Assembly: GCA_046704425.1 (NCBI GenBank)
Contig: JBJKRX010000018.1
Location: 20,385 to 84,384, forward strand
Length of the DNA: 64,000 nucleotides
From: Nitrospirota bacterium
GTDB lineage: Bacteria > Nitrospirota > UBA9217
Direction: 5' to 3'
How positions within the stretch are numbered: position 1 is the first letter of the stretch; each line of letters starts with the position of its first letter. Below are positions 1 through 64,000 of this stretch, one piece after another. Below the pieces are notes generated by a model. That model searched no databases. It saw nothing but the letters and a program-made list of their open reading frames with translations, and had not been told where the DNA came from. The translations under genes and the position numbers were made by a program.

Positions 1-1
1 G

Positions 2-193
2 CTGGACCAGATCATGCAGGGCGCACGGACCGTTGCCGAGGGGGTCCGGACGGCAAAGGCCGCGCGCGACCTGGCAGGGAAGTACGGCGTCGAGATGCCG
101 ATCGCGGACGAAGTTTGTCGGATACTGTACGAAGGCAAGGACCCGCGACAAGCCGTACAGGACTTGATGCAGCGGGAACTGAAGGAAGAATGA
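2..193 (+). CDS. gpsA: NAD(P)H-dependent glycerol-3-phosphate dehydrogenase, C-terminal fragment (5' end outside window)
   Basis: The frame opening at base 2 translates to ...TAKAARDLAGKYGVEMPIADEVCRILYEGKDPRQAVQDLMQRELKEE and stops at 191-193. This resembles the GpsA C-terminus. It is absent from the ORF track because it lacks a start codon and is under 60 aa. Confidence 0.5.
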   Translation: MDQIMQGARTVAEGVRTAKAARDLAGKYGVEMPIADEVCRILYEGKDPRQAVQDLMQRELKEE

Positions 194-215
194 ACCGATC
201 CCGGAAGAACCACCG

Positions 216-1019
216 ATGAATACCGAGGACATCAGCCGGCTGCTTCGCGGCGTCCGTGCCGGTACTACGTCCGTAGCAACGGCGCTCGAGCGCCTGAAGC
301 ACCTCCCCTTCGAGGACGTGGCCTACGCTCACATCGACCACCACCGCCACCTGCGCCACGGCATGCCCGAGGTCATCTACTGCGAAGGGAAGACGCTCGC
401 CCAGGTCGCAGGCATCGCGAAGCGCATGCTCGCCACCGGAAGCGACGTCCTCGCCACGCGCGCGAACGAAGCTGCCTACCGGGCGATCCGGAAGCTCGAC
501 CGCAGGGCCGTCTATCACGAGGCCTCACGTACCGTGGTCGTTCGGCGGACCAGGCACAAGCCGACCACCGGGATCGTGACGATCCTGACCGCGGGCACGT
601 CCGACATCCCGGTGGCAGAGGAGGCCGCGGTCACGGCAGACCTGCTGGGCAGCATGGTCCGGACCGTGTATGATGTGGGCGTGGCCGGCATCCATCGGAT
701 CCTGAGCAAACGGGACGTCTTGGATGCGGCGCGCGTGATCGTGGTGGTCGCGGGCATGGACGGAGCGCTTCCGTCGGTCGTAGGTGGCCTGGTGGACAAG
801 CCCGTGATCGCCGTTCCCACGAGCGTGGGCTACGGCGCGGGGTTCCGGGGCCTTGCGCCGCTCCTGACCATGCTGAACTCCTGCGCTGCCGGGATCGCCG
901 TGATGAACATCGATAACGGATTCGGCGCGGGAGCGCTCGCGCACCGGATCAACCTCTTGGGAGAAAAGATAGCGCCGTCCCCCAAGCGTCCTGCGCGACC
1001 GCCGCGGAGCGAAAGATAA
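216..1019 (+). CDS. larB: LarB-like PurE-family carboxylase (nickel-pincer cofactor biosynthesis, pyridinium-3,5-biscarboxylic acid mononucleotide synthase)
   Basis: The 267-aa ORF has an N-terminal extension followed by a PurE/AIR-carboxylase-like core (GIVTILTAGTSDIPVAEEA...VVVAGMDGALPSVVGG). It lies immediately upstream of the larC-like gene. Confidence 0.7.
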   Translation: MNTEDISRLLRGVRAGTTSVATALERLKHLPFEDVAYAHIDHHRHLRHGMPEVIYCEGKTLAQVAGIAKRMLATGSDVLATRANEAAYRAIRKLDRRAVYHEASRTVVVRRTRHKPTTGIVTILTAGTSDIPVAEEAAVTADLLGSMVRTVYDVGVAGIHRILSKRDVLDAARVIVVVAGMDGALPSVVGGLVDKPVIAVPTSVGYGAGFRGLAPLLTMLNSCAAGIAVMNIDNGFGAGALAHRINLLGEKIAPSPKRPARPPRSER

Positions 1020-1058
1020 AGCCGCCTCTTGGTCGGCACGACCACCATCGCATACGCC

Positions 1059-2255
1059 ATGACCCTCGCATACTTCGACTGTTTTTCCGGCATATCGGGC
1101 GACATGACCCTGGGGGCACTCGTGGACGCCGGCATCTCCCTCGATGCCCTGCGGCTGGAGCTTGTGAAGCTCGGCCTCGGCGGCTACCGGATCGAGGCAG
1201 CAAAGGTCATGCGTGCAGGGATCGCCGCGACCCAGGTGCGGGTCCTGCTTGACGAAGCGAAGCAGCCTGCGCGCCGTTTAGAGGACATCAAGGCCCTCAT
1301 CGCTGCCTCCTCGCTCGATCCCGCCCTGCGCGAAAAAGGCATCGCCCTGTTCGAGCGCCTGGCGCGCGTTGAAGCGGAGGTCCACGGCACGACGCCTGAG
1401 GCGGTCCACTTTCACGAGACCGGCGCCGTGGACGCGATCGTGGACATCATGGGAACGCTCATCGGCCTGGGCCTCTTGGGGGTCACCTGCATCGCCTGTT
1501 CCGCGATCAACCTCGGGTCCGGCACCGTGGAGTCCGCGCACGGGACCCTGCCGGTACCCGCGCCTGCAACCGTTGCCCTGCTTCGGGACATCCCCTCCTA
1601 CGGCTCTGCGGTCCCGCAGGAGCTGACCACACCCACGGGCGCGCTCCTCATGAGCGGACTTGCCTCGTCCTTCGGTCCCCTGCCTGCCCTGCGCATGGCC
1701 CGCATCGGATACGGCGCAGGAGGAAGGGACATTGCGCATCGGCCGAATGTGCTTCGGCTGATCCTTGGCGAGCCGGAGACCGCCTATGCAGAAGACCAAA
1801 CAACGGTGATCGAGACGAACATCGACGATCTGAACCCCCAGGTGTACGATTATCTCCTGGAGCGGCTTATACAGGAGGGGGCGCAGGACGCCTTTCTCAC
1901 CCCCATCATCATGAAGAAAGGGCGCCCCGCAGTACTCCTCTCGGTGCTCGCGGCCCCTGCCGCTGTCGATCCGCTGATCGCTACGATCTTCCGGGAAACA
2001 AGCAGCATCGGTGTCCGTATCAACGCCTGGGACCGGAAAAAGCTCAGCCGCGAGATCGTGCTCGTCGATACGCCCTATGGTCCGATCAGAGTCAAGGTGA
2101 GCAACAGGGACGGCGAGAAGCTCACGGCCACGCCGGAGTATGAGGACTGCCGCAGGGTCGCCCAGGAGCAAGGGATCCCGCTCCGCCGCGTCATGGAAGT
2201 AGCGCGGAGCCGTTGGATGCAGCAGGAAGCACAAAAATCGGAAGAGGAGCCTTGA
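1059..2255 (+). CDS. larC: LarC-like nickel insertion protein (DUF111/UPF0272 family)
   Basis: The N-terminus reads MTLAYFDCFSGISGDMTLGALVDAG, which matches the LarC/DUF111 signature. The ATG at 1059 was chosen over the TTG at 1029 because it agrees with family N-termini. Confidence 0.75.
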   Translation: MTLAYFDCFSGISGDMTLGALVDAGISLDALRLELVKLGLGGYRIEAAKVMRAGIAATQVRVLLDEAKQPARRLEDIKALIAASSLDPALREKGIALFERLARVEAEVHGTTPEAVHFHETGAVDAIVDIMGTLIGLGLLGVTCIACSAINLGSGTVESAHGTLPVPAPATVALLRDIPSYGSAVPQELTTPTGALLMSGLASSFGPLPALRMARIGYGAGGRDIAHRPNVLRLILGEPETAYAEDQTTVIETNIDDLNPQVYDYLLERLIQEGAQDAFLTPIIMKKGRPAVLLSVLAAPAAVDPLIATIFRETSSIGVRINAWDRKKLSREIVLVDTPYGPIRVKVSNRDGEKLTATPEYEDCRRVAQEQGIPLRRVMEVARSRWMQQEAQKSEEEP

Positions 2256-2260
2256 AAACC

Positions 2261-3985
2261 ATGAGGACCCTGCGCGTTGCCGTGGCCCAGATCAACCCCG
2301 TGGTCGGCGACCTGGCCGGGAACCGGGACAAGATCATCTCGTGCATCAACCGCGCCCGGCGGATCTCGGCAGACATCGTCGTATTTCCCGAGCTCGCCTT
2401 GACCGGCTATCCTCCCGAGGACCTGGTGTTCAAACCCCAGTTCGTCAAGGACAACCTGCGAACGCTCCGGCAGATCGTGCGTGTCGTGCGCGGTATCACG
2501 GCGATCGTCGGCTTCGTGGACAAGAAGGATTGCCTCTACGACGCGGCAGCGGTCATCAGCAACGGCAGGCTCGTGTATACCTATTACAAGATGCTGTTGC
2601 CGAACTATGGGGTCTTCGACGAGTACCGGTATTTCACGCCCGGAGACCGATTCCCCGTCGTCACCGTCAAAGGCGTCAATATGGGAGTGAACATCTGCGA
2701 GGATATCTGGTTCAGCGACGGCCCGGCGCGCACCCAGGCCCGCGCCGGTGCCGAGGTCATCGTCGCGCTCAACGCATCCCCGTACCACAAGGGCAAGGGC
2801 AAGGAGCGTCGGCGCATGCTCGCCGAGCGCGCCCGGCAGAACCGCGTTGCCGTGGTCTATGCCAACACCGTGGGCGGCCAGGACGAATTGATCTTCGACG
2901 GGCACAGCATGGTCCTGGCGACCGACGGCAGCCTGCTCGCATCGGGGAAACAATTCGAGGAAGACTTTGTCGTCTGCGATCTCCGGTTCCCCGGCCCCGC
3001 CCGGAGCGGCGCGGACACGGCGTTCGGCCGGATCCGAAACGAAGAGCGGGAACGGATCGATGCGATCGTGATCTCCGACAGACCGGCGACGAAGAAGCGG
3101 CCGCTTCCTCGGCAGCGTAAGTCGCGGCCCCTCTCGCCCTGCGAGGAGGTCTATCGCGCCCTGGTGCTCGGGACGAGGGACTACGTCAAAAAGAACGGGT
3201 TTAAGGCCGCGGTCGTGGGGCTCTCGGGCGGCGTGGACTCATCGCTCGTGGCGGCCGTGGCCGTGGCGGCGATCGGGAAGGAGAACGTGCACGGCGTCTT
3301 CATGCCCTCCCCCTTCAGTTCCGCGGAGAGCCGCGAGGACGCAACCGATCTGGCCCGCCGGCTCGACATCGATTTTCAAACCATCCCGATCCACCAGGCC
3401 TTCGATGCCTACCTCAACTCCCTGCGCGGCCCCTTCGCGCATACGCGGACCGGTGTGACCGAGGAGAATCTGCAGGCGCGCGTCCGAGGAAACCTCCTGA
3501 TGGCCCTCTCGAACAAGTTCGGCTGGCTCGTCCTGACCACGGGCAACAAGAGCGAGATGTCCACGGGATACGCGACGCTCTACGGCGACATGGCCGGGGG
3601 CTTCGCCGTGATCAAAGACGTGCCCAAGACGCTAGTCTACGAAGTCTGCCGCTGCATCAACCGGCTGGCGAGCAGGGAGGTCATCCCGCGCCGCGTTCTG
3701 GTCAAGGCGCCGACAGCCGAACTCCGACCGGGCCAGAAGGACAGCGACTCCCTCCCGGTCTATCCGGTGCTCGACCCGATCCTGAAGGCCTATGTGGAAG
3801 ACGACAAGGCATTCGACGAGATGCTCCGGATGGGTTTCCGTCGGAAAGACGTGGAGCGCGTTATCCGGCTGGTCGATGCGAGCGAGTATAAGCGGCGCCA
3901 GGCCCCACCCGGCCTCAAGATCACGCCGCGCAGCCTCGGAAAGGACCGCCGCTTTCCGATCACGAACCGCTACCGAAGCTACTGA
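2261..3985 (+). CDS. nadE: Glutamine-dependent NAD+ synthetase (N-terminal CN-hydrolase domain plus C-terminal NAD synthetase domain)
   Basis: The N-terminal nitrilase-like domain reads MRTLRVAVAQINPVVGDLAGN...FPELALTGYPPEDL. The C-terminal PP-loop reads VVGLSGGVDSSLVA...LVLTTGNKSEMSTGYATLYGD. Confidence 0.85.
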   Translation: MRTLRVAVAQINPVVGDLAGNRDKIISCINRARRISADIVVFPELALTGYPPEDLVFKPQFVKDNLRTLRQIVRVVRGITAIVGFVDKKDCLYDAAAVISNGRLVYTYYKMLLPNYGVFDEYRYFTPGDRFPVVTVKGVNMGVNICEDIWFSDGPARTQARAGAEVIVALNASPYHKGKGKERRRMLAERARQNRVAVVYANTVGGQDELIFDGHSMVLATDGSLLASGKQFEEDFVVCDLRFPGPARSGADTAFGRIRNEERERIDAIVISDRPATKKRPLPRQRKSRPLSPCEEVYRALVLGTRDYVKKNGFKAAVVGLSGGVDSSLVAAVAVAAIGKENVHGVFMPSPFSSAESREDATDLARRLDIDFQTIPIHQAFDAYLNSLRGPFAHTRTGVTEENLQARVRGNLLMALSNKFGWLVLTTGNKSEMSTGYATLYGDMAGGFAVIKDVPKTLVYEVCRCINRLASREVIPRRVLVKAPTAELRPGQKDSDSLPVYPVLDPILKAYVEDDKAFDEMLRMGFRRKDVERVIRLVDASEYKRRQAPPGLKITPRSLGKDRRFPITNRYRSY

Positions 3986-4821
3986 GAACGTCGAGGGGCG
4001 GATCGGACGCGTAGGCATCCCCGGCCCGTTGCCCGCCCCCTGCGTGCGATCCGGGCAGGAGTGTCGTCGGGCTGCGGGGGCCGCACCAGCAGGTGGCGCA
4101 GATCAACGGCGGAGAGCGCGGTGAGGAGTCCTGTCTTGGTGCCGGGCCGCTCACGCTCCAGTTCTGCGAGGAGCTGCTTGACCCGATTGCGCTTCAAGTC
4201 CGGATCGTGGCAGGCCGTGCAGGCGCAGCAGACAACGGGGAAGCTCGCAGCCGACGCGAAAGCGATGATGGCCTCTTCGGGGACGTAAACGAGCGGCCGA
4301 ATGACCGTATTCCATCCGTCGTCCGCACGCAGCAGGGGGGCCAAGGCCTTGATCCTGCCGTTATAGAGCAGGTTGAGAAGCAGCCTCTCGATGAAATCGT
4401 CGCGGTGGTGGCCCAGGGCGATCTTCGTGCAACCCCATTCGCGCGCCCGGCTGTACAGCACGCCGCGCCGGATCCGGGAGCAGAGGACACAGGGCGTTTC
4501 GTCCGGGGCGAGCCGCTCCAGCAAGAGCTCATGGATCGGCGCTGCGGCTATGCGATGTTCGATGCCGCGTGACCGCACCGCATCCGCGATCGTGCCTGCA
4601 TCGAATGCAGGAAACCCGGGGTGGATTGTTACGGCAACAAGCGAGAACGGGACCGGCGCCCGTTTCCGCAGGCTGTCCAGGATATGCAGAAGGGTCCAGC
4701 TGTCCTTGCCGCCCGACAGGGCGACCAGGATGCGGTCATTCCCCTCGATGAGACCAAAATCGCCAATGGCCCGGCCGACAAGCCTGCGGATAATGCGCTC
4801 GTGTTGCAGGAGAGGATTCAT
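3979..4821 (-). CDS. ttcA: TtcA-family PP-loop ATPase (tRNA 2-thiocytidine biosynthesis-like)
   Basis: It carries the SGGKDS PP-loop (ILVALSGGKDSWTLL). It also has a CxxC pair (PCVLCSR) and the sequence CCACTACH. The start was placed at MNPLLQHERIIRRL inside the longer track ORF, and the gene overlaps the nadE end convergently by 7 nt. Confidence 0.7.
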   Translation of the reverse strand: MNPLLQHERIIRRLVGRAIGDFGLIEGNDRILVALSGGKDSWTLLHILDSLRKRAPVPFSLVAVTIHPGFPAFDAGTIADAVRSRGIEHRIAAAPIHELLLERLAPDETPCVLCSRIRRGVLYSRAREWGCTKIALGHHRDDFIERLLLNLLYNGRIKALAPLLRADDGWNTVIRPLVYVPEEAIIAFASAASFPVVCCACTACHDPDLKRNRVKQLLAELERERPGTKTGLLTALSAVDLRHLLVRPPQPDDTPARIARRGRATGRGCLRVRSAPRRSQ

Positions 4822-4865
4822 GGCATGATTGCTCGAGGCCGGCGGCGCAGGAACGATGCTTGAGC

Positions 4866-4898
4866 GGAAAAGGGCTTCCGGATGTCTTTTCCGGAAGC
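4866..4898 (-). terminator. Rho-independent terminator downstream of the lysine-rich protein gene
   Basis: On the minus strand the hairpin is CTTCCGGAaaagacaTCCGGAAG, followed by CCCTTTTCC. Confidence 0.5.
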
Positions 4899-4924
4899 CC
4901 TCTGCAGCGTACACCGACGAGTCT

Positions 4925-5320
4925 TCAGCGCCTTCTTCTGGCGGCCTTCTTTCCTTTCTTAGCCGCTTTCTTCGTCGTCGTCTTTTTCTTGGCGACCTTT
5001 TTCTTCGTCGCCTTCTTCTTCGTTGTCTTTTTCTTTGCAGCCTTCTTCTTCGTTACCTTCTTCGCCGCCTTTCTCTTGGTTACCTTTTTCTTCGCAGCTT
5101 TCTTCTTCGTTGCCTTCTTCTTTGCCGCTTTCTTCTTGGTCGCCTTCTTCGCGGCGTTCTTTTTCACTGCCGGAGCGGCTGGCCGCTGCGGTGCGCCCAC
5201 CTTGGCCGCCTCCAAGCCGCAGCAATACACCGGCTCCTCGTACATATCGCCGGTCCGCGTCACATCGATCTTTCTGCCGCACACCCTGCACTCATATTGC
5301 ACCATCTTTTCCATAGCCAT
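4925..5320 (-). CDS. Small protein: FmdB-like zinc-ribbon N-terminus fused to histone-H1/AlgP-like lysine-alanine repeat tail
   Basis: The 131-aa product begins MAMEKMVQYECRVCGRKIDV...YCCG and continues into about 85 aa of KKAAKKKATKKK repeats. It has a strong RBS (AAAGGAGGG, 8 nt from the ATG), a promoter upstream and a rho-independent terminator downstream. Confidence 0.6.
   Translation of the reverse strand: MAMEKMVQYECRVCGRKIDVTRTGDMYEEPVYCCGLEAAKVGAPQRPAAPAVKKNAAKKATKKKAAKKKATKKKAAKKKVTKRKAAKKVTKKKAAKKKTTKKKATKKKVAKKKTTTKKAAKKGKKAARRRR
4930..5170 (-). repeat. Coding tandem repeat (GCC/TTC/TTT-rich on plus strand) encoding the KKAAKK lysine-rich tail
   Basis: Imperfect 30-36 nt periodic repeats are visible in the DNA (ttcttcgt(t/c)gcc ttcttc...). 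They match the reiterated AAKKKxTKKK peptide units. Confidence 0.6.
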
Positions 5321-5450
5321 ACGCAGTACCCTCCTTTTAAGCTGATAACCCGTTGCACAACGGGCGGTAGAGCGTTCCCGGCCGGCCTGCGGCCGGTATG
5401 CCGTGGCAGTGGAGCATCCTCTTGCATGAACGTGCGTTTCTTTTTGATTA

Positions 5451-5478
5451 CTCTAGAAGCATATTGATCGGATGTCAA
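5451..5478 (-). promoter_or_regulatory. Sigma70-like promoter for the lysine-rich protein gene (TTGACA-16-TAGAGT), about 110-nt leader with an inverted repeat CCGTTG-N2-CAACGG
   Basis: It was read from the minus strand. The leader inverted repeat lies at about 5352-5365. Confidence 0.35.
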
Positions 5479-5512
5479 GAGAATTCTGATTTGCGACCGC
5501 CCTGCCGCGGTC

Positions 5513-5704
5513 TCAACACCAGATGCGGGGCTGTCGTCGCTGCGCACCAGTTGCCGCGGAGCGCCGCTGATCCGCCCGGCGCAGCTCCCAGATCTTCTCC
5601 ATGCCCTCGATGGCAGACGCGAGCGCTTCGTCCGTTTTGGCACCATCCCATTCCCGGACCTCCGCCAGGCGATACAGCTCCATGATCACGTCTTCAAGGG
5701 TCAT
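5513..5704 (-). CDS. Hypothetical small protein (63 aa)
   Basis: The product begins MTLEDVIMELYRLAEVREWDGAKTDEALASAIEGMEKIWELRR... and has an AGGAGA RBS. It sits downstream of the nrdJ terminator with no obvious own promoter, and the tail is Arg/Gln-rich, so the call is uncertain. Confidence 0.25.
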   Translation of the reverse strand: MTLEDVIMELYRLAEVREWDGAKTDEALASAIEGMEKIWELRRADQRRSAATGAQRRQPRIWC

Positions 5705-5755
5705 TGACCGTCTCCTTTTGCCCGCCGCCGATCGGCGCGGGCCCCGAGCGTGCAT

Positions 5756-5786
5756 ACAAAAAACCGGGAGAAAGGTCTCCCGGTTG
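5756..5786 (-). terminator. Rho-independent terminator after nrdJ
   Basis: On the minus strand the hairpin is CCGGGAGAccttTCTCCCGG, followed by TTTTTTG. Confidence 0.6.
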
Positions 5787-5855
5787 TCCGCTTCCTGTCC
5801 GCAGAACACTGTCCCTGTGCCGTCCGACAATCGGTTCCACACTGCCTCCGCACCG

Positions 5856-8213
5856 CTAGCCGCACTTCGAGAACCCACACCCCCGGCAGAAGGCGCATCC
5901 CTCGCCGAACTCAAGCAGGCCGCCGCAGTCCGGGCACTCCGGGCAGAGCCCGAGATGATTCTGCCTGTTGCCGCCCTTCGCGCAGTCGGACGACACGTAC
6001 GAAACCGTCGGTTCCAGGGTCGCTGCCGGTTTGTGCATCGAGACATGCCGGTGCTCCCCGGCCTCTTTCTGGTACCGTTCGAGTGCGCGTCCGATGGCGT
6101 CCGGACAGGACAGGATCGATCCTCCCTCGCCCCAGGCCGGCGAGGGGCAGCGAATGCCCTTTACCTGTTTGATGATGGATTCGATCGAGACGCCGGACCG
6201 CAACGCGAGCGACACCATGCGGGAGACGGCCTCGGACTGGCTCGCCGCGCAGCCGCCGGATTTTCCCATGGTTGAAAAGACCTCGCAAATCCCCTCGTCG
6301 TCATGGTTGATCGTAATATAGAGGTTTCCGCAGCCGGTCGGGATCTTCTGGGTCACGCCGTGGGTCAGGACCGGCCGATGGCGGGGTTTCTTCTCCTCGG
6401 CAAGCTCGGGCGAGGCCGAGGCAACCGTGACCGACTGCGCTGCGGCGCGACGCGCCTTTTCCGTGGCGCCCGTCGAAAGCACTTGCTCGTCGCGCGATCC
6501 GTCCCGGTAGATGGTGACGCCCTTGCAGCCCGTCTGGTAGGCGAGGAGATAGACGTCTTCCACATCCTTCCGGGTAGCCGCGTGGGGGAAGTTCACGGTC
6601 TTGGAGACCGCGTTATCCGTGTACTTCTGGAAGGCCGCCTGCATCTGGATGTGCCACTCCGGCGTAATGTCGTGGGCCGTTACAAACACGCTCTGAACGT
6701 CCTCGGGCACCGACGCGAGGTTCGTGCACCCGCCGTGTTCGGCGATCTCCTTCATCAGGGTTTCGGAGGAGAACCCGCGCGCCTTCGCCACGCGGTCGAA
6801 CACGGGGTTTACTTCGACGAGTTCTGCACCGTCCAGCACCTTCCGGACGAACGTGAGGGCGAAGAGCGGCTCGATGCCGCTGGAGCAACCGGCGATGATG
6901 GACAGCGTGCCGGTTGGCGCGATGGTCGTGACCGTCGCATTGCGGACCGGCGGCATACCCGGCTTATCGTAGATGCTGCCCGGGAAGTTCGGGAAGGCAC
7001 CGCGCTCCACGGCCAGCTCCCTGCTCATGGCGCGGCCCTCGTCGGTAATGAGCTGCATGATCCGTTCGCCGGTGCGCACCGCCTCGTCGGAGTTATAGGG
7101 GATGCCCATCTCCAGGAGCATATCGGCGAAACCCATGACCCCCAGTCCGATCTTCCGATTCGCCCGCGTCATCGTGGCGATCGCTTCGAGGGGATAGCGG
7201 TTCACGTCGATCACGTTGTCCAGGAAGTGGACCGCGCTCCGAACGGTGCTGCGCAGCTTGGCGAAGTCGATCTCCCTGGCGGGCGTCAGCATCCGGGCAA
7301 GGTTGATCGAGCCCAGGTTGCAGGACTCGTACGGGAGGAGCGGCTGCTCGCCGCAGGGATTGGTGGACTCGACCCTGCCGATGTGCGGCGTGGGATTGTA
7401 CTGGTTGATGCGATCGAGATAGATGATGCCCGGATCACCGTTCTTCCAGGCCATGTTCACGATGGTATCGAAGACCTTGCGCGCCTTGAGCCGTTTGACC
7501 ACAGCCCGGTCGCGCGGGGAGACCAGGTCGTACTCGCCGTCCCGCGCCACCGCGTCCATGAACGCGTCGGTAATGGCGACGGAGATATTGAAGTTGTTCA
7601 GGCGGTCGTTCTGCTGCTTGCAGGTGATGAAGTCGAGGATATCCGGGTGGTCCACCTGGAGGATGCCCATGTTCGCCCCCCGCCGCGTGCCGCCCTGCTT
7701 CACCGTCTCGGTGGCCGCGTCGAAAACGGTCATGAACGAGATAGGGCCCGAAGAGACGCCCTTCGTGGACTTGACCACGTCGTTCTTCGGACGAATCCGC
7801 GAGAAGGAAAATCCCGTGCCGCCGCCGGACTTGTGGATGAGCGCCGCATCCTTCACGGATCCGAAGATCTCGTCCATGGAGTCACCCACGGGCAGCACAA
7901 AGCAGGCCGAAAGCTGTCCCAGCTCGCGTCCCGCATTCATAAGCGTGGGGCTGTTCGGCAGGAACTCGAGGGACGTCATGAGGCCGTAGAACTCGGTGGC
8001 CGTGCGTTCCACGTCCGCGTCGGTTGCGCCGTAGGCGCGGTCCGCATCGGCAATGGTCCGCGCGACGCGCGTGAACATATCCACCGCCGTTTCGACGACT
8101 GTCCCGTCCTCATTCCGTTTGAGGTAGCGTTTTTCGAGGACCTTGAGACTGTTCTCGGAAAGGTCGAGCCCCTTGCCCGATACGGTTGTCGAAACGGAAG
8201 CTTCCCTCTTCAT
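5856..8213 (-). CDS. nrdJ: Adenosylcobalamin-dependent ribonucleoside-diphosphate reductase (class II RNR) with C-terminal zinc-finger tail
   Basis: The 785-aa ORF shows class II RNR motifs (NPCGEQPLLPYESCNLGSINL, TIAPTGTLS) and a C-terminal cysteine cluster (CPECPDCGG...CAFCRGCG). The RBS is GGAGG. Confidence 0.9.
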   Translation of the reverse strand: MKREASVSTTVSGKGLDLSENSLKVLEKRYLKRNEDGTVVETAVDMFTRVARTIADADRAYGATDADVERTATEFYGLMTSLEFLPNSPTLMNAGRELGQLSACFVLPVGDSMDEIFGSVKDAALIHKSGGGTGFSFSRIRPKNDVVKSTKGVSSGPISFMTVFDAATETVKQGGTRRGANMGILQVDHPDILDFITCKQQNDRLNNFNISVAITDAFMDAVARDGEYDLVSPRDRAVVKRLKARKVFDTIVNMAWKNGDPGIIYLDRINQYNPTPHIGRVESTNPCGEQPLLPYESCNLGSINLARMLTPAREIDFAKLRSTVRSAVHFLDNVIDVNRYPLEAIATMTRANRKIGLGVMGFADMLLEMGIPYNSDEAVRTGERIMQLITDEGRAMSRELAVERGAFPNFPGSIYDKPGMPPVRNATVTTIAPTGTLSIIAGCSSGIEPLFALTFVRKVLDGAELVEVNPVFDRVAKARGFSSETLMKEIAEHGGCTNLASVPEDVQSVFVTAHDITPEWHIQMQAAFQKYTDNAVSKTVNFPHAATRKDVEDVYLLAYQTGCKGVTIYRDGSRDEQVLSTGATEKARRAAAQSVTVASASPELAEEKKPRHRPVLTHGVTQKIPTGCGNLYITINHDDEGICEVFSTMGKSGGCAASQSEAVSRMVSLALRSGVSIESIIKQVKGIRCPSPAWGEGGSILSCPDAIGRALERYQKEAGEHRHVSMHKPAATLEPTVSYVSSDCAKGGNRQNHLGLCPECPDCGGLLEFGEGCAFCRGCGFSKCG

Positions 8214-8357
8214 GTCACTCCCTCCTCCGGTGCAATATGGAAACCCTTCGAGTCCGCGCCGGCCTCACAGCCGGCATACCATGCCTGCGATGGTGATAAC
8301 AGCGGCCCCTGTCCTCCACACGGGGAGGGAGGATACCTTATTTAGTGGAACAGGGTA

Positions 8358-8387
8358 ATTATAGACACAATATCTTGTGCTTGTCAA
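8358..8387 (-). promoter_or_regulatory. nrdJ promoter (TTGACA-18-TATAAT) with NrdR-box-like palindrome in the spacer (plus-strand ACACAATATCTTGTGC at about 8365-8380)
   Basis: The -10 is a perfect TATAAT and the -35 is TTGACA. The 16-bp palindrome matches the NrdR box consensus acaCwAtATaTwGtgt at 14 of 16 positions. The leader is about 150 nt. Confidence 0.55.
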
Positions 8388-8548
8388 ACTATTTTTAAAA
8401 AAAGTATCGCGAAGAGAAAACTACAGAATAGGCTTATTTCATGCGGCGTTTCTGAGGGATACCCGCGTTCCGGATGCGCCAGATAAGGCGAAAATAAAAC
8501 AATGCTTGAAAACCGCAAGCCAGGCGCGCTCTTCCCGCCTCCCCTGTG

Positions 8549-8782
8549 CTACTGCGTCCGCGCTTTATGGCAGTACAGGCACTGTTCTTTCGGCGGATGC
8601 TTCGGGCGAAGGGGTTCCTTCCCCTGCGGTCCATGACATGCAAGACACGATGCGTTCGTTGCGGCGTTCCGATGCGCCGCATCGGCAGGCAGAAACGGGG
8701 CCTTCCGGCCGCGCGCGGAGAGGAAGAAGAGGAACACAAGGATGAGGACGACAGCAATCGGCAATCCGAGTTTTTTCAGCAT
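8549..8782 (-). CDS. Small membrane-anchored dihaem c-type cytochrome (77 aa)
   Basis: The product is MLKKLGLPIAVVLILVFLFFL (a transmembrane helix) followed by two CxxCH motifs (CLACH, CLYCH). GGGAG lies upstream of the ATG. Confidence 0.45.
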   Translation of the reverse strand: MLKKLGLPIAVVLILVFLFFLSARGRKAPFLPADAAHRNAATNASCLACHGPQGKEPLRPKHPPKEQCLYCHKARTQ

Positions 8783-8866
8783 GACGGGTCAGCTCCCGGG
8801 ACGATCGATCGCAGGCTGTTCCGCAGTTCGCAAATCGCCCCCGCCGCGCAGAACGGGGACAACGGA

Positions 8867-9673
8867 TCATTTGCTCAGTTCTTCGTAGGCCGTTGGCCGC
8901 CGGTTGGTGAGAAATCCCCAGGTGCGCATCGCTGCTTCGCGCTCAGCCGGATCGATATCTGCCATGACGATGGCCTCGGTGCCGCCTGCGCGCTCGGACG
9001 CAGGTTCTCCCCAGGGGTCGACGCAGAAGCTCCTGCCGTAAAAGGCGAGATCCCCCTCCTGCCCCACCCGGTTCACCCGAAAGAGGAACAGGTTGTTGGC
9101 AAAGGCACTCGCCGCAAGGGCGCGCTCCCAGAGCAGATGCGTGTCCTGCGAAGCGGCCGTGGGGGCAAGGACGATCTCTGCACCCCGCAGGGCCAGGATG
9201 CGCGCACCTTCGGGGAAAAGATTGTCCCAGCAGATCTGGATGCCGATCTTGCCCCGGGACGTTGCGAAGACCGGAAATCCTCCGTCGCCGGGGGAGAAGT
9301 AGAATTGCTCCCGGTAGTGGGGCAGGTCGGGAATATGGACCTTCCGGTACACGCCGAGCAGCCTGCCGTTGTCGAAGACCGCGGCGCTGTTGTAATAGTT
9401 CCCTGCTGCGGATTCAAAGAAGGGGACGACGAGGACGGTTTGCGAGGTTTCAGAAAAGCTGCGGAAGTCTTCCAGGGGCCCGTCCGCGACACCCTGTGCC
9501 AGCGAGAACAGCGACGGGTCTGCCTGCTCCGGGAACCAGGGCGTGAGAAACAGCGCCGGATAGCACAGGATGCCGGCACCTTTCTCGACGGCGACCGTGG
9601 CCATGTCGAGGGCGCGCTGGACATTGCGCTCCCGGTCCCTACCTGCGCTTATCTGGATGCCGGCGATTCGCAT
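8867..9673 (-). CDS. Carbon-nitrogen hydrolase family protein (nitrilase/amidase superfamily)
   Basis: The product begins MRIAGIQISAGRD and contains KIGIQICWDNLFPE. The layout is typical of a CN hydrolase with a Glu, Lys, Cys triad. Confidence 0.75.
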   Translation of the reverse strand: MRIAGIQISAGRDRERNVQRALDMATVAVEKGAGILCYPALFLTPWFPEQADPSLFSLAQGVADGPLEDFRSFSETSQTVLVVPFFESAAGNYYNSAAVFDNGRLLGVYRKVHIPDLPHYREQFYFSPGDGGFPVFATSRGKIGIQICWDNLFPEGARILALRGAEIVLAPTAASQDTHLLWERALAASAFANNLFLFRVNRVGQEGDLAFYGRSFCVDPWGEPASERAGGTEAIVMADIDPAEREAAMRTWGFLTNRRPTAYEELSK

Positions 9674-9706
9674 GGGAGGCCCCGGTGCAGACCGGGCAAG
9701 AGGACC

Positions 9707-12343
9707 TCACTTTCCATGACATTTTTTGTACTTCAAACCGCTGCCGCAGGGGCAGGGATCGTTGCGGCCGGTCTTTTTCCCGACGTGGACCGGAGCGGCC
9801 TTGACCGCGACCTCCTGCCCCCCGCCCGCGAAACTCAGGTTCGCCATCTGACGGCGCTGGCGACGCTCGATCTCCAGACCCTGCTCCTGGGCCGCCACCT
9901 TGATACGGAACAGGTTCTCGACCGTCGTCTCGACGATACGCTGCTTCATCTCCTCGAACATCTCGTACCCTTCCCGCTTATACTCGACAAGCGGGTCCAC
10001 CTGCCCGTAGCCGCGCAGGCCGATGCCGTCCTTCAGGTGGTCCATGGCCAGGAGGTGATCTTTCCAGAGATGATCGACTGCCTGGAGCATGAACACTTTC
10101 TCCAGGTGACGCACGACCTCGGCACCGATCTGCTCTTCTTTGGCTTCGTACTCGGCCTTGACCGCTTCCCAGAGGTTCCCGAGGAATTCTTCGCGTGCAA
10201 CCTTCTCGTGATCGGGCAGCGGCACCCGGAAGGAAAAGCGGGAGGTCAAGGCCTCGGAAAGACCGGTGATATCCCACTGCTCGGGGTAGGCGTCCATGGG
10301 GCAGTAGAGGTCGAACATGTCGTCGAGGAGCTGCTCCGCAAGGCCGAGCACGTCGTCCTTCAGGTCCCCGCCGGCCAGGATCTCACGCCGCTGCTCGTAG
10401 ATCACCTTGCGCTGCTGGTTCATGACGTCGTCGTATTCGAGCAGGTGCTTGCGAATATCGAAGTTGTGGTCTTCCACCTTCTTCTGGGCGTTCTCGATGG
10501 CGCGGGACACCATCCGGTGCTCGATCGGGACGTCCTCCTCCATGCCGAGCCGGCCCATGAGACCGGCGATGCGGTCGGAGCCGAAGATGCGCAGGAGATC
10601 GTCCTCCAGCGAAAGGTAGAACCGCGACGAACCCGGGTCGCCCTGACGGCCTGACCGGCCGCGGAGCTGGTTGTCGATCCGGCGGGACTCGTGCCGTTCC
10701 GTCCCCAGGATATGGAGCCCCCCGGCCGCAATGACCTTCTCTTTCTCCGCGGCGCACTGGGCCTGGAAGCGCTCGAGCGTCCGATCCCACTCGGCCTGAT
10801 CGAACTCCTTCCCCTTGAGGGCCTGACGCGTGAGTCCCTCGGGGTTGCCGCCGAGGATGATGTCGGTGCCGCGGCCCGCCATGTTCGTGGCGATCGTGAC
10901 CGCCCCGTAGCGACCTGCCTGGGCCACGATCTCCGCTTCCATCTCGTGATACTTGGCGTTCAGGACCGTGTGCTTGATCCCCTTTTTCTTGAGCATGGCC
11001 GCGAGCAGCTCGGACTTGGCGATGGAAATGGTCCCGACGAGGACCGGCTGCCCGTTCTTGTTTCGCTCCTCGATCTCCGCGATCGCGGCATGGAACTTCC
11101 CTTTTTCCGTCTTATAAATAAAATCGGGATTGTCCGCCCGGATCATGGGACGGTGAGTAGGGATCACGACAACGTCGAGATCGTAGATCTTGGCGAACTC
11201 CGCGGACTCGGTCTCCGCCGTGCCGGTCATGCCTGCGAGCTTATTGTAGAGGCGGAAGTAGTTCTGGAAAGTGATGGAAGCGAGGGTCTGGTTCTCGTTC
11301 TCGATCTTGACGCCTTCCTTGGCCTCGATCGCCTGATGCAGGCCGTCGCTCCAGCGCCTGCCCGGCATGAGCCTGCCGGTGAACTCGTCCACGATCATGA
11401 CTTCGCCGTCCTTGACCACATAGTCCACATCGCGGTGGAACAGGGCATGCGCCTTCAGCCCCTGGTGGACGTGGTGCACGAGATCGACGTTTGCGGGGTC
11501 GTAGAGGTTGCCGGCGTTCAGCAGGCGCTCGACTTTGATGTTGCCCTCTTCGGTCAGGGCCACCGTCTTGGTCTTCTCCTCGATCGTGAAATCCACGTCC
11601 TTTTTGAGGTTCGGGATGACGCGGTTGATCTTATAATACTTGTCGGTAGATTCCTCTGCGGGGCCCGAGATGATGAGCGGAGTGCGGGCCTCATCGATCA
11701 GGATCGAGTCCACCTCGTCCACGATGGCATAGTTCAGCTCGCGCTGCACGTATTCCGTGAGATCGAACTTCATATTGTCGCGTAGGTAATCGAAACCAAA
11801 CTCGTTGTTCGTCCCGTAGGTCACATCGGCGCCGTAGTTCTGCTGCCGTTCCTCGTCGGACAGGCCATGGACGATGATGCCCACCGTGAGCCCGAGGAAG
11901 GTATAGAGGGTTCCCATCCACTGCGCATCGCGGCGCGCCAGATAGTCGTTTACCGTTACGACGTGCACGCCCTTGCCGGACAGGGCGTTCAGATAGACCG
12001 GGAGTGTGGCGACCAGCGTCTTCCCTTCGCCGGTCTTCATCTCGGCGATCCGCCCCGTGTGGAGCACGATACCGCCGACCAGCTGCACGTCGAAGTGCCG
12101 CATCCCGAGCACCCGCTTCGACGCCTCGCGGACCGTGGCGAAGGCCTCAGGCAGGAGATCGTCGAGGGTCTCGCCCTCCGCAAGCCGCTTCCGGAATTCC
12201 ACGGTCCGGTTGCGCAGAGCTTCGTTCGAGAGGCCGGCCGCCTCCGGTTCCCGTTCGTTAATGCGATCGACGGTCTCCTGGATCCGTTTCAGCTCCCGGT
12301 CGTTCGCCGTTCCGAATATTTTCTTTATCACACCGCTGATCAT
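9707..12343 (-). CDS. secA: Preprotein translocase ATPase SecA
   Basis: The start was set at [20 protein letters not shown]. The product contains DEAD-like motifs and the C-terminal zinc site [23 protein letters not shown]. The RBS is GGGAGAG, and the ORF upstream of this start is discarded. Confidence 0.9.
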
Positions 12344-12379
12344 CGTCTTCTCTCCCGCCATCATGCTGCCGGTGGCCAT

Positions 12380-12410
12380 ACTAACATTTTCGGACGAGAT
12401 TTCAAGAGAA
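12380..12410 (-). promoter_or_regulatory. Putative secA promoter (TTGAAA-16-TAGTAT)
   Basis: It was read on the minus strand upstream of the secA RBS. Confidence 0.35.
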
Positions 12411-12504
12411 TAATCCCCGCGCACATGGCGGATGCGGCCCACGGGGCGGCTACGCAAGCCACTTATTGCTTGACAAAAAAAACTCTGCAGTGTAAAAACG
12501 ACGC

Positions 12505-12837
12505 ATGAAAACGATGCTGACGGACAGATCGATCTACGAAATGCAGGCGGAGGTCTGTAAGACGCTCACGAACCCCAAGCGCATCGAGATATTGAACACG
12601 CTCCGGAACGAAGAGAAGACCGTGAGCGAACTGGTGGCCGCGCTTGGCGCTTCCAAGGCGAACGTGTCGCAGCACCTTGCTGTCATGCGGCACAAGGGTA
12701 TCCTCCTGACCCGCCGGGCGGGAGTGAACATCTACTACCGCGTCTCGAACCCCAAGGTCATCGAGGCATGCAGCCTGATGAAAGAGGTTTTGTTCGAGCA
12801 GTATGCGGCACGTAGGAAAAGCACGGGCGGGAAATAG
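12505..12837 (+). CDS. ArsR/SmtB-family transcriptional regulator
   Basis: The product contains a winged helix: [50 protein letters not shown]. The upstream sequence TTGACA-17-TAAAAA suggests a near-leaderless transcript. Confidence 0.8.
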
Positions 12838-12886
12838 GTACGACGCAACCGGGCCGGACGGACCGGCATCGAGCGAACGGACATAG

Positions 12887-12921
12887 AAAAACCCCGAGGA
12901 TGGGGGATTCCTCGGGGTTGT
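12887..12921. terminator. Bidirectional rho-independent terminator between convergent arsR-like and csp genes
   Basis: The hairpin is CCCCGAGGA-tgggggat-TCCTCGGGG. It is flanked by AAAAA on the plus strand, which becomes a T-run for the minus strand csp transcript, and by TTGT on the plus side. Confidence 0.65.
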
Positions 12922-12987
12922 CCGTTAACATCGAAATACGGTCGGACCGCGCAATCACGGCGGCGTAACGGCCGATCCCGCCGCTTT

Positions 12988-13194
12988 TCACGCATTCTTC
13001 ATCACGTTGGATGCCTGGGGTCCTTTCTCTCCCTGGATGACCTCGAACTCGACGAACTGTCCCTCCGACAAGGTCTTATATCCCTCTCCCTGGATGGCAG
13101 AATAATGCACGAAGACGTCCCGCCCGCCGCCATCCGGCTCGATGAAACCGTACCCTTTTGATTCATTGAACCACTTCACTTTCCCCGTCGACAT
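12988..13194 (-). CDS. cspA: Cold-shock protein (CspA family)
   Basis: The product begins [35 protein letters not shown]. It has an AAGGAGGG RBS and a roughly 195-nt 5' leader typical of csp genes. Confidence 0.85.
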
Positions 13195-13389
13195 AAGACT
13201 GACTCCCTCCTTGCTGGCTTTCGCCCCCAGTCTGCTCCGGAGACCGCGTGACGGAAATAGCAGTACGAAACCGGGAGCGGGCATCCTCTCAGCCCCCCAC
13301 ACCCGCCAGCCCGAGCGATCCCGCCATGCTGTCCGTGGAAAAAAAACGATATCGACACGTGGGAAGTCCGACGTGAAGACTGTGCAGCG

Positions 13390-14328
13390 TTAATTATTAA
13401 TATACTTCATCGGATTAACCGGCAGACCGTTCAGGCGGACCTCGTAGTGGAGATGCGGGCCGGTGCTGGAACCGGTATCGCCGACGTAAGAGATGATGTC
13501 TCCCCGCTTCACATGCTGACCGACCTTGACGTTGAGACGGGAGTTGTGCGCGTACACGGTCTTGATGCCGTATCCGTGACTGATCTCCACCATGTTTCCA
13601 TATCCGCTGCTGAAACCCGCCCGGACCACGATCCCGTCGGCAGGCGCCACAACCGGCGTCCCGGTCTGGGCAGCGATATCAACCCCCTCGTGGAACTTTA
13701 CGATGCCGCTGAACGGCGAGGTCCTGTTGCCGAAGGGAGACGTGATCCAGCCGTGGACGGGCCACCCCAACGGGGTGGAGGCGTAGAGCGAGCGCTTATC
13801 CTCGAAGTACTCCATGAGCGTTTGCAGGCTCGCCTCCTGCTTCGATGCCGCACCCTTCAGTTGGGTGAGCTCCTCGTGCATCTCTTTCAATGCCTCGTCC
13901 TGCTTCTTCTCACCCATGGTGGCCAGGTTCTGCACGGACAGTTCGTCCGGTCCCCCGATGCCGAGCACCTGCTGCGCCCGTCCCCGAGGACCCAGGCTGA
14001 CGACGCGCCGCAGCTTCGTATCGAGATCGCGCAGCAGGAACATTTGACGTTTGTAATCAATCAGATTGAGGGCGAAGCTCTGCACCTGCGCCTTCTGCTG
14101 CATCAACTCCTCGCGCAGGGACTGGAGCTCTCCGACCTTCGATTGGGCGTTCCGGTATTCAGCGAAGAGGTAGATGGAAAACGTGAGGGCGACTGCTACG
14201 GCAAGAGCCAGCGTCTTAAGTACGGTTTTCGAGATGCTGAAGGTGCGGACCCGGCCGTTCGGACCGGGTACCAGCATGACGGTGTAATATTCTTTTTTCT
14301 TTTTATTCCGAGACTTATCCAGCTTCAT
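13390..14328 (-). CDS. M23-family peptidase with N-terminal TM and coiled-coil (EnvC/NlpD-like murein hydrolase activator/endopeptidase)
   Basis: The C-terminal M23 domain reads HEGVDIAAQTGTPVVAPADG...GDTGSSTGPHLHYEVR. Confidence 0.8.
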   Translation of the reverse strand: MKLDKSRNKKKKEYYTVMLVPGPNGRVRTFSISKTVLKTLALAVAVALTFSIYLFAEYRNAQSKVGELQSLREELMQQKAQVQSFALNLIDYKRQMFLLRDLDTKLRRVVSLGPRGRAQQVLGIGGPDELSVQNLATMGEKKQDEALKEMHEELTQLKGAASKQEASLQTLMEYFEDKRSLYASTPLGWPVHGWITSPFGNRTSPFSGIVKFHEGVDIAAQTGTPVVAPADGIVVRAGFSSGYGNMVEISHGYGIKTVYAHNSRLNVKVGQHVKRGDIISYVGDTGSSTGPHLHYEVRLNGLPVNPMKYINN

Positions 14329-14443
14329 CCGTCCTCCGGAATCCACACGCACAAACTCAACTATTTAATAGCATAATCTGCGGAAAATTGTCAAGCCTTA
14401 AATTCCCGCGGGCGGGGGCGCGGGGTGCAGCGGAGAGGAATGC

Positions 14444-15088
14444 CTAGAGGGATCGCAGGATGCCGATGACCTTGCCGAGGATGCGGAATTCTCCCCCGCT
14501 GACGAGGATCGGCGGCATGTCCGCATTCTCCGGTTGGAGTCTTACGCGTCCGTGCTCGCGGAAGAAGCGCTTGACCGTGGACTCACCGTCCACGAGGGCG
14601 ACGACGATCTCTCCGTTCCGGGCCGTGGACTGTTCCCGCACGAGCAGCATGTCCCCGTCCAGGATATGCGCGCCCACCATGCTCTCGCCGCGCGCCTGCA
14701 GGGCGAAAAGCTGTTCGGAGCTCCGGAGCGAAAAAAGCGCAAGGTCCACCGCCACCTCACCCTCGCGGTTCTCGGGTGCGTGGACGGGCAGTCCCGCGGC
14801 GACACTGCCCAGAAGCGGCACCGTCGCTGACCGGCGAATTGTTCCGCGTGCGATCGTACCGCGCGATCGGCCCCGCTCGCGCGTAATGAGGCCCTGTCGT
14901 TCGAGGGCCGCAAGATGGCCGGCAACGCCGTTCGTCGAGCGGATATTGAACTCTTTTCCGATCTCGCGCAGCGATGGCGGGATGCCCCGTTCTTCCGTCG
15001 TCCGGCGGATGAACTCGCAGATCAGACGGCGGCGTTCGGTAATGTCGCCCGCGCAGGTCTTTGCTGGTCTTTTCGGTCTTCCCGTCAT
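14444..15088 (-). CDS. lexA: LexA repressor
   Basis: The product has an N-terminal HTH (LREIGKEFNIRSTNGVAGHLAALERQG), the Ala-Gly cleavage site (VAAGLPV) and the S24 peptidase motifs GESM...VKR. It starts 8 nt after the dinB stop. Confidence 0.9.
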   Translation of the reverse strand: MTGRPKRPAKTCAGDITERRRLICEFIRRTTEERGIPPSLREIGKEFNIRSTNGVAGHLAALERQGLITRERGRSRGTIARGTIRRSATVPLLGSVAAGLPVHAPENREGEVAVDLALFSLRSSEQLFALQARGESMVGAHILDGDMLLVREQSTARNGEIVVALVDGESTVKRFFREHGRVRLQPENADMPPILVSGGEFRILGKVIGILRSL

Positions 15089-15096
15089 GATGTCTC

Positions 15097-16326
15097 TCAG
15101 TACAGCCGGTCTCCCGCAGGCCGCCAGGCCGGGGAGAGGATCCGTTCGTGCGGGTGGAGGTCCATGAGCGCGGCCCAATTGACCGTGCGTTCGCCGTAGC
15201 GGTCGTTGATCTCGTCCATGGCCTGCATGAGCGTCTGTTGCCTGCGCTCGCCTGAGAACAGTGCGAGCTGGGCCTCGTCCCGTTCCAGGGCTGCGATGCT
15301 CACGCCCACAAGCCGCACGGGCCGGGCGGGTCGGACCTCCTGCAGGATATCCCGCGCCACCGCGGCAATGTCCGGTCCGAGGTCCACAGAGCGCGGCAGA
15401 CGCCGCTGGCGGGAAAAGGTATGAAAATCCGCGTACCGGAGCGTCAGGGTCACGGTCCGGCCGCGATAGCCTCCCCGCCGCAGCCTGCGGCCGACCTTTT
15501 CCGCGAGTTCCGATACGTACCCGGCAAGCAGGGCGGGATCGGTGCAGTCTTCGCGCAGGGTCATGCCGTGCCCCATGGATTTGTTTGGTTCGTCTCCCTG
15601 ACGGTCTGCGGGCTTGACGGGATCGTCGTCGATGCCCTGCCCCATCTCCCGGAGCCGCTCGCCGACGATCCCGAACCGGGCAAGGAGCAGCGGAAACGGA
15701 GCGCGGCCGAGTTGCCCGCAGGTCCGGATCCCCATTGCCGCGAGCTGGCGGGCCAGACTCGGGCCGACGCCGCACAGGTCCTTGACGGGCAGGTCTTCGA
15801 GCACGGCGGCGACGTCCTCCCGCGGGATGAGGACGAGCCCGTCCGGTTTCTGCATGTCGCTGCCGAGCTTCGCCAGCAGCTTGTTCGGCCCGATGCCGAT
15901 GGAGCAGAGGAGCCCCGTTTCCCGCCAGATGCGCTCCTTGAGTGCGACGGCCATCTGTACGGGATCGCCGAAGAGCAGGTCGCAACCCGTCACGTCGAGA
16001 AAGGCCTCGTCGATCGAGAAGAGCTCCACCAGCGGCGTATAGTCCCGCCAGATCGCGAGCAACCCCTCGCAGGCATCCGTGTACTTTGCGGAATCGGCCG
16101 GTACCAGTACCAGTCCCGGACAGACCCGCCGGGCCTCGCCGTAGGTCATGCCGGTCCTGACCCCGAAGGCCCGTGCCTCGTAGGAGGGCGAGAGCACCAC
16201 GCCGCGGTGCGCCGATCCGATCACGGCCATTGGCCGGTCCCGGAGCGCGGGGTCGGCCCGCTGTTCCACCGAGGCGAAGAAGGCGTTCATATCGATGTGG
16301 AGAATGGTCCGTTCACCCTGCCGCAT
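15097..16326 (-). CDS. dinB: DNA polymerase IV (Y-family)
   Basis: The product begins ILHIDMNAFFASVEQ and contains SIDEAFLDVTG, which are Y-family polymerase motifs. The length is 409 aa. Confidence 0.85.
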   Translation of the reverse strand: MRQGERTILHIDMNAFFASVEQRADPALRDRPMAVIGSAHRGVVLSPSYEARAFGVRTGMTYGEARRVCPGLVLVPADSAKYTDACEGLLAIWRDYTPLVELFSIDEAFLDVTGCDLLFGDPVQMAVALKERIWRETGLLCSIGIGPNKLLAKLGSDMQKPDGLVLIPREDVAAVLEDLPVKDLCGVGPSLARQLAAMGIRTCGQLGRAPFPLLLARFGIVGERLREMGQGIDDDPVKPADRQGDEPNKSMGHGMTLREDCTDPALLAGYVSELAEKVGRRLRRGGYRGRTVTLTLRYADFHTFSRQRRLPRSVDLGPDIAAVARDILQEVRPARPVRLVGVSIAALERDEAQLALFSGERRQQTLMQAMDEINDRYGERTVNWAALMDLHPHERILSPAWRPAGDRLY

Positions 16327-16555
16327 GCAAGATCCTCCAACGGAATGTTCCAGTATGGAAGGTGATGTCGTACAGCCCCTGGCCGTCGGTCACCGAAAAG
16401 TGGAACACGCGGGCGTCCCCTTCCCGGGTCTTCCAGGCGAGCGCCGTTTCCCGTATGCGAAGCTGCCTGCCTCTCCAGGAGAACCAGATCGGCCGGATCG
16501 AGCCGTTGTTGAAGACCGCGCAGACCGATATGGCTTCATCCACCGTGACCGTCAT
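16313..16555 (-). CDS. Small SOS-promoter-proximal ORF (about 80 aa), uncharacterised; overlaps the dinB start by 14 nt
   Basis: The product is MTVTVDEAISVCAVFNNGSIRPIWFSWRGRQLRIRETALAWKTREGDARVFHFSVTDGQGLYDITFHT.... Its ATG lies about 7 nt downstream of the -10, so the transcript appears leaderless. The composition is not the Arg/Ala-rich pattern typical of antisense artefacts. Confidence 0.4.
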   Translation of the reverse strand: MTVTVDEAISVCAVFNNGSIRPIWFSWRGRQLRIRETALAWKTREGDARVFHFSVTDGQGLYDITFHTGTFRWRILHAAG

Positions 16556-16562
16556 GGATGAT

Positions 16563-16591
16563 AGTATAGTGAACATTTGTTCACTTGTCAA
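16563..16591 (-). promoter_or_regulatory. SOS promoter TTGACA-17-TATACT with LexA (Cheo-type) box GTGAACAAATGTTCAC in the spacer (about 16568-16585)
   Basis: The minus strand reads cccTTGACAagtGAACAAATGTTCacTATACTatcatccATG. The GAAC-N4-GTTC palindrome sits directly upstream of the small ORF, dinB and lexA, which suggests an autoregulated SOS operon. Confidence 0.6.
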
Positions 16592-16618
16592 GGGGGAAAA
16601 TACGGAGGGAGGGATCCC

Positions 16619-17032
16619 TTACGCGGTTTCGCGGCTGCGCAGGAATTTCCCGAACTTCATGTCCAGCTTCATGATATGGGCGACGATCCAGTCCACGATC
16701 ACCTGGTTCGTGGTCGCGGAAAGATCATAGGTGCTGCCCTGGATGCGCGGGAGGGATGCCTGCTGCTTGAGCTCGGCGATGGCGTCGAGATACCGCTTGT
16801 GGTCCCGCTGCTGCTCTTCCAGGCCGTCGTACCCGGCCTCGCGCATGCGACGCTCCTCCTCGGCGAAATGGATCCGCGCATAATCGTCGAGGAACTGGAT
16901 GGTACCGTCGATCTCGGCCTTGCAGCGCTGCTGTTTGATCGCCAGGACCAGGTTATTGATCCGTTTGAACAGCTCTTGATGCTGGCTGTCGATGGTTTTA
17001 ATACCAATGCTCAGCGATTCATTCCATTCCAT
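16619..17032 (-). CDS. Bacteriohaemerythrin
   Basis: The product begins MEWNESLSIGIKTIDSQHQELFKRIN and contains HFAEEERRM and WIVAHIMKLD, the haemerythrin His/Glu ligand pattern. The start was set at MEW inside the longer track ORF. Confidence 0.8.
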   Translation of the reverse strand: MEWNESLSIGIKTIDSQHQELFKRINNLVLAIKQQRCKAEIDGTIQFLDDYARIHFAEEERRMREAGYDGLEEQQRDHKRYLDAIAELKQQASLPRIQGSTYDLSATTNQVIVDWIVAHIMKLDMKFGKFLRSRETA

Positions 17033-17162
17033 GCACACCCTCCTGCCGGCAGGTTTCTCCGGCTGCGGAATAGTAACAAGCAGCAGAGGGGAAGTCAAGC
17101 GGCTGGCATCGCCCCACGGACGGGTTTGACAGGGGGGACCGGAATACGGTAAGCTGACGATC

Positions 17163-17951
17163 ATGAAGTCTGCGGTCGAGATCTATAAGCTCCTCCCAAA
17201 AACCAACTGTGGGAAGTGCGGCACCCCCACCTGTTTCGGTTTCGCAGCCAAGCTCGCGGCAAACATGGCCGCGCCGGACCAGTGCGCGGGCATGACCCCT
17301 GCCGCGCGTGCCGAACTCGCGGCGAACGCCCGGGGCACGGCGGGCACCCCGGGCACGGTCTATGAACAGGCCCTGGAATCGCTCCAGCCCAGGATCCAGG
17401 CCCTGGATTTTCCCGCCATTGCCGCCCGATTCGGGGCGACGCTTTGCGGGCCCGATACCCTGGAGATCCGCTTTCTGAACGAGACCTATCGGGTGACCAA
17501 GGAGAAGGTCCGCGACGCATCAGGCAACGAGCCGCGTCCCTGGATCTCGATCCTGATCTACAACCACCTCTGCTCACCGAACCCGCCTCTGCCCGCGGGG
17601 GAGTGGATCACCTTCGGGTCCGTGCCTGCGTCCCACGCCAAGGACAAGGCATGGGCAGGCCACGTGGAGGAAGAGATCGCGCGCCGCTTTGTTGGAGACG
17701 TTCCGGGCCTCAAACAGGCCTGTGAGCGTTTCGGCGGAACGCCGGTAGCCTTTCCGGGCAATCACGACGCCGCGTACACCTTCCGTTTCTTCCCCCACTA
17801 CCCCGTCCTGCTCCTCTTTTACGATGCCGTAGTGGAGGAGAACTTTCCGGCCCAGTGCAAACTGCTCCTGGACAAGACCGCCCCCCGGTATCTCGACATC
17901 GAATCGATCGTGGTATTGGGGGAAGAGTTTGCGGGAAGGCTGACGGCATAG
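17163..17951 (+). CDS. Fe-S cluster domain (AcsC/RnfB-like N-terminal 4Fe-4S motif) protein with DUF3786-like C-terminal region
   Basis: The N-terminus MKSAVEIYKLLPKTNCGKCGTPTCFGFAAKLA matches the PF04060-type motif found at the CODH/ACS gamma subunit N-terminus. Confidence 0.55.
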   Translation: MKSAVEIYKLLPKTNCGKCGTPTCFGFAAKLAANMAAPDQCAGMTPAARAELAANARGTAGTPGTVYEQALESLQPRIQALDFPAIAARFGATLCGPDTLEIRFLNETYRVTKEKVRDASGNEPRPWISILIYNHLCSPNPPLPAGEWITFGSVPASHAKDKAWAGHVEEEIARRFVGDVPGLKQACERFGGTPVAFPGNHDAAYTFRFFPHYPVLLLFYDAVVEENFPAQCKLLLDKTAPRYLDIESIVVLGEEFAGRLTA

Positions 17952-17995
17952 AAGCACCGCACCCGGCGATCGGACAACCGGCCGGAGGGCCCTGC

Positions 17996-18514
17996 ATGTC
18001 CCCCATGCCTCGTACCAACATCGTCCTGATCGGCATGCCCGGATCCGGCAAAAGCACGGTCGGCGTGATCCTGGCCAAGCAGTCGGGACGCGCGTTCATG
18101 GACACGGACCTCTTGATCCAGTCACGGGAGGGCAGGTCGCTCCAGGACATCGTGGACCAAGAAGGCTACCAAGAGCTGCGCCGGATCGAGGAAGAGATCC
18201 TGCTCTCGCTGTCGGTCCAAGACGCCGTGGTGGCCACGGGCGGGAGCGCGGTCTACAGCAGGGCGGCCATGGAGCACCTGGGGAAAACCGGCGTGATCGT
18301 CTTTCTGGACGTGGGCCTTGCGATCCTCGAATCCCGTGTGCAAAACTTCGGCGAACGGGGGCTGGCCAAACGGCCTGACCAGACCTTCGCGCAGCTTTTT
18401 GCGGAGCGCCTTCCCCTCTACCGGGCCTCCGCGGAGATCACGATCCCCGGCGGCAGGTTGACCCACGAAGAGGTCGCGGCCGCAATCCTCGCTGCATACG
18501 AACGGCGTCGGTGA
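17996..18514 (+). CDS. aroK: Shikimate kinase
   Basis: The product has the Walker A motif IVLIGMPGSGKSTVG, and the remainder is shikimate-kinase-like. Confidence 0.8.
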   Translation: MSPMPRTNIVLIGMPGSGKSTVGVILAKQSGRAFMDTDLLIQSREGRSLQDIVDQEGYQELRRIEEEILLSLSVQDAVVATGGSAVYSRAAMEHLGKTGVIVFLDVGLAILESRVQNFGERGLAKRPDQTFAQLFAERLPLYRASAEITIPGGRLTHEEVAAAILAAYERRR

Positions 18515-18524
18515 CGCAGGAAGG

Positions 18525-19283
18525 TCACGGCTGCCGCTCGGCGGACAGGAGAAACTCCACGTTCCCGTCCTGGCCCGTGATCGGCGATGGGATCACGCCC
18601 CGCACCGTAAAGCCGAGGTCCCGGACGACCGTGACTACGCGCTCCACTACTGCGCGCCGCACCTCTGCGTCCCGTACGATCCCGCCCTTGCCCACCTGCC
18701 CCCTGCCCACCTCGAACTGCGGCTTGATCAACGCGATGAGCTCCGTCCCCGGACGGAGGAACGGCAAAAGAGCGGGGATGACCTTTTCGAGGGAGATGAA
18801 CGAGACATCGATGACGACGAGATCGATGGGATCGGGGACCTGGGCCGGGGAAAGAGAACGGATGTTCGCGCGCTCGATCACGACCACGCGCGGGTCCTGC
18901 CGCAGCTTCCATGCAAGCTGCCCGTAGCCCACGTCTACGGCATAGACCTTCTGCGCGCCCTTCTGCAGCAGACAATCGGTGAATCCGCCTGTCGAGGCCC
19001 CCACGTCGAGACAGATCCGCTTCTGGACAGCGACCGCGAACCCTTCCAGCGCAGCCGCAAGCTTCACGCCTCCCCTGCTCACGTAGGGCAGGTCGTCTCC
19101 GAGAATGCGGATTGCGGCCCCTGCCGGAACCAGCGCACCTGCCTTGCTCTGTTTCTGTTCGTTCACCAGCACCTGGCCCGCAAGGATCAGGGCCTGGCCG
19201 CGCTCCCGGCTCGCGACCAGCCCCCGGCTCACGAGGAGCCGGTCGAGCCGGAGCTTTCTCTCCTGGGACGGTTTTCCGTTCAT
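18525..19283 (-). CDS. tlyA: TlyA-family rRNA 2'-O-methyltransferase (S4 domain plus FtsJ-like MTase)
   Basis: The product has an S4-like N-terminus (LRLDRLLVSRGLVASRERGQALI) and the SAM-binding motif LDVGASTGGFTD. Confidence 0.8.
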   Translation of the reverse strand: MNGKPSQERKLRLDRLLVSRGLVASRERGQALILAGQVLVNEQKQSKAGALVPAGAAIRILGDDLPYVSRGGVKLAAALEGFAVAVQKRICLDVGASTGGFTDCLLQKGAQKVYAVDVGYGQLAWKLRQDPRVVVIERANIRSLSPAQVPDPIDLVVIDVSFISLEKVIPALLPFLRPGTELIALIKPQFEVGRGQVGKGGIVRDAEVRRAVVERVVTVVRDLGFTVRGVIPSPITGQDGNVEFLLSAERQP

Positions 19284-19344
19284 GGGAAGAAAAAGGGCAC
19301 TGGGAAGGATCCCAGTGCCCCGGACGTTTTCCTGCGCAGGCTCC

Positions 19345-21267
19345 TTAGGCGTCCTTTGCCTTGAAGCTCACGACGGGCGCCACCGCCTTCAGGCGGGTCC
19401 TTTCGATGAACTCCTTCACCGACGCGGTAATGCCGTCCGCGTCCAGCCCGTACTTCCGGCGCAGATCCTTCTGGGCGCCGTGTTCGATATAGGCGTCGGG
19501 AAGCCCGATCCGGTGCGTCTTGACGCCCGTCATCCCCTGCAGGTCGAACAGTTCCAGCACCGCGCTCCCGAACCCGCCCTGCAGGACGTGCTCCTCGATC
19601 GTCACGATCCGGCCGGTCTTTTTCGCGAGCGACAGGATGAGTTCCTCGTCGAGGGGCTTCACGAACCGCGCGTTCACCACCGCGACCGACAGTCCCTCGT
19701 CCGCGAGCCGCAGGGCGGCCTTGATCGCGGGGCAGACCGTGTTCCCGATCGCGATGATCGCGGCATCGGCGCCGTCCATCACGAGCTCGGCCTTGCCGAT
19801 CGGCAGGCTGAGCAGTTCCTGGTCCATGGGCACGCCGCACCCGATGCCGCGGGGGTACCGCACGGCAACGGGACCGGGATGCTCCACGGCGGTCTTGATC
19901 ATGTGCTGCAGCTCGTTCTCATCCTTGGGCGCCATGACCACCATGTTCGGCACGTGGCGCAGGTAGGCCATGTCGAAGACCCCGTGGTGCGTGGGCCCGT
20001 CCTCGCCCACGAGGCCCGCCCGGTCCAGGGCCAGCGTCACCGGCAGGTTCTGAAGGCAGAGGTCATGCACCACCTGATCGTAGGCGCGCTGGGTGAAGGT
20101 GGAATAGATGGCGGCCACCGGGTGCATCCCTTCGACCGCGAGGCCGCAGGCAAAGGTGACGCCGTGCGGCTCCGCGATGCCCACGTCGAAGAACCGTTCC
20201 GGATAGAGTTCCGCGAACTTGTCGAGACCCGTGCCCTCGGACATGGCTGCGGAGATCGCCACGAGCCGCTCGTTCTCCTCGGCCAGCCGGATCATGGTCT
20301 TCCCGAAGACCTCGGTATAGCTCATGATGGACTGTTTCTTCGCCTTCGCCTTCCCGGTCTCGGGGTCGAAAGGCGCCACGCCGTGGTACTGCGACGGGTT
20401 GCACTCGGCGAACTCGCACCCCTTGCCCTTGCGCGTGATGACGTGGACCAGCACGGGCCAGGAGTAGCGCTTCACGTTCCGGAAGGTCTCGATCAGGTGG
20501 TTGATGTTGTGGCCGTCGATGGGACCCACGTACTGGAACCCCAGGTCCTCGAACAGCATGCCCGGCACCATCAGGCCCTTGATGGAGTCCTCGGCCTTCT
20601 TCGCCAGCTGGGACATGGGCCCCCCGACCTTCGGGATGCCTTGGAGAAAGTTCTTCGTCTCCTTCCGCAACCGGGTATAGAAGCTCCCGGTCAGAAGCCT
20701 GCTGAGGTACGACGAGAGAGCGCCCACGTTCGGGGAGATGGACATCTCGTTGTCGTTCAGGACGACGATCAGGTTCTTCTTGAGATGCCCCGCCTGGTTC
20801 AGCCCTTCGAAGGCGAGCCCCGCAGAGATGGAGCCGTCCCCGATCAGGGCGATGACCTTGAAATCCTCGCCCTTGATGTCGCGGGCCGAGATCATGCCGA
20901 GGGCCGCGGAGATGGACGTGCTCGCGTGGCCAACGTCGAAATGGTCGTAGGGGCCTTCCTCGCGCTTGGGAAATCCGCTCAGGCCGCCGAACTGACGCAG
21001 AGTGGCGAATTGCGCGCGCCTGCCGGTCAGGAGCTTGTGGGCGTATGCCTGGTGGCCCACGTCCCAGACGATGCGGTCGCGCGGGGTGTCGAAGGCGAAG
21101 TGCAGCGCAATGGTCAGGTCCACCACCCCGAGGCTCGGCGCCAGATGGCCGCCGGTATGCGAGACCGTCCCGATGATCTCCTGCCGCACCTCCTCTGCCA
21201 GCACCGGCAGGTCTTCGGGGGGCAGTGCCCGCAGATCGTCGGGGTTATTGATGGTGTCGAGAATCAT
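19345..21267 (-). CDS. dxs: 1-deoxy-D-xylulose-5-phosphate synthase
   Basis: The 640-aa ORF begins [15 protein letters not shown] and contains the TPP-binding motif [18 protein letters not shown]. It shows transketolase-like domains. Confidence 0.9.
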
Positions 21268-21287
21268 GGAATACCTCTTGGGTAAAA

Positions 21288-22178
21288 TTAATGCACGCGC
21301 TGTACGATGTAGCGCGCCAGTGTCCGGAGCGGCTCGGCCTTGCGGTCGAAGTCCTTGAGCGATGCGATCGCACGGTCCGCGACCTCCTCCGCCCTCCGGC
21401 GAGACTCCGCCAAACCGTAGAAGCTCGGGAAGGTCTTCTTCCCCTTTTTCAGGTCGCTGCCTACGTCCTTGCCGATCTGTTCCTGCGTTCCCGTAATGTC
21501 CAGGATGTCGTCAACGATCTGGAACGCGAGCCCTACCGCCTCTCCGTAGTGGGTGAGCGCCGCGAACTGCCGTTTGCCCGCATTGCCGAAGAAGGCGCCC
21601 GTGCGCACCGAGGCACGGAAGAGCGCGCCGGTCTTGTGTGTATGGATGTATTCCAGGGTCGGGAAATCCACGTCCCTGCCTTCGGACTCCATGTCCACCA
21701 CCTGGCCGCCCACCATGCCGTGGATGCCCGATGCAGTGGCGATCTCCCGGATGATCGCCACCAGCCGCTTCGCGGGGATCGTCTTCTGCAGCCGGGGATC
21801 GGCCAGGACCTCGAAGGCCCGGTTCAAGAGCCCGTCTCCCGCAAGGATGGCGATCGCCTCGCCGAACTTCTTGTGACACGTGGGCTTGCCGCGCCGAAAA
21901 TCGTCGTCGTCCATGGCAGGCAGGTCGTCGTGGATCAGGGAGTAGGTATGAATGAGCTCCAGCGAACCCGCGATCGGCAGGAGGTCAACGGTCCTGGCTC
22001 CCAGGGCCTCGGCCGCAGCGATCGCCAGGATCGGCCGCACGCGCTTGCCGCCCGCGAAGAGGCTGTAGCGCATGGCCTCGTGGATCGATCCGGGAAAGAC
22101 TTTCGCCGGCGGCACGAGCTTATCGAGCGCCTTGTCCACGAGCACTTTTTTCTTCTGGAGATAGGCCTTGATGTCCAT
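21288..22178 (-). CDS. ispA: Polyprenyl (farnesyl/geranylgeranyl) diphosphate synthase
   Basis: The product has the first and second Asp-rich motifs ([26 protein letters not shown]). The start was set at MDIKAYLQ. Confidence 0.85.
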
Positions 22179-22240
22179 CGGTTGAACCAAGCACCAAACA
22201 ACAAGCATCAAATGCCAAATTAAAACTTCTTCCGCAGGGG

Positions 22241-22468
22241 TTACTCTTCTTCCTCAAAGGGTTCGGCCTTCAGTTCCCCGTCCTTCCCCTTGACCAGGAT
22301 CTCCACCTTACGCTCGGCCTCGTCGAGCCGTCGGGAACAGATGCGGGAGAGCTTGATGCCTTCCTCGAAGAGCTTGAGGGACTGCTCCAGGCTGCCCTCG
22401 CCCTTTTCGAGCTCCTGCACGATCTCTTCCAGCCGGGCCATGGCTGCTTCGAATTTCTTTTCCGCCAT
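22241..22468 (-). CDS. xseB: Exodeoxyribonuclease VII small subunit
   Basis: The 75-aa product is MAEKKFEAAMARLEEIVQELEKGEGSLEQSLKLFEEGIKLSRICSRRLDEAERKVEIL. Confidence 0.8.
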   Translation of the reverse strand: MAEKKFEAAMARLEEIVQELEKGEGSLEQSLKLFEEGIKLSRICSRRLDEAERKVEILVKGKDGELKAEPFEEEE

Positions 22469-22503
22469 AATATTCCGTCAGCTGCGACAGCAACGCATCC
22501 CGA

Positions 22504-22532
22504 ATTATATACGCCAGAAGGGCATAAATCAA
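22504..22532 (-). promoter_or_regulatory. Promoter for the xseB-ispA-dxs-tlyA operon (TTGATT-17-TATAAT), preceded by the lhr terminator hairpin GCCGGAG-N9-CTCCGGC (about 22540-22562)
   Basis: It was read on the minus strand. The -10 is perfect. Confidence 0.45.
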
Positions 22533-22574
22533 GATAAATGCCGGAGAAACGGAGGCTCCGGCCCTGCAAAGGGG

Positions 22575-25500
22575 TCAATATTCTTTCCATAGCTCCAGCG
22601 CGTTCCGTGCAATGCGGAAGCCGATCTGCTGGAAGGCCGCGGCGTAGGCGCTCTCTGCGGCAGGCTCGTTGTTAATCGTTTCGATCAGGACCCGGGGGAG
22701 AGGGGTGAACTCGCGGAGCAGCATCTCCCTCAATACCATGCCGTAGTCCCGGAGCCGCGGATCCTCCGGGGCCGCCGGGATCTCGAGCGTCCTTCCGCGG
22801 CGCTTCACGATCATGACAAGCCTGCCCCCGTGGTACACGAGCGAGGTCGAAACAAGCCGCGGCGGAAGACCGGCAAAAGGAGCGAGCCCTAGTCCGCAGA
22901 GCGATGCCGGATCGGCAGCGTTCATCCAGAATACCGCGTCCGGCGGCAGCGGCTCCTGCAGCATGCGAAACGCCTCGTGCGAGACGAACTGCGGTCCGGA
23001 AATCCCCGCAAAGAAATAACCCGCAAGGACCTCGCCGGAAAGCTCCATTAACCGCAGGGAGCGAAAGAGAGCCCGCCACTGGAGCAGGGGGAGCTCGTTC
23101 TGCAGCAGCTCGCGGAACAGAATGCCGTAGCGCTTGAAAAGCTGCCGGATGCGGTCCTTCATCAGCTCTTCGTCTTCCAGAAGGTCCTGTTCCCGCTCAG
23201 GCGGATCGATCCGAAGCCAGTGCCCTTCCAACGGACGGGACAGCTTCCAGCGATTGAATCCGGACCTGCGCGAGGGCGGTCTCCCGGCATCACCGACGGC
23301 CCGGGCGGTGAACCCCGTGACGGCGCCCTGCCTGATCGTTCGGAACGAATCGCTCGTCACGTTCCCTTTCCAGGCCTCCTTCCACAGCAGTTCCGTGGCC
23401 CTGACCGTGTCCATGCGGGAGAGATCGATAATCTCCGAAAAACGATACTTGCCGCGCCGGTCGGGGATCAGGCGGGCAAGCTCGTCGTCGTGCTCTGCTG
23501 TCGCGTCGGGTGTGCGGAACAGTTCCAGGTCCTGGTGGAACGCGAGGCTGATGCGCTTCTGCCCGCAGCCGAACCAGACAAGATCGCTTTCGCTCATGAG
23601 CCTGTCCAACCATTCGCCCCGATAGGGCTTCATGCGGCTGGGCAGGAGGTGCTCTTCCCAGGCCGCAACAGGTGCGGGCCAGCCGAAGAGCTGTTCCAGG
23701 CGGTTCTGGAGGTCCTCCGGGGACTCCCCCCGGGGGGTGATGCCCTGGAAGGCTGCAAGAAAAAGCGGAAGCTGCTCAGGCAACAGGGCGGTGAAGGAGG
23801 GCCTCCGGTAGCGCCGCGCCATGCGAAGCAGCATCTCGAGATTTTCGCTGTCGCAGAGCTCGAGGGTCCCGCTCGCTTCGCCGAACCGGTCCAGGATGAG
23901 GTCCCCCGACTCGATCAGGGGTTCCACGGCCTCGTCCAGCCGCTCCGGGGTGACGCCGAGCAGGTGATGGAGCTGTTCCTTTCCGATGGGGCCGTAGTAG
24001 GCGAGAAAGCTCGCGAGGAACCCGGAGAGGTCGTACTCCTCGGGGATCGTCGTGCCTTTGCGAATGAAGCTTAGTGCCCTTCCTTTCGCGGTTTCGCCGG
24101 ATTCTTCTCGGGAAACCGGCGTTATGTGCAGATCCTCCGGGAGGAGCCGGAAGGCGACAAGGATCCTCGGCAGGCTTTCGAGGGCTGCGAGAAGAGGATG
24201 TGCGACCCCGGGCCAGGTCAGCCAGGCGAGCTTCTTCACCTGGGCATGGAGCCACGCAGCGGGATCGACGCCAATGTCTTGCCTGATCGCGACGGCAAGC
24301 TCCTTCCACTCAGGCTCGGGGATCAGCAGCCGCTCCTTCACCCAGTCGAGCAGTTCCCGGGGAGAGCCGGGCGCGTAGCCCGTTGCCGAACGCTTCAGCT
24401 TTTCGTCGAGGATGCGGAACAGCGCATCGGGGATCTTCGGACGCAGGTGCGGGGAGAACAGCAGTTCTTTGATCAGATCGGGCCGCAGGTTCGATCCTTT
24501 TGCCGTGAGCGGCGTGTCGTCTTCGTACATATACCTGTTCGTCTGCTTCCAGACGAGGTGGGAGGCGAAGGGAGAGGCGGCGCGCGTCACGGTCTCGCTT
24601 ACGGCGATCGAGCGATCGTGCAGGTCGTCGAGCACCTGCTTCAGGTTTGCGAGGTCGAATTCGTCCTCCAGACAGGTCCTCCAGGTCTCGATCAGGACCG
24701 GGAAGTCCTCATACCTGCGGATCGACTCGAGCAGCTCCTTGGACCGGAGCCTGATGAGCCAGAGCGGCATGCGGCGCTTGAAGCTTGCCTTGGGGAGGAG
24801 AAGCGCCCGCTCGGCGTTCTCCCGGAACCGGGCCCCGAAGAAGCCCGTCTGTTCCAGCTTCTTCCGAAGAAATCCTTCCACGTTCTCGGCGTTCAGGAGC
24901 CCGAGGACCTCCCCAGCCGCTGTCTCGCGCGGGAGCATGAGCAGAAGCGCGTCGTCTGCCTCGATCACCGAGAGCGGCGTGTGCTCGCGCTCTTCCCAGG
25001 CCTGGGAGAGGGCAAGCCCGAAGGGCCGGTTCACCCTTCCGCCCCAGAAGGTGTGGATGATCATCTGCCGCTGCTCGCCGCTACCAGCAGGCTCTTCGAG
25101 GTGTTCGATCAGGATATGGTGGCGGTGTGGCAGGCTTTGGCCGGTCGCCTCTTTCTGAAGCCTCAGGAACAGGACAAGCTCGTCGGCCGCGGTCTCTTCC
25201 ATGGCATGGCCTTGGATGAGCCCGGTCTTGAACGCCGGGTCGCCGAGCCGCTTGTCCGCATCTTCGAGGAACAGCCCGATCCGTTCGGAGAGGTGGAAGT
25301 CTCGGTTCAGTTCCTCCGCCTTCCAGAAAGGGAAGATGCCGGCAGCGGAATGTGCGGGAAGGACCTCCACGTCGTTCGGGGTGATCTTCTCGATCCGCCA
25401 GAGCTGCGATCCCAGGGTGAAGGTATCGCCGATGGACCGCTCCCAGACGAACTCTTCGTCGAGCTCGCCGATCTTGGCGCGCGAGTCCTTGAGCCGGAGA

Positions 25501-27032
25501 GCGAAGTAGCCCCGCTCGGGGATGGTCCCGCCCGACAGGGAGAGGAGATAGGCCGTCCCCTTCCCGGCATCTATCGTATTGTCGATTGCATCGATCGAGA
25601 TTCGCGGCTTGAGCTCCCGGAGCCTCGTATCCGCGTATCGGCCGGCCAGCATGTCGAGCACCAGGTCGAAATGCCTCCGCGGCAGCGCGCGATAGGGGTA
25701 CATGGTCCTGATGAAGGCGTACAGCTCGTCCATGTCCCAGCGTTCCCCGACGGTCATGGACAGGACGACCTGGGCCAGGAGGTCGAGCGGAGACTCCACG
25801 GGCCGCACTTCCTCGATGTCCTGGTCCAGCACGGCCCGCGCCATGACCGCCGCGTCCACGAAATCGCGTCCATGGAGCGGGAAGATCCTCCCGCGGCTCA
25901 CCGCGCTCACCGCGTGGCCGGAGCGTCCGACGCGCTGGAGGGCCGAGGACACGGCGCGCGGGGTCTGGATCAGGACCACCTCGTCCAGGCTCCCGATATC
26001 GATGCCCAGTTCGAGCGAGTTCGTCGCCACGATGGCCTTGAGTTCGCCGTTCTTCAGCTTCTGCTCCACTGCCAGCCGGATCTCGCGGCTGAGCGAGCCA
26101 TGGTGCGCATAGGCAAGCTCGTCCCCCGCTGTCTCGTTGATCATCCGGACGACCTTTTCCGTGGTTCGCCTGCTGTTCGCAAAGAACAGGGTCGAACGGC
26201 GTCGGGAGATGATCTCCCGGAACGCGTCGATCAGTGCCGGCCACCAGGAATCATCGGCCATCTTTTCCCGGGCATCGGCAGGAAAGGAAACGTTGAGCGC
26301 GTAGGACTTCCCGTGACTCGACCGGATGATCGCAACCGCCCGCTTTTCCGGGACGGCGTCCTGCCCGTTGCCGGTCCTGCGAAATCCGCCCACGAACGCC
26401 GCAACCCGCTCCGGGGGATTGATCGTGGCGGACAGGGCGATGCGCTGGAACTCGCCGGAGAGCAGAACGAGCCGTTCGACGGCAGTGATGAGATGGGTGC
26501 CCCGCTTTGACCCGACCACGGCGTGGATCTCGTCGAGGATCACGGCAGCGACGCCCGTGAGCATCGATCTGCCGCTCCGGGAGGCGAGAAGAAGGTTCAG
26601 GGATTCGGGCGTGGTGATCAGGATCTCCGGCGGCCTGCGGGCCATCTTCCGCCGTTCTTCGGCCGGCGTGTCGCCGCTCCGCGTGAGGACCGAGATCTCC
26701 GGAAACGGTTCGCCGGCCTTCGTGAAGGTATCCTGCAACTCGGCAAGGGGCTTGAGCAGGTTGCGCTGGACATCGTTGTTCAGCGCTTTGAGCGGGGAGA
26801 CATAGAGGACGCGCACCGTGCCTCGCGGCCAGGCACCGGTGATGAGCTGGTGCATGCCCCACAGGAATGCGGCCAGGGTCTTGCCGCAGCCAGTGGGCGC
26901 GGTCACGAGCACGTGGCTTCCCTGGACGATCGCGGGCCAGGCCTTTTCCTGGATGTCCGTCGGTTGCCCGACCGTTTCGCGGAACCACTGTTGGATCAGG
27001 GGATGGAACGATGACAGGGCGCTTGCCGTCAT
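22575..27032 (-). CDS. lhr: Lhr-family large ATP-dependent DNA helicase (1485 aa)
   Basis: The N-terminal superfamily-2 helicase region reads VLVTAPTGCGKTLAAF with DEIH, and the long C-terminal extension is typical of Lhr. Confidence 0.85.
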   Translation of the reverse strand: MTASALSSFHPLIQQWFRETVGQPTDIQEKAWPAIVQGSHVLVTAPTGCGKTLAAFLWGMHQLITGAWPRGTVRVLYVSPLKALNNDVQRNLLKPLAELQDTFTKAGEPFPEISVLTRSGDTPAEERRKMARRPPEILITTPESLNLLLASRSGRSMLTGVAAVILDEIHAVVGSKRGTHLITAVERLVLLSGEFQRIALSATINPPERVAAFVGGFRRTGNGQDAVPEKRAVAIIRSSHGKSYALNVSFPADAREKMADDSWWPALIDAFREIISRRRSTLFFANSRRTTEKVVRMINETAGDELAYAHHGSLSREIRLAVEQKLKNGELKAIVATNSLELGIDIGSLDEVVLIQTPRAVSSALQRVGRSGHAVSAVSRGRIFPLHGRDFVDAAVMARAVLDQDIEEVRPVESPLDLLAQVVLSMTVGERWDMDELYAFIRTMYPYRALPRRHFDLVLDMLAGRYADTRLRELKPRISIDAIDNTIDAGKGTAYLLSLSGGTIPERGYFALRLKDSRAKIGELDEEFVWERSIGDTFTLGSQLWRIEKITPNDVEVLPAHSAAGIFPFWKAEELNRDFHLSERIGLFLEDADKRLGDPAFKTGLIQGHAMEETAADELVLFLRLQKEATGQSLPHRHHILIEHLEEPAGSGEQRQMIIHTFWGGRVNRPFGLALSQAWEEREHTPLSVIEADDALLLMLPRETAAGEVLGLLNAENVEGFLRKKLEQTGFFGARFRENAERALLLPKASFKRRMPLWLIRLRSKELLESIRRYEDFPVLIETWRTCLEDEFDLANLKQVLDDLHDRSIAVSETVTRAASPFASHLVWKQTNRYMYEDDTPLTAKGSNLRPDLIKELLFSPHLRPKIPDALFRILDEKLKRSATGYAPGSPRELLDWVKERLLIPEPEWKELAVAIRQDIGVDPAAWLHAQVKKLAWLTWPGVAHPLLAALESLPRILVAFRLLPEDLHITPVSREESGETAKGRALSFIRKGTTIPEEYDLSGFLASFLAYYGPIGKEQLHHLLGVTPERLDEAVEPLIESGDLILDRFGEASGTLELCDSENLEMLLRMARRYRRPSFTALLPEQLPLFLAAFQGITPRGESPEDLQNRLEQLFGWPAPVAAWEEHLLPSRMKPYRGEWLDRLMSESDLVWFGCGQKRISLAFHQDLELFRTPDATAEHDDELARLIPDRRGKYRFSEIIDLSRMDTVRATELLWKEAWKGNVTSDSFRTIRQGAVTGFTARAVGDAGRPPSRRSGFNRWKLSRPLEGHWLRIDPPEREQDLLEDEELMKDRIRQLFKRYGILFRELLQNELPLLQWRALFRSLRLMELSGEVLAGYFFAGISGPQFVSHEAFRMLQEPLPPDAVFWMNAADPASLCGLGLAPFAGLPPRLVSTSLVYHGGRLVMIVKRRGRTLEIPAAPEDPRLRDYGMVLREMLLREFTPLPRVLIETINNEPAAESAYAAAFQQIGFRIARNALELWKEY

Positions 27033-27104
27033 GGCCGCTGTTCCTTTACTGCAACCATAGCCCCGGGAGGAGGAAAAAACAAGACACTGGCGGCAACACC
27101 CTGG

Positions 27105-27965
27105 TCACTGCAGAAACTCGTATTGCACGTCCGTGATCTTCCCCTTCCAGTACCGCTGCCGTCCCTGCGGCAGCAGCCATGCCGCTTCGCCCGCGCGGGG
27201 AGTTCGCATCCCGTCCTGTTCAACATAATCCCAGACGCGGACCTCCCAGGGGGTGAGCACGAATTTCCCTTCCACCTCCCGGTATCGGCCGGGAGAGGTG
27301 ATGTCCGTGACATCCCCCTGTTTATCGAAGTGGTATATCACGGAGACCGTCGTCTTTCCGTCCGTCAGGGTTGCGCGAGCGCTGGTCGCATCGATCGCGC
27401 TCCAGGTCACGCCCGCGCCCGGGATGAGGGCGGTGGGAAACCAGACCGCCTCGGCGAGATATCGCTGCAGGGAGCCGGAATTGAGCTCCTGGCCGCCCTT
27501 CTCATCAAAGACCGGAATCACACCGTTGGCCTCGGCCTCCATGGACCCCTTCCCGGCCTGGTAGCCGTCGCGCACGCGCAGTCGCATAAGGAGGGCCATA
27601 CGGATGTGGGCGTCCCAGACATACGCGGGTGGGGATGCGGTGAAGTGTTCCATTGCGGTAAAGGGACGCCACGCCTCGTTCTCCTGGCTCGTCAGGAACT
27701 CGCCCCCCTGACTCACCCGTGCCGTAAGGACGCAGGCCTGACCGTCCGTAAGTGCCCTGCGCAGGTATCGGGCGACCGGAGCAGGCAGGTGATCGAAATC
27801 CTTGAACGATACCGTTTTCACCTTGAGTCCTGCCGCTTCGTGCAGTTCCGCAACCATATCGGAGGTCATGCTGTTCCATTTGGCCGTCCCGATCCAGATG
27901 ATGACGCCGAAGACGATGGCGAACAAGATCGTAATGGCCAGTATAAGTCTCACCGCAATACGCAT
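27105..27965 (-). CDS. Hypothetical protein with N-terminal transmembrane anchor (family not recognised)
   Basis: The product begins MRIAVRLILAITILFAIVFGVIIWIG and continues into a beta-rich soluble region of about 250 aa. It is the last gene of the PilZ/HTH-Zn-ribbon operon. Confidence 0.45.
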   Translation of the reverse strand: MRIAVRLILAITILFAIVFGVIIWIGTAKWNSMTSDMVAELHEAAGLKVKTVSFKDFDHLPAPVARYLRRALTDGQACVLTARVSQGGEFLTSQENEAWRPFTAMEHFTASPPAYVWDAHIRMALLMRLRVRDGYQAGKGSMEAEANGVIPVFDEKGGQELNSGSLQRYLAEAVWFPTALIPGAGVTWSAIDATSARATLTDGKTTVSVIYHFDKQGDVTDITSPGRYREVEGKFVLTPWEVRVWDYVEQDGMRTPRAGEAAWLLPQGRQRYWKGKITDVQYEFLQ

Positions 27966-28002
27966 GTGCTCTCCTCAAGTGCGCGGAACCGGCTGCTCCG
28001 CG

Positions 28003-28335
28003 CTATCCTTGTCCCTCGATTCCGAACCGCGGCTCCCGGATCGATTCCCCCTTGCAGACCGGGCACCGGCCCGGCGTCTGCAATCGTCCCCGCTTGATGA
28101 AGAGAAAGCCGCACTTCCTGCATGTTGCCGACTCGACCACGAGATGCAATCCCGACGACGCAAGCGTCTTTTGAATATGTTCGAGGTGGCCGTATACCTC
28201 GCGCTCGGGGATCCGCACCGCGGCGGAAAGGTCCCGGGCGGAGCACGGTCCGTCGCGCAGGACGGCGATGATCTCCTGCCGCACCGTTTCCCTCGTTGCG
28301 ACAGGTACGCAGGGGGGCTTCGCTTTCCTGGCCAT
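28003..28335 (-). CDS. Predicted transcriptional regulator: HTH domain fused to C-terminal Zn-ribbon (COG3357-like)
   Basis: The product is MARKAKPP...TVRQEIIAVLRDGPCSARDLSAAVRIPEREVYGHLEHIQK followed by CRKCGF...CPVCKG. The start was set inside the longer track ORF. Confidence 0.5.
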   Translation of the reverse strand: MARKAKPPCVPVATRETVRQEIIAVLRDGPCSARDLSAAVRIPEREVYGHLEHIQKTLASSGLHLVVESATCRKCGFLFIKRGRLQTPGRCPVCKGESIREPRFGIEGQG

Positions 28336-28346
28336 CGCCGTTTTCC

Positions 28347-29036
28347 TCACGACGCCGGTCCGGCCTTTTTCCGCACAAAGTCCTCGATCGCCGCGGCATC
28401 CTCGGGCGCGACGGTCCCGAATTGCACCCCGTACTTGGCCTCGCCGGATGCGTTCGGAGGCGCGACCTTCCGTACGACCTTTCCGGCGACGGTAATCCGC
28501 TTGTGCCCAGGAAGAAAAAACGAGCAGGCCAGGCGGTCGCCGAGCGATAACGGCCGATCCGACTCGAGCAGCAGACCGGTGGCGCTGATATTCTCCGACC
28601 TGCAGAAAAACGACTTGTTCGCGTCGTCGCCGTTGAGGCTGACGCTCAGGAGAACGCGGTAACATCCGCGGGAGGGGATCGCGAGCAGGGCTTCGGCCTT
28701 TTCGACGAATTGGGCGCTGTTCACCGGGAGCGGGAACATCACGTTCGGCTTGCAGAGCGCGGCGCGTCCCAGCTCTCCGGGCCGGTTCCCGTGGTACAGA
28801 ATGATGGAAACCGCGCGCAGGGCCGCGTCATCACGGATGGTCCGAAAGATCTGCTCACATGCCGCCCCCGGCGCGTCCACCCGCGAGACGATGAGATTCA
28901 CTTTTTCCAGCCGGTGGACCGAGAGAATATCGTCGTTCGTTCTGGCCGTCAGAATCTTCACATCGGCGCGCTGGAAGATGCTTGCGTCTTTCGCAAGGAC
29001 GCTGCCGATCATGTCGTTGATGAGGATCTTCTTCAT
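28347..29036 (-). CDS. PilZ-domain c-di-GMP receptor with N-terminal receiver-like domain
   Basis: The PilZ motifs are RGCYR (RxxxR) and, about 20 aa later, ENISATG (D/NxSxxG). The N-terminal 120 aa resemble a CheY-like REC fold. Confidence 0.6.
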   Translation of the reverse strand: MKKILINDMIGSVLAKDASIFQRADVKILTARTNDDILSVHRLEKVNLIVSRVDAPGAACEQIFRTIRDDAALRAVSIILYHGNRPGELGRAALCKPNVMFPLPVNSAQFVEKAEALLAIPSRGCYRVLLSVSLNGDDANKSFFCRSENISATGLLLESDRPLSLGDRLACSFFLPGHKRITVAGKVVRKVAPPNASGEAKYGVQFGTVAPEDAAAIEDFVRKKAGPAS

Positions 29037-29182
29037 GGTCCGTCCGCTCCTGTCCGGATTTTCTCCTCCGCTCCTCTCGAGCGCAACCTACTATACCATA
29101 CTCCCCGGTGGAGCGGAAGACCTGTTGCGGCCCGTGGCTGTGCATGCTATAATCGCCCAGGCAAGGGGGAAAGGAGCGATCG

Positions 29183-30109
29183 ATGAGACTCGTTACGCGC
29201 GGCGACCTCGACGGATTGGTGGCGGCCGTCCTGATCACGACCATGGAGCCGGTGGGTTCTCTGGAGCTGATCCACCCGCAGGACATCACGGACGGGAAGT
29301 TCCCGGTCCGCGAAGGCGACATCCTGTCCAACCTCCCCTATCACCCTTCCTGCTCCCTCTGGTTCGACCACCACGAACTCACGGACAGCAATCCGAAACC
29401 GCCCCCGGTCTTCACGGGCAAACACGCCCTCTTGCCGAGCGTGGCGCGCGTGGTCTTCGATTACTACCACTCCGACAAGCTCGCCCGCTACGAACCGCTG
29501 ATCGCGGAAACGGACCGCTTCGACTCCGCCCGGCTCACGGCAGACGACATCTCCGATCCCCAGGGCGTGGTCCTGCTCGGCTTCACGATCGATCCGCGTA
29601 CGGGACTCGGCATCGACAAAGACATTTTTACGGGCCTCGTAGAATTGCTCAAGACCTCGTCCATGGACGCAGTCCTGGAGACTCCCGAGATCGCGCGCCG
29701 CATCCGACTCTGCCGGGAGAACGATCTCACGGCCCTGCAGACCTTGCAGGACTGTTCGCGTCTGGCGGGGAACGTGATCGTAACGGACTTCCGGACCGTC
29801 GCACAGCCGCCGATCGGCAATCGATTTCTCATCTATCTCGTCCATCCGGAAGGCAATGTGTCCGTGCGCGCCCAATGGGGACCGCAACGGGAGTTCGTTG
29901 CGATCACCGTGGGCCACAGCATCCTGAACCGGACCTGCACGACCGATATCGGCCGCCTGTGCAGCGACTTCGGGGGCGGCGGCCACCACGGCGCGGGAGG
30001 GTTCACGGTAGCACTGCAGGAAGCGAACCGGACACTGGACGCGGTGGTCAAACGGCTGCAGGAGGGGGAGGGACGGATCGCTCAGAAATACCAGTTGAGC
30101 GCCAGGTAG
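29183..30109 (+). CDS. DHH/DHHA1-family phosphoesterase (NrnA/DhhP-like)
   Basis: The product has DLDGL (motif I), WFDHH (the DHH motif) and the DHHA1 motif GGGGHHGAGGF. The RBS is AAGGAG, and the promoter reads TTGCGG-17-TATAAT. Confidence 0.7.
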   Translation: MRLVTRGDLDGLVAAVLITTMEPVGSLELIHPQDITDGKFPVREGDILSNLPYHPSCSLWFDHHELTDSNPKPPPVFTGKHALLPSVARVVFDYYHSDKLARYEPLIAETDRFDSARLTADDISDPQGVVLLGFTIDPRTGLGIDKDIFTGLVELLKTSSMDAVLETPEIARRIRLCRENDLTALQTLQDCSRLAGNVIVTDFRTVAQPPIGNRFLIYLVHPEGNVSVRAQWGPQREFVAITVGHSILNRTCTTDIGRLCSDFGGGGHHGAGGFTVALQEANRTLDAVVKRLQEGEGRIAQKYQLSAR

Positions 30110-31278
30110 GTGAGCTCCGGATAGAGCCCGAACTCGTTTCGCGGCGGCGCGCCTCCCGGTGATTGTCCCCCGATGCTCCGGTAGGCGCCGAGATGTGCGT
30201 AGAGGTTCTCCGAGGCATTGTACTCTACCGTGCCGGAAGCCAGGACGGACCCGTCCCCGAGGTTCACAAGCGCCTGGCCGCGCAGGGTGACGAGGGGGGT
30301 GAGCTCGTACCGGAGGCCGGGCGCGAGATAGTTCCTGCCCAGAAGGTACACCGCGCCCTCGGTGTAGGCCGTGCGCGTCGCGTTCGCGAGATACCCCGCA
30401 GGCCCTTTCGCCCCTGCGCCGTTGTAATGGTATTCCACGAACCCGGAGAGGGAAGAGACGAAGGTGTAATCCGCTCCAACGGATACTCGGGCGTAGCTGC
30501 CGTCGTTCGGGTCCTGCGGCAGGACCTCGGCTGCCTCGAACCACCCCCCTGCCCCGCCGATCGAGCGGGCGAGGCTCACGCCCACAAGGTCGTTCTCCCG
30601 GAATTCCATGGCCATGACGGACACGTCGGTTTGCCACGCCTCGGTCCGCATGCGCGCGAATGCCGCGCTCTGTCCCGCCTCGCAACGCCTCCCGCAGACA
30701 AGCCCCATGTCCAACTCCCCCAGAGAGCCGAAGGGCTTCTTGAACCGGACCGCGTCCACGCCCCGCAGTTCCTCCGTGGCGATGGTCGTAAAGGAAAAGG
30801 GGGCAAGGACATCGGTCGGATTCACCACGCGCGCGGTGCCGAAGGAGATCGGCTGCCTCCCGACGGTCAGATCGTACCCCGTTGCCCTGTGCACCACCAG
30901 GAAGCGGTCGAGGTTCTGATCGAGTTCGAACCCGCTGCCTGCGGGCGGTTCCTGGGGCTCAAGGCGTTCGCGGAGGTCATAGGCCCGATAGTCTCCCAGG
31001 GCAGCGGCAGGGAGCGGCCCTGCGGCATTCCCGTTCGTGCCCACGAGGCGAGGGACCAGTTCGTAGGCAGCCTCTGCGGAGGTGTCTGCGGACGCATCGG
31101 AACGGATCCGGATTCGGACGAGGGACAGGAGTTCCTGCGTGGTCACGCCGTCCTGCCGCGTCACGAGAGCGTAGTTCCTGAGAGACCCCGTGACACCTGC
31201 GGCGCTCGCCCGGATCGCTGCGGGTCCCAGGGCGAGCAGACAGGCGGCGAGTCCCGCGCCGAGTATCCGCCGCCGCAC
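30082..31278 (-). CDS. Predicted outer-membrane beta-barrel protein (signal peptide, C-terminal aromatic residue)
   Basis: The product begins MRRRILGAGLAACLLALGPAAIRASAAG and ends ...YLALNWYF. Its start overlaps the stop of the ABC ATPase gene. Confidence 0.45.
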   Translation of the reverse strand: MRRRILGAGLAACLLALGPAAIRASAAGVTGSLRNYALVTRQDGVTTQELLSLVRIRIRSDASADTSAEAAYELVPRLVGTNGNAAGPLPAAALGDYRAYDLRERLEPQEPPAGSGFELDQNLDRFLVVHRATGYDLTVGRQPISFGTARVVNPTDVLAPFSFTTIATEELRGVDAVRFKKPFGSLGELDMGLVCGRRCEAGQSAAFARMRTEAWQTDVSVMAMEFRENDLVGVSLARSIGGAGGWFEAAEVLPQDPNDGSYARVSVGADYTFVSSLSGFVEYHYNGAGAKGPAGYLANATRTAYTEGAVYLLGRNYLAPGLRYELTPLVTLRGQALVNLGDGSVLASGTVEYNASENLYAHLGAYRSIGGQSPGGAPPRNEFGLYPELTYLALNWYF

Positions 31279-31976
31279 TAGGCCGCCCCCCGGGTCTCGT
31301 CCGAGGCGATCTCGCCGTCCCGCAGCATCACGAGCCGCTTCGCCCGCTCCATGATCATGCCGTCATGGGTCGAAAAGACGAAGGTCATGCCGCGCGTCTC
31401 GTTCAGGGCATGCATCATGTCGAGCAGCGCGGTCCCGGTCGCGGAATCGAGGTTCGCCGTGGGCTCGTCCGCCAGGATGATGTCCGGACGCGAGGCCATG
31501 GCCCGTGCGATCGCCACGCGCTGCTGCTGCCCGCCGGAGAGCTGTTTCGGAAGCCGCTTCTCCATACCGCCGAGCCCCACGTCTTCCAGAAGGGCCGCCA
31601 CGCGCTCCTGCCGCTCGCGATCATCCACGCCCTGCAGCAGCATGATGTACTCGATGTTCTCGCGCACGGTAAGCACCGGGATGAGGTTGTACGACTGGAA
31701 GATGAAACCAATATGGTCCCGCCGGAAATCGGAGAGTTCCCTCCCCCGCATCTCGCTGATGGCCCTCCCCGCCAAAAGCGCGCGCCCCTGAGTCGGGACG
31801 TCGAGCCCGCTCATGATGTAGAGCAGCGTGGTCTTGCCGGACCCCGACGGGCCCGCAAGCGCGGCGAAAGAACCCGGCGCGATGGTCAGGTTCAGGTCCC
31901 GCAAGGCGTGCACCGGCACGCCGTCGGTATGGTAGACCTTCGAAACGTTCTCGATGCGGATGAGCTCGTCCGGCAT
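31278..31976 (-). CDS. lolD: ABC transporter ATP-binding protein (LolD/MacB-type)
   Basis: The product has Walker A (GPSGSGKTT), the signature LSGGQQQRVAIARA and Walker B (ILADEPT). The start was set at MPDELIRIENVSK. Confidence 0.8.
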   Translation of the reverse strand: MPDELIRIENVSKVYHTDGVPVHALRDLNLTIAPGSFAALAGPSGSGKTTLLYIMSGLDVPTQGRALLAGRAISEMRGRELSDFRRDHIGFIFQSYNLIPVLTVRENIEYIMLLQGVDDRERQERVAALLEDVGLGGMEKRLPKQLSGGQQQRVAIARAMASRPDIILADEPTANLDSATGTALLDMMHALNETRGMTFVFSTHDGMIMERAKRLVMLRDGEIASDETRGAA

Positions 31977-31996
31977 GGTTCTCCCTCCTGGGATGG

Positions 31997-33226
31997 CTAC
32001 ATGCTCCGCTGCATGGCCTTCGCGGGCAGGAGCCGCGCGGCGAAGATCGCGGGGTAGATCGCCGCGATCAGCGAAAAGACGCCGATGAGCAGCGGGTAGA
32101 GCGTGAACTGCCTGAGCCGGAACACGGGATAGAGCAGGTCGGTGATGGTCACGCCCGCAAACTCGATGCCCTGGTAATTGATCCCGAAGACGCCCACGAC
32201 CTTGATGATCAGCCAGCCGAGCGCCATGCCCCACAGGATGCTGATGAACGCAAGGGCCGCGGCCTCGAGGAAGATGATGAGCGCCATGTCAACGGGCCGG
32301 GTGCCGACGGCCCGGAGCACCCCGAACTCGAACATCCGTTCGTAGAGCGACATGAAGAGGGTGTTCATGATGATGACCGCCACGATCGCGAAGATGAGGC
32401 CCGTGACGATGGCCGTGGTCATGTCGCTCATCTCCACGACGCTCTGGAGCTGCTTCACGAGCTCTTTCCAGCCCAGGGCCTCGTTCCCGCCTTGGGAATA
32501 CTTCTTCCAGAACGGGAGCCGGGGATTGCCGGCGTCCTGCAGATGATGGAACCGGAGCGCGATCTCGTGCACGCCGCTGCCCAAGGCCAGGAGCCGCTGG
32601 GCCTCATGGATATTGATGAAGGCCGTCCCGCCGTCGAACTCCCGGATGCCCAGGTGGAAGATCCCCCCCACCCGGAACAGGTCCTGGGCGAGCGCGCCCG
32701 TGCCTGCCTCTGCCGTGGTCAGCACCACCCGGTCGCCCACGCCGACCTCGAGCAGCTCCGCCGTCTTGGAGCCGAGCAGGATCTTTCCGTCGTCTCCCGG
32801 CGCGAGCCACTGCCCCTGCCGGATCGCCTTGTCCACGATCGAGATGCGCGGCTCCGTCCGCGGGTCCACGCCGTACAGCATGACCGAGGCGACGCCGTTC
32901 GGCGAGCTCAGCATGGCAAAGGACAGGGTGCGGGGGGTGTAGGCCGCGATGCGCTTCTCCGTCGCCAGAGAGCGCAGGACCGCATCCGAATGGTGGATCA
33001 CGTCCTCCACGGCCATCGTCTCGCGGAATCCTGCTGCGTGGATCTCGCCCTGCCCCAGGAAGGTGTCGGTTGCCGTGCGGATCATGCTTTGCAGCATGCC
33101 GTCCAGCAGGCCGTCGATGAAGATCAGTGAGGCCAGACTGATGCCCACGGCAAGACCGGCCAGGATCGTCCGACGCTTGTTGCGCATCACGTTGCGCCAC
33201 GCAAGCTTGACGTAGAGGAGCTTCAT
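31997..33226 (-). CDS. lolE: FtsX-family ABC permease (LolE/LolC-like, 4 TM with periplasmic domain)
   Basis: The 409-aa ORF has a MacB/Lol-type periplasmic domain followed by C-terminal FtsX transmembrane helices. Confidence 0.75.
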   Translation of the reverse strand: MKLLYVKLAWRNVMRNKRRTILAGLAVGISLASLIFIDGLLDGMLQSMIRTATDTFLGQGEIHAAGFRETMAVEDVIHHSDAVLRSLATEKRIAAYTPRTLSFAMLSSPNGVASVMLYGVDPRTEPRISIVDKAIRQGQWLAPGDDGKILLGSKTAELLEVGVGDRVVLTTAEAGTGALAQDLFRVGGIFHLGIREFDGGTAFINIHEAQRLLALGSGVHEIALRFHHLQDAGNPRLPFWKKYSQGGNEALGWKELVKQLQSVVEMSDMTTAIVTGLIFAIVAVIIMNTLFMSLYERMFEFGVLRAVGTRPVDMALIIFLEAAALAFISILWGMALGWLIIKVVGVFGINYQGIEFAGVTITDLLYPVFRLRQFTLYPLLIGVFSLIAAIYPAIFAARLLPAKAMQRSM

Positions 33227-33227
33227 G

Positions 33228-34445
33228 TCAGTTGGACCTCAACGCCTTGACCGGGACGATGCGCGCCGCGCGCAGGGCGGGCCAGAGGCTCACCAGGACG
33301 GCTGCACCGAAGACCACCCCTGCGGGCAGCAGGATCGATTGGGTGGTGATCTGGGAAGTCATGGTGGTGAAGGCGAAGCCGCCGTACTCGATAGGCGAAG
33401 GATAGGAGATCCCGTGCAGGGAGAGCCACCAGTTCCCTGCCAGCCCGCAGAGCGTGCCTGCCACGATGCTGAGCACGGCCAGGAAGGCCGTCTCGAGCAC
33501 GATGAGCAGAAAGATCTGGGACGGCCGCGAGCCGAGCGCCTTCAGGATGCCGAACTCCCGGGTCCGTTCCAGGATCGCCATGAGCACGGTGTTCAGCACC
33601 CCGACCGCGATGATCACGGTCAGGACCGTCATGGTCCACCAGTTGCCTTTGATGTCCGCCTGCATGGCGGTATAGAACTCGCTCTCGATCACCTGCCAGG
33701 GTTCCACGTCGATCGACGGATCATGCAGGAGCGTCCGGATCTTGCCCACCGTTGCCTCGGTCTTCCGGTAATCATTGAGCACGACGACAAGCTCGTGCAC
33801 GCCGGTCGGCAGAGAGAGGAAGGAGCGCGCCGTTTCGATCGGCAGATAGCACTGGGACATGCCGGCGCCGCCCGTGTCCTCGCGCATGATCCCCGCGACG
33901 CGGAAGAGCCCGTTCGCGATCGACCCGTCCGCCCCCTCGGCGATCAGCGCAACCTCTCCGCCGAGTCCCACCTTGAGGGTCCGGGCCAGGTTGTGGCTCA
34001 GCACGATGCCCTTCGGTGCGTTCGCGGAAACGAACCGTCCCTCGCCGACATGGAGCGCCAGCCGAGTGGTCCGGGGCTCGCGGACCGGGTCGACGCCCAC
34101 GATGCGCGCGCCCGCGGTCCGGGTCCCGGCAAAGGCCAGGGCCGGGGAATAGATCCGGGGAGTCCAGGAACGGACCGCGGGCAGGGAAGCGATCTTCGCG
34201 CCCAGGGCGGTCGGGTGCTGCAGGACCTTGTAGAGCGTCGGCTTGTCGAGATAGCCCTTGGCGTGCACCTGGATGTGGCCGGTATGATCGCGCGTGAATC
34301 CGTCGATGATCGCGCCGTAACTGCCGGACACGAGCCCGAGCGAGATCGCAAAGAGCGCGCAACCGCCCGCCATCATAAGACCGGTCAGGAGGGACCGTGT
34401 CTTGCTCCGGAATATGTTGCGGAATGCGATCTTCGCCGTGACCAT
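33228..34445 (-). CDS. lolC: FtsX-family ABC permease (LolC/LolE-like)
   Basis: The 405-aa ORF is a paralogue of the adjacent permease. The product begins MVTAKIAFRNIFRSKTRSLL. Confidence 0.75.
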   Translation of the reverse strand: MVTAKIAFRNIFRSKTRSLLTGLMMAGGCALFAISLGLVSGSYGAIIDGFTRDHTGHIQVHAKGYLDKPTLYKVLQHPTALGAKIASLPAVRSWTPRIYSPALAFAGTRTAGARIVGVDPVREPRTTRLALHVGEGRFVSANAPKGIVLSHNLARTLKVGLGGEVALIAEGADGSIANGLFRVAGIMREDTGGAGMSQCYLPIETARSFLSLPTGVHELVVVLNDYRKTEATVGKIRTLLHDPSIDVEPWQVIESEFYTAMQADIKGNWWTMTVLTVIIAVGVLNTVLMAILERTREFGILKALGSRPSQIFLLIVLETAFLAVLSIVAGTLCGLAGNWWLSLHGISYPSPIEYGGFAFTTMTSQITTQSILLPAGVVFGAAVLVSLWPALRAARIVPVKALRSN

Positions 34446-34465
34446 GATCGGGGGCGGCAGCCGGT

Positions 34466-35227
34466 TCAGCGCTGCAGGTTCCTGAGCGTAAAGACGTCGG
34501 GCGGCAACGGGGCGTCGAATTGGAGCGTTCGGTAGCGGATGACGGTCTTTTTGTCCGGTGTGTGCAGGGGCCGCATCTCGAGCACCGACGGGATCCGCCG
34601 CTTCCCGAAGGTACGCACGTCGCTGAATTCCAGGACGCGTACGGCATCTCCCCGGTCGTCATAGTAGGTCTCGCGCACGGGCAGCAGGTCCGCCTTGCGC
34701 ACCTGGAGGATGATCTTGGCCCAGACGATGGCCATGTCTTTGTGCGGGGTGAGCTCGACGAAATAGTAGTCTTCGGGCCGCGGCCCTGCGGGGGTCGTGA
34801 GCTGGAATCGGTAGTCCCGGGTGAGCGAACTTTCCTTCACCAGGTCGTCGTTCGTGAAATCAGAGCCCATCCAGGAGCTCATCATCATGGAAGGAGGAAT
34901 CTTCATGACCCGGTCGATCTTGGGAAAGTAGTTCCACATCTCGTTCCCGATGCGGAGCGTGGCAATGCCCGCGTCCTTCCGGGGTGATCGGATGCGGATG
35001 AAGGACTTTTCCCTGCCTGCGGACCAGACGTCCATGGCGAGCGTGCGCGTCCAGTGCTTGGTCACGATGGTCATCTCCACCTCGCCCTGACTCGTGGCGC
35101 TGCGATAGAGGGTGTCTACGGAGTCCACGATGCGTTTCAGCGTTGCGTCGTCCTGCGCCCTGCAAGGGACCGCCGTCGCCGAAAGCAGGAGCAGCGCGAA
35201 GACCGTTGCGCCGATACGTCTCTTCAT
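34466..35227 (-). CDS. LolA-like outer-membrane lipoprotein-sorting protein family (periplasmic, signal peptide)
   Basis: The product begins MKRRIGATVFALLLLSATAVPCRA and continues into a LolA-like beta-barrel region (ATLRIGNEMWNYFPKIDRVMKIPPSMM). It is the first gene of the ABC operon. Confidence 0.6.
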   Translation of the reverse strand: MKRRIGATVFALLLLSATAVPCRAQDDATLKRIVDSVDTLYRSATSQGEVEMTIVTKHWTRTLAMDVWSAGREKSFIRIRSPRKDAGIATLRIGNEMWNYFPKIDRVMKIPPSMMMSSWMGSDFTNDDLVKESSLTRDYRFQLTTPAGPRPEDYYFVELTPHKDMAIVWAKIILQVRKADLLPVRETYYDDRGDAVRVLEFSDVRTFGKRRIPSVLEMRPLHTPDKKTVIRYRTLQFDAPLPPDVFTLRNLQR

Positions 35228-35261
35228 CCCTGCGCCCCCTCCCCGGGCCATCCCGGCCGGA

Positions 35262-35753
35262 TCACGGCCGCTGCCCGAACTTTCTGCGCACCTTGTCCGC
35301 CACAACCGGCGGCACCAGGCTGCTGATATCCCCGCCGTAACTCGCCGCCTCCTTCACGATCGTCGAGGTGATGAACGAATATTCCTCGCTCGGCATGAGG
35401 AAGACCGTCTCGATCTTGCTGTCGAGCCGCCGGTTCATGAGGGCCATCTGCATCTCGTATTCGAAGTCCGATACCGCGCGGAGGCCCCGGATGATGCCCA
35501 CGGCCCTGGTGCGCCGCACGTAGTCCACCAGGAGCCCGTCGAACCCCTCGATCCGCACCCGTTTCCGCAGCCGCGCGAGAGATTTCCGGAAGAGGTCGAT
35601 CCGTTCGTCGAGCGTGAAGAGCGGCTGCTTCCGCGGATTCGCAGCCACGGCCACGATCACCTCATCGAAGATCCGGAGGCTCCGCTCCACGAGGTCGATA
35701 TGCCCGTTCGTGACCGGATCGAAGGTCCCGGGATAGACCGCGATATGTTTCAT
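35262..35753 (-). CDS. coaD: Phosphopantetheine adenylyltransferase
   Basis: The product begins MKHIAVYPGTFDPVTNGHIDLVERS. Confidence 0.85.
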   Translation of the reverse strand: MKHIAVYPGTFDPVTNGHIDLVERSLRIFDEVIVAVAANPRKQPLFTLDERIDLFRKSLARLRKRVRIEGFDGLLVDYVRRTRAVGIIRGLRAVSDFEYEMQMALMNRRLDSKIETVFLMPSEEYSFITSTIVKEAASYGGDISSLVPPVVADKVRRKFGQRP

Positions 35754-35807
35754 GGAAGCTCCTCGGCAGGAGAAAGACGGTTTCAACAATGCAACCTGAA
35801 TCCCGCT

Positions 35808-36377
35808 TCACTCCTGGCTTCTGACATCTGATTCCTGACTTCTGTAGGTATAGAACGCCAGTACCGTATCCCCGTAGCGGACCTCGCGGAACCGCTCCAA
35901 ACCGCCTGCCTGTTCCGGTACGGGCCGTTTCCGGAAATGCTCGACCACCACCACGCCGTCCTGTTTTACAATCCCTGCCTCTCCGATGCGGCGAAGCACT
36001 GGCTCCGGCTCCATGGCGTAGGGCGGGTCAATGAACACGATATCATAGGGACCGGATCGTTTTTGCAGGAAGGCCGTGACGTCCATTGCCAGGACCTGCG
36101 CGCGGTTTGCAAGAACGGTCTCCGCGAGGTTCCGCGTAATCGCCTGGAGCGCAGGCCGGGAGGAATCGACGAAGACCGTCGTCGCCGCGCCGCGGCTGAG
36201 CGCCTCGATCCCAATGCCCCCCGTGCCCGCGAAAAGGTCGAGAAACGCAGCGCCCGGTACGCGGTCACGCAGGATATTGAACAGCGCCTGCCTGACCTTG
36301 TCCGCCGTGGGCCTGACGTCCGATCCCGTGGGGGCGCGCAACCGGCGCCCCTTTGCCGTGCCTCCGGTGACGCGCAT
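35808..36377 (-). CDS. rsmD: 16S rRNA (guanine966-N2)-methyltransferase RsmD
   Basis: The product contains LDLFAGTGGIGIEALSRGA and the DPPY motif (VFIDPPYAM). The rsmD-coaD pair is conserved. Confidence 0.8.
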   Translation of the reverse strand: MRVTGGTAKGRRLRAPTGSDVRPTADKVRQALFNILRDRVPGAAFLDLFAGTGGIGIEALSRGAATTVFVDSSRPALQAITRNLAETVLANRAQVLAMDVTAFLQKRSGPYDIVFIDPPYAMEPEPVLRRIGEAGIVKQDGVVVVEHFRKRPVPEQAGGLERFREVRYGDTVLAFYTYRSQESDVRSQE

Positions 36378-36508
36378 GGGGTGAAGCGGCCCGGCATGCA
36401 GCGCCGCCGCTTGATTTTGATGCTACAGAAAAACCGGACCAGAGTCAAGCAGTTCTTGACAGTTTCCCCGGTTATCGATATACTTGGCCTAGTCTTTCGG
36501 GGGGTACC

Positions 36509-37861
36509 ATGCGCAAACTTCCGGCCCTGACCGTCTTCGTCCTTTTCTCCCTTGCGATCCTCGTTGTCGTACCGACGATTTTTGCGAAGACCTCACCTCC
36601 CCCGCGGTCGTCCTCCCCGGCCGCGCAGGCAGTCGAACCGCCGACGCAGGTCTTCCATATCGCCATCGACGCCCCCATCACGCCGGTCGTGGCCGAATAC
36701 ATCGTAAAATCCATCAGTGCCGCCGAAAATGCCGATGCCGAAGCGATCATCATCGAGCTGAACACGCCGGGGGGACTCGTGGATTCCATGCAGCAGATCG
36801 TCATGAAGATCATGGCCTCCCGCGTTCCGGTCGTCGTATATGTGGGGCCGAGCGGCGCGCGGGCGGCATCGGCCGGAACGTTCATCACCCTTGCCGCGAA
36901 CATCGCGGCCATGGCTCCCACGACCCACCTCGGCGCTGCCCATCCCGTCACCATGGAAGGGAAAATGGACAAGACCATGGAGGTCAAGGTCGTGAACGAC
37001 CTTGCCGCGATGGCGCGCAGCATCGCCGACAAGCGGGGACGGAACGCACAATGGGCCGAGGAGGCCGTGCGCAAGAGCGTTTCGCTCACCGACACCGAGG
37101 CCCTGAAAAAGGGCGTGATCGACCTGATCGCACCAGACGTCCCCACGCTCGTCAAGGACCTCGACGGGAGAACGGTGGAACTGGCCTCCGGCAAGCGGAC
37201 GCTCGCCACGCGCAACGCGACGATCCACGAGGTACACATGGGGTTCCGGTACCGGCTGCTCGAGCTCATCGGCAACCCCAACATCGCGTATATCCTGATG
37301 ATCCTCGGGTTCTACGGCCTCTACTTCGAGCTGGCCAATCCCGGCGCGGTCCTCCCCGGGGTGGCGGGTGCCATCTGCCTGGTCCTCGCCTTCTACGCGC
37401 TCCACACCCTTCCGATCAACTATGCCGGCCTCCTCCTCATTATCATCGGCATCGGCCTGTTCATCGCCGAGGCCTTCATCACGAGCCACGGCATCCTCGG
37501 CATCGGGGGAGTGGTTTCCATGCTGCTCGGCTCGGTCATGCTCATCGACTCACCAGCCCCCTTCCTGCAGCTCTCCTGGGCCGTGATCCTGCCTGCCGTG
37601 GTGGTTTCGGCGGTCCTCTTCATAATCACCGTGACCGTCGCCGTCCGGGTCTTCCGGGAGAAGCCCGACACGGGAAAAGAAGGGCTCATCGGCATGCAGG
37701 CGGTTGCCAAGACGGACATCCGCCAGGACGGCCAGGTCTTCCTGCGCGGGGAATACTGGACCGCCTGGAGCGATGAACCGATCGTTGCGGGAACCCAAGT
37801 GACCGTCGTTGCGATCGAAGGGCTTCGGCTCAAGGTGGCACCCAAACCGCAAACGTCGTAA
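36509..37861 (+). CDS. nfeD: NfeD-family membrane-bound ClpP-class serine protease (stomatin operon partner)
   Basis: The product has a signal/TM segment and a ClpP-like domain (GGLVDSMQQIV...GARAASAGTFI). It also has a multi-TM segment and a C-terminal OB domain. Confidence 0.75.
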   Translation: MRKLPALTVFVLFSLAILVVVPTIFAKTSPPPRSSSPAAQAVEPPTQVFHIAIDAPITPVVAEYIVKSISAAENADAEAIIIELNTPGGLVDSMQQIVMKIMASRVPVVVYVGPSGARAASAGTFITLAANIAAMAPTTHLGAAHPVTMEGKMDKTMEVKVVNDLAAMARSIADKRGRNAQWAEEAVRKSVSLTDTEALKKGVIDLIAPDVPTLVKDLDGRTVELASGKRTLATRNATIHEVHMGFRYRLLELIGNPNIAYILMILGFYGLYFELANPGAVLPGVAGAICLVLAFYALHTLPINYAGLLLIIIGIGLFIAEAFITSHGILGIGGVVSMLLGSVMLIDSPAPFLQLSWAVILPAVVVSAVLFIITVTVAVRVFREKPDTGKEGLIGMQAVAKTDIRQDGQVFLRGEYWTAWSDEPIVAGTQVTVVAIEGLRLKVAPKPQTS

Positions 37862-37900
37862 CGGCGTCGATTTCAAAAAAAATACAGGAGGTGCGTCATC

Positions 37901-38677
37901 ATGTCGGAGTACGTGGGAACCGGTCTGGTCTTTACCGTAGTCATCATCGTCCTGGTCCTGTTCAACATCATCAAGGTCCTGAAACAGTACGAGCGCGGCG
38001 TCATCTTCACCCTCGGCAAGGTCAGCACCACCGGCGGCGTCAAAGGACCGGGGGTCATCTTCCTCCTGCCGGGAATCCAAAAGATGGTCCGCGTGAGCCT
38101 TCGGACGGTGACCATGGACGTCCCCTCCCAGGACGTGATCACAAAGGACAACGTAACCGTCAAGGTGAACGCCGTGGTCTACTTCCGGGTCATCGACCCC
38201 CGGAATGCGATCATCGAGGTCGAAGACTTCTACTACGCCACCTCCCTTATCTCGCAGACCACCCTGCGGAGCGTACTCGGCCAGAACGCCCTCGACGATT
38301 TGCTCTCGAACCGCGAGGCGATCAACGCAGAGCTGCAAAAGGTGATCGATCTGCAGACCGAGCCCTGGGGCATCAAGGTCACGTCCGTGGAGGTCAAGAA
38401 CGTGGATCTGCCGCCCGATATGCAGCGGGCCATCGCGATCCAGGCCCAGGCGGAGCGCGAACGACGGGCCAAGATCATCCACGCCGAGGGCGAACTCCAG
38501 GCGTCCACGAAGCTGGCCGAGGCAGCCGATGTCATCAGCAAGAATTCGACGTCGCTACAGCTCCGGTACCTTCAGACCCTGACCGAGATCGCCTCGGAAA
38601 AGAACTCGACGATCGTATTTCCGCTGCCGCTCGACCTGATCTCCTCGTTCATGCAACTGCTCGGGAAAAAGGGGTAG
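37901..38677 (+). CDS. SPFH/band-7 (stomatin-like) protein
   Basis: The product contains [12 protein letters not shown]...[26 protein letters not shown]. Confidence 0.85.
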
Positions 38678-38710
38678 ACGGCAGATCGAGAAGGCGTTTT
38701 GCAAACGTAA

Positions 38711-38775
38711 AGGCCGGGTGGAGGCATCCACCCGGCCTTTACTGCGAAAAAAAAGGAGCCGGCGAATGCCGGCTC
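38711..38775. terminator. Two adjacent hairpins forming a bidirectional terminator (GGCCGGGTGG-N6-CCACCCGGCC then A8 then GGAGCCGGC-gaat-GCCGGCTCC)
   Basis: The first hairpin followed by TTT terminates the plus-strand SPFH operon. The second hairpin followed by T8 on the minus strand terminates the dsrMKJOP-fdx transcript. Confidence 0.65.
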
Positions 38776-38801
38776 CCTATGTAATGGCGATATGCGGTTT
38801 A

Positions 38802-38987
38802 CTAAATCTCGTTGACCGTGATGCACTGCTGCGGGCAGTTCTCCACGCAGGTCAGACAGTTGATGCATTCCGACATATTCACGGGATCAGCCTTGCCGCC
38901 CTCAACCTTGAAGACCGACTGCGGGCAGACGTTCGCGCAGGTGCCGTCCCCGGCGCATTTGTTCGTGTCGACCGTTACCATGTACAT
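38802..38987 (-). CDS. Small 2x[4Fe-4S]-type ferredoxin (61 aa) at the end of the dsrMKJOP operon
   Basis: The product has CAGDGTCANVCP and CINCLTCVENCP cysteine clusters. The RBS is AAGGAGGA. Confidence 0.65.
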   Translation of the reverse strand: MYMVTVDTNKCAGDGTCANVCPQSVFKVEGGKADPVNMSECINCLTCVENCPQQCITVNEI

Positions 38988-39096
38988 TGTGCCTGAATCC
39001 TCCTTGCCTTAAGATATGTTTCCGAAACAGCCAAGCTTGTTATACTACCCGGCCGATTCGATAAAATCAAGCACGAAATAACGGGGTCCGAGACGT

Positions 39097-40269
39097 TCAA
39101 TGCTTGATCTCGATACCCGCGGTCCGCTCGCGGACTGAGATCGCGATCTTATACAGCATAGACAGCACCAAGAGACCAATGGCCCAGATGCCTATTGTAA
39201 TCATCGTCTCGGGTCCGGTCGGCCAGTAGGTATGCACGTCGCCGAAGGGGTTCGGAACAAACCCGCCGACGATCAGGCCGAAGCCCTTGTCGATCCAGAG
39301 CGAGATGAACAGCATGACACAAGTCAGGGCGAGCAGGCCTTCGTTTCTGCGAATGCGCGGAACGACCAGCATCAGAAGCGAGACGACGGCAAAGATCGTC
39401 GACACCCACATAAGCGGAACGAGCTCCGCGTGTCCGGCCATTCCTTTATAGAGATAGATAAAGCTGGCCCGGTGCTCCGGGATACCGCTGTAGAAGGCTG
39501 TAAAGAACTCGAGACCCAGGAAGAAGACGTTGGCGAACATGGCGTAACCCACGATCTTGCCCACGGCCTGGATCGGTTCCCGGCCCGGATCGAACTTCGA
39601 GACCTTCCGAACGATCAACGCCAGGATAATAAGCAGTGCCGGCCCGGCCGCGAACGCCGAGGCGAGGAACCGCGCCGCCATAATGGCACTAAGCCAGTAG
39701 TCACGCCCCGGCAGACCCGAGTAGAGGAACGCCGTGACCGTGTGGATGCTGACCGCCCAGGGGATCGAGAGGTAGATGAAGAACTTAATCCACTTCGGCG
39801 GCGGCGCCCCCTTCCGGTCGGCGCTCAGGGTGATCCAGCCGACCAAGGCGTTGATCGCCAGATAGCCGGACAGCACGAGAAAGTCCCAGAACATAACCGA
39901 GTTCGGCGTGGGATGAAGCATGATGTTCATGAACCGCATGGGCTGGCCCATATCGGCCATGATGAAGAGCATGCACATAAGCACCGCTGAGATCGCAAGG
40001 AACTCCCCAAGGATCACGATCTTGGTAAACTTCTTGAAATCGTGCAAATAATAGGGGATAACCAGCATCACGGCCGATGCGGCGACTCCGACGAGGAATG
40101 TGAACTGTCCGATGTACAGGCCCCATGACACGTCGCGGTGCATGCCGGTCATTCCCAGACCGAAGGCGAACTGCTTGAGATACCAATAGAATCCGATGCT
40201 CGCCACGACGACGAGGAAGATGATCCACGTCCAGTATTTCTTCCCGCCTTCAAATGCTTTCTCAAGCAT
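39097..40269 (-). CDS. dsrP: DsrP, NrfD/PsrC-family integral membrane quinone-interacting subunit
   Basis: The 390-aa ORF is a polytopic membrane protein of the NrfD family. It is positioned after dsrO. Confidence 0.8.
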   Translation of the reverse strand: MLEKAFEGGKKYWTWIIFLVVVASIGFYWYLKQFAFGLGMTGMHRDVSWGLYIGQFTFLVGVAASAVMLVIPYYLHDFKKFTKIVILGEFLAISAVLMCMLFIMADMGQPMRFMNIMLHPTPNSVMFWDFLVLSGYLAINALVGWITLSADRKGAPPPKWIKFFIYLSIPWAVSIHTVTAFLYSGLPGRDYWLSAIMAARFLASAFAAGPALLIILALIVRKVSKFDPGREPIQAVGKIVGYAMFANVFFLGLEFFTAFYSGIPEHRASFIYLYKGMAGHAELVPLMWVSTIFAVVSLLMLVVPRIRRNEGLLALTCVMLFISLWIDKGFGLIVGGFVPNPFGDVHTYWPTGPETMITIGIWAIGLLVLSMLYKIAISVRERTAGIEIKH

Positions 40270-41092
40270 GTTCGGTCCCTCCTATCAGGTAATAAATGGC
40301 CGGCCCGGTACCCAACTCGGCTTTACGCCTGATAGTCAGGCGGTTCGTCACGAGTTGCCTGACCTCGGACTTCGGGTCGTCGATGTCCCCGAAGAACATG
40401 GCGCCGGTCGGTGCGGCCTCCACGCAGGCAGGCATCTTGCCCATCTCAAGCCGCTCGGAGCAGAAGATGCACTTCTCCACGACGCCCTTGGTCCGCGTGG
40501 GGTATGCATAGTTGATGTACTTGGGATCGAGCGCCTTGCGCGGGTCGGTCCAGTTGAAGCTACGCGCCCCGTAGGGGCAGGCGGCCATGCAAAACCGGCA
40601 ACCGATGCAGCGGTGCTCGTCCTGCATCGTGATACCGTTGGGCAGCTTGAACGTGGCCTGGGTTGGGCAAACCCGTACACACGGAGCATGGTCACAGTGG
40701 TTGCAAAGAACGAGGAACGGCATATTCTTCAGACGCTCCTCCATGAAAGCATTCTCGGAGCCAGGAAAGGTCTTCTCATAGGGCTCTTCCCAGATCCACT
40801 TGATCTGAAATTTCAGGTCCGGCGTGCCGTCAGGGTTCCGGAAGTCGGGAACGTTGTGGGTATGATGACAGGCGTCGATGACCTTCTGCATGTCCTCGAC
40901 GCTCTTGAACTTGCTCATGTCCACGACCATGGCCCACCGCTTCGCGTGCAGGGCGTCCGGACTTTCCTCGACCTGCGGCGACGTCAGCTCCTTCTGCCAG
41001 TACGTACGGGACGCCGAGGCGACGGAGGCGCCGAATCCCAGGATGGAGGAGATCCCGGCGATCTTCAGAAACTTTCTCCTGTCCATGCTCAT
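40262..41092 (-). CDS. dsrO: DsrO, periplasmic 4x[4Fe-4S] ferredoxin-like subunit with Tat signal
   Basis: The product begins MSMDRRKFLKIAGISSILGFGASVASA, a twin-arginine signal. It contains several CxxCxxCxxxCP clusters. Confidence 0.8.
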   Translation of the reverse strand: MSMDRRKFLKIAGISSILGFGASVASASRTYWQKELTSPQVEESPDALHAKRWAMVVDMSKFKSVEDMQKVIDACHHTHNVPDFRNPDGTPDLKFQIKWIWEEPYEKTFPGSENAFMEERLKNMPFLVLCNHCDHAPCVRVCPTQATFKLPNGITMQDEHRCIGCRFCMAACPYGARSFNWTDPRKALDPKYINYAYPTRTKGVVEKCIFCSERLEMGKMPACVEAAPTGAMFFGDIDDPKSEVRQLVTNRLTIRRKAELGTGPAIYYLIGGTEHA

Positions 41093-41520
41093 GATTTGTT
41101 CCCCTCCTTTTCCTGCGGCGACAGGTGGCAGTCGAAGCAGTACGGCTTGACCGCCAGGTAATTGTGGCACTCGTCGCAGAACTCTTTTTTGTTCGAGTGG
41201 CAGTTCAGGCAGCCATTCTGCAGGCTCATGTCGAACCGATAGCCGTTCGTGGCGCTGAGATACGACCGGTTCATGTTGCGAACCACGGAGTCACGCCAGT
41301 CGTTCAGGAGCTGCATGTGCTCCGCCCGCATGTACTCCTTGGACTCCACGCAGTCTTTCTTCCCGTTATGCAGCGCCGCCCACGACTGGATCGCCGGCGT
41401 GTCCAACTTCAGGTCGGGCTTGGCGTTCACGGTCCCGATGTCGTAGTAGAACGGGAACAGCGCAGCGGCCAAAAAGACCAGAAGCCCGAGGAATATCGGT
41501 CCTTTGTTATAGATCTTCAT
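41089..41520 (-). CDS. dsrJ: DsrJ, trihaem c-type cytochrome
   Basis: The product has a signal/TM segment and three CxxCH motifs (CLNCH, CDECH, CFDCH). Confidence 0.8.
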   Translation of the reverse strand: MKIYNKGPIFLGLLVFLAAALFPFYYDIGTVNAKPDLKLDTPAIQSWAALHNGKKDCVESKEYMRAEHMQLLNDWRDSVVRNMNRSYLSATNGYRFDMSLQNGCLNCHSNKKEFCDECHNYLAVKPYCFDCHLSPQEKEGNKS

Positions 41521-43142
41521 CAGGCTTTCTCCTCCTTCTGCTGTTCTTTTGTCGGGAGGGGCTCGCCGCGCAGGTCGGTCTCCCGCGGTTTCTCGCCCTT
41601 CATGACCAGCGCGTTGCCCACCAGCTCATGCAGGCCCGCGACGTTGACGCTCGGCACCCAGTAATCCATGAGCGGCTTCAGCGTGGCGCGGTCGATGGCG
41701 CAGATGTTCGCCAGCATGTTCACGCCGTAATGCTTCTGCACGAACTGCACGGCGTTCGCGCGGGGGAACCCGCCTTTCATCCGGAGATCCATATCTTCCG
41801 AGGCGTTGAGGCCCGAGCCGCTGCCGCAGCAGAAGGTCTTCTCGCGGATCGTGTCCTCCGGCATCTCGACGAAATTGTTCACCACATGATTGAGCACGTA
41901 GCGGGGTTCCTCAAAGAAACCCATGCCGCGTGCGGTGTTGCACGAGTCGTGCCACGTGACCGTGAGATGATCGTTCCGGCTCGGGTCGAGCGTGATCTTC
42001 TTGTTCTTGATGAGGTCGGCGGTAAACTCGGCGACATGGACGATCTTGAGAGACTTGGTGTTCTCAAAGACCGTCCCGGTGATCGGCGACTTGGGGACCT
42101 CCAGGAAGTCCGCCGGCCCGTTCCAGGTGTCCGTGTACTGGGTCAGAACGCGCCACATGTGGCCGCACTCGCCGCCCAGGATCCACTTGACGCCGAGCCG
42201 TTTCGCCTCGGCGTAGATCTTCGAATTGAGCCGCTTTGCCATCTCGTTCGTCGTGAAGAACCCGAAGTTGCCGCCCTCCGAGGCGTAGGTGCTCCACGTA
42301 TAGTCCAGGCCGAGCTCCTCGAAGAGCATGAGGTAACCCATGCAGGTGTACGTCCCCGGATCGGCGAAGAGGTCGCCCGAGGGGGTCACGAAGAGGATCT
42401 CCGCGCCCTTGCGATTAAAGGACGGCTTGATCCGCTTGCCGGTGATGGTCTCGATGTCGTCCAGCATGTACTCCATGTTGCCTACGATGGTGTGCGGCTC
42501 CAGTCCCAGGTGATTGCCCTTCATGTAGCAGTTGGACACCGGTCCCGCGATCCATTCGATGTTGAGACCGAGTTCGTTCAGGAGCTCGCGTCCCATGATC
42601 GTGATCTCAGCCTGGTCGATGCCGTAGGGGCAGAACACCGAACAGCGGCGGCATTCGGTGCACTGGTAGAAGTAGTACCACCACTCCTTGAGCACGTCGA
42701 TGGTCAGGTCGCGGGCGCCTGCCATCTTGCCCAGGATCTTGCCTGCGGTCGTAAACTCTTTGCGGTAGACGGACCGGATCAGCTCGGCCCGCAGGACCGG
42801 CATGTTCTTCGGGTCTCCGGTGCCGATGAAGAAATGGCACTTGTCGGCGCAGGCGCCGCAGCGCACGCAGATGTCCATGAACAGCCGGAACGACCGGTAT
42901 TTCTTGAGCCGTTCCGCGATCCCCTTGATGAGGATCTCCTTCCAGTTCTCCGGCAGTTTCCAGTCCTCGTCAGCGGGACGCCACTCCCGCGGGTTCGGGA
43001 AGCCAACGATCTCCAGGCTCTTGGGCTTCGAGCCGTGGCAGAACATGCCTTCCTTCAGCACGGCAGGCGTGTTCATCCATCCCGTCTTGGGCAGTCGGTA
43101 ATCGACTTTCGCCAATTCCTCTGGTTTCGGTAGTTTCGCCAT
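41520..43142 (-). CDS. dsrK: DsrK, HdrD-like catalytic subunit with CCG domains and Fe-S clusters
   Basis: The 540-aa product has CVRCGACADKCH and CTECRRCSVFCP ferredoxin-like clusters. It has two CCG-type cysteine-rich domains (CGHMW..., FCCGSGSG). Confidence 0.85.
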   Translation of the reverse strand: MAKLPKPEELAKVDYRLPKTGWMNTPAVLKEGMFCHGSKPKSLEIVGFPNPREWRPADEDWKLPENWKEILIKGIAERLKKYRSFRLFMDICVRCGACADKCHFFIGTGDPKNMPVLRAELIRSVYRKEFTTAGKILGKMAGARDLTIDVLKEWWYYFYQCTECRRCSVFCPYGIDQAEITIMGRELLNELGLNIEWIAGPVSNCYMKGNHLGLEPHTIVGNMEYMLDDIETITGKRIKPSFNRKGAEILFVTPSGDLFADPGTYTCMGYLMLFEELGLDYTWSTYASEGGNFGFFTTNEMAKRLNSKIYAEAKRLGVKWILGGECGHMWRVLTQYTDTWNGPADFLEVPKSPITGTVFENTKSLKIVHVAEFTADLIKNKKITLDPSRNDHLTVTWHDSCNTARGMGFFEEPRYVLNHVVNNFVEMPEDTIREKTFCCGSGSGLNASEDMDLRMKGGFPRANAVQFVQKHYGVNMLANICAIDRATLKPLMDYWVPSVNVAGLHELVGNALVMKGEKPRETDLRGEPLPTKEQQKEEKA

Positions 43143-43144
43143 GA

Positions 43145-44128
43145 TTACTCCTTTTCTACCGGCAGACCGGCATCTTTCATCTTGGCCCGGAAATCGTTTT
43201 CATACTCTTCGTAGGTGTGCAGGTGCACCGGATAGTTCCAGGGATTGATGTGCCGTTTCCAGCGATTGTTGTTCGCCATGTTGCGCGTCGGGCTGAAGAA
43301 TACGCCCCCCGAATGCACCAGCTTGCTAAAGGGGAAATAGGCGAAGAGGGTGCAGATCAGGAAGAGGTGGATGTAAAAGAGGGGGGTGATCCCCTGCGGA
43401 ACCGTCGGATGGAAGCTGATGAGCCCCATGGCCAGGATCTTGACGTTCACGAGGTCCGTGCGGAAGAAATACCGCATGAGCACGCCCGTACAACCGATGC
43501 CGAAGATGAGGAAGAGCGGGAAATAGTCGTTGATGAGCGAGATGTAGCGCACCTGCGGCAGGCTGACCCGACGGAGGAACAGGTAGAGGATCGCGGCCAG
43601 GAAAACGACGTCGGTCATGTACAACTGCGGCACGCCGATCTGGAGGAAACCGTCCAGGTAATCGGCGCGCTGCACGAGTGCCGGAATATGCTCGGTAAAG
43701 AACCGGAGATGCCTGAAGAAGATGATGAGGAAGGTCCAGTGGAATGCCATCCCCGCCGCCCACAGCCACTTTGCCTCGCCGTACACCAGCTGGGAATCTT
43801 CATCGCGAAGCTGGGTTTTCAGGTTGCGGAAGAGCGAACGGAAGAGCAGCACTTCGAGGGCCATCCTGCCGATCACGCCGAGCAGCCCCGCGGGGCTCTC
43901 CAGTCTGCTCCGCTTGATCCAGGGGAGGGATTTCTGCTGTCCGCAGGTGGTCGGGATCCGGAACGGCACAGGCGAGCTCCCCCACCGGAGGACGCGGAGG
44001 ATCATCCCGAAGAGGAACGTCACCCCGGCGATGTAGGGGATGATCACGCCGAAGAAGAACGATCCGGCGCCCACGTAGGCGATCAGCGCCAAGACGAGGA
44101 CTACGATGAACGAGAAAAGTGCTTTCAT
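43145..44128 (-). CDS. dsrM: DsrM, NarI-like membrane dihaem cytochrome b
   Basis: The start was set at MKALFSFIVVLVLAL. The product has multiple transmembrane helices with conserved His and is about 327 aa. Confidence 0.8.
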   Translation of the reverse strand: MKALFSFIVVLVLALIAYVGAGSFFFGVIIPYIAGVTFLFGMILRVLRWGSSPVPFRIPTTCGQQKSLPWIKRSRLESPAGLLGVIGRMALEVLLFRSLFRNLKTQLRDEDSQLVYGEAKWLWAAGMAFHWTFLIIFFRHLRFFTEHIPALVQRADYLDGFLQIGVPQLYMTDVVFLAAILYLFLRRVSLPQVRYISLINDYFPLFLIFGIGCTGVLMRYFFRTDLVNVKILAMGLISFHPTVPQGITPLFYIHLFLICTLFAYFPFSKLVHSGGVFFSPTRNMANNNRWKRHINPWNYPVHLHTYEEYENDFRAKMKDAGLPVEKE

Positions 44129-44184
44129 TTCGTTACCTCTTTTCGTTATAGGTTGGCGATGAGGCACGTTATGGAAAACTGCGC

Positions 44185-44700
44185 TTAGTCGGGCCGGTCG
44201 ACGATCAGGCGCGCCTGCTGCAGGAGCCGGTAGGTCTGGTTCCGCGCCTCGTTCGCCTTCAACTCGTAGATCTTTTCGCGACACTGCATGTAGAGGTCGA
44301 AGGCGAAGAGGCCGAGATCATCGACGGCGGACTCGAAAGCCGCCAGTTCCGCAGCGATCCCGGGCCGTGCCAGGTTGTCGCTGCCGAGTTCCCGCCGGAC
44401 GACCTGCTTGAGCTGGAAGACGAAGGCGACCGCCTCGGAGGGGGGGAAGTCCTGGACCGCGCGAATCCTGACGATGCCGTCAAGGAACCGGGAGACATCG
44501 CCGGCGAGCAGACCGGCGAGCAGCCCGTCGAACAACCCCTCCATCCCCTCGGATAGGGTGAACCCGACGGGGTTCGTAAACTGCGCTTTTTTCTTTTTCA
44601 GGAAGGCGGACGTGTCTGGTTGATAGGTTTCCGTGATGGCGTCGAACCAAGCCTTGAGGATCGCGGTCTTTTTTTCCGTCAGCAGCTGTTTGAGGTCCAT
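44185..44700 (-). CDS. Hypothetical protein, possibly RsbRD N-terminal-domain-like (candidate DsrT-like)
   Basis: The 171-aa helical product begins MDLKQLLTEKKTAILKAWFDAITETY.... It lies immediately upstream of dsrM. The family assignment is from memory only. Confidence 0.4.
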   Translation of the reverse strand: MDLKQLLTEKKTAILKAWFDAITETYQPDTSAFLKKKKAQFTNPVGFTLSEGMEGLFDGLLAGLLAGDVSRFLDGIVRIRAVQDFPPSEAVAFVFQLKQVVRRELGSDNLARPGIAAELAAFESAVDDLGLFAFDLYMQCREKIYELKANEARNQTYRLLQQARLIVDRPD

Positions 44701-44765
44701 GGCCCTCTCGGGGAGGTCGGCAACACGCTACAGCCCCCGCAGCACTTCACTGCGGGGGCCGGCGG

Positions 44766-45179
44766 CTAAAAGAACAATACGTGTTGGACCGACTCCATCT
44801 CTTTTTGAATATCGGCGAAGGAGACGAAGGTGGTCTTGATCTCCGCCCCCAGTTCCTCCGCATCGGTGATCATCTGGTCTTCCTTGAGGCCGAGGCGCTC
44901 CATATCCTCTTTGCAGACCCACACCGGCATGTCGATCAGGAGGCTGTTCTTGATGTGGCTTTCCGTGCTGGTGACGCCGTACATTTTCATCGCTTGCTGG
45001 TTCTTTACCGCGTTCAGCACGCCGTCCCCGACGAACACGACGGTCGGCACCACGGAATCGCCGTCATCCATGTAGATCTCAGCGGTCTGGCTGGCGATGG
45101 CATGGGTGAGCGCCAACCGGGGGTTCTCGCTCTTGTACGGCGGCCTCTGCACGAGAAACAACAATCTGACTGCTCCCAT
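44766..45179 (-). CDS. DsrE/TusD-like sulfurtransferase family protein
   Basis: The 137-aa product contains VVFVGDGVLNAV and a conserved Cys in PVWVCKEDMERLGL, analogous to TusD Cys78. Confidence 0.55.
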   Translation of the reverse strand: MGAVRLLFLVQRPPYKSENPRLALTHAIASQTAEIYMDDGDSVVPTVVFVGDGVLNAVKNQQAMKMYGVTSTESHIKNSLLIDMPVWVCKEDMERLGLKEDQMITDAEELGAEIKTTFVSFADIQKEMESVQHVLFF

Positions 45180-45539
45180 TTACTCACCTCCTATGTGCAG
45201 CAGGCGGTCGGTCTTGACCGTCTTTGCCAGGTACCAGTCCATACTGGCCCGCTTCATACCCTCCGGAGTGTCCTCCTTATGGTAGCCGCGGGCCTCGGCG
45301 CAGGCCTCGCAGACCGTGAGTTCCATGCCCTTGCCGATCAGTTCCATCATTTTCTTTTCACAGTGCGAATAGTCCTTGAACGTTTTCTGCCCCTTCTTGG
45401 CCATCATTACCGCATTACCGGAGAGCCACATATTCACCTTGTGCCCCTTGGCCATCGCGGCCTCGGCAAGCTTGAACGAAAAATCAAGCGACATCGAGCC
45501 GACCAGCGAGGAGAAAACCCCCATCGTCAATTCAGCCAT
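45180..45539 (-). CDS. DsrE/DsrF (TusC-like) family protein
   Basis: The 119-aa product contains MELTVCEACAEARGY. It abuts the preceding gene with no gap. Confidence 0.5.
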   Translation of the reverse strand: MAELTMGVFSSLVGSMSLDFSFKLAEAAMAKGHKVNMWLSGNAVMMAKKGQKTFKDYSHCEKKMMELIGKGMELTVCEACAEARGYHKEDTPEGMKRASMDWYLAKTVKTDRLLHIGGE

Positions 45540-45654
45540 GCTGTCCTCCTTTAAGAATCTGCGAAGATGCGGGGAGATGCGCCCGGATCGTCCGCTTGGG
45601 CACTCATGCCGGAGCGCCGCCCATCCGCAGCCGTTGTTCGCCGCGAGCGATGCG

Positions 45655-45954
45655 CTACAGCCAGGCGCTCTTCTCGTAGTCGTTCATGATGAGGTCGACG
45701 ATATCGCCGTACCCCACAACCTTTACCTTCGGATTCACGCTCGCGGCGGTAAGACCGCGCGTCTCGAGGTCGTCCAACAGTGCATAGAAGGTCGCCCCGG
45801 CCTTTCCCAGCACGGGCGAATCCTTCCCGTCTTCCTTGACGACAGCATGGTAGACGCCGTTTTCTACCAGAACGATCCCCAGTTTTTCTGCGCTGATCCG
45901 CTCGAGGGTTTCTTCCGTCCTTCGCCAATCGCTTATAAAGAGAGCCAACTTCAT
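45655..45954 (-). CDS. DsrH/TusB-like protein
   Basis: The 99-aa product is MKLALFISDWRR...GIVLVENGVYHAVV, which has TusB-like layout. Confidence 0.5.
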   Translation of the reverse strand: MKLALFISDWRRTEETLERISAEKLGIVLVENGVYHAVVKEDGKDSPVLGKAGATFYALLDDLETRGLTAASVNPKVKVVGYGDIVDLIMNDYEKSAWL

Positions 45955-45982
45955 CGATTCACCTCCCCTGTGCAGCAGTGGG

Positions 45983-46022
45983 ATAAAAAAACAGGGGATA
46001 ATGTGTTCTTCCTATTATCCCC
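45983..46022 (-). terminator. Rho-independent terminator after dsrC
   Basis: On the minus strand the hairpin is GGGGATAAT-aggaagaacac-ATTATCCCC, followed by TGTTTTTTTA. Confidence 0.6.
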
Positions 46023-46177
46023 TTCGTTGTTGATCGAAGCTTCGCCGGTGTATTAGGAGCGACATGCCGCAACGCCCGTTCACTGCGCGCACCCCGTCCG
46101 ATAACCGGAGGGATTACACCGGCAGCGCCGTGCCCCTGCCCGCGGCAACGCCGAACGGCTGAAAGCCGGTCTCGCGC

Positions 46178-46513
46178 CTACACGCAGCCGGTCGGCTTCG
46201 GCAGACCGGCGATCTTGCAGGCCTGTTTCGCCGGGCCGCCCGGGTACAGCTCGTACAGGTACTTCGTGTTGCCCTTTTCCGGTCCGAGCTTTTTGCCGAT
46301 CTCTTTCACCAGGATCTTGATCATCGGCGCGATCTGGTACTGTGCATAGTAATCGCGCAGGAAATTCACCACTTCCCAGTGCTGGTCGCTCATCTGGATG
46401 CCCTCGACCTCTGCGAAGTAATTTGCTACATCCATGCTCCAATCGTCGAGGTTTGCCAAGAACCCATCCTCATCCACTTCCAGCGTCTTGCCTTTTACCG
46501 AAATCGTTCCCAT
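46178..46513 (-). CDS. dsrC: DsrC (TusE/DsrC family) with conserved C-terminal CxxxxxxxxxxCV arm
   Basis: The product ends ...YPGGPAKQACKIAGLPKPTGCV*. The start was set at MGTISVKGKTLEVDEDGFL. Confidence 0.85.
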   Translation of the reverse strand: MGTISVKGKTLEVDEDGFLANLDDWSMDVANYFAEVEGIQMSDQHWEVVNFLRDYYAQYQIAPMIKILVKEIGKKLGPEKGNTKYLYELYPGGPAKQACKIAGLPKPTGCV

Positions 46514-46612
46514 TGCTGATCCCCTTTCTATCGTTGACAATATGGTCGGGCGCCTTTCTTCGGCAATCCCTCGCTTCGTTCCTTCTGCCTGTTGCGTCGG
46601 CGGTCCGGTCCG

Positions 46613-46978
46613 CTACGCTGCCTGCTGTTTCACCCGCACTATGTACAACCGCCCAAATCCGTCCCGGAACCCTTTGCTGATACCCGGTGAGCGGTGAGTC
46701 CGCCAATCATAGCTCAAGATCGCATCTTCGTAATCGTCGCCGGGCATAAGGTCCGACGGGCTCTTCCGCAGTCGTTCCGCGGCGATGCCCAGCGCCTGCA
46801 CCATCGCCTCGCCGGCATTCTTCCCGGTCTGATCGACGATGTAGATCGCCCCGCACCCTTTGCAGAAACCACCGAGCACCCGCTCGGCGTCACCTGCGTC
46901 TATGGATTCCGGCCGGTCGAGCGCCGCACCGCAGAACGGGCAGGTCGGGTCGATGCTTCCTCGCGGTCGGGATCGCAT
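46613..46978 (-). CDS. Hypothetical Zn-ribbon protein (121 aa) between dsrN and dsrC
   Basis: The product has CPFCG...CKGCG motifs. Its start is 7 nt after the dsrN stop, which suggests translational coupling. Its composition is non-artefactual (IYIVDQTGKNAGEAMVQALGIAAERL). Confidence 0.4.
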   Translation of the reverse strand: MRSRPRGSIDPTCPFCGAALDRPESIDAGDAERVLGGFCKGCGAIYIVDQTGKNAGEAMVQALGIAAERLRKSPSDLMPGDDYEDAILSYDWRTHRSPGISKGFRDGFGRLYIVRVKQQAA

Positions 46979-46985
46979 ATGCTGG

Positions 46986-48389
46986 TCACCTCGTTCTCTT
47001 CGCGTCCCGTACGCCTGCTTGCCGTTCTCTGGCCATCCGCACCATGGCAGGAGCCCATTGCGGCGTCGCCAGTGCGTGAATATGGGTGTACGCCGCTACA
47101 ACGTTGCGGGTGACGAGTCCGTCGCGTTTGCCGTCGATCCCCGAACCCCGCCGCACATCATACGCCATCATCGGGTGTCCGTCAACCCGATCAAGCCGCG
47201 AGTAATGAAACTCGTGCCCCCGAACCTCGGTCCCCGCATCCAGGAATCTTCCGGACGTCCCGGCCTCGAGCACCGCATAGCCGTGCGCCTGGGGCCTGCT
47301 TTCCAGGATAAAATCCGCCGGAAACACGCCGGTCATGGCATAGCTCCTACCGCTGACCGTGAGGCTGCGTCCGAGATAGAGCAGACCGCCGCATTCCGCG
47401 TAGATCGGCAGCCCGTCGTCCGCCGCTTCCCTGACCGATCGGCAGAAATCGCCGTTTGCCGCGAGTTCCGCGGCCTGGGTTTCCGGAAACCCGCCGCCGA
47501 TATACAGCGCCTCGAGATCCGCCGGAAGCGCCCGATCCTGCAGGGCATTGATCTCGCGAAGGATTGCACCATGCCGTTCGAGCGCTTCCAGGTTATCGGG
47601 ATAGTAGAACTGAAACGCCTTGTCCCGGACAACCCCGACGGTGACGGTCGGACCGCCCAGGCGGGAACGTGGCGCCCCGTCCCGCTCCGTCGCAAACGTC
47701 TCTGCCGTTCCGGCCGCGCTCCAAAGCGCGTCGAGATCGCAATGCCGCTCCACCAGCGCCCGCGCCGCGTCGATGGCACCGATTGCTTCGGGATGCTCAT
47801 GGAACGGCGTGAGCCCCATATGCCGTTCCGGAAAACCGCCCCGCTGGCGGGGGATCGCACCGAGCACCGGCAGGCCGCTGCTTTTCGCTACCGCCTTCCG
47901 GATGACGTCCTCGTGGCGCGCCGAGGCAAGGTTGTTCAGTATGACGCCGACGATCCTGCAGGACGGATCGTACCGCAGACAGCCGAGCACCACGGCCGCC
48001 ACGGTGCTGGTCGCCTTGGTGCAGTCGACGATCAGCGCCGTCGGGGTCCTGAGCAGGGCTGCCAGCCGGGCCGTACTGTACGTGCCGGATTCGTCGACGC
48101 CGTCGTAGAGCCCCCGGTTCCCTTCGATAACAGCCGCATCCGCATCGGCCGCGTGAAGCAGAAAGGAATCAACGATCCGTTCCTCCGCCATCATGAACGG
48201 ATCGAGATTGTAGCAGGGCCGGTCCGCTGCGACGCCGAGCCATCCGGCATCAATGAAGTCCGGCCCCTTCTTGAACACTGCAACGCTGCGTCCCTGCCGC
48301 CGCCAGGCGGCGACGATGCCGAGGGCGATGGTTGTTTTCCCGATCCCCCCCCGCGTCGCCGCGATGACGAGCCTCGGCAAATCCCGCAT
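46986..48389 (-). CDS. dsrN: DsrN, cobyrinic acid a,c-diamide synthase homologue (sirohaem amidase)
   Basis: The product has a CbiA/CobB N-terminal P-loop (IAATRGGIGKTTIALG) and a C-terminal glutamine amidotransferase-like domain. It sits immediately after dsrD. Confidence 0.75.
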   Translation of the reverse strand: MRDLPRLVIAATRGGIGKTTIALGIVAAWRRQGRSVAVFKKGPDFIDAGWLGVAADRPCYNLDPFMMAEERIVDSFLLHAADADAAVIEGNRGLYDGVDESGTYSTARLAALLRTPTALIVDCTKATSTVAAVVLGCLRYDPSCRIVGVILNNLASARHEDVIRKAVAKSSGLPVLGAIPRQRGGFPERHMGLTPFHEHPEAIGAIDAARALVERHCDLDALWSAAGTAETFATERDGAPRSRLGGPTVTVGVVRDKAFQFYYPDNLEALERHGAILREINALQDRALPADLEALYIGGGFPETQAAELAANGDFCRSVREAADDGLPIYAECGGLLYLGRSLTVSGRSYAMTGVFPADFILESRPQAHGYAVLEAGTSGRFLDAGTEVRGHEFHYSRLDRVDGHPMMAYDVRRGSGIDGKRDGLVTRNVVAAYTHIHALATPQWAPAMVRMARERQAGVRDAKRTR

Positions 48390-48625
48390 TACGACTGCGG
48401 ATTGGCAGAGCCTTCCACATGGGGAATTTCGATGAAGCTGCCGCCGAAGTACGAATAGACCAGCTTGCCGCCGTCAACCAGTTCGCGCAGCGCTTCTTTG
48501 AACTCCGCTTCGGTCGCGCCTTCCGCGACCATGGCCTTCTTCAGGTCGCCGGACTTCATCTTCTTCTTGCCCATGTTCTTTTCTACGAGGTCATAGATCT
48601 TTTTCTGCAATTCCTGGGCGTCCAT
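48389..48625 (-). CDS. dsrD: DsrD, small winged-helix protein of reductive-type dsr operons
   Basis: The 78-aa product is MDAQELQKKIYDLVEKNMGKKKMKSGDLKKAM...GKLVYSYFGGSFIEIP. It lies immediately downstream of dsrB. Confidence 0.75.
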   Translation of the reverse strand: MDAQELQKKIYDLVEKNMGKKKMKSGDLKKAMVAEGATEAEFKEALRELVDGGKLVYSYFGGSFIEIPHVEGSANPQS

Positions 48626-48647
48626 GTAATGTCCCCCTGGTCAGGTT

Positions 48648-48695
48648 TGAGTGAAAAGGAAAACCGGCCTCCCGAACGATCGTACGGGAGGCCGG
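48648..48695 (-). terminator. Strong intercistronic hairpin between dsrB and dsrD (CCGGCCTCCCG-N9-CGGGAGGCCGG then TTTTCCTTTT)
   Basis: It has an 11-bp GC stem followed by a T-rich tract on the minus strand. It is a candidate partial terminator or mRNA-processing/stability element. Confidence 0.5.
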
Positions 48696-48708
48696 ACCCA
48701 GTCGTGTA

Positions 48709-49782
48709 TTACTCCCACTTGAAGGTGGGGGTCATCCGGAACGTGTCGCGGGCAAAGGTGAAGTCATCGATATGCTGATACGTGAACGGCAGGCCCGTGA
48801 GATTGAAGAACCGCTCCCAGCCGATCCGTTCGATCCATTCGCCGTAGCGCTCGTGCTTCCGCGCATCGCTCGCATAGACCTCCACCAGGTGCTTCACGGC
48901 CTTCACCGTTTCCGGCCACCGCGGGGGGTTGTTCGGCAGGAACGGGATGGCGAGCTTGGACATGCGCGCCGGGCCGCGGGCGTTCGACACCTTCCCGCCC
49001 ACATAGATCGAGATACCGTCGCCGGTCGCATCGGCGAGCGGAAGCGAGGGGCACATGGTGTAGCAGTTACCGCAGTACATGCAGCGCTCTTCCTTGATCT
49101 TCACGGACTTGATCGCCGGGTTCGGGCTGATGGCGCCCGTGGGGCACGAAGCGATGGTCGTGGGGATCTCGCACTGGTTGCCCAGGGTCGCATCGTTCAC
49201 CTTCGGCGGTTTGCGGTGAATGCCGAGGATGGCGATGTCGGAGCAGTGGACCGCGCCGCACATGTTCAGGCAGCACGCGAGGGCGATGCGGACGCGCGCC
49301 GGCAGGGTCTTGGTGGTGAAATACTCGTGCAGTTCGTCCATGACCGCCTTCACCACGCCCGAGGCGTCGGTTGCCGGGGTGTGGCAGTGGATCCAGCCCT
49401 GGGTATGCACGACGTTGCTGATGCCGTAGCCGATGCCGCCGGAGAGGTGGCCGCGCTTCTTGAGCTCGGCCTGCAGCGGTTCGACCTGCCCCTTGTCCGG
49501 GAAGAACTCGACGTTGTGCCGGGTCGTCCAGCGGAGATGGCCGCCGGAGAACTTCTCGGCGAGATCGCACATCTCGCGGATGTAGTCGGTGCTCACGAGC
49601 CGCGGGGTCGCCACGCGGACGGTGTACATCTCGTCGCCGGTCTCGGAGACGTGCTTCATCGCACCCTTATTGAGATACTCATGGTACTTCCACTTCCCGT
49701 AGTTCTTCGCGATCACCGGGGGCAGGAATTTTTTATAGTCAGGTGCGCCAATATCCGTTATTCTCTTCGGTTTGTCAGCCAT
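48709..49782 (-). CDS. dsrB: Dissimilatory sulfite reductase beta subunit
   Basis: The 357-aa product has sirohaem/[4Fe-4S] cysteine motifs ([26 protein letters not shown]) and a ferredoxin-like insert ([12 protein letters not shown]). Confidence 0.9.
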
Positions 49783-49828
49783 TATCGGTATTCCTCCTTA
49801 AAGAAAATGGTCGTTGTCGCGCAGGACC

Positions 49829-51007
49829 TTACTTCACGTCCGCCTGATCCCAGAACACGTAGGGGTTCGTCCGCGGAGCCTTCACCATCTGCGGAACCGG
49901 CTTCAGCCCCGTTGCCTCAAGCATGGACTTCATGCCCATACGGTCGACCAACTCGCCGATACGCTCGCGGTTCTTGCCGTGGTCGTCCCACCATTCCCAG
50001 AGCTTGCGAATCAGGTCCTTCAGGTTATCGTAGGGCTCCTCAAGCTTGATGAAGGGGATGAGGACCCAGCTCATGAGCGCGCCGGTCACGATCGGGGCCT
50101 TGCCGCCGAGGAGGATCGTAGCGCCCTGATCCTTGCCGGGGCGCAGGGCCTTCGGCATCTGATTGATGCAGTGCATGCAGCGGGTGCAGTCCTTGTCGTT
50201 GACCTTGAGGGTGCCGCCGTCGTAGCTCATGCACTTCGTCGGGCACATGTTGATGATCTCTTCCTGGATGTTCATCTTGGAAGCGTAGTTCTTCACCTCT
50301 GCCTGGTCGATCCGGATGCTGTCCCGCCAGGTGCCGATGATGGACATGTCGGCGCGAGCGATGGAGGCGGTGCAGTCGTTGGCGCATCCGGAAACCTTGA
50401 TCTTGAACTTGTAGGGGAAGGCGGGGCGATGGAGTTCGTCCTGGAACTCATGGGTCATGGCGTGGCAGATGGACATGGTGTCGATGGTCGCGAACTCGCA
50501 CCGCGCCTTGCCGACGCAAGAGCTCGGGGTGCGGAGGCAGGACCCGGAACCGCCGAGGTCCCAGCCCTTCGCGGTGATTTCAGCGAAGATCGGCTCCAGT
50601 TTGTCGGTCTGCGTGCCGAGCCAGATCATGTCGCCCGTCGAACCGTGCATGTTCGTCATGCCGCTGCCGTACTTGTCCCAGATGTCGCAGAGCTCCTTGA
50701 GCGCCTGGGAGGTGTAGAAGAAACCGGAAGGCTGGTTGATACGGACGGTGTGGAAGTGGGCCACGCCGGGGAATTCTTCGGGGAGGTCGCAGTACCGGCC
50801 GATGACGCCGCCACCGTACCCGAGGACGCCGACGATGCCGCCGTGCTTCCAGTGGGTGACTTTATCCTTGTACGAGCGCTCCAGGATGCCGAGCAGGTCT
50901 TTTGCCGTATTGCTCTTGACGGCGGCCTTTTTGATCTCCTTGACAAAACTCGGCCACGCGCCTTTTTCCAGTTCATCAAGCATCGGGGTCTTACCATCTG
51001 TGCTCAT
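49829..51007 (-). CDS. dsrA: Dissimilatory sulfite reductase alpha subunit
   Basis: The 392-aa product begins MSTDGKTPMLDELEKGAWPSFVKEIKK and contains CxxxxxC...CANDC motifs. The RBS is GAAGGAGGA. Confidence 0.9.
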   Translation of the reverse strand: MSTDGKTPMLDELEKGAWPSFVKEIKKAAVKSNTAKDLLGILERSYKDKVTHWKHGGIVGVLGYGGGVIGRYCDLPEEFPGVAHFHTVRINQPSGFFYTSQALKELCDIWDKYGSGMTNMHGSTGDMIWLGTQTDKLEPIFAEITAKGWDLGGSGSCLRTPSSCVGKARCEFATIDTMSICHAMTHEFQDELHRPAFPYKFKIKVSGCANDCTASIARADMSIIGTWRDSIRIDQAEVKNYASKMNIQEEIINMCPTKCMSYDGGTLKVNDKDCTRCMHCINQMPKALRPGKDQGATILLGGKAPIVTGALMSWVLIPFIKLEEPYDNLKDLIRKLWEWWDDHGKNRERIGELVDRMGMKSMLEATGLKPVPQMVKAPRTNPYVFWDQADVK

Positions 51008-51662
51008 GAGAAAATCCTCCTTCGTAGAATTAACTTAATTCTGCACCAGGGTGGAAATGAAACGAGTACGTCGTGGTTCACCGAAGCAGCACTTGACGCT
51101 GCGGGGGCATCCGGCTGCGCCCGCGACGGCGCGAATTCGGATGCATTCAGGCTGGAGCAACAGTCCCCCTTTCCGAAAAAGGTTATCGTAAAATTGCTGA
51201 AGTGAGGCGGGAATAGGGTCCGATGATGCAGAAGGCACGAACCATTCTACTCTACGACCGTAAGACAACAGATTGTATGGGCACACCCCCTTTTAGTCAA
51301 ATAAAAAAAACTAATTATCCTATAATGTCCAATAATTAAATAGTTTAGCAATCGCAAAAAAACATGCAAATGAATACAGGGGGTTATGACTCCTTGTCTT
51401 CGCCGCTGAAGTGCTGCTTTGGCGAGGAATGAATCCCGCAGAATGCCCATAGCGACGGAAGTGCCGAGAGTCTTGTATAATCATAATATTGGATGATATG
51501 ATTGCCGTTTTTTTGCTGCAACCGCAAAAGGTATTGCGCTTGCTGCAGACCACGATGCCTTCCGAAGAGCCGCTTGAGAATGATCGATGCCCATGACAGG
51601 GATGCAGGATTCGCCCCTGCCCGCAACAGGAAAAACATCCTTACCGCTTAGGAGGAAAACCG
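51008..51662. promoter_or_regulatory. 655-bp divergent intergenic region between dsrA and the osmC-like gene; strongly AT-rich core (about 51290-51370) in a 65% GC genome
   Basis: It contains many candidate -10/-35 hexamers, for example TTGCTA...TATTTAAT on the minus strand. It implies a long dsrA leader. The track ORFs here were rejected on composition. Confidence 0.4.
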
Positions 51663-52085
51663 ATGATGATCGAGGCCAACGTGACGTTGTTAGAGAATAT
51701 GCACTTTTCCGCGACTGCATCTTCGGGCCATACATTGCACCTGGATGCCGATCCTGAGGCCGGCGGAACCGAACAGGGCTTCCGGCCCATGGAACTGCTG
51801 CTCGTGGGGTTCGGCGGATGTTCGGGTATGGACGTTTTGTCCCTCCTCCGGAAAAAACGACAAGCCGTTACCGGTCTCGAGATCGTCGTGAAAGGGGAGA
51901 AGGCGGAGGACTTCCCCAAGGTCTATAAGGCGATCCATATTGCCTATCTCATCAAGGGAAAAGGGATAACCAAAGAGGCCGTGGAACGGTCCATCGCATT
52001 GTCTCTGGACAAGTACTGCTCCGTGGGCGCGACCCTGGCAAAGGCAGCGACGATCACGCACAGCTATCGCATCGTCGAGGCATAG
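51663..52085 (+). CDS. OsmC/Ohr-family peroxiredoxin-like protein
   Basis: The 140-aa product contains MELLLVGFGGCSGMDVLSLL and DKYCSVGATL, the two conserved Cys motifs. The RBS is TAGGAGGAAAA. Confidence 0.75.
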   Translation: MMIEANVTLLENMHFSATASSGHTLHLDADPEAGGTEQGFRPMELLLVGFGGCSGMDVLSLLRKKRQAVTGLEIVVKGEKAEDFPKVYKAIHIAYLIKGKGITKEAVERSIALSLDKYCSVGATLAKAATITHSYRIVEA

Positions 52086-52117
52086 CCGGAAACCCGGCGT
52101 ACACCGTCGGCACCGCC

Positions 52118-52771
52118 TTACGCGTCCCTCAGCCTGTCCAGTTCCTTTTTCAGGACGTCGATCTGCACCTGCAGTTCGATGAGCCTGTCCGCAATCGGAT
52201 CGGGAATATGGATATGATCGAGCAGCGCCTCGTCGGGAACGCGCTCGTCTTTGATCCGCACGATCCTGCCCGGGATCCCGACCACGGTGGAATGGTCCGG
52301 CACGTCCTGCAGGACGACCGAATTCGCTCCGATCTTAACATAGTTGCCGATCCGGATGGGCCCCAGCACCTTCGCACCCGCTCCGACGACCACATGACTC
52401 CCCAGGGTCGGATGACGCTTGCCGCGCTCTTTCCCGGTCCCGCCGAGCGTCACTCCCTGGAAGAGCGTCACATGATCTCCGATCTCCGCAGTCTCGCCGA
52501 TCACCACACCCATGCCATGATCGATGAACAACCCCGATCCGATGGTCGCACCCGGATGGATCTCGATGCCGGTCAGGAAACGGGCGAGCTGCGACAGGGC
52601 GCGGGGGAAAAAAGGGATGCGTTTCTTCCACATGCCATGTGCGCACCGGTAGGCCAGAAGCGCGTGAAACCCCGCATAGGTCAGGACGACCTCGATCCTG
52701 CTCGTCGCCGCAGGGTCCATGGCCAATGCGGCGTTGAAGTCATTCTTTATCTTTCGGAATGTCTCGCACAT
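52118..52771 (-). CDS. cysE: Serine O-acetyltransferase
   Basis: The product has hexapeptide-repeat LbH and reads IHPGATIGSGLFIDHGMGVVIGETAEIGDHVTLFQGVTLGG. Confidence 0.8.
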   Translation of the reverse strand: MCETFRKIKNDFNAALAMDPAATSRIEVVLTYAGFHALLAYRCAHGMWKKRIPFFPRALSQLARFLTGIEIHPGATIGSGLFIDHGMGVVIGETAEIGDHVTLFQGVTLGGTGKERGKRHPTLGSHVVVGAGAKVLGPIRIGNYVKIGANSVVLQDVPDHSTVVGIPGRIVRIKDERVPDEALLDHIHIPDPIADRLIELQVQIDVLKKELDRLRDA

Positions 52772-52837
52772 CTTTCTGAGGGCGGGGACGTCCTGCTCCG
52801 AGGGAGTTTCCTCCTTACCCCTGCACCGATCCGGTTC

Positions 52838-53470
52838 CTACTCCCGCAGCCATCCGGGAGGCACGCCCGCTTTGCGGGCCTCCTCCGGGATCACCACCTC
52901 GATCTCGTTCCGCGCATTATCGGCCTCTTTCTGGGCAGCGGCGATCTCCGCATCCAGTTGCTCCGCCTCCAGCCGGGCGGCGGCCGGCGCATAGGCCGGC
53001 GAGCCCCATCGCGTCAGCAGCGCGGCGCGTTGTTGTTCCAGCGCGGCGCGTTTGGTCTTCGCGTTGGCCAATCGCGTTTTCGCCTCCTGCAAACGGCTCT
53101 GCCATCGGCTTCGTTCGGCCACCGCTTCCCGCTCGGACGCGTTCGGCGCCACCCCCGAGGACGGAGGCATGGAGGCGGAGGGAGGCTCGGACCCGCGCAC
53201 CGATTCCAGCTTGACCGCCCGTTCCCGGTATTGCGGCGGCACGTCCTCGGGGACATCGGTCATGTGCGCAACGCCCTGGTCGTCGGTCCATTCATAGAGA
53301 AAGACCTTCTTCTTCTCGTTCGCTGGCTTTGCCCCCTGGGTGCCGGTCATTTGAGCGGCTTCCTGTGCCGCAACGGTTTGCGTCATCAGGACCAGCACGG
53401 TGACAAGAAGAAAAAAGAGTGGCTTCCTGCTATGCCGTTTTCCCGAGGGTACAGACCGCATAGGCCGCAA
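52838..53470 (-). CDS. Secreted DUF4124-like protein with Ala/Glu-rich coiled-coil tail
   Basis: The product has a signal peptide and the motif [24 protein letters not shown], which is DUF4124-like. Confidence 0.45.
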
Positions 53471-53906
53471 TCCCTTCCCGCCTGCCCGTGAACCCCAGCC
53501 CCTCCGTGGTCGTGGCCTTGACGTTCACCGCAGCCCGGTCCGCTCCGGAGGCCGTCGCGATGTTCGCGACCATGGCCGGGATATGGGGCGCCATCCGCGG
53601 CCGTTCGGCGACGATGGTAGCGTCGATGTTGTGCACGCCCCAGCCCGCCTCGCCGATGATCCGCTTCACTTCCTGCAGCAGGACCATGCTCGAAATGCCG
53701 CGGTATTTCGGTGCGCTTTCGGGGAAATGCCGGCCGATGTCTCCCAGCCCGGCGGCGCCCAGAAGCGCATCGCAGATCGCGTGCAGCAGCACGTCGGCAT
53801 CCGAGTGTCCGAGCAGACCCGGCTCGCCCGGGATCTCCACCCCGCCGAGCACCAGTTTCCGCCCCTCCCCGAAACCATGGACGTCATACCCTATGCCGGT
53901 CCGCAT
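53430..53906 (-). CDS. ispF: 2-C-methyl-D-erythritol 2,4-cyclodiphosphate synthase
   Basis: The product begins [44 protein letters not shown]. Confidence 0.85.
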
Positions 53907-54594
53907 TGCCCCTCCTCAGGATATCCTCCGCCAGGACCAGGTCCTCTGGCGTGGTGATCTTGATGTTCTCGGAAATCCCCCGGATGATCCGCACCGCGGT
54001 CCCGCTCCGCTCAACAAGCGCTGCGTCGTCGGTTCCCCGCCACTGCTTGAGCGCTGCCGCTGCGTAGGCCCGTTTCAGAACAGCCGCGGGAAAGGCCTGC
54101 GGCGTCTGGATCGCCCAGAGCCTGCTCCGGTCGAGCGTATGGCGAACGAACCCCGCGTCGTCCACTTCCTTGATCGTGTCCGTGAGCGGCACCCCCACGG
54201 CGACGCACTCGCCGCGGCACGCCCGGTCTGCGGCTTCCCGGATCATCTCCTCGGTCGCAAAGGGGCGCACGCCGTCGTGCACCAAAACCGCCGTAACGTC
54301 CTCGCCGACACTTTGCAGGCCGTTGGCGATCGAGTCCTGCCGCTCCGGCCCGCCCGCCACGATCGTCCGGACCTTCGTGATCCGGTAGCGCTCGACCACG
54401 TCCCGGAGGCAACGTTCCCGGTCCTCGGCGGGAAGGATGAGGATGATCTCATCCACCACCGCGGCGTGCTGGAACACCAGGAGCGTATGCGCCAGCAGCG
54501 GACGGTCGCCCAGCGACAGATACTGCTTTGCAACGGCCCCGCCCATGCGTCTCCCTGCACCGGCTGCGGGGATGAGCGCCGTCACCTTTGCCAT
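53884..54594 (-). CDS. ispD: 2-C-methyl-D-erythritol 4-phosphate cytidylyltransferase
   Basis: The product begins [18 protein letters not shown]...KQYL. The start was set inside the longer track ORF. It overlaps ispF by 23 nt. Confidence 0.85.
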
Positions 54595-54637
54595 GGTGCA
54601 CCTGGCGCGGCCGGCGGTGCGACCGGTCTGCGCGGTA

Positions 54638-55546
54638 TCATCTTTTAAAATTTTTGACGAGGACCTTGAACCGTTTGGAGAGAGGAGCATCCATATCGAT
54701 CGCCACGCGCATCTCGAACTGCTCTTCCCCCTCCCCGGTCACCACGTCGAACGGAAGGATGATCTGGCGGTCCTCCATGGAGGGAGTGCCGAGATGCACC
54801 CGCATGCCGGCATCCACCGCCTGCTCGAGCGCCGCAACATCCGAACGGGCGTCGGCCATGGGGGCCTCCTCCGACGGCGGCTCCGGTACCGGCTCTGCCA
54901 CAACCGGCTCGCGCTCCGCCTTGCCGCCTCCGATGTCGCTCAAGGTGAAATTGTGGCGCTCCGGGTATTTCTGCATGTCCTGGAGCACGAGCTTCGAGAT
55001 GGCCGTAAAGGTTTTCAGGACGCCCTCGCCGGTCGTGGCGACCGCCTCGAACGCGGGGACCTGCCGCGGGTTCAGCGCCGCGTTCAGTTCGTCCACGGTC
55101 AGGATGTCGGGGAGGTCGCGCTTGTTGTATTGGATCGCCACGGGAAAATCGGCGATATCGACGCCCATATCCGAGAAGTTGTCCCGCAGGTTGGCGAGGC
55201 TCTCCTGGTTCGCGTCAAGCATGGCGCGCTGCGAATCTGCCACGAAGATGACGCCGTCAGCACCCTTGAGCACCAGTTTACGGGTTGCGTTGTAGAAGAC
55301 CTGGCCCGGGACCGTATAGAGGTGGAACCGGACGCGGTAGTTCTTGATCGTGCCGAGTTCGACGGGCAGAAAGTCGAAGAAGAGGGTGCGGTCCGTCTCG
55401 GTGGCAAGTGAGATGAGCTTGCCCCGCTGCGTGGGGGCGATGCGGTGATAGATGAGATGGATGTTCGTCGTCTTGCCGCAAAGGCCGGGGCCGTAGTAGA
55501 CGATCTTCGCGTTGATCTCGCGCGTGGTGTGATTGACAAGCGCCAT
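54638..55546 (-). CDS. MglA-family Ras-like small GTPase with about 105-aa C-terminal extension
   Basis: The product has an MglA-like N-terminus (MALVNHTTREINAKIVYYGPGLCGKTTNIHLIY) and an acidic Pro/Glu-rich linker plus an extra C-terminal domain. Its promoter reads TTGACA-16-TGTAAT. Confidence 0.65.
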   Translation of the reverse strand: MALVNHTTREINAKIVYYGPGLCGKTTNIHLIYHRIAPTQRGKLISLATETDRTLFFDFLPVELGTIKNYRVRFHLYTVPGQVFYNATRKLVLKGADGVIFVADSQRAMLDANQESLANLRDNFSDMGVDIADFPVAIQYNKRDLPDILTVDELNAALNPRQVPAFEAVATTGEGVLKTFTAISKLVLQDMQKYPERHNFTLSDIGGGKAEREPVVAEPVPEPPSEEAPMADARSDVAALEQAVDAGMRVHLGTPSMEDRQIILPFDVVTGEGEEQFEMRVAIDMDAPLSKRFKVLVKNFKR

Positions 55547-55667
55547 AAGGACTCATAATTACATAAAAAAGTAGGCCTGTCAATACAACTCTGCCGGGAC
55601 GCCTCCGCGGAGGACCTTCCCATGCGCGTCTCTCGTGCCCGCGCCGGCCGAGCGACAACGATCCGGC

Positions 55668-56513
55668 TCAGGCGTCGCGATTCCCTCCCCGGCGGCCCCC
55701 GTCCTGCCGATGGAGCAGGTCCAGGGCCTGGACATGCAGCCGATCGTGGGCGCTCGCGAGCAGCGGGACGGTGCGCTCGAGCCCGGCGGCCACGTGGTCC
55801 AGCCGTCCCCCTGCAAGGTCGGTGATCACGCCGTCCGCCTCTTCGAGGATCAGCATGCCGGCGGCGTAGTCGAAGGTGCGCGACGGTGCGGCCGTCGCGA
55901 AGACGCTGATTGCCCCCGCGGCAAGGTACGCGAGGGCCAGTGAGGTGCAGCCGAAGCAGCGTGTGCGCCGCGCCTGGACGAGCAACGGCAGGATGCGCGG
56001 CAGATCGGTGCGGGGCGACGACGCCTCGTAGGCCGCGACCGTGAACCCCTCCCGGGCAGAGGTCCGGATGGCCTTTCCGTTTTGAAAGGCCCCTTGGCCG
56101 CGCAGGGCCCAGAATTCGTCTTCCGCCGCGAGGTTCACGACGTAGCCGACCGCGAGATCCGCCAGGGTGTCGCCGGAAAGGAGCGCGAGGGACGAAGCGA
56201 AGAAGGGCACGCCGGTCTTGGCGTTGTTGCTGCCGTCTACGGGGTCCACGAGCACGATCGTCTTCCCTGCGCCGAACTTCCGGATCCCCAGTTCCTCGGA
56301 GATCAGGGTGAAGGCCTCGCCGTCCTTGTGGACCGCATCGAGCGCGGCGAGGACGACGTCCTCGGCCCATTTGTCCACCGGAAAGGTCTTGTCCCCGCCC
56401 GCTCCCCTGCCGAGCGGAACCGTGCCGTCCGCTCGACCCAGAATCTCCGGCAGGCCTGCGCGGAGCGTGACGCCGATGTTCTTGAAAACCGCGAGCCACT
56501 CTTCGTTGGTCAT
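55668..56513 (-). CDS. Inositol monophosphatase / FBPase-like family protein
   Basis: The product contains VLVDPVDGSNNAKTG and FDYAAGMLILEEADG, which are IMPase metal-binding motifs. Confidence 0.7.
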   Translation of the reverse strand: MTNEEWLAVFKNIGVTLRAGLPEILGRADGTVPLGRGAGGDKTFPVDKWAEDVVLAALDAVHKDGEAFTLISEELGIRKFGAGKTIVLVDPVDGSNNAKTGVPFFASSLALLSGDTLADLAVGYVVNLAAEDEFWALRGQGAFQNGKAIRTSAREGFTVAAYEASSPRTDLPRILPLLVQARRTRCFGCTSLALAYLAAGAISVFATAAPSRTFDYAAGMLILEEADGVITDLAGGRLDHVAAGLERTVPLLASAHDRLHVQALDLLHRQDGGRRGGNRDA

Positions 56514-56595
56514 ATCGACTCCTCTGCCATTTGCATACAAGGCCTCCTGCGCCCCGCACGCGGCGGATGCCTGTCACTCCCCGCTCCGCCGCCGT

Positions 56596-58443
56596 TCATT
56601 CGGTTGGTACGCCCGGTCCTGGGGCCTGCTGAAAGTACGCGACGATTTCGCGGGCGGTCTTCCGGCTCATCCCCGGAAGCGCTGCCAGTTCCTCCTCCGA
56701 CGCCTGCCGGATCTTCTCCACGCTGCCGAAATGACGCAGGAGCGCCTTCTTCCTCATCTCCCCGACGCCGGGCACGGCGTCGAGCACCGAGGCAACCGCC
56801 CGTTGTCCGCGCAGCTTCCGGTGGTAGGTGATCGCGAACCGATGCGCCTCGTCCCGCACTCGGGCCACCAGGTGCGTGGTCGCGCTCGTCGGGTCGAGGA
56901 CCACCGGCTCCTCCACGCCTGGGAGAAAGACACGCTCGAACTCCCGCTCGGCGCCCGTCTCCCCGCTCCGCGCCTTGGCCAGCCCGATCACGTCCGGTTC
57001 GGTCACCCCGAGGCCGGCCAGCGCGTCGAGCGCCGCATTGAGCTGCCCCTTGCCGCCGTCGATCAGGATGAGGTCGGGCAGCGTTCCTTCCTCCAGTGCC
57101 CGCGCGTATCTCCTCCCGACCACTTCGGCCATGCTCGCAAAATCGTCCTGCCCGGTTACGGTCCTGATCCGGAACCGTTTATAGTGCCGCTTGTCCGGCA
57201 GGTTGTTCGCGAAGCGGACCATGCTCGCCACGGGCTCCGTGCCCTGGATCTGCGAGATGTCGAAGGCCTCGATCGTGCGCGGCAGGTTCTTGAGTCCCAG
57301 CTCCTCCTGCAGCTCCGCGAGGACGCGTTCCTTGCTCCGCTGCGAAAGCTGGTGTTCCCGCAGCGACTGCGCCGCGTTGTCCGAAGCCATCCGGACCAGG
57401 TCGCGCTTCCTGCCGCGCTGGGGTACCTGGACCTCCACGCGCCCCTCGCGCTTCGTTGCGAGCCAGGCCTCGAACACTTCGCGGTCGGGCAGATCGCGGG
57501 GCAGCAGGACCTCGGCGGGAACGATCATCTCCTTGGCATAGAACTGGCGCAGAAAGTCGGCGAGGACCTCCTCCTCGGAGAGACCGCGCACGTCGTCGAG
57601 AAAGAAGTCCTTCCTGCCGACCATCATGCCGTTCCGGATGAACAGCACCTGGAGGTCCGCCCTGCCCGCTGCCGACGCCGTGCCGACCACGTCCTGGTTC
57701 TCGAACCCCGGGGAAACGACCTTCTGCTTCGCGAAGGCCCCTTCGATCTTCGCGATCCGGTCCCGCAGCTCGGCGGCGCGTTCGTACTCCGTCCGCGCCG
57801 ACGCCTCTTCCATGCGCCGGCGCAGCAGGACGAGCAGGTCGCGGTTCTTCCCTTCGAGAAAGAGCCGTACCTGCTGCACCATGTCGCGGTACGCTGCGTC
57901 GTCGATAGCGGCGGAACAGGGCGCCAGGCATCTGCCGATCTGGAACTGGACGCAGGGCCGCTCGGGCCGGTCCTTCCGAAACTCCTTTTTACAGGACGCG
58001 AGCGGGAAGGTGCGTCGTACGAGCGCCAGCAGCTCCCACATGCCGCCGGCCGGCACATAGGGACCGTAGTACGTTGCGCCGTCCTTCTTTAAACGCCGGA
58101 CCACTTCGAGCCGCGGATACGGGGAGGCGAGATCGAAACGGAGGTAGGGGTAGTTCTTGTCGTCCCGCAGCACGATATTGTAGCGCGGATGATGTTTCTT
58201 AATGAGGTTCGCCTCCAGGACCAGGGCCTCGAGCTCCGTATGGGTCACGATGGTCTCGAGGTCCGCCACCTGGCGCACCATGAGCTCGGTCTTCTCGCCT
58301 TTCGGCCCTTTCTGGAAATAGGAGCCCACGCGGTTGGCAAGCGACACCGCCTTCCCGATGTAGATGATATGGCCCCGCGCGTCCTTCATGACATAGACGC
58401 CCGGTTCGTCCGGCAGGGTTTGGAGTTTTTCCGCAAGGGTCAT
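56596..58443 (-). CDS. uvrC: Excinuclease ABC subunit C
   Basis: The 615-aa product has an N-terminal GIY-YIG domain (GVYVMKDARGHIIYIGKA), a UvrB-binding region, and a C-terminal RNaseH-like and HhH domain. The upstream extension of the long track ORF, which runs antisense to aspC, is discarded. Confidence 0.9.
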   Translation of the reverse strand: MTLAEKLQTLPDEPGVYVMKDARGHIIYIGKAVSLANRVGSYFQKGPKGEKTELMVRQVADLETIVTHTELEALVLEANLIKKHHPRYNIVLRDDKNYPYLRFDLASPYPRLEVVRRLKKDGATYYGPYVPAGGMWELLALVRRTFPLASCKKEFRKDRPERPCVQFQIGRCLAPCSAAIDDAAYRDMVQQVRLFLEGKNRDLLVLLRRRMEEASARTEYERAAELRDRIAKIEGAFAKQKVVSPGFENQDVVGTASAAGRADLQVLFIRNGMMVGRKDFFLDDVRGLSEEEVLADFLRQFYAKEMIVPAEVLLPRDLPDREVFEAWLATKREGRVEVQVPQRGRKRDLVRMASDNAAQSLREHQLSQRSKERVLAELQEELGLKNLPRTIEAFDISQIQGTEPVASMVRFANNLPDKRHYKRFRIRTVTGQDDFASMAEVVGRRYARALEEGTLPDLILIDGGKGQLNAALDALAGLGVTEPDVIGLAKARSGETGAEREFERVFLPGVEEPVVLDPTSATTHLVARVRDEAHRFAITYHRKLRGQRAVASVLDAVPGVGEMRKKALLRHFGSVEKIRQASEEELAALPGMSRKTAREIVAYFQQAPGPGVPTE

Positions 58444-58680
58444 GGTTCGCTCATTGCGGCGCCTTACGCCGCATGCCGCAGTATACGCCGGAACACGGCG
58501 TGCCCGCAAGCCGAGAGAAGCGTTTCCGCCAACAAACTCGTTGACTTTCCGTTGGTTCTGTGCTACATAAAATACTCCGTCATCCGCTGAGCGGCGATCC
58601 CCGGGAGCGGCATCCACTGCTCCCCGCCGTCCGGAGCGATCCGCAAGCAGCAGAGCAGAAGAAAGGAATTCCGCATTCCG

Positions 58681-59874
58681 ATGGGTATCGCAAAACGCGC
58701 ACGCGCAATCAAGCCCTCTCCCACCCTTGCCGTTGCCGCAAAGGCAAAGGCCATGAAGGCCCAGGGGATCGACGTAGTGGATTTCGGCGTAGGCGAACCG
58801 GATTTCGACACGCCGGAAAACGTGAAGGAGGCCGCGATCCGCGCCATCCGGGACGGGTACACGAAGTACACGCCTGCGGGAGGGACCGACGAGCTCAAGG
58901 ACGCCGTGATCGAGAAGTTCAAACGGGACAACGGCCTCGCCTATGAACGGTCCCAGGTGCTCATCTCCTGCGGCGCGAAGCACAGCCTCTACAACATCGC
59001 CGAGGCCCTGTTCGATCCCGGGGACGAGGTCATCATCCCCGCTCCCTACTGGGTCTCCTACCCCGATCAGGTACTGTTGAACGACGCCCAGCCGGTGATC
59101 GTCGCGACCACCGAGGAAGAGGGGTTCCGGATTTCCGCGGACGCGCTCGCGCGGGCCGTAACGAAGAAGACGAAGGCCCTCATCCTGAACAGCCCCTCGA
59201 ACCCGACGGGCCTGGCCTACGACCGCAAGACCCTGGAGGCGATCGCGAAGCTGGCGGTGCAGCACGACTTCTACGTGATCTCCGACGAGATCTACGAGAA
59301 ACTGCTCTACGACGGTTTCACCCACGTGAGCATCGCCTCGCTGGGCGACGCGATCAAGGAGCGCACGATCACGGTGAACGGGGTCTCCAAGTCGCACGCC
59401 ATGACCGGCTGGCGCATCGGTTACGCCGCCGGCCCGAAGGATGTGATCGCCGCCATGGCGAACATCCAGAGCCAGAGCACCTCGAACCCCACATCCATCT
59501 CCCAGAAGGCTGCCGTCGAGGCGCTGCGGGGTCCCCAGGACTGCATCGGCATCATGAACGCCGAGTTCGACAAACGGCGCAGATACATGATCGAACGGCT
59601 GAACGCGATGCCCGGCGTCTCCTGTCTCATGCCCGTAGGCGCGTTCTACGCCTTCCCGCGCACGGCCGCGCTCTACGGCAAATCGCTCGCGGGACGACGG
59701 GTCGCAAACTCCTCCGACCTTGCCTCCCTGCTGCTCGACGAGGCCCAGGTGGCCCTCGTTTCCGGAGACGCCTTCGGCGCCGATCCCTATATCCGGCTCT
59801 CGTACGCAACCTCGCTGGAATCGATCCGGAAGGGCCTCGACCGTATGGAACAGACAATCGCCCGGCTGCGTTAG
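58681..59874 (+). CDS. aspC: Aspartate/aromatic aminotransferase (class I PLP fold)
   Basis: The product contains LNSPSNPTG and the PLP-lysine region VNGVSKSHAMTGWRIGY. It is 397 aa. Confidence 0.85.
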   Translation: MGIAKRARAIKPSPTLAVAAKAKAMKAQGIDVVDFGVGEPDFDTPENVKEAAIRAIRDGYTKYTPAGGTDELKDAVIEKFKRDNGLAYERSQVLISCGAKHSLYNIAEALFDPGDEVIIPAPYWVSYPDQVLLNDAQPVIVATTEEEGFRISADALARAVTKKTKALILNSPSNPTGLAYDRKTLEAIAKLAVQHDFYVISDEIYEKLLYDGFTHVSIASLGDAIKERTITVNGVSKSHAMTGWRIGYAAGPKDVIAAMANIQSQSTSNPTSISQKAAVEALRGPQDCIGIMNAEFDKRRRYMIERLNAMPGVSCLMPVGAFYAFPRTAALYGKSLAGRRVANSSDLASLLLDEAQVALVSGDAFGADPYIRLSYATSLESIRKGLDRMEQTIARLR

Positions 59875-59910
59875 CGGCCGGCGCATTACGCAGAAGGGGG
59901 CATCCGAACT

Positions 59911-60654
59911 ATGAAAATCGTAACCTCCGTACTGGCTGCACTGCTCGTGCTCGCGCTCGGCGCGGCGGCGGCGTTCTACTTCATGACCTATACGCCGATG
60001 GCCACCGACTATGCGCGAATGAAGGCCGGCCTCCCCGCATTCGACGCAGCAAAGGCAGAACTGAGGCAGTGCCAGGCAAAAGCGAAGGCGCAGGAAAAGA
60101 AGACGGCTGAGGAGCAGGCCTGGAAGGGCCCCGCCCTCGTGACCCTGCAGCTCGGACTTGCCGACGCGATCAAGGAGGGCAAGGCCGAGGTGCTGGACGC
60201 CGGGGACCGCCTGATCGTGAACATCCCCGAGAACGCGGTCTACCTGCACCATTCCTATGTCTTTCAGCGGCACAGTCCGAAACTGCTCGACCAGATCGCC
60301 TCATCGCTCAAGGACGACCGGCTCAAGGGCCTGGAGGTCACGATCGGGAACACCACTGATGCCGTCCCTGCGCGCGGCCGGGGCAGGAGGCGGATCCCCG
60401 CCAAATCAGCACGGGAACTGGCCGCCGACCGCTCGGGCAAGCTGGTGCAGTATCTGGAACGGGACGGTTTGAACGGCAACGTCATGATCGCGGCCGCCTA
60501 TTCGGCCCACCCGCCGAAGATCGGGACAGCGTTCCTGGACCATAAGGTGATCATCACGATCGAGAAGATGCCGCAGCTCCAGCCTGTTGCGACGCAGCAA
60601 AACGCAAAGCCCAAGATGATCCCGATCGTCCCGGCAAAGCCCAAGACACCCTAA
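59911..60654 (+). CDS. Membrane-anchored OmpA/MotB-like domain protein
   Basis: The product has an N-terminal TM (IVTSVLAALLVLALGAAAAFYF) and a coiled-coil. Its C-terminus is OmpA-like (SARELAADRSGKLVQYLERDGL). Confidence 0.5.
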   Translation: MKIVTSVLAALLVLALGAAAAFYFMTYTPMATDYARMKAGLPAFDAAKAELRQCQAKAKAQEKKTAEEQAWKGPALVTLQLGLADAIKEGKAEVLDAGDRLIVNIPENAVYLHHSYVFQRHSPKLLDQIASSLKDDRLKGLEVTIGNTTDAVPARGRGRRRIPAKSARELAADRSGKLVQYLERDGLNGNVMIAAAYSAHPPKIGTAFLDHKVIITIEKMPQLQPVATQQNAKPKMIPIVPAKPKTP

Positions 60655-60708
60655 ACCGACATCGACGGCTGGCGCCCCCGCCGACACGCGGGGCGCGTCG
60701 GGCACAGG

Positions 60709-61854
60709 ATGCTGATGGCCGATGAAACCCACAGAGAGACGATCGCCCGTCTCGAGCGGGAGCTGACGGAAAGCCGAGCCCATGAAAAGACGCTGGGAGA
60801 CCTGCTCGAAAAGAAACTGAACGAGGTCTACGTCCACTACCACATCTCCCGGACCATCGGCTCGATCCTCGACCTGCACGACCTGCTCCAGGGAATCGTC
60901 GAGATCATCCGGACCTCGCTGCCGGTCGAGAGCGTCTCCGTCTATCTTCTTGATGAGGAGAAAAAACGGATCGACCTCGTCTACACCAGCGGTCTCCCCG
61001 ATCCGGGCGAGGTATCCCTCCAGCCCGGCCAGGGGGTCCCCGGCAGGATCGTGGAAAGCGGGGAGCACGTCCATATCCACGATCTCTCGCTCTTCCACGA
61101 GACCTTAAGCGACTTCATCCACTACCCCGGCGAGGAGCGGCAGGACGGATCGTACATCGGCATCACGCTCCGCGCCCATAACGCCACGATCGGCTGCATC
61201 GGGCTGAGCAACCGGCGGCGATACGGCCTGTCGGTCGACGATATGGATTTTCTGGCGATCCTGTCGCACCAGATCGCCGGCGGCATCGAGAAGTCCCGCC
61301 TCTTCGTGGAAGCGCACCGCCTCTCCCAGTTCGACGCCCTGACCGGCCTGTACAACTACCGCATGTTCCACGAGAAGCTCCGGCAGGAGATCTCACGGCA
61401 AGGGCGGAACGGCTCGTCGCTCTCCCTCATGATGATCGACATCGACTACTTCAAGCACTTCAACGACACCTACGGCCATCAAACCGGCGACGCGGTGCTC
61501 AAGCAGCTCGCGGACATCATCGCGGGCCAGACGCGCTGCGGGACCATCGACATCTGCTGCCGGTACGGCGGCGAGGAATTCGCGGTGATCATGCCGGAAC
61601 AGGACGTCGATCACGCGGCAGTCGTCGCCGAGCGCCTTCGGTCCGCAGTGGAGCAGACCGACCTGCAGATCGCGAACGGCAGCCCCGGCAGGCACGCGAT
61701 CACGGTCAGCATCGGCGTGGCGGGCCATGAGAACGGGCCGGACCTGCAGGGCGAGGAACTCATCAAGCGGGCCGATGAGGCGCTCTACCGGTCGAAACGG
61801 AACGGCCGGAACCGGGTGACCCGCGCCCCGGCAAACGCCCCCGCCCGTCAGTGA
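60709..61854 (+). CDS. GAF-GGDEF diguanylate cyclase
   Basis: The product has a GAF domain (VSVYLLDEEKKRIDLVYTSG) and a GGDEF domain with an intact RYGGEEF active site. Confidence 0.8.
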   Translation: MLMADETHRETIARLERELTESRAHEKTLGDLLEKKLNEVYVHYHISRTIGSILDLHDLLQGIVEIIRTSLPVESVSVYLLDEEKKRIDLVYTSGLPDPGEVSLQPGQGVPGRIVESGEHVHIHDLSLFHETLSDFIHYPGEERQDGSYIGITLRAHNATIGCIGLSNRRRYGLSVDDMDFLAILSHQIAGGIEKSRLFVEAHRLSQFDALTGLYNYRMFHEKLRQEISRQGRNGSSLSLMMIDIDYFKHFNDTYGHQTGDAVLKQLADIIAGQTRCGTIDICCRYGGEEFAVIMPEQDVDHAAVVAERLRSAVEQTDLQIANGSPGRHAITVSIGVAGHENGPDLQGEELIKRADEALYRSKRNGRNRVTRAPANAPARQ

Positions 61855-61973
61855 TCGCCCCGGGTCTGGTATACTTTTCAGTAGCGACCGGCCCCCTGCC
61901 CTCCTCCCATCGTTGATCCTGCTCAGCCGGTCCGCAGTGCGCAGCAGCATCTCTCGTTCTCAAAGGAGCCGCC

Positions 61974-64000
61974 ATGAGGCAGTATCGATTCGACGTGGTC
62001 GTCGTGGGCGCCGGACCTGCGGGAGTTGCCGCCGCAGGCGCACTTGCCGGCGCAGGGATTTCCGTTGCCTTGCTCGAGGCCGGCGTGTACGCCGGGGCGG
62101 AGAACTGGTCGGGATGCGTTTTCTTTTCCGAGAGCCTTGCCGAGCCCGACTGTTTCGGCCCCGCGGCCGTTGCGGCCGCGCCGTTCGAGCGGGCGGTGAC
62201 ACGGCGCGGGACCCTGCTGCACAACGGCCTGGACGTAGTGGGCGCAGAGCTCACGGACCCGGCCGCGTTCCCCCATTGCTATACCGTGCTCCGCCCCGTC
62301 TACGATCCCTATTTCGCGCGCCTTGCTTGCGCAAAGGGCGCGCTGCTCTTGACCGACACGACCGTCACCGGGCTCCTGCGGAAAGACCGGCGGGTCGTCG
62401 GGGTGGACACGAACCGCGGACCGCTCTTCGCCGACGTGGTCTTTCTCGCCGAGGGCGATGCGTCCCACCTCGTGCGAACGGAAGGGCTGGAGAAGGCCGC
62501 CTCCCCGCACTTCGCCCAGGGGATCAAGGCCGTGCTTACCCTCCCGCCCGAAGAGATCGAGAAGCGCTTTACACTCCGGCCCGGCGAGGGAGCGGCCTAT
62601 GAGCTCCTGCTCCGGAACGCGGCGATCGCAGGCAGGACCGCGCGTCTGAACGCCGGTGCGTTCCTCTATACCAATCGCGACAGCCTCTCCCTGGGGCTCG
62701 TGGCGCCGCTCGAAGGCCTGCGCAAGAACTTCCGCGGCATGCACGATGTGCTGTTCGAATGGCTGCGCGGCCTTCCCTTCATCCGCGAGCATACGGAAGG
62801 CGCCGCCCTCTCCGCCTACGGCGCCAAACTCATCCGGACCGGCGGCTGGCGCGACCGGCCCGTGCTCGTCGAGGACGGGCTCGTAGTGGGAGGATCGTCC
62901 GCCGGCTTCGGCGTGGACCTGCCGTTCCCGAACTTCACCGGTCCCGCTGCGGCGACCGGCCTCTACTTCGCGCGCGCGATCAAGAGACTCCAGAGCAGCG
63001 GTCGTTCCCCGAGCGCCAAAAACCTGATTCAAGAGTATTGCGAGCCCCTCTTTGCAAGCGTATACGGCCGGAACGCCCGGGACCTCGCCCAGTGGCCCGC
63101 ATACTTCAGCAGATCGCGGGCACTCTTCGGCAGGACCGTGGACGCTGCCTGTGGAACCGTCCGGTTCCTGAACGACGGGGGGCTGATGCAGACCGGAAGA
63201 TTCCTCCGCCCCTATCTTCTCTCGATAAAAAGCCTGAAGGAGTGGTTCTCCGACGGTCTCAGGGCATCGAAGGCACTCAAGCTCCGGCGGCCCGTGTTCG
63301 GTATTCTGGTGCGGCCTGCGACCTGGTTCCGATGGATGCGCAATCTCCTGACAAGCAGGCACAAGGATGATCGCCTGCATCTGGTTCTGCACATTGCGGG
63401 AACGGACCGCGATGCCGCTTCCCTGCCATGGCCCCTGGGCCCGCTGGCCCGGCGTCTGCATCCAACGATCGCCCGGGCGATCGCCACGGTCTATGCCAAC
63501 GATACGAAACCGCTCAAGGACAAGATCGCCGCGGGAGCGCAGACGATCATCCGCGGCCTGCGGCTTACGGATTTCATTCTTCTTCCGTGCTTTGGGTGCA
63601 TCCTGGTCCTTGCCGCCCTGGGCACGGCTGCCTGGGACGCCTTCCGCTTTTACGTGCTCAAGACCCCGGTCACGAAACTCCTCGCCGAGCCGGTCATGGC
63701 CTATACCTCCCAACTCCGTACGCTGCGCGATCTGGATGCCGTAAAGCCCGCGATGAGCCTCGAGGCCAAGCTCGCCACCAACACTTACCGCGTGGGAACC
63801 GCGTCCCATATCAGGACGCTCTGGCCCGATCGGATCACGTCCCACGCAGAGATGTCCAAGGCGGGGATCTGGTGGGTCTGTCCGGCACGGGTCTATCTCT
63901 ACGATGTCCTGCCCCTGGCCGGACGCGGCAAGGTAACGGTGAACTACGAGAACTGCATCAAATGCGAATCCTGCTGGCACGCCGAGCCCGCACGGGTCCT
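61974..64000 (+). CDS. FAD-dependent oxidoreductase, FixC/ETF-quinone-oxidoreductase-like with C-terminal ferredoxin-like Cys motif (3' end beyond window)
   Basis: I translated it by hand because it is absent from the track; it has no stop inside the window. The product begins MRQYRFDVVVVGAGPAGVAAAGALAGAGISVALLEAG (a Rossmann FAD site) and ends ...NYENCIKCESCWHAEPARV at the window edge. The RBS is AAAGGAG. Confidence 0.55.
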   Translation, partial: MRQYRFDVVVVGAGPAGVAAAGALAGAGISVALLEAGVYAGAENWSGCVFFSESLAEPDCFGPAAVAAAPFERAVTRRGTLLHNGLDVVGAELTDPAAFPHCYTVLRPVYDPYFARLACAKGALLLTDTTVTGLLRKDRRVVGVDTNRGPLFADVVFLAEGDASHLVRTEGLEKAASPHFAQGIKAVLTLPPEEIEKRFTLRPGEGAAYELLLRNAAIAGRTARLNAGAFLYTNRDSLSLGLVAPLEGLRKNFRGMHDVLFEWLRGLPFIREHTEGAALSAYGAKLIRTGGWRDRPVLVEDGLVVGGSSAGFGVDLPFPNFTGPAAATGLYFARAIKRLQSSGRSPSAKNLIQEYCEPLFASVYGRNARDLAQWPAYFSRSRALFGRTVDAACGTVRFLNDGGLMQTGRFLRPYLLSIKSLKEWFSDGLRASKALKLRRPVFGILVRPATWFRWMRNLLTSRHKDDRLHLVLHIAGTDRDAASLPWPLGPLARRLHPTIARAIATVYANDTKPLKDKIAAGAQTIIRGLRLTDFILLPCFGCILVLAALGTAAWDAFRFYVLKTPVTKLLAEPVMAYTSQLRTLRDLDAVKPAMSLEAKLATNTYRVGTASHIRTLWPDRITSHAEMSKAGIWWVCPARVYLYDVLPLAGRGKVTVNYENCIKCESCWHAEPARV

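Follow-up and report, generated by a model that had tools for sequence, protein, structure and literature searches.

In a 64,000-nucleotide stretch of DNA from a Nitrospirota bacterium (here called the window; GC content, 62.7%), a small gene was found to encode a protein that joins a putative metal-binding, desulforedoxin-like head to a long lysine-rich tail. By analogy with characterised systems, we give a probability of about 50% to the reading that the protein is abundant and binds nucleic acids (the nucleoid) non-specifically, with a head that dimerises in a metal-dependent manner. The open reading frame (4925..5320, minus strand) specifies a protein of 131 amino acids, with a mass of 14.5 kDa and a calculated pI of 10.8. 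The protein opens with MAMEKMVQYECRVCGRKIDVTRTGDMYEEPVYCCG, an Ala/Pro stretch, LEAAKVGAPQRPAAPAV, joins the head to the Lys/Ala/Thr repeats, and the C-terminal end of the tail is RRRR. The start codon was placed at the ATG at 5320, five codons upstream of the 'MVQYEC' quoted in the original prediction, in agreement with the homologues, which open with MGIERIMQYEC or MAMERIMQYEC. The features of the locus, in the direction of transcription, are:

5450..5478, minus strand: sigma-70-type promoter TTGACA-17-TAGAGT, with an A-rich stretch 5' of it (consensus scan)
5349..5364, minus strand: 5'UTR hairpin CCCGUU-GUGC-AACGGG (per-sequence folds of related loci)
5338..5348, minus strand: single-stranded 5'UTR motif U(U/C)AUCAGCUUA, between the hairpin and the ribosome-binding site (41-locus alignment)
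5330..5336, minus strand: ribosome-binding site AAGGAGG, 9 nt 5' of the ATG (read from the sequence)
5201..5320, minus strand: desulforedoxin-like Cys4 head, residues 1-40
5216..5290, minus strand: Cys motif (Cys11, Cys14, Cys33, Cys34)
5165..5200, minus strand: Ala/Pro-rich flexible linker VGAPQRPAAPAV, residues 41-52 (AF2 model and relatives)
4928..5164, minus strand: Lys/Ala/Thr pentapeptide-repeat tail (A/T/V)(A/T)KKK, residues 53-131 (composition and period of 5)
4925..4927, minus strand: stop codon
4868..4900, minus strand: intrinsic-terminator-like hairpin GGGCUUCCGGA-7 nt-UCCGGAAGCCC, followed by UUUU (fold)

The promoter-like site matched the consensus at 10 of 12 positions and was the only one of its kind returned by the consensus scan of 4700..5900. 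At the other end of the gene, the terminator-like hairpin is GC-rich and has 11 base pairs, with a calculated energy of -28.2 kcal/mol (z = -3.2), and none of 200 shuffled sequences was as stable; a simple scan left it unlisted because its U-run has only four residues. These signals, together with the ribosome-binding site, bear out the original prediction of a real gene equipped with a promoter, a ribosome-binding site and a terminator of its own. The alternative that the reading frame is a low-complexity artefact was ruled out, as the two-part protein is encoded in more than 110 genomes, and the long plus-strand frames rich in Phe and Leu (FFFF/LLLL) are the artefacts, by-products of the tail composition. 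The gene is real, small and probably well expressed. Both its promoter and its ribosome-binding site are strong and conserved, which suggests high expression, and from this we infer that the protein is abundant.

Next, the 260 nt located 5' of the start codon were aligned for 41 related loci of subfamily A. The CTTGACATTT block, the -10 consensus TTCTA.A.TA and the upstream A-tract were each kept in at least 80% of these loci, the 17-nt promoter spacing was conserved, AAGGAG was kept in at least 90%, and the single-stranded 5'UTR motif appeared as conserved columns. When the sequences were folded one by one, 37 of the 41 loci formed a hairpin with 4 bp or more, with 35 distinct hairpin sequences, and inspection of the printed folds showed that most of them have the form CCCG...CGGG directly before the conserved motif. 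In a fixed-register alignment, 73% of the cells paired, compared with 68% for shuffled sequences. Covariation scored 0.168, a value reached by 13 of 500 shuffles, versus 0.114. Pairing and covariation thus lend modest support to conservation of the hairpin. RNAalifold gave no consensus structure on the 41-locus 5'UTR alignment because the variable loop length shifts the register, and the global fold of the 5'UTR was not more stable than shuffles (z = -0.12). An Rfam search returned no RNA family in 3500..9000 at E <= 1, nor in the whole window at gathering thresholds, so neither a cobalamin riboswitch near nrdJ nor a known RNA element in the 5'UTR was detected; no tRNAs were found. The conservation of promoter, hairpin, motif and ribosome-binding site across the 41 loci indicates that the gene is an independently transcribed unit whose signals are under selection, and the conserved hairpin and motif suggest post-transcriptional control.

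The head was then compared with known metal-binding domains. Across 54 diverse heads, C11, C14, G15, P30, C33, C34 and G35 were invariant, and the four cysteines were likewise invariant in 113 unique homologous heads; the spacing between the two pairs was always 18 residues, and the second pair was always an adjacent CC (CxxC-18-CC). The desulfoferrodoxin N-terminal domain model, PF06397, matched 19 of 21 members, below threshold, and the FmdB-type model PF09723 matched 3 of the 21 at E <= 1. With 54 members and E <= 0.01, the counts were 17 and 2, respectively. The window protein itself scored 9.9-13.1 bits against PF06397, where the cut-off is 23 and the alignment covered the first knuckle only. 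Two relatives passed this cut-off, those of L047 (31.0 bits) and L064 (28.4 bits), in alignments spanning positions 2-35 of the 36 in the profile. TIGR00320 and TIGR00319, both desulfoferrodoxin models, gave the best NCBIfam matches of the relatives, below cut-off. In profile-profile comparisons with hhalign, the reference was made of Desulfovibrio gigas desulforedoxin, identical to 1DXG/1CFW in the PDB, and two desulfoferrodoxin N-domains. The 54-sequence family alignment matched this reference with 94.1% probability (E = 1.3e-7, 32 columns), and the probability climbed from 79% to 90% and then 94% with alignment depth. The shared pattern was Y-x-C-x-x-C-G-x-x-(I/V)-x-V...G...CCG-x-E, with a 3-residue insertion on the side of the window family.

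Structure prediction pointed in the same direction. The AF2 model of the head (pLDDT 80) contains two knuckle hairpins, as in the desulforedoxin fold, and fold searches ranked desulforedoxin and desulfoferrodoxin first or among the first hits. With this model as query, Foldseek ranked desulfoferrodoxin 2ji2_B first (probability 0.97), with 1vzg and 1dfx further down; generic zinc ribbons (MCM, bL33, RbpA) came close behind, which is expected for a knuckle domain of 40 residues. A sequence search of the PDB with head profiles gave insignificant C2H2 and zinc-ribbon matches, driven by 'YxCxxCG', and desulforedoxin or desulfoferrodoxin at E 0.4-1; as all these matches are weak, the sequence search alone is not decisive. 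Judged by profiles and models together, the head is a divergent desulforedoxin-type, rubredoxin-knuckle Cys4 domain, with the window protein itself below the curated cut-off, so that its membership follows from transitive homology and allows for the loop insertion relative to desulforedoxin.

The head had originally been taken for an FmdB-type zinc ribbon, and a related explanation is that it is purely structural, with no redox or iron chemistry, and simply joined to an H1-like tail. It was noted in this regard that the head alone matched TIGR02605 with 15.0 bits (E = 0.019) and the full-length protein with 9.5 bits, that zinc ribbons are among the fold matches, and that zinc in vivo is conceivable, given that desulforedoxin accepts other metals. 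However, the TIGR02605 cut-off is 31.3 bits, the FmdB models matched few members and the desulforedoxin models most of them, and the second ligand pair is an invariant CC instead of CxxC. The FmdB assignment is therefore replaced by the desulforedoxin-type one, and we regard the purely structural zinc ribbon as quite unlikely.

Desulforedoxin is a homodimer with one iron in a distorted tetrahedral Cys4 site; its Fe(III) form absorbs near 370 and 507 nm and shows a rhombic high-spin EPR signal. Reconstitution is also possible with other metals, among them Zn, Cd and Ga, and 1cfw, one of the PDB entries in the fold matches, is the Ga-substituted form. To our knowledge, all characterised desulforedoxin-type relatives bind iron. 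The conserved cysteines suggest that the head of the window protein would hold one metal ion, iron or zinc, through the four cysteines, and by analogy it probably forms a homodimer like desulforedoxin.

The second module was analyzed by composition and periodicity. The 96 residues that follow the CCG motif contain 43.8% Lys, 25% Ala, 10% Thr and 6% Arg, and their 48 Lys and Arg residues are accompanied by a single acidic residue, giving a net charge of about +47. Lys/Arg autocorrelation was 0.59 at lag 5 and 0.48 at lag 10, and these peaks define the repeat unit as the pentad listed above. The likeness in composition to H1, AlgP and Hc tails that had been noticed originally thus stood. The description of the repeats as near-perfect was overstated: the pentad period and a 15-nt register in the DNA are there, but the copies are only 62-75% identical (68-85% matches with TRF). 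Since the DNA repeats are degenerate, rapid slippage is disfavoured, and phase variation by this route was ruled out, with no long perfect repeats present. No match above threshold was obtained with H1-like families; HC2 (PF07382) scored 9.3 bits against a threshold of 40, and NF038053 17.6 against 80. On sequence grounds, the likeness to these families is hence compositional and not homologous. A single-sequence AF2 prediction of the full-length protein (pTM 0.33) drew residues 54-130 as one long helix with pLDDT of 82-96 and gave residues 36-53, which include the linker, a pLDDT below 50; this tail helix is best read as the helical propensity of an Ala/Lys sequence in a model, not as a stable fold.

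Homologues of the head were collected in three ways. A word-indexed search with residues 1-52 returned six close relatives. Those that are full-length have a Lys-rich tail, and the remaining three, which are short or end in unrelated sequence, are probably truncated or frameshifted calls on small contigs. When a head profile was run with HMMER over 1.84 billion cluster representatives, only 28 clusters were matched at E <= 1e-3, indicating that the family is small, and their sequences again showed a head and a basic tail with few exceptions. In one exception, from a single 1.4-kb contig, an HNH nuclease domain replaces the tail (26.6 bits versus 21.4); two or three proteins have other C-terminal regions, and some are evident frameshifted reads. 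Finally, a degenerate DNA pattern for C-x2-C-G-x14-P-x-[YF]-C-C-G was scanned over one genome per GTDB species and found at least 119 stretches. After translation, at least 117 proteins from at least about 112 genomes were genuine, all from Nitrospirota/Nitrospirae among the matches listed; where class and order were given, these were Thermodesulfovibrionia and Thermodesulfovibrionales, including Thermodesulfovibrio and Candidatus Sulfobium among the matches listed. Four matches outside the phylum (Nocardiopsis, Acidobacteriota, Micrarchaeota and Methanobacteriota) were attributed to chance, as they contain stop codons or Cys-rich repeats. The absence of homologues combining both parts had been named as grounds for rejecting the two-module protein; instead, every genuine homologue among the matches listed has the CxxC-18-CC head and a basic tail of 18-125 aa. 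The family can thus be recognised by the scanned signature followed by a basic tail. The locus closest to the window among the matches listed was L070, and several genomes have two paralogues, either in tandem (L019, L029, L036) or unlinked (L022/L100, L037/L101).

Tail length varied between strains and species, as had been anticipated from the repeats. Among the at least 117 proteins, the median tail was 52 aa, with 39% Lys, 20% Ala and a median net charge of +0.39 per residue, and the heads were slightly acidic, with a median charge of -2. The linkers of the relatives are rich in Ala and Pro and variable in sequence. Within the subfamily of the window, the heads are nearly identical and the tails range from 53 to 125 aa, and an in-frame block of 22 aa separates P0001 (88 aa) from P0034 (110 aa), two members of one 90%-identity cluster. 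This pattern, in which length changes and charge is kept, suggests that the tail is under compositional selection only, a behaviour typical among tails that bind polyanions non-specifically.

The window protein falls under no curated model of Pfam or NCBIfam, and the few source annotations of the family read 'hypothetical protein' or 'uncharacterized Zn finger protein', or are plainly misnomers. The full-text literature search gave nothing on the family or on an architecture of desulforedoxin-like head and H1-like tail. The fusion of these two known kinds of module, its restriction to Thermodesulfovibrionia among the matches listed and its conservation there appear to be undescribed.

Taken together, these data are consistent with the following mechanism. 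The two knuckles, CxxCG and CCG, would hold one metal ion through the four cysteines; this would be iron, as in the characterised relatives, with zinc conceivable. The head would homodimerise by analogy with desulforedoxin, and from it a flexible Ala/Pro linker would lead to a tail of about 80 residues made of (A/T)(A/T)KKK pentads and carrying about +47. Such a tail would bind polyanions without sequence specificity, chromosomal DNA being the likeliest and RNA and polyphosphate the alternatives, and a dimeric head would present two tails, so that DNA could be bridged or condensed, as by the C-terminal domain of H1, Hc1/Hc2 or the HupB tail. In known proteins, Lys-rich tails provide DNA binding or association with polyphosphate granules, as in AlgP (PMC9239181), Mycobacterium smegmatis Ku (PMC3553676) and actinobacterial TopA (PMC7398561). 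By this analogy, DNA is most plausibly the ligand of the tail, which could equally bind RNA, ribosomes or polyphosphate. The relative with an HNH domain, a domain that acts on nucleic acids, speaks for a nucleic-acid role, with the proviso that it comes from one short contig.

Two other ligands were considered with these data. The protein could be a lineage-specific ribosome-associated protein or an RNA chaperone, whose head would resemble the small zinc-ribbon ribosomal proteins. Nevertheless, Pfam and NCBIfam scans revealed no similarity to any ribosomal protein family, the adjacent CC is absent from zinc-ribbon ribosomal proteins, and such extreme variability in tail length would be unusual for a stoichiometric ribosomal component; we consider this explanation rather improbable. 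Lys-rich tails bind polyphosphate electrostatically, and a granule protein would use the tail to bind polyphosphate and the head to multimerise. The composition of the tail is indeed like that of AlgP, which localises to polyphosphate granules (PMC9239181). Against this, the protein has no homology to AlgP, and neither ppk, ppx nor any other polyphosphate gene recurred beside the gene in 116 loci, making a polyphosphate-granule protein very unlikely.

The genomic neighbourhood was analyzed by calling the open reading frames around the gene in these 116 loci, clustering them and naming the clusters with Pfam. In the window, the upstream gene is nrdJ, encoding a class II (B12-dependent) ribonucleotide reductase, at 5856..8213 (Pfam Ribonuc_red_lgN/lgC and TSCPD). 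An nrdJ gene lay no more than three genes away in 44 of the 116 loci. The 45 loci of the window's subfamily have the order nrdJ, a conserved 63-codon reading frame, the gene, ttcA (a PP-loop, TtcA-like gene) and a gene with an MshEN domain. At least three divergent subfamilies with short tails have the gene immediately 5' of nrdJ in the same orientation, separated from it by 0-223 nt (L002, L008, L019, L029, L036, L047, L064, L079; four of them with gaps of at most 27 nt), and a B12-binding radical-SAM gene is usually next. About ten further loci have the gene directly upstream of the B12-binding radical-SAM gene. In other subfamilies it is flanked on one side by a divergent Dus gene and on the other by a small membrane protein and a convergent gene of the histone-deacetylase family, or its neighbours are CxxCxxCC/DUF3842/YtxH genes.

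This recurrent linkage, including the spacing of 0-27 nt upstream of nrdJ in several lineages, is not explained by a general nucleoid role and counts against our main reading. It would fit an accessory factor of B12-dependent ribonucleotide reduction, either a redox- or iron-sensing DNA-binding regulator of nrdJ or a redox or tethering partner of NrdJ, the more so as the link to nrdJ and the B12-radical-SAM gene outlasts changes in gene order and a drop in nrdJ identity to 50-60%. Still, inherited synteny would suffice to explain the linkage, as all the genomes among the matches listed belong to one class, and nrdJ is absent from the surrounding 8 kb in many loci, those flanked by Dus/histone-deacetylase-like or CxxCxxCC/DUF3842/YtxH genes. 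In addition, the gene has its own promoter and terminator in the window, nrdJ has a terminator of its own at 5762..5785, a Pfam scan found no ATP-cone or other nucleotide-sensing domain, and a tail of +47 would be odd for a specific redox partner. On balance, such an accessory role is unlikely. Also doubtful, and somewhat less favoured, is a redox- or iron-switchable chromatin protein, in which an Fe(Cys)4 centre would control folding and dimerisation of the head, and thus DNA bridging by the two tails, tying nucleoid compaction or repression of the nrdJ region to oxygen or iron and to B12-dependent dNTP supply in the anaerobic Thermodesulfovibrionia.

In the matched structures and models, desulforedoxin domains stand alone or form the N-terminus of desulfoferrodoxin, an enzyme of oxygen defence; here, the domain is carried on an H1-like tail, in a conserved gene with strong expression signals across a class of anaerobic Nitrospirota. 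Should it prove to be a major binder of the nucleoid, RNA or polyphosphate, the protein would fill a gap in knowledge of how chromosomes are organised in a poorly studied phylum. It would also give a simple and testable example of a polycationic tail coupled to a metal or redox centre, and the variable tail provides a natural series on how length tunes binding. If the redox or iron switch holds, nucleoid-associated proteins would gain a new class and the desulforedoxin fold a new role.

Among known systems, NrdR, the zinc ribbon and ATP-cone repressor of nrd genes, shares with the window protein a small N-terminal Cys4 domain and a link to ribonucleotide reductase genes. The window protein differs in having no ATP-cone and no similarity to NrdR detected in Pfam and NCBIfam scans, and NrdR is not usually encoded beside nrd genes. 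FmdB/CxxC_CxxC_SSSS proteins (TIGR02605, PF09723) are also small, with an N-terminal Cys4 knuckle of the form (M)xxYEYxCxxCG and a low-complexity tail, but their second pair is CxxC, and the HMM scores were below cut-off. The H1-like set, comprising AlgP (PMC9239181), Hc1/Hc2 (PF07382), Burkholderia NF038053, the PAKKA repeats of mycobacterial Ku/HupB (PMC3553676) and TopA (PMC7398561), has in common with our protein short-period Lys/Ala(/Pro/Thr) repeats, very high positive charge, variable repeat number and no sequence conservation past composition; there is no detectable homology, and none of its members has a Cys4 metal domain as the structured module. The closest systems are desulforedoxin (D. 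gigas Dx; 1DXG/1CFW) and the N-domain of desulfoferrodoxin/2Fe-superoxide reductase (PF06397, TIGR00319; 1DFX, 1VZG, 2JI1). These share a length of about 36-40 residues, the pattern Y-x-C-x-x-C-G-x-x-(V/I)-x-V...G...(hydrophobic)(hydrophobic)-C-C-G-x-(D/E) with adjacent cysteines, and a two-hairpin fold on which the predicted head superposes at 1.4 Å. In the window family, however, the inter-knuckle loop has 18 residues, compared with 15 in desulforedoxin and desulfoferrodoxin, and a Pro before the CC is invariant; furthermore, the head is fused to a long basic tail, whereas the known domain is found alone or joined to a superoxide-reductase domain.

The seemingly long spacer between nrdJ, the upstream class II (B12-dependent) ribonucleotide reductase gene, and the gene for the protein with the desulforedoxin-like head and Lys-rich tail is explained by a small, conserved open reading frame that occupies it. 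Together with the leader of the latter gene, this region contains the following features:

5513..5704, minus strand: 63-codon ORF, flanked by the terminator of nrdJ and the Lys-rich-tail gene's promoter
5338..5364, minus strand: hairpin and single-stranded motif in the 5'UTR of the Lys-rich-tail gene, with counterparts at this place in about 33-37 of 41 related loci

The product of the 63-codon ORF is MTLEDVIMELYRLAEVREWDGAKTDEALASAIEGMEKIWELRRADQRRSAATGAQRRQPRIWC, and an AAGGAG site, separate from that of the Lys-rich-tail gene, lies about 7 nt upstream of it. When related loci were searched with tblastn, the ORF was found at the same position in 38 of them, with 54-76% identity, and the homologues ended in KKQPR(I/V)W(C/S); in locus L001, the ORF was called as a 63-aa gene. 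The product had no match in Pfam, NCBIfam or PDB.

The base of the 5'UTR hairpin, CCCG/CGGG, is conserved in these about 33-37 loci, and the upper stem is variable (GUG/CAC, GCG/CGC, GUU/AAC or GGG/CCC), with changes that are apparently compensatory. The hairpin is directly followed by the invariant-looking single-stranded motif U(U/C)AUCAGCUUA and then by the ribosome-binding site. No match to this region was found in Rfam, and the hairpin and motif may act in post-transcriptional control or in autoregulation. Upstream of nrdJ itself (gene at 5856..8213, upstream stretch at 8214..8545), neither a cobalamin riboswitch nor another Rfam element was detected, even at E ≤ 1. The encoded B12-dependent ribonucleotide reductase has a Cys-rich stretch at its C-terminus, CPECPDCGG...CAFCRGCGFSKCG.

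In several genomes, the family is represented by two paralogues, of which one is short-tailed (18-26 aa) and one has a longer tail. They are arranged as follows:

Tandem paralogues: loci L019, L029 and L036
Paralogues at different places of the same genome: locus pairs L022/L100, L037/L101 and L056/L120

Short-tail paralogues lie directly upstream of nrdJ, with a gap of 0-223 nt, in L002, L008, L019, L029, L036, L047, L064 and L079, where a B12-binding radical-SAM gene (PF02310 + PF04055) is usually next. Other members, among them those of L034, L045, L060, L100 and L101, are directly upstream of the radical-SAM gene alone. The family is linked repeatedly to two B12-dependent enzymes.

In one subfamily (L013, L018, L022, L037, L076, L091, L099, L108, L118 and L120), the neighbours are a gene for dihydrouridine synthase (Dus) in divergent orientation, a gene whose product is predicted to be a small membrane protein and, in convergent orientation, a gene of the histone-deacetylase family (PF00850). 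The closeness of a lysine deacetylase gene to that of a 40%-lysine protein is suggestive; the PF00850 gene is on the opposite strand from the family gene, and the proximity may be plain synteny. In the protein relative P0013, an HNH endonuclease domain, which scored 26.6 bits against a cut-off of 21.4, stands in place of the Lys-rich tail. This arrangement occurred once, on a short JGI metagenome contig of 1,367 bp, so that the fusion could be genuine or could have arisen in assembly.

At the start of the window, the translations of two further ORFs were read:

216..1019, plus strand: ORF
1029..2255, plus strand: ORF

Judged from these translations, we take them to resemble LarB- and LarC-type genes of nickel-pincer cofactor synthesis; they are adjoined by a putative NAD synthetase-like gene (2213..3985).

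Follow-up and report, generated by a model that had tools for sequence, protein, structure and literature searches.

Organization of the Locus

The locus lies on the minus strand of a 64,000-nucleotide stretch of DNA from a Nitrospirota bacterium, referred to here as the window. As read from the window sequence, it comprises a promoter with an embedded operator, an 80-aa open reading frame (ORF), a gene for a 409-aa Y-family polymerase, and lexA. The features are as follows.

16606..16619, minus strand: terminator-like hairpin with a T-run, found by a terminator scan, at the stop codon of the upstream hemerythrin gene
16586..16591, minus strand: -35 hexamer TTGACA, from the sequence and a promoter scan, identical in 19/19 Nitrospirota loci
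16569..16584, minus strand: putative LexA operator GTGAACAAATGTTCAC, GAAC-N4-GTTC class, from sequence and conservation
16563..16568, minus strand: -10 hexamer TATACT, from the sequence and a promoter scan
16313..16555, minus strand: imuB-C, 80-aa standalone ImuB-C domain protein (Pfam DUF6504), from profile, homology and model
16333..16338, minus strand: GGAGGA Shine-Dalgarno sequence of the polymerase gene, read from the sequence, inside the 3' end of imuB-C
15097..16326, minus strand: polY (dinB-like), 409-aa Y-family polymerase, from Pfam, NCBIfam and catalytic motifs
14444..15088, minus strand: lexA, 214-aa repressor, last gene of the operon, from TIGR00498, Pfam and residue alignments

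The upstream neighbor is an ORF at 17032-16619 with a Pfam match to hemerythrin, and the hairpin at its end probably insulates the cassette promoter against read-through. The imuB-C and polY ORFs overlap by 14 nt, as the original prediction had stated for an ORF of about 80 aa and the start of the polymerase gene. The GGAGGA sits 6 nt ahead of the polY ATG, and lexA starts 8 nt past the polY stop. No clear intrinsic terminator is present 3' of lexA, where the predicted fold is no better than that of shuffled sequence, and Rfam returned no RNA genes in the 64-kb window.

A genome scan gave 28 loci, 27 of which were confirmed by a match to the small ORF. Next to the small ORF, a polY match is found in 25 of these 27 loci and a lexA match in 22. 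The gene order is small ORF-polY-lexA in Nitrospirota and lexA-small ORF-polY in Scalindua, other Planctomycetota, and Geobacter.

The Polymerase and LexA Proteins

The polY product matches the Pfam families IMS, IMS_C, IMS_HHH, and DUF4113, all above their cut-offs (E 1.5e-47 for IMS), and scores 316.6 bits against the NCBIfam DNA polymerase IV model NF002677, whose cut-off is 256. In an alignment with the solved Pol IV structure 7yll, its residues D12 and D106-E107 fall on the catalytic motifs, and judged by these residues the enzyme appears to be catalytically competent. A clamp-type motif, QLALF, occupies residues 353-357. A C-terminal RecA-NT-like motif, corresponding to DUF4113 (PF13438), spans residues 364-388 and scores 27.3 bits, above the gathering score of 24. 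The protein shares 48% identity with the polymerase of G. anodireducens pSD.

The product of the last gene scores 196.7 bits against TIGR00498 (cut-off 110.95) and contains the Pfam domains LexA_DNA_bind (PF01726) and Peptidase_S24 (PF00717). The Ala98-Gly99 cleavage site and the residues Ser136 and Lys173 align with those of the solved LexA 3k2z and of E. coli-type LexA.

The Small Protein Belongs to the ImuB-C Family

The original prediction described the small ORF as uncharacterised, a description that no longer holds. By profile and homology, its product is a standalone member of the ImuB-C / DUF6504 family (PMC3765255, PMC6511836), which dates from 2013, when it was defined on the Geobacter protein GSU0042 (PMC3765255). 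The 80-aa protein itself scores 22.5 bits (E 1.4e-4) against DUF6504 (PF20114), just under the gathering score of 24.2, and the Pfam family is matched by 63 of 106 members of the protein family, with a best E of 8.7e-9. The protein is 37% identical (BLASTP E 2e-17) to an ORF of G. anodireducens pSD that lies between lexA and polY (2741-2995 of L030), and tblastn places homologs in two Geobacter loci, L027 and L028, with E of 5e-13 and 5e-14. At E <= 1e-3, 752 representative clusters match the small protein, with E down to 1e-34. The residue W73 is kept in at least 90% of the 106 family sequences, and R30, R33, and R74 are invariant in the four closest sequences.

The AF2 model of the protein (pLDDT 95.5) has eight beta-strands and zero helices. 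A comparison of this model with solved PDB structures found no fold relative, which agrees with the published description of the ImuB-C fold as a 'novel fold' (PMC12926913). A PDB search with the family profile gave Affitin/Sac7d as its best match at an insignificant E of 0.21, and it was not used.

The ImuB of S. meliloti pSymA, whose gene is flanked by imuA and dnaE2, matches DUF6504 over residues 430-500 (E 0.0065), and the family profile aligns to its C-terminus with a weak hhalign E of 4.3e-4 (probability 34%) for this single ImuB sequence. The link to ImuB in the original ImuB-C report was in a similarly weak range, 1e-4 to 1e-5 (PMC3765255). A partial Y-family match from Rhizobium (H60/L031) had been considered for ImuB but does not represent an intact gene; the pSymA protein was used in its place.

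It had also been suggested that the small protein could be an accessory factor of the polymerase, by analogy to YolD-like or UmuD-like partners. The partner role is in line with the literature, in which the small ImuB-C protein is viewed as a Y-family polymerase partner, but the likeness to YolD and UmuD has no Pfam or fold support. A UmuD- or YolD-type subunit would form an SH3-like barrel and insert an N-terminal arm into the polymerase, and the position of the gene, directly upstream of a Y-family polymerase and under LexA control as in umuD-umuC and yolD-uvrX, is what such a subunit would have. However, none of the 106 family members matches the YolD (PF08863) or Peptidase_S24 Pfam families, and no significant match to YolD or UmuD' was found, either between profiles or between structures, which makes an accessory subunit of that type extremely unlikely. 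The 80-aa ImuB-C beta-barrel is most likely a non-catalytic subunit of the active Y-family polymerase.

Promoter and Operator

The original prediction placed a TTGACA-17-TATACT promoter on the minus strand with a palindrome in its spacer, and these elements are found exactly where it put them. The 17-nt spacer reads AGTGAACAAATGTTCAC on the minus strand, and the 16-nt palindrome takes up 16 of its 17 bases. A promoter scan rated the site 11/12, the top of the 3.2-kb region, and a single strong sigma-70 promoter is present. The motif GAAC-N4-GTTC occurs four times in the 64-kb window, against 0.98 expected. The three remaining sites are within long ORFs, score less than 5 bits, and do not carry the GT/AC flanks; the full GTGAAC-N4-GTTCAC is present in a single copy. 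Box scores were taken from a matrix built on the boxes of related loci.

The strongest evidence that the promoter and operator elements are real is their conservation in 19/19 Nitrospirota loci, comprising the window and 18 related loci. All have TTGACA, a 17-nt spacer with the palindrome, and a TATA-type -10 element (TATACT in 11, TATAAT in 7, and TATATT in 1), and the spacer is always 17 nt. The same or a near-identical 16-mer occupies the same position in the 18 related loci. Since the geometry of promoter, operator, and ATG recurs in these 18 loci, it is real and under selection, and the earlier view of an SOS-type cassette whose promoter spacer is taken up by a GAAC-N4-GTTC palindrome is supported. 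In the lexA-first loci of Scalindua, a similar box is found at the promoter of lexA instead; thus, the box goes with the promoter of the operon.

GAAC-N4-GTTC is an experimentally established LexA motif in Firmicutes and Actinobacteria (PMC4951493), and in the literature searched we found no documentation of it as a LexA motif in Nitrospirota or anammox Planctomycetota. The loci analysed here suggest that both groups use this Gram-positive-type LexA motif. The box had been called atypical relative to deltaproteobacterial LexA boxes; that contrast falls away, as the synteny of flanking housekeeping genes identifies the host as Nitrospirota.

The sequence of the palindrome by itself is not LexA-specific, because sites of the same class also adjoin TetR-family genes in metagenomes, where TetR-family regulators are encoded by 7 of the 79 ORFs that follow GTGAACA-N2-TGTTCAC sites. 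The palindrome might on this account be the operator of another regulator, for example of the TetR family, with a coincidental likeness to a LexA box. This is very unlikely: neither the window nor any of the 27 related loci has a TetR gene beside the cassette, the operon itself encodes LexA, the box shifts to the lexA promoter in lexA-first operons, and it fits an established LexA motif class.

Autoregulation of lexA from the cassette promoter, as originally proposed, is the simplest reading of the sequence, because lexA is tightly packed as the last gene and no strong second box occurs in the 19 loci. Besides the operator, no site in the Nitrospirota loci reaches 10 bits, save one weak extra site in L006.

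Start of the First Gene

In the window, 7 nt (ATCATCC) separate the -10 hexamer from the imuB-C ATG at 16555. The distance is 6-7 nt in 17 of the 19 Nitrospirota loci and 12 nt in the remaining two, and a Shine-Dalgarno-like tetramer precedes the imuB-C ATG in just one of the 19. There is no room for a Shine-Dalgarno sequence before this ATG; a leaderless or nearly leaderless mRNA is therefore predicted. The earlier suggestion of a leaderless message, made from the spacing in the window, is consistent with this geometry, which is conserved in related loci.

The absence of a Shine-Dalgarno sequence leaves room for the view that translation of the 80-codon frame does not begin at the ATG at 16555, which would make it a transcribed leader or an ORF with another start. 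We give this view hardly any credence. Across three phyla the protein is conserved from its first residue, with E down to 1e-34, residues 2-8 form the first strand of the confident model, there is no other in-frame ATG, and the distance from the ATG to the -10 element is kept in 17 of 19 loci.

Scope of the LexA Regulon

Apart from the operator, the 64-kb window has no box that scores 5 bits or more; its genes include uvrC and one for an Lhr-type helicase, but not recA, uvrA, or uvrB. It is conceivable that this LexA is a repressor private to its own mutagenesis cassette and not a global regulator of the SOS response, with a palindrome that is unique or nearly so and with recA and the uvr genes controlled otherwise. 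The regions upstream of uvrC and of the helicase gene are among those free of such sites, and the flanks (+/-4 kb) of the 18 related loci are without extra boxes, save one weak site; the title of Jara et al. may be taken as a precedent. However, the window is 64 kb of a genome, uvrC is not a typical LexA target, and the GAAC-N4-GTTC regulons of Firmicutes and Actinobacteria take in recA and uvr genes (PMC4951493). On balance, we hold a private repressor to be unlikely, though deserving of real weight. It would alter the scope of the explanation given here for the operon and not its mechanism.

A regulon scan of metagenomes used the pattern GTGAACANNTGTTCACR, which was designed to leave out the cassette promoter itself, and gave 120 loci of mixed taxa that are not lineage-specific. 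The one recA match (L122) is from Lachnospiraceae and is uninformative on Nitrospirota. The 16-mer of the cassette operator also flanks this Lachnospiraceae recA, whose promoter has the same design, with one box in the -35/-10 spacer.

Proposed Mechanism

Taken together, the locus is very probably a translesion-synthesis operon of a Nitrospirota chromosome, with the order imuB-C - polY - lexA, that is repressed by LexA and induced by DNA damage. In an undamaged cell, a LexA dimer would occupy the 16-bp palindrome in the spacer of the near-consensus sigma-70 promoter and block RNA polymerase. Upon DNA damage, RecA-ssDNA filaments would prompt the self-cleavage of LexA at Ala98-Gly99 through the Ser136/Lys173 dyad, and the promoter would fire. 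Transcription would begin at the imuB-C ATG or 1-2 bases off, and the first cistron would be translated leaderless, while the polymerase gene would be translated from its own GGAGGA within the end of imuB-C. Fresh LexA made from the same transcript would re-close the operon as the RecA signal fades.

At the protein level, the RecA-NT-like motif of PolY may recruit RecA into a PolY-ImuB-C-RecA mutasome. Such a mutasome was proposed by Timinskas and Venclovas, and the complex comes from published AlphaFold modelling, not biochemistry. Damage induction is reported for the Geobacter lexA-imuB-C-polY operon, which is described as a single transcription unit (Jara 2003, as cited in PMC6511836). A more far-reaching proposal is that, in this Nitrospirota lineage, LexA governs solely the leaderless imuB-C-polY-lexA transcript that encodes it. 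What is left of the SOS response would be a self-contained, damage-triggered module for mutagenesis, inherited at a fixed chromosomal site, with the standalone ImuB-C barrel as the obligatory activating subunit of an active PolY-RecA mutasome, and the lexA-last order behind a leaderless cistron would delay re-repression to give a pulse of translesion synthesis. We regard this proposal as quite improbable.

Comparison with Known Systems

The closest known system is that of Geobacter sulfurreducens, lexA - imuB-C (GSU0042) - dinB/polY (Jara et al. 2003; Aravind et al. 2013, PMC3765255), placed in the 'GeoPolY-like' group by Timinskas and Venclovas in 2019 (PMC6511836), which has the same three gene families. 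It encodes a homologous small protein and a polymerase with the same RecA-NT/DUF4113 tail, and it is LexA-autoregulated. The three-gene kind is thus already described, and the present locus is a tidy but ordinary example of it. The two operons differ in order, with lexA first in Geobacter and imuB-C, polY, lexA in the Nitrospirota window. They differ also in the operator, which is GGTT-N10-AACC in Geobacter and a GAAC-N4-GTTC palindrome in the promoter spacer of the window; the exact Geobacter box is absent from the two Geobacter loci L027 and L028. In the window, unlike in Geobacter, the first cistron is predicted to be leaderless and there is no upstream SRAP gene. The phyla named in 2019 for the GeoPolY-like group were delta-proteobacteria, Deferribacteres, and Planctomycetes, and Nitrospirota was not among them (PMC6511836). 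Modestly new are the lexA-last order, the conserved and putatively leaderless start, and the occurrence of a LexA box of the Gram-positive type in Nitrospirota and anammox Planctomycetota. The lexA/imuB-C/polY mutagenesis module is hereby extended to Nitrospirota, and it can be rearranged, with lexA last, yet kept under a single operator. Current understanding is not overturned, and the biochemistry of ImuB-C is little more tractable here than in Geobacter.

The ImuA-ImuB-DnaE2 cassette of M. tuberculosis and of S. meliloti pSymA (L152) is also a LexA-regulated mutagenesis cassette, in which the C-terminal domain of ImuB appears to be of the same family and the Y-family component carries a RecA-NT-like motif. 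ImuB is inactive, whereas the polY product of the window has catalytic residues and its ImuB-C is a separate 80-aa protein; the window locus also has no imuA or dnaE2. In yqjX-yqjW and yolD-uvrX of B. subtilis and in umuDC (Pol V) of E. coli, a small accessory gene likewise lies directly upstream of a Y-family polymerase gene under LexA control, and the polymerase has a RecA-NT-type C-terminal motif as it does in the window. The accessory protein of the window is unrelated to YolD and UmuD in sequence and fold, as searches of it found no S24 peptidase, YolD domain, or SH3-like barrel.

The invariant promoter, operator, and predicted leaderless ATG make the operon a clean test case for leaderless stress-operon expression, and the 16-bp box is a useful starting matrix for SOS regulons in the mostly uncultured Nitrospirota and anammox Planctomycetota. 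The box has the same core dyad and spacing as the Cheo box of Firmicutes, Actinobacteria, and Gallionellales, and it likewise overlaps the promoter; its flanks are GT...AC in place of the usual Cheo C...G.

Organization of the cassette

The small open reading frame (ORF), the gene for a dinB-like Y-family polymerase (polY) and lexA lie together on the minus strand, with the following elements.

16591-16586, minus: -35 hexamer TTGACA
between -35 and -10, minus: 17-nt promoter spacer AGTGAACAAATGTTCAC
16568-16563, minus: -10 hexamer TATACT
between -10 and ATG, minus: 7 bases, ATCATCC
ATG at 16555, end at 16313, minus: small ORF, 80 codons
16338-16333, minus: GGAGGA ahead of the polymerase ORF
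16326 to stop at 15097, minus: polymerase ORF, 409 codons, starting 14 nt before the end of the small ORF
15088-14444, minus: lexA ORF, 214 codons, beginning 8 nt past the polymerase stop

The original prediction had described the arrangement accurately. The cassette promoter has the top score in the region in a promoter scan (11/12). The putative LexA operator in its spacer, a GAAC-N4-GTTC (Cheo-type) palindrome, scores 28.5 bits against a weight matrix derived from the boxes of related loci, and no other site in the 64-kb window reaches 5 bits. The window has four copies of GAAC-N4-GTTC itself, where about one would be expected; the three outside the cassette fall within long ORFs and do not have the extended palindrome. 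Downstream of lexA comes an M23-peptidase gene with a TTGACA promoter-like site of its own, some 40 nt past the lexA stop (14352-14400, minus), and no convincing intrinsic terminator was found between the two genes (fold z-score +1.4).

The lexA and polymerase genes

The last gene encodes LexA (TIGR00498, 196.7 bits versus a cut-off of 110.95); the protein comprises a LexA DNA-binding domain and Peptidase_S24. Aligned with solved LexA structures, it shows a cleavage site at Ala98-Gly99 and the catalytic residues Ser136 and Lys173. The middle gene encodes a Y-family polymerase with IMS, IMS_HHH and IMS_C domains, which is also matched by Pol IV models and has D12 and D106-E107 within conserved catalytic motifs. 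A clamp-type motif, QLALF, was read at residues 353-357, followed at the C-terminus by a DUF4113 match above the Pfam cut-off (residues 364-388), a segment corresponding to the RecA-NT-like motif of Timinskas and Venclovas (PMC6511836).

The small ORF belongs to the ImuB-C family

The small ORF, previously called uncharacterised, is a conserved gene of an already known family. Searching 1.84 billion representative proteins with a profile gave 752 relatives with E<=1e-3, of which 247 have E<=1e-10; the 150 matches listed all measure 68-127 residues. Alone, the small ORF scores near threshold against DUF6504, the Pfam family of the ImuB-C domain (22.5 bits against 24.2), and 63 of 106 aligned family members match it. 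W73 is present in 90% or more of the members. The domain was defined by Aravind et al. on Geobacter GSU0042, a beta-rich protein of ~80 residues whose gene sits between lexA and dinB and whose C-terminal Trp is conserved; their supplement lists the G. sulfurreducens order SRAP->LexA->ImuBC->DinB (PMC3765255). On G. anodireducens plasmid pSD, an 84-aa ORF between lexA and the polymerase gene shares 37% identity with the small protein (E 2e-17).

The suggested YolD-like or UmuD-like affiliation does not hold: none of the 106 aligned members matches YolD or S24, and a 2026 survey, which counts PolYs with ImuB-C as one of its association types, describes the ImuB-C barrel as having no related PDB structure and as differing from the SH3 barrel of UmuD' and YqjX (PMC12926913). 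S. meliloti pSymA carries an imuA-imuB-dnaE2 cassette, and residues 430-500 of its ImuB match DUF6504 (E 0.0065); the small-ORF family profile aligns weakly to this segment (hhalign E 4.3e-4, probability 34%), a strength comparable to that with which the link to ImuB was originally reported. Upstream of that cassette, and divergent from it, lies a dinB-like sequence (23695-24723 of the pSymA locus, minus) recovered as several separate tblastn pieces, which may be disrupted.

Gene order and host phylum

With each species represented by one genome, a scan gave 28 loci, 27 of them confirmed by a small-ORF match. Next to the small gene there is a polymerase match in 25 of these 27 and a lexA match in 22. 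Nitrospirota loci run small-polY-lexA; those of Scalindua, other Planctomycetota and Geobacter run lexA-small-polY. Inside the operon of several Nitrospirota relatives, an unrelated small gene for a TIGR02436 four-helix-bundle or TIGR04256 GxxExxY protein sits between imuB-C and polY (L002 2769-3227, L015 4294-4647, L016 4299-4658, L017 4350-4748 and L008 476-778), a curious repeated insertion at one junction. One relative has no lexA in the 2.2 kb that follow polY (L013, 5562-7801); in another the imuB-C frame is down to 40 codons, possibly by frameshift or pseudogenisation, with promoter and box intact (L021, 4001-4198).

The best 19 cassette matches are all from Nitrospirota, six of these loci share with the window the genes upstream of the cassette (hemerythrin, a DUF3786 Fe-S protein, ORF 18525-19283 and dxs) in synteny, at 63-77% amino-acid identity, and DsrK is encoded in the window; the cassette is therefore placed at a conserved site of a Nitrospirota chromosome, and the earlier contrast with LexA boxes of deltaproteobacteria falls away. 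No LexA motif for Nitrospirota or anammox Planctomycetota turned up in our literature search.

Promoter, operator and translation start

Among the window and 18 further Nitrospirota loci, all 19 promoters have a -35 TTGACA, a 17-nt spacer and a -10 of TATACT, TATAAT or TATATT, and the spacer contains GTGAACAAATGTTCAC, either intact or altered at one to three positions. Because these loci span AT-rich to GC-rich sequence, the identity of promoter and box reflects selection. The ATG lies 6-7 nt past the -10 in 17 loci and 12 nt past it in two, with an SD-like tetramer in only 1 of the 19 intervals. No locus has a second box between polY and lexA, so LexA expression would depend on the cassette promoter, barring an unrecognised constitutive one, in keeping with the predicted autoregulation.

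In the lexA-first loci of Scalindua, a similar box, GGTGAACAnGTGTTTACC, lies directly past the -10 of the lexA promoter; the box thus tracks the operon promoter, whatever gene comes first, as expected of the operon's own repressor. These promoters read TTGACA-17-TATATT ahead of the box (L022 ~720-800; L024 and L026 ~3310-3395), with the lexA ATG only 5 nt past it and no Shine-Dalgarno sequence, a geometry that would put the operator within a short SD-less leader of the transcript. GAAC-N4-GTTC is absent from the Geobacter loci, which agrees with the different Geobacter LexA motif. Two Geobacter-type lexA promoters (L027 ~3300-3390; L028 ~3295-3385) also lack an exact GGTT-N10-AACC and have in common an ATGGTT-N25-AACCAT inverted repeat across the region past TTGACA.

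Occurrence of the box beyond the cassette

GAAC-N4-GTTC is an established LexA motif in Firmicutes, Actinobacteria (PMC4951493) and Gallionellales. Within the window, the uvrC and Lhr-type helicase genes have no box, and recA, uvrA and uvrB are not among its genes. A metagenome scan, whose pattern excluded the cassette promoter and which returned mixed taxa not specific to the Nitrospirota lineage, gave seven TetR-linked sites, one recA site (Lachnospiraceae) and one UmuD-like/Y-polymerase pair. Of 79 ORFs downstream of GTGAACA-N2-TGTTCAC palindromes, 7 encode TetR-family regulators, and FAD/NAD oxidoreductase genes often accompany them; this palindrome class is evidently common to a TetR operator family. 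These sites show that the palindrome by itself is not LexA-specific and that the 16-mer serves as an SOS box in Firmicutes. The Lachnospiraceae recA promoter (L122 4923-5000, minus) has two Cheo boxes, one within the -35/-10 spacer (TTGACA-aagaCGAACAGATGTTt-TATTCT) and a perfect GTGAACATTTGTTCAC past the -10, before a GGAGG SD. At another locus (L093 36-1832), an S24 peptidase ORF is preceded by GTGAACATTTGTTCAC at a distance of 42 nt and can be aligned only with the UmuD-like C-terminal part of LexA; a Y-family polymerase gene follows, making the pair umuDC-like.

Proposed mechanism

In the best-supported scheme, LexA would occlude the strong cassette promoter until RecA-stimulated self-cleavage relieved repression on DNA damage. 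A leaderless transcript would then yield ImuB-C, the polymerase by SD-driven initiation, and LexA, which would close the loop. ImuB-C and RecA, the latter held through the RecA-NT motif, may assemble with the active polymerase; a PolY-RecA-ImuB-C complex has been proposed by Timinskas and Venclovas (PMC6511836). The novelty is modest: lexA stands last, the predicted leaderless start is conserved, and both the ImuB-C/polY/lexA module and the Gram-positive-type box are extended to Nitrospirota.

Other observations in the window

No Rfam family, tRNA included, reaches its gathering score in positions 1-64000. At 56596-60273 (minus) there is an open frame of 1225 codons in which UvrC models match residues ~610-1216 only; the N-terminal stretch of ~600 codons could be either a spurious extension due to high GC or another gene located upstream in the same frame.

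Follow-up and report, generated by a model that had tools for sequence, protein, structure and literature searches.

In this work, we re-examined a four-gene region within a 64,000-nucleotide stretch of DNA (the window) from a Nitrospirota bacterium whose genome is sulfate-reducer-like. The open reading frames and the raw sequence agree with an earlier sequence-only reading in placing three genes on the minus strand and one on the plus strand. The minus-strand genes encode a DUF6544/DUF6920 protein of 286 aa with an N-terminal membrane helix and a predicted LolA/LolB-like open beta-barrel (27105-27965), a PF0610-type winged-HTH and rubredoxin-like Zn-ribbon protein of the COG3357 type (28003-28335, 110 aa) and a protein of 229 aa in which a pseudo-receiver (REC-like) domain precedes a PilZ domain, a predicted c-di-GMP receptor (28347-29036). 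On the plus strand lies the gene for a PggH-type DHH/DHHA1 phosphodiesterase of 308 aa, a predicted pGpG hydrolase (PDE-B; 29183-30109). The divergent gap between the PilZ and DHH genes measures 146 bp (29037-29182), as had been described; the spacers between the minus-strand genes are indeed tight but were recounted as 11 and 37 nt instead of 12 and 38 nt. Each of the four genes is preceded at 6-10 nt by a GGAG-type ribosome-binding site, and no terminator-like hairpin was found between the three minus-strand genes. Given these spacers, co-transcription of the PilZ, PF0610-type and DUF6544 genes is likely in the window genome, where it would reflect local packing and not an inherited functional unit. 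A 220-aa ORF starting from 28665 was rejected as the start of the HTH/Zn-ribbon gene because 318 nt of it would overlap the PilZ gene, and an internal ATG was taken. Nor does the minus-strand run end with three genes, as the earlier reading had it: a gene for an Lhr-type large helicase (22575-27032, minus strand; Pfam DEAD, Helicase_C, WH_Lhr, DEAD_assoc, WH3_Lhr and WH4_Lhr) lies 72 nt beyond 27105. A LolA_like/MacB-type, LolCDE-like ABC operon is located just upstream of the four-gene region (30082-35305).

The DHH protein had been described as NrnA/DhhP-like, which is correct for the DHH-DHHA1 superfamily but not for the NrnA subfamily. In a phmmer search against the PDB, it matched PggH (7d62) over residues 2-292 with an E-value of 1.5e-57 (198 bits), the next DHH match had an E-value of 0.007, and for NrnA and Rv2837c only some 30 residues around the GGGH motif were matched, at E 0.5. 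As PggH is the sole strong solved relative, a generic NrnA identity was rejected. Pfam and NCBIfam gave no match at E<0.1, although the sequence contains the DHH and GGGH motifs. The Vibrio cholerae enzyme PggH (VCA0593; PDB 7D62) is a pGpG-specific DHH/DHHA1 phosphodiesterase that has been reported as highly conserved only within Vibrio (PMC8861645). Its two subunits intertwine in a homodimer, the alpha-11 linker helix is rigid and the active-site cleft is small; the enzyme cleaves pGpG but not pApA, pApG, 5-mers, pAp, c-di-GMP or c-di-AMP. The two proteins are homologous over their full length, similar in size (about 300 aa) and 36% identical over 288 aa. The roles of the metal-site and substrate residues have been defined for PggH, with mutagenesis and ITC assigning pGpG binding and guanine reading to R11, R146, N227, R228 and H282 (PMC8861645), and the window protein keeps all 12 of the side chains published as metal-binding or guanine-recognising, which are also invariant in an alignment of 14 family members. 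Specifically, the Mn2+ site of PggH (D13, D15, N55, D67, H68, H69 and D121) corresponds to D8, D10, N50, D62, H63, H64 and D114, and the substrate residues R11, R146, N227, R228 and H282, which include the guanine/ribose-binding Arg, Asn and Arg and the GGGH histidine (H282), correspond to R6, R139, N213, R214 and H268. The proteins differ in that G120 of PggH, which makes a backbone contact, is a Phe in the window protein, in their hosts (Vibrio versus Nitrospirota) and in the pairing with a PilZ gene, which is seen in one clade here and not reported for PggH of Vibrio.

Of the activities considered in the sequence-only reading, pGpG hydrolysis has thus been strengthened, as the DHH protein belongs to the one DHH subfamily that has been experimentally shown to be pGpG-specific, and the conserved residues predict that it is most likely pGpG-specific too. 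We regard it as unlikely that the protein is instead a general nanoRNase/dinucleotidase, an exopolyphosphatase or a pAp phosphatase. Its relatives carry public names such as 'exopolyphosphatase', 'nanoRNase/pAp phosphatase' and 'NrnB/cAMP/cGMP phosphodiesterase', the identity to PggH is only 36%, and the substrate preference of stand-alone DHH-DHHA1 proteins is hard to predict from annotation (PMC10570053). However, these names are automatic and have no NCBIfam or Pfam model behind them, no other characterised DHH enzyme matches better than E 0.007, and every one of the pGpG-binding residues is kept and invariant in the family.

The divergently encoded protein had been read as a PilZ c-di-GMP receptor with a degenerate receiver-like N-domain, and this description holds, with the PilZ motifs intact and the phospho-acceptor Asp absent. 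The PilZ domain (Pfam PF07238, residues 123-222) scores 53.3 bits against a cut-off of 22.5 (3.7e-14). Its RxxxR motif (R123-G-C-Y-R127) and NxSxxG motif (N149-I-S151-A-T-G154) are complete, so that the concern that they might prove non-functional on alignment was not borne out, and R123, R127, N149, S151 and G154 are invariant in 37 homologues; the protein is predicted to bind c-di-GMP. The N-domain matches the CheY, DivK and FrzS receivers in a profile search (E 1e-5 to 1e-6). Foldseek searches with an AF2 model of the protein (pLDDT 85) returned the DivK, CheY and FrzS receivers and the PilZ domain of MotI, with target-normalised TM values of about 0.7-0.8 for DivK and CheY, and the CheY-like alpha/beta fold is present. 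When aligned with CheY3, D57 is replaced by R52 (R, Q, S, W or E in the family), K109 is replaced by Leu, and the acidic-pair positions are not conserved, from which we conclude that the N-domain is a pseudo-receiver. It resembles in this respect the non-phosphorylatable receiver of FrzS, a PDB match at 25% identity. PixA of Myxococcus xanthus likewise combines a motif-intact PilZ domain and a CheY-like receiver in one polypeptide (PMC8316039); however, the order in PixA is PilZ-REC and that of the window protein REC-PilZ, no sequence orthology is shown, and PixA keeps a phosphorylatable Asp180 (PMC8316039) where the window protein has an Arg and lacks a Lys109 equivalent.

The assignment of the third protein as a COG3357-type HTH and Zn-ribbon protein was confirmed by both Pfam domains (PF21476, 67.8 bits against a cut-off of 33, 1e-18; PF23470, 46.5 bits against a cut-off of 26, 3e-12) and by its alignment with PF0610 of Pyrococcus furiosus (PDB 2gmg, E 5.6e-13), with which it shares a winged HTH and a four-Cys rubredoxin-like Zn ribbon, both CxxC pairs (CRKCG and CPVCK) being aligned. 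The window copy is bacterial, whereas PF0610 is archaeal, and a tblastn search against plasmids gave a single match, also archaeal. The membrane protein, which had been called unrecognised, falls into Pfam DUF6544/DUF6920 (about 1e-71), and 1,261 relatives were retrieved at E<=1e-10. The protein is predicted to be membrane-anchored with an open beta-barrel fold like that of the LolA/LolB superfamily (3BK5, 'putative outer membrane lipoprotein-sorting protein'; LolB, 1IWM and 9TPM), to which its sequence identity is only 5-11%, and it has an N-terminal transmembrane anchor whereas LolA/LolB proteins are lipid-anchored or free in the periplasm. In four of four close relatives (L126-L129, at least 54% identity) the DUF6544 gene lies directly upstream of Lhr, as in the window, and neither a PilZ nor a PF0610 gene was found beside it in these relatives. 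The conserved neighbour Lhr is a cytoplasmic helicase, which suggests that there is no obvious function common to Lhr and a LolA/LolB-like protein. A literature search found no function for COG3357, DUF6544 or DUF6920 and no target for the PF0610 family.

The 146-bp gap contains two predicted promoters, back to back, both called from the cross-species conservation of extended -10 boxes. The predicted promoter of the PggH-like gene consists of an extended -10 element (TGCTATAAT, 29145-29153, plus strand) with a -35 element TTGCGG (29125-29130, plus strand) at a spacer of 17 nt, and that of the REC-PilZ gene of an extended -10 element on the minus strand (TGGTATAGT, 29090-29098) within a conserved block. 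Among four distinct intergenic sequences, the PggH-side element reads TG[C/G]TATAATCG, with C in three and G in L003 and an invariant TATAATCG core, and an intergenic alignment of the window, L001, L002, L003 and L082 shows that the block A[C/G]TATA[A/C/G]CATA on the REC-PilZ side is conserved. Ten of 16 PggH-like loci, some of them lacking PilZ, carry the pattern TGnTAnAnT upstream of the ATG, at a distance of 38-46 nt. A generic sigma-70 scan found no promoter in the region, and the PggH-like promoter was missed owing to its weak -35. Across the whole window, neither a c-di-GMP riboswitch nor any other RNA family of Rfam scored high enough to reach its gathering threshold.

The PggH-like family comprises 2,484 relatives at E<=1e-10, mostly from Nitrospirota, Acidobacteriota and Desulfuromonas/Geobacter-type MAGs, and most of these genes stand alone at unrelated loci, which largely agrees with one of the outcomes that the sequence-only reading had named as refuting its proposal. 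Neighbour clustering, which was noisy because the high G+C content yields many spurious ORFs, found no widely conserved neighbour of PggH-like genes, only clade-level synteny. An enrichment of GGDEF/EAL genes near PggH-like genes was considered and rejected, as such genes occur at four of 80 loci (1.19 Mb), a count that is suggestive but too low and has no background rate; three of them lie within 1.5 kb (L002, L011 and L029).

The proposal that a PilZ receptor and a DHH turnover enzyme are neighbours stands for the closest relatives and fails outside one clade. A REC-PilZ gene lies divergently beside the PggH-like gene in L001, L002, L003 and L082, where identities are 71-77% for PggH and 47-60% for PilZ. 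This pairing is limited to a small Nitrospirota clade made up of the window genome and three other species, and it has a single origin, the paired PggH genes, four in number, grouping as one clade in a neighbour-joining tree. The remaining 76 PggH-like genes were searched over 4 kb around each with an HMM made from the PilZ halves of 37 homologues; a single marginal match (E 0.003) was all that it detected, and a general association of PilZ with PggH was rejected on this result. In a further lineage (L083-L085), the PggH copy beside an intact REC-PilZ gene is a frameshifted remnant without the DHH motif, from which it follows that the REC-PilZ receptor does not need PggH.

A clade-restricted pair could be retained synteny without functional meaning. 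It is quite possible, though on balance somewhat unlikely, that all the adjacency is incidental, the DHH protein being a stand-alone housekeeping dinucleotide/pGpG hydrolase that has a REC-PilZ neighbour by inherited gene order. The single origin of the pairing and the decay of PggH in L083-L085 would be in agreement with this, as would the 76 of 80 PggH-like loci with variable neighbours and no nearby PilZ, the observation that PggH-like genes carry their own predicted promoter everywhere, and the different context conserved in another REC-PilZ subclade, where the order is amino-acid ABC, REC-PilZ, a gene for a 148-aa protein and a TrxB-like gene. The ABC ATPases matched beside REC-PilZ at other loci belong to polar-amino-acid transporters, a different system from the LolCDE-like operon, and a link of REC-PilZ to the latter was rejected. 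However, the pair has been kept while both flanks were replaced in every genome examined (L001, L002, L003 and L082), over a divergence of 23-29% for PggH and 40-53% for PilZ, and it would be unlikely for random neighbours to act in the same signalling pathway. The homologies, the conserved motifs and residues and the neighbourhood counts are observations; the clade-restricted pairing is a hint that receptor and hydrolase may be functionally coupled.

Little else of the neighbourhood is conserved, which again largely agrees with a refuting outcome named in the earlier reading. The sequence-only reading had joined the PilZ, PF0610-type and membrane protein genes as an operon and, with the DHH enzyme, had seen in them a c-di-GMP receptor and turnover module for an envelope function. 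The tight spacing without terminator-like hairpins, the LolA/LolB-like fold, which would fit envelope lipid or lipoprotein handling, and the LolA_like/MacB-type ABC operon close by speak in favour of this reading, which we nevertheless consider very improbable. When all neighbours from the window were compared by tblastn with 124 loci centred on a PggH-like or REC-PilZ gene, no PF0610 or DUF6544 homologue was present at any of the 80 PggH-like and 44 REC-PilZ loci, and the PF0610 homologue, for which a check of conserved pairing with PilZ had been suggested, was absent from all of 130 related loci. Unrelated genes lie behind the closest PilZ orthologues: L002 has an M24 peptidase gene there, L003 a PIN-like gene. 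The close DUF6544 relatives precede Lhr, without PilZ or PF0610. On the PggH/REC-PilZ loci and the DUF6544 contexts together, a new four-gene envelope-control module was rejected. As only PilZ and PggH travel together in related bacteria, the proposed module is mostly an accident of local gene order, and we think it probable that three units have come together here as a mosaic, namely the conserved PilZ/PggH pair, the PF0610-type gene and a DUF6544-Lhr block. In such a mosaic the PF0610-type gene would have landed behind the PilZ gene in the window genome only, and the DUF6544-Lhr block would be a separate unit, syntenic in related Nitrospirota.

Within the PilZ/PggH pair, each gene would be driven by its own extended -10 promoter. 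The REC-PilZ protein would sense c-di-GMP, with the non-phosphorylatable receiver probably serving as a protein-interaction or output surface, and the PggH-type enzyme would hydrolyse the linear dinucleotide that EAL phosphodiesterases release, pGpG, to two GMP, which would complete c-di-GMP turnover and relieve the product inhibition of EAL phosphodiesterases. How pGpG is disposed of in bacteria without Orn is understood only in part, and its accumulation feeds back on EAL phosphodiesterases and hence on c-di-GMP levels. An enzyme that has been described as pGpG-specific and essentially Vibrio-restricted now has a relative in Nitrospirota in which none of the published catalytic and guanine-reading residues is missing. 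More than 2,400 PggH-like sequences are at present mislabelled as 'exopolyphosphatase' or 'nanoRNase' or left as hypothetical, and their reannotation would be useful. As a speculative proposal, which taken as a whole has a low probability, PggH-type hydrolases could be widespread second-step c-di-GMP phosphodiesterases of Nitrospirota, Acidobacteriota and related anaerobes that in one clade have become coupled through back-to-back promoters to a pseudo-receiver-PilZ protein. The clade-restricted pairing makes such a coupling of receptor and terminator a testable hint; if true, this would be a receptor and terminator cassette without earlier description, in which the REC-PilZ protein could act as the c-di-GMP sensor and adjust pGpG clearance or EAL feedback.

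The DHH/DHHA1 gene at 29183-30109 on the plus strand encodes a protein of 308 aa, hereafter PggH-like, which has no match among the Pfam and NCBIfam models. Searched against the PDB, it gave one very strong match over nearly its full length, to the pGpG-specific phosphodiesterase PggH of Vibrio cholerae (7d62, E 1.5e-57), while NrnA-type enzymes reached E 0.5 at best. The sequence-only reading had proposed an NrnA/DhhP-like DHH-DHHA1 enzyme; the DHH/DHHA1 type stands, but the likeness to NrnA does not. Among DHH/DHHA1 enzymes, PggH alone has been shown to cleave pGpG specifically, and based on mutagenesis, ITC and docking its residues R11, R146, N227, R228 and H282 hold pGpG and read the guanines (PMC8861645). 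All seven PggH Mn2+-site residues and all five of these side chains are present in the window protein, and both sets are invariant among 14 family members. The PggH family has been judged to be highly conserved in Vibrio only (PMC8861645). We found 2,484 relatives of the PggH-like protein, chiefly in Nitrospirota, Acidobacteriota and Desulfuromonas/Geobacter-type MAGs, whose public names are 'exopolyphosphatase', 'nanoRNase' or hypothetical. Judged by its sequence, the window enzyme adds a new and distant member to the PggH family.

Across a divergent gap of 146 bp (29037-29182) lies the REC-PilZ gene (28347-29036, minus strand), which encodes a 229-aa protein with a pseudo-receiver followed by a PilZ domain. 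The protein matches Pfam PilZ with 53 bits, and its c-di-GMP-binding residues, R123 and R127 of the RxxxR motif and N149, S151 and G154 of the NxSxxG motif, do not vary in either of two alignments, one of 14 and one of 37 homologues. Profile matches to CheY, DivK and FrzS, together with Foldseek, assign residues 1-118 to a CheY-like fold. In this domain R52 takes the place of the phospho-acceptor Asp, the conserved Lys is absent and the acidic pocket is not conserved, and therefore its earlier description as a degenerate receiver is correct. REC-PilZ resembles Myxococcus xanthus PixA in that both combine PilZ and receiver domains; however, the domain order is opposite and the phosphorylation site of REC-PilZ is dead. 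No solved structure combining the two domains was found in a Foldseek search. In the related loci L013 (984-2313) and L112-L115, REC-PilZ occurs as tandem duplicates that share 38-41% identity with the window protein.

REC-PilZ is followed on the minus strand by a PF0610-like gene (28003-28335; 110 aa, counted from an internal ATG) and a DUF6544 gene (27105-27965; 286 aa), with spacers of 11 and 37 nt, and a GGAG-type ribosome-binding site is present at each of the four genes. The ORFs and sequence show exactly the four genes previously described at 27105-30109. The three-gene minus-strand run also holds but had left out an Lhr helicase gene, identified by its Pfam domains (22575-27032, minus strand; 1485 aa), which lies 72 nt beyond the DUF6544 gene and extends the run. 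Because the gaps are very short and no hairpin was found between REC-PilZ, PF0610-like and DUF6544, the latter two are probably co-transcribed with REC-PilZ in this genome. Beyond the stop codon of DUF6544 there is a weak hairpin that resembles a terminator (27103-27080), although such hairpins occur here at the frequency expected by chance. The G+C content of the window is 58-67%, and no riboswitch or other known RNA was found in it. Downstream of the PggH-like gene, an apparent minus-strand operon (30082-35305) carries genes for a LolA_like protein (PF17131), a pair of MacB_PCD/FtsX permeases, an ABC ATPase and a protein of 398 aa; its last gene has a convergent 28-nt overlap with the PggH-like 3' end. 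The 398-aa protein, which has a signal-peptide-like start, a C-terminal ...NWYF and no Pfam match, is possibly an outer-membrane barrel.

That these four genes form one second-messenger module, as had been proposed, is contradicted by neighbourhood surveys. When every window neighbour was searched by tblastn in 80 PggH-like loci, one per species, REC-PilZ divergently adjoined the enzyme gene in just the three closest species (L001-L003), and PF0610 and DUF6544 were found nowhere. Among the next-closest PggH-like genes (L004-L009, 65-71% identity), the upstream neighbour differs from locus to locus, and a PilZ-domain HMM detected no PilZ near the other 76 PggH-like genes. The second survey covered 44 metagenome loci with REC-PilZ, and PF0610 or DUF6544 was present in none of these. 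An intact PggH-like neighbour was found in one (L082), and in three (L083-L085) an intact REC-PilZ is divergent from a frameshifted, internally deleted PggH-like remnant without the DHH motif (L083, 7278-7832); in these loci the enzyme has therefore been lost and the receptor kept. A more distant REC-PilZ subclade (L088-L111; for example L101, 5540-10450) has its own context, conserved in 10-13 loci, in which a polar-amino-acid ABC transporter (binding protein fused to permease, with an ATPase) is followed by REC-PilZ, a 148-aa gene and a gene for a TrxB-like, thioredoxin-reductase-like flavoprotein. Nothing in the loci anchored on PggH-like, REC-PilZ or DUF6544 indicates that the probable co-transcription here is more than local packing.

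The two discarded partners belong to known kinds of protein. In the 110-aa protein the two Pfam domains of PF0610 are both recognised, and its alignment to the PF0610 structure 2gmg (E 5.6e-13) brings the two CxxC pairs into register; this bears out its assignment as a COG3357-type HTH plus Zn-ribbon protein. The membrane protein, earlier regarded as an unrecognised orphan, is not one: it matches DUF6544 and DUF6920 at ~1e-71, and 1,261 relatives were found at E<=1e-10. Its confident AlphaFold model (pLDDT 92) combines a membrane helix at the N-terminus with a beta-barrel, and a membrane-anchored protein with a LolA/LolB fold is predicted with high confidence. For all four relatives with at least 54% identity (L126, L127, L128 and L129), as for the window protein, the next gene downstream encodes an Lhr helicase, and neither PilZ nor PF0610 is found beside any of them; a relative at 45% identity has no Lhr downstream. 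This arrangement pairs a predicted lipid-carrier fold of periplasmic type with a cytoplasmic DNA/RNA helicase.

In a neighbour-joining tree the four PggH-like genes that are paired with PilZ group in a single clade, and the pairing therefore arose once. It has been retained through a divergence of 23-29% in PggH and 40-53% in REC-PilZ, while the outer flanking genes on both sides have been replaced in every genome. Transposase-like genes flank the pair in two relatives (L002, 11109-11648 and 13491-14834; L003, 11610-13073), which fits with repeated replacement of the flanking genes.

The intergenic regions of the pair align poorly across species except for two blocks. The first, TG[C/G]TATAATCG (its third base is C in the window, in L001/L082 and in L002, but G in L003), is located 17 nt downstream of TTGCG/A (window 29125-29153), and together these read as an extended -10 promoter of PggH-like, with a predicted transcription start near 29160 on the plus strand. 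The second, A[C/G]TATA[A/C/G]CATA (window 29090-29098), reads TGnTATAGT/ACT on the opposite strand, the putative extended -10 of REC-PilZ, whose predicted start lies near 29083 on the minus strand. In loci without PilZ, too, a PggH-type promoter stands equally far from the ATG, and the enzyme gene therefore forms a transcription unit of its own. In L001-L006 and L009-L012 an extended -10 box, TGnTAnAnT, precedes the ATG of PggH-like by 38-46 nt, and this near-fixed distance across many Nitrospirota genomes points to a short leader and to a conserved promoter serving this gene alone.

In three of the 80 loci (L002, 11720-13204; L011, ~11268-11738; L029, ~9839-10303) a GGDEF or GGDEF-EAL gene is no more than ~1.5 kb from PggH-like, and a fourth locus (L078) has one ~6 kb away, which hints at a looser link of the enzyme to c-di-GMP metabolism, the cases being too few to test. 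In the window, a GAF-GGDEF diguanylate cyclase gene (60709-61854, plus strand) lies ~30 kb from the pair; no other gene for making c-di-GMP emerged from a GGDEF/EAL/HD-GYP motif screen of the window's long ORFs, in which, of the ORFs flagged, this one alone was checked with Pfam.

By analogy with PggH, the predicted reaction of the PggH-like enzyme is the cleavage of pGpG to GMP, which would finish c-di-GMP degradation and would relieve product inhibition of EAL enzymes; the predicted roles of REC-PilZ are c-di-GMP binding and signalling via its non-phosphorylatable receiver surface. The specificity of the enzyme, the binding of the ligand, the use of the promoters and the co-transcription are all inferred. 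Co-inheritance of the two genes in one clade hints that signal sensing may be coupled to signal termination, which we put forward as a hypothesis only, because the pair has a single origin, PggH has become a pseudogene next to intact REC-PilZ in some loci, and the enzyme gene has a promoter of its own. Overall, the locus combines known kinds of protein and is not a new system; what is new here is a distant PggH member outside Vibrio and its clade-limited pairing with REC-PilZ.

Follow-up and report, generated by a model that had tools for sequence, protein, structure and literature searches.

AmeABCD of Castellaniella defragrans combines an HAE3 RND pump with a DUF1329 protein of the LolA superfamily and a DUF1302 outer-membrane protein, and confers monoterpene tolerance (PMC6394551). 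Cofitness of DUF1302, DUF1329, BNR and RND genes has been reported in Shewanella and Pseudomonas (bioRxiv 10.1101/072470). For Borrelia BBJ23-29, an in-silico proposal published in 2026 suggested an exporter of lipoproteins or of a non-polar ligand (PMC13078400). P. gingivalis LolA3 (PGN0947, PDB 9TP6) binds LolB weakly and was assigned a separate function (PMC13103446), and deletion of F. johnsoniae lolA3 (Fjoh_0605) gave no gliding or T9SS phenotype (PMC11885536). The Bacteroidota PG1175-81 operon, which is induced by iron/haem limitation, includes the 'porin' PG1178. Here we describe a Nitrospirota locus in which a LolA-like carrier, two FtsX permeases, an ABC ATPase and an outer-membrane barrel are encoded side by side. 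By the window we mean the whole 64-kb stretch of DNA that was analysed.

The five-gene unit and its distribution

The original prediction placed a five-gene envelope operon at 30082-35227, and all five open reading frames were recovered exactly as it described them, on the minus strand:

35227..34466, minus strand: LolA-like carrier gene, 253 aa, Pfam match to PF17131
34445..33228, minus strand: permease 1 gene, 405 aa, MacB_PCD and FtsX
33226..31997, minus strand: permease 2 gene, 409 aa, FtsX and MacB_PCD
31976..31278, minus strand: ABC ATPase gene, 232 aa, ABC_tran
31278..30082, minus strand: outer-membrane barrel gene, 398 aa, GTG start, no Pfam or NCBIfam model

The genes are tightly packed, with spacers of 20 nt, 1 nt and 20 nt in gene order and then a 1-nt overlap. 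This overlap, also foreseen, can be read directly in the sequence (TAGTG), where the GTG start of the barrel and the stop codon of the ATPase have one base in common. The expected lolCDE-like layout, i.e. two FtsX permeases of about 400 aa and a separate 232-aa ATPase, was found as well. Three co-directional features precede the module:

35789..35262, minus strand: coaD, Pfam CTP_transf_like
36377..35808, minus strand: rsmD-like methyltransferase gene, Pfam Cons_hypoth95
36420..36448, minus strand: sigma-70-like promoter match preceding the rsmD-like gene, agreeing with the consensus at 9 of 12 positions, a consensus match only

Apart from the last of these, the minus strand has no sigma-70-like promoter match in the vicinity of the module; the consensus scan found no promoter-like site within the five-gene block, and terminator-like sites in the block are no more than expected by chance. 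The gap between the coaD stop and the carrier start is only 34 nt, and both coaD and the rsmD-like gene are probably co-transcribed with the module in the source genome. They lie outside the conserved unit, since neither is kept beside the module in other genomes.

Synteny was followed in 80 loci, the best tblastn matches, of which 72 are untruncated by a contig end; the distant part of the barrel family lies outside this sample. The order carrier-permease-permease-ATPase-barrel on one strand is kept in 66 of the 72 untruncated loci, and permease 1 precedes permease 2 in all 66 of these complete colinear loci. No flanking gene beyond the five is conserved across the loci examined. The five-gene arrangement is a real unit, and chance arrangement is ruled out. 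It could be argued that the barrel is an unrelated neighbour and that the transporter comprises the first four genes only: the barrel belongs to no family recognisable in Pfam or NCBIfam, and it occurs without ABC genes in 3 of the 72 loci (L006, L010 and L019). We give this reading almost no credence, as the barrel start overlaps the ATPase stop, no promoter-like site was found between the two genes, the barrel follows the ATPase in 69 of the 72 loci and it follows PF17131 genes even where an MMPL pump replaces the ABC genes. Membership of the barrel in the operon, as first supposed, is thus borne out by the kept order, the overlap and the lack of a promoter-like site. The synteny data already contradict an unrelated barrel.

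The sampled loci are labelled Nitrospirota, Desulfobacterota, Nitrospinota, Ignavibacteria, Aminicenantes/Acidobacteriota, Latescibacterota, Calditrichia, Zixibacteria, KSB1, Poribacteria, Elusimicrobiota, Bdellovibrionota and a spirochaete. Chromosome 2 of the Vibrio harveyi group likewise carries the module, and rearranged versions occur on megaplasmids of Persicobacter, Ralstonia and Burkholderia; the Ralstonia/Burkholderia plasmids have the order carrier-ATPase-fused 830-aa double permease-barrel. The suggestion of a lineage-specific variant therefore has to be dropped, because the module spans about a dozen phyla in addition to Vibrio, Ralstonia and Burkholderia. A TetR regulator gene adjoins the module in 10 of the 72 loci (there is none in the 64-kb window), and one MAG has the module twice (L035 and L060). 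TetR linkage, duplication within a single MAG and location on megaplasmids or chromosome 2 suggest that the module is accessory. Ralstonia and Burkholderia carry canonical Lol. Canonical LolA and LolB exist in the genus Vibrio, as seen from the V. cholerae proteins (PMC13103446).

Could the locus be the housekeeping Lol system of the source lineage, a divergent LolCDE-LolA with the barrel in place of LolB? The lolCDE-like layout would fit, many phyla are devoid of LolB (PMC13103446, PMC11885536), and the 64-kb window contains no canonical lolA or lolCDE and no other FtsX, ABC or LolA gene. We regard this explanation as very improbable.

Carrier, ABC motor and barrel

When PF03548 and PF17131 were compared on the periplasmic protein, the Pfam scan gave PF17131 LolA_like alone (167 bits, E 3.5e-49) and no PF03548 match, so the partner is not a bona fide LolA, in agreement with what had been anticipated. 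The score is above the PF17131 gathering threshold, and the carrier shares the fold of solved members of this family, which is also labelled 'LolA_like', 'TP_0789-like' and 'LolA3'. The protein has a Sec type-I signal peptide without a lipobox and, because the signal peptide is of type I, it should be soluble. Its predicted structure has the LolA fold, as in LolA and LolB, at a large structural distance from both. The best structural match is 4Z48, deposited as a DUF1329 family protein; the Pfam scan gave no PF07044 (DUF1329) match at E<=0.1. One segment of the carrier stands out:

34844..34897, minus strand: Met/Trp-rich carrier motif PPSMMMSSWMGSDFTNDD, residues 111-128, invariant

This motif is unchanged in all 32 carrier homologues compared and nearly identical in the carriers of Vibrio, Ralstonia, a spirochaete and Bacteriovorax. 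In the model it is located in short lid helices of the LolA fold, including helices 117-120 and 126-130, where the model is least confident (pLDDT about 58-65). The motif could serve as a ligand lid or as a docking surface.

Both permeases have MacB_PCD and FtsX domains according to Pfam, and they share 29% identity. Their scores against TIGR02212 (lolCE), 109 bits for permease 1 and 121 bits for permease 2, are below the cut-off of 362. The closest solved relatives of permease 1 are LolF (E 1e-15), then YtrF, MacB and LolE, whereas permease 2 aligns near full length to LolF (E 6e-21) and E. coli LolC (E 5e-14). The alignments to LolF, LolC and LolE span nearly the whole permeases, periplasmic domain included; the MacB match to permease 2 is restricted to the membrane part, and one MacB entry also aligns to permease 1 from residue 181. 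A segment of permease 2 is about 5 residues shorter than the LolC sequence to which it aligns, PSASQFTPMGRIP, presumably the LolA-binding Hook. The ATPase (ABC_tran, E 4.7e-37) has an intact Walker A (GPSGSGKTT), signature (LSGGQQQR) and Walker B (ILADEPT). Its best NCBIfam model is LolD TIGR02211, which at 206 bits does not reach the cut-off of 308; the FtsE, DarD, DevA and MacB models score it almost equally. Type VII ABC transporters are defined by permeases in which a transmembrane helix at the N-terminus is followed by a large MacB_PCD domain in the periplasm and an FtsX domain at the C-terminus, and by a cognate ATPase; the MacB_PCD and FtsX domains of both permeases and the intact Walker and signature motifs of the ATPase place the proteins in this class. 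Judged from their sequences, permeases 1 and 2 are a predicted heterodimer of such a MacB/FtsX-type transporter from a Lol-like lineage. That the system is distinct from canonical Lol, as originally proposed, agrees with ABC proteins under the Lol family cut-offs and a carrier structurally far from LolA and LolB.

The barrel protein begins with a signal peptide, terminates in Phe and gave no Pfam or NCBIfam match, even though a profile search with its family yields 4,440 clusters at 50% identity. The model is confident (pLDDT 85, pTM 0.81) and has 18 strands, with long loops L2, L3, L7 and L9 at extracellular positions. Structure comparison places it nearest to the substrate-specific channels OccAB/OprD and AlgE; the best matches include OccAB4/BenP, OpdQ, ChiP and maltoporin, at sequence identities of 7-13%. 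An 18-stranded barrel with constriction loops, which characterises OprD/Occ channels structurally, is what the model displays. Note that OprD/Occ channels classically serve uptake, a counter-indication to export. Among 49 barrel-family members scanned at E<=5 there was no match to an OprD-family Pfam model or to PF06980 (DUF1302). A Ralstonia member of the family has a sub-threshold PF06980 match (19.8 bits vs 23.2), therefore the barrel family may be distantly related to DUF1302. The most conserved part of the protein is the following:

30799..30861, minus strand: barrel segment GRQPIxFGxARVVNPTDVLAPF, residues 140-160, predicted loop L3

In the strand map of the model, L3 takes the position of the constriction loop of OprD-type channels. 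Residues G140, R141, G147, P154, T155 and D156 are invariant, and invariant residues concentrate in the L3 and L7 loops and at charged strand positions. The L3 motif is also kept in Vibrio, and a GRxxIxWG...NPxD version is kept in a Haliovirga member that is linked to an MMPL pump.

Exchangeable motor and proposed function

This Haliovirga TetR-MMPL-PF17131 cluster includes a barrel that matches the family by hmmsearch (E 1e-20) and by hhalign (probability 98%). A Fusobacteriia MAG has a TetR-MMPL-PF17131-barrel operon, and another contig has TetR-PF17131-barrel only, with no transporter nearby. The carrier-barrel pair is the constant core, and the motor is exchangeable between split or fused ABC transporters and MMPL/RND-type pumps.

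We are somewhat inclined to regard the module as a self-contained accessory trans-envelope machine that works on the Lol principle without being the Lol pathway itself, and that exports hydrophobic or amphiphilic cargo. Cargo would be handed to the soluble LolA-fold carrier of the PF17131/LolA3 family, the carrier would pass it to the dedicated 18-stranded OprD/AlgE-like barrel, and the barrel would release it from the cell or into the outer membrane. Export as the direction is suggested solely by the classes of the inner-membrane partners, and hand-over via the carrier is likewise our inference. Bulk lipoproteins are a less likely cargo than a lipid or a small hydrophobic or amphiphilic molecule, to judge from the recurrence of TetR, the swapping of ABC for MMPL and the OprD-like channel.

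A dedicated lipoprotein exporter would use the same parts in a different way. The ABC transporter would extract a particular lipoprotein or a limited set of lipoproteins, the carrier would shuttle this cargo, and the barrel would replace LolB as an insertase or surface-exposure device. Such a role would suit permeases whose nearest solved relatives are LolF, LolC and LolE, an ATPase with LolD as best model and a carrier with the LolA/LolB fold, and it is the one proposed for the Borrelia cluster of LolA-like protein, MacB-like ABC and outer-membrane barrel (PMC13078400). However, the loci examined have no conserved lipoprotein gene beside the module, and the region aligned to the presumed LolC Hook is shortened. 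The barrel is modelled as OprD/AlgE-type with conserved constriction loops and not as an Omp85, Slam or LptD-type insertase. Moreover, the carrier-barrel pair also partners MMPL pumps, which are exporters of lipids and small molecules, and TetR regulators usually sense small ligands. We therefore consider lipoprotein export unlikely.

Transport could also run inwards, as has been proposed for DUF1302/DUF1329-type proteins in hydrocarbon use: the barrel would admit a hydrophobic nutrient, the carrier would chaperone it across the periplasm and the ABC transporter would receive it or only support the process. The best structural matches of the barrel (OccAB4/BenP, OpdQ, ChiP, maltoporin) are uptake channels, the related TetR-carrier-barrel contig has no exporter nearby, and hydrocarbon-degradation clusters repeatedly contain LolA-like and DUF1329 genes (PMC12583861; bioRxiv 10.1101/072470). 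The classes of the inner-membrane partners favour export, and we find uptake a rather improbable role.

Returning to an exporter of small hydrophobic or amphiphilic cargo, a broader reading is possible, and we put it forward tentatively. The PF17131 carrier and the unnamed 18-strand barrel could form a general, unrecognised periplasm-to-outer-membrane conduit of diderms that can be plugged onto split or fused type VII ABC transporters or onto MMPL/RND pumps. Distantly related to the larger DUF1329/DUF1302 pair, it would be a third envelope-crossing architecture beside the Lol/Lpt routes and adaptor-TolC pumps.

If the module is indeed an accessory exporter of such cargo, many bacteria own a second Lol-like route, in about a dozen mostly uncultured phyla as well as in the Vibrio harveyi group and on Ralstonia/Burkholderia megaplasmids. 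The proteins concerned are currently annotated as 'lipoprotein-sorting protein', 'ABC permease' and 'hypothetical protein'. A large barrel family absent from Pfam and NCBIfam gains a context and a testable role, and the 'LolA3' proteins, structurally solved but functionally puzzling, gain a partner. A soluble LolA-fold carrier with a dedicated barrel suggests a modular route for greasy molecules across the periplasm, whatever the motor. As the module occurs in tractable strains, e.g. V. campbellii ATCC BAA-1116, the question is experimentally approachable.

Comparison with known systems

With LolCDE-LolA-LolB of the E. coli type and its LolDF variant, the module shares two MacB_PCD and FtsX permeases of about 400 aa, a separate ATPase and a soluble LolA-fold partner. 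The logic of inner-membrane extraction, shuttling and delivery is likely alike. However, all three ABC proteins score below the NCBIfam Lol cut-offs, the carrier is PF17131 and not PF03548, and permease 2 falls about 5 residues short of LolC at the presumed Hook. The acceptor is a predicted integral 18-strand barrel, whereas Lol has the lipoprotein LolB. Unlike canonical Lol, the module appears accessory and is patchily distributed, and some copies are on plasmids, duplicated or linked to TetR.

AmeABCD and the DUF1302-DUF1329 clusters resemble the module in that one operon encodes an inner-membrane exporter releasing into the periplasm, together with a periplasmic member of the LolA superfamily and an outer-membrane barrel of its own. 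The motor differs, being an ATP-driven type VII ABC transporter here and an HAE3 RND pump in AmeABCD, and the BNR/Ycf48-like protein of the DUF1302/DUF1329/BNR/RND clusters is missing from the module. Both outer components are smaller (carrier 253 aa vs about 450, barrel 398 aa vs about 600) and are below the Pfam thresholds for DUF1329 and DUF1302. The PG1175-81 operon differs in its MMPL motor, and no FtsX permeases have been reported there. In Borrelia BBJ23-29, too, a LolA-like protein is encoded in a cluster with a MacB-like ABC and an outer-membrane barrel, but the barrel there is Omp85-type, which that of the module is not.

MacAB-TolC and DevBCA-HgdD belong to the same MacB_PCD and FtsX ABC superfamily, and their export likewise starts on the periplasmic side and crosses the outer membrane. 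These systems have a membrane-fusion (HlyD-family) adaptor and a TolC-type trimeric duct, whereas in the module a soluble LolA-fold protein and a predicted monomer-type 18-strand barrel stand in their place.

Five-gene block and its surroundings

The original prediction described a lolCDE-like operon with its own beta-barrel, and its gene sizes, gene order, overlap and family assignments were all correct, since the ORF coordinates, the TAGTG overlap and the Pfam assignments agree with them. ORF reading of the window gives exactly five minus-strand ORFs in the predicted interval.

Genes of the block
35227..34466, minus strand: carrier, 253 aa, PF17131 LolA_like
34445..33228, minus strand: permease 1, 405 aa, MacB_PCD and FtsX
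33226..31997, minus strand: permease 2, 409 aa, MacB_PCD and FtsX
31976..31278, minus strand: ATPase, 232 aa, ABC_tran
31278..30082, minus strand: barrel, 398 aa, no Pfam or NCBIfam match

In gene order the intergenic gaps are 20 nt, 1 nt and 20 nt, followed by the overlap, in which the ATPase stop TAG and the barrel start GTG have one base in common (TAGTG). Between the two LolA families considered in the prediction, Pfam assigns the carrier to PF17131 LolA_like (167 bits, E 3.5e-49); PF03548 LolA is not matched. A consensus scan found no promoter-like site within the block; the sole minus-strand site is found ahead of the rsmD-like and coaD genes, which themselves lie upstream of the block. 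The neighbours of the block are unrelated housekeeping genes (Lhr helicase, DUF6544, PilZ, coaD, rsmD-like, NfeD and SPFH). The 64-kb window holds no paralogues of the five module proteins and no other FtsX, ABC or LolA genes, and is thus uninformative about a canonical Lol system. It also has no tRNA genes and no Rfam families at the gathering threshold. Its GC content is 56-67% throughout and is lower around 38-46 kb and 50-52 kb. At 30082-30109 the 3' ends of the barrel gene and a convergent ORF share 28 nt.

Features near the block
28347..29036, minus strand: PilZ gene
29183..30109, plus strand: convergent ORF, 308 aa, coding-type GC3 bias (0.82), no Pfam match
36420-36484: back-to-back promoter-like sites between the rsmD-like gene (minus) and the NfeD/SPFH pair (plus); the plus-strand site has 11 of 12 consensus positions
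36509..38677, plus strand: NfeD/SPFH gene pair

The closest solved structure for both permeases is LolF (E 6e-21 for permease 2 and 1e-15 for permease 1), followed by LolC and LolE for permease 2 and by YtrF, MacB and then LolE for permease 1. Against the Lol permeases, the aligned part starts at about residue 80 and extends to the C-terminus, periplasmic domain included. MacB aligns with permease 2 in the membrane part only, and with permease 1 one MacB entry aligns also from residue 181. On these alignments the two permeases form a Lol-like branch of the type VII ABC transporters. Opposite the LolC stretch that corresponds to the LolA-binding Hook, permease 2 has about five residues fewer. 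One could regard the block as a housekeeping Lol variant, but it fails the family cut-offs: the permeases reach 109 and 121 bits in the curated LolCE model (cut-off 362), and the ATPase reaches 206 in the LolD model (cut-off 308), with the FtsE, DarD, DevA and MacB models nearly tied.

Conservation of the barrel within the unit

Hundreds of barrel homologues were found, all annotated as hypothetical and none with a Pfam domain. From 49 of them an alignment (A1) was made; as the query of a genome-collection scan it matched at least 541 species genomes. We compared the five window proteins against 81 loci, namely the 80 best matches of the scan, which are the closest relatives, and one further related locus, L001. 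Nine of the 81 are interrupted by a contig end. Among the other 72, the order carrier, permease 1, permease 2, ATPase, barrel on one strand is kept in 66 (92%); in the six deviating loci we find the barrel alone (three), permease 2 with ATPase and barrel (two) or ATPase with barrel (one). By title, the colinear loci come from Nitrospirota, Desulfobacteraceae, Nitrospina, Ignavibacteria, Aminicenantes/Acidobacteriota, Latescibacterota, Calditrichia, Zixibacteria, KSB1, Poribacteria, Elusimicrobiota, Bacteriovorax/Oligoflexia and Sediminispirochaeta. The original prediction had allowed that the barrel might be an unrelated neighbour with its own promoter. Such chance adjacency is refuted by the synteny data, and no promoter-like site lies in the block.

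The two permeases are only 29% identical, yet each is identifiable as the first or second gene in 66 of 66 complete colinear loci, and for this reason the permease heterodimer is ancient. A TetR-family regulator directly adjoins the module on the same strand in 10 loci; flank clustering of the 72 loci revealed no other conserved flanking gene and no biosynthetic or cargo genes beside the module. The lone barrel genes (L006 7986-9176, L010 and L019, two of the three in Nitrospirota) have no ABC or carrier genes with them, and that of L006 adjoins thiD-like kinase, NUDIX, HEAT-repeat and PilZ genes. One Ignavibacteria MAG has two module copies on different contigs (L035, CAZEDM010000019.1; L060, CAZEDM010000001.1). 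Complete MAG chromosomes with the module include CP070632.1, CP070669.1 and OY970122.1.

The barrel model has 18 strands (pLDDT 85, pTM 0.81) with long loops at the predicted extracellular positions L2, L3, L7 and L9. In structural comparison maltoporin and Wzi come at about 20 and Omp85 proteins at only about 12. Invariant residues cluster in loop L3 (GRQPIxFGxARVVNPTD), around L7 (EYHYNG.G), in L9 and at charged strand positions, a pattern that would fit a substrate-specific channel with a polar lumen. In 120 of 120 homologues the sequence ends with Phe or Tyr. At E<=1e-3 a profile search among 1.84 billion cluster representatives recovers 4,440 family members, of which 936 remain at E<=1e-30. 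No Pfam family is consistently matched by the 49 members scanned, and the profile matches among PDB sequences only ribosomal protein L10, spuriously.

Arrangements in cultured bacteria

In Vibrio campbellii, carrier, permease, permease, ATPase and barrel lie on a 2.06-Mb replicon between GGDEF and chemoreceptor genes; the carrier cluster has 314 members over V. harveyi, V. campbellii and V. owensii, including AGU98730.1 of V. campbellii ATCC BAA-1116. The same five genes occur on a Persicobacter megaplasmid (L086). On plasmids of Ralstonia pickettii, R. insidiosa and Burkholderia thailandensis the module is rearranged to carrier, ATPase, a fused 830-aa double FtsX permease and barrel, and a UbiB/ABC1-family kinase gene is always next. 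The Ralstonia and Burkholderia copies share their islands with genes for a heavy-metal P-type ATPase, YHS, FtsH and isoprenylcysteine methyltransferase; the annotation adds a cupredoxin for Burkholderia alone and PPK2 for Ralstonia alone.

The barrel family is also found with other partners. Haliovirga abyssi has a TetR-MMPL-PF17131 cluster with a barrel-family member two genes later (hmmsearch E 1e-20, hhalign probability 98%), in a Fusobacteriia MAG the TetR, MMPL, PF17131 and barrel genes are consecutive, and one further contig has TetR-PF17131-barrel with no transporter adjoining. Since the barrel family accompanies PF17131 genes where the ABC genes are absent, the carrier-barrel pair looks like the constant core of the system, and the inner-membrane motor is exchangeable.

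Variant arrangements (coordinates within each locus)
L082 8764-13865: rearranged module, Ralstonia pickettii pRp12D0
L083 8595-13696: rearranged module, Burkholderia thailandensis p1
L091 642-3101; L089 2569-8089; L085 3438-9876: carrier-barrel pairs without ABC genes (TetR/MMPL type or transporter-less)
L087 4045-9666; L088 4052-9681: third arrangement, Persicobacter megaplasmids

This third arrangement (TetR, a 378-389-aa protein, ATPase, FtsX, FtsX, PF17131) is present in Persicobacter in addition to the standard module on another replicon. The 378-389-aa protein has no Pfam match and only a GxQxIxFGS-like motif in common with the barrel family; membership of the 389-aa protein was rejected (hhalign probability 5%, not significant).

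The carrier has an almost invariant Met/Trp-rich segment, PPSMMMSSWMGSDFTNDD (window 34844-34897, minus strand), within a block of about 40 residues that is far more conserved than the remaining carrier, from Nitrospirota to Vibrio and Ralstonia; in the carrier model it is located in low-confidence lid helices, and it could act in ligand binding, docking or metal binding. The metal-resistance islands around the Ralstonia and Burkholderia copies suggested a copper- or silver-binding motif. We set this aside as a main hypothesis, since neither Vibrio nor Ralstonia retains the Met triplet and the partners are of the kind found in hydrophobic exporters.

Proposed function and known relatives

We infer that the module is an accessory exporter working on the Lol principle, with a cargo that would be hydrophobic or amphiphilic. 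The soluble LolA-fold protein would take over the cargo, and the dedicated barrel would release it outside or into the outer membrane. The direction of transport is deduced from the motor classes. Type VII ABC transporters work as extractors or as exporters. HAE3/MMPL pumps discharge substrates into the periplasm (PMC6394551). Uptake through the barrel would have the predicted Occ-like fold and the TetR-carrier-barrel contig without a transporter speaking for it, and the exporter-type motors speak against it.

A housekeeping lipoprotein pathway is unlikely because of the failed family cut-offs and the distribution. The module is patchily distributed, occurs on megaplasmids and in two copies in one MAG, and has TetR regulators recurring beside it; it is also present in Vibrio, and LolA and LolB of V. 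cholerae have been purified and studied (PMC13103446). Experimental data on LolA3 relatives agree with a non-housekeeping role. The second-best structural match of the carrier model is P. gingivalis LolA3 (PDB 9TP6), which lacks both signature residues, the Arg of LolA and the Leu of LolB, shows only weak binding to LolB and has been assigned a separate function (PMC13103446). Deletion of lolA3 in F. johnsoniae leaves gliding and type IX secretion unaffected (PMC11885536). In P. gingivalis the lolA3 gene neighbours are a 'porin', an MMPL transporter and a TetR regulator, and the operon is among the strongest induced under iron or haem limitation (PMC10434189, PMC13096392). A link to this 'porin' (PG1178) was sought through the Haliovirga barrel homologue, and its 7 relatives included none from Porphyromonas.

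A possible alternative is a dedicated lipoprotein exporter of the kind that in-silico work suggested for the Borrelia BBJ23-29 cluster (PMC13078400). The barrel of that cluster is an Omp85 protein, whereas here an OprD/AlgE-type channel is predicted, and no lipoprotein gene accompanies the module.

We found no description of an ABC-PF17131-barrel module in the full-text literature, including searches for LolA-like with FtsX, PF17131 and TP0789; the parts are named 'outer membrane lipoprotein-sorting protein', 'ABC transporter permease' and 'hypothetical protein' in databases. Among systems with experimental support, AmeABCD of Castellaniella defragrans comes closest to the whole architecture: it joins an HAE3 RND pump to a DUF1329 protein of the LolA superfamily and an outer-membrane protein of the DUF1302 family, and deleting AmeABCD lowers monoterpene tolerance (PMC6394551). 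DUF1302, DUF1329, BNR and RND genes are cofit in Shewanella and Pseudomonas (bioRxiv 10.1101/072470; 10.1101/2020.07.04.188060). As a Ralstonia barrel-family member has a sub-threshold DUF1302 match (19.8 bits, threshold 23.2), the carrier-barrel pair described here and the DUF1329/DUF1302 pair may be distant relatives. The module is a novel form of the Lol-type ABC extractors and LolA-fold carrier/barrel systems, and not a new category.
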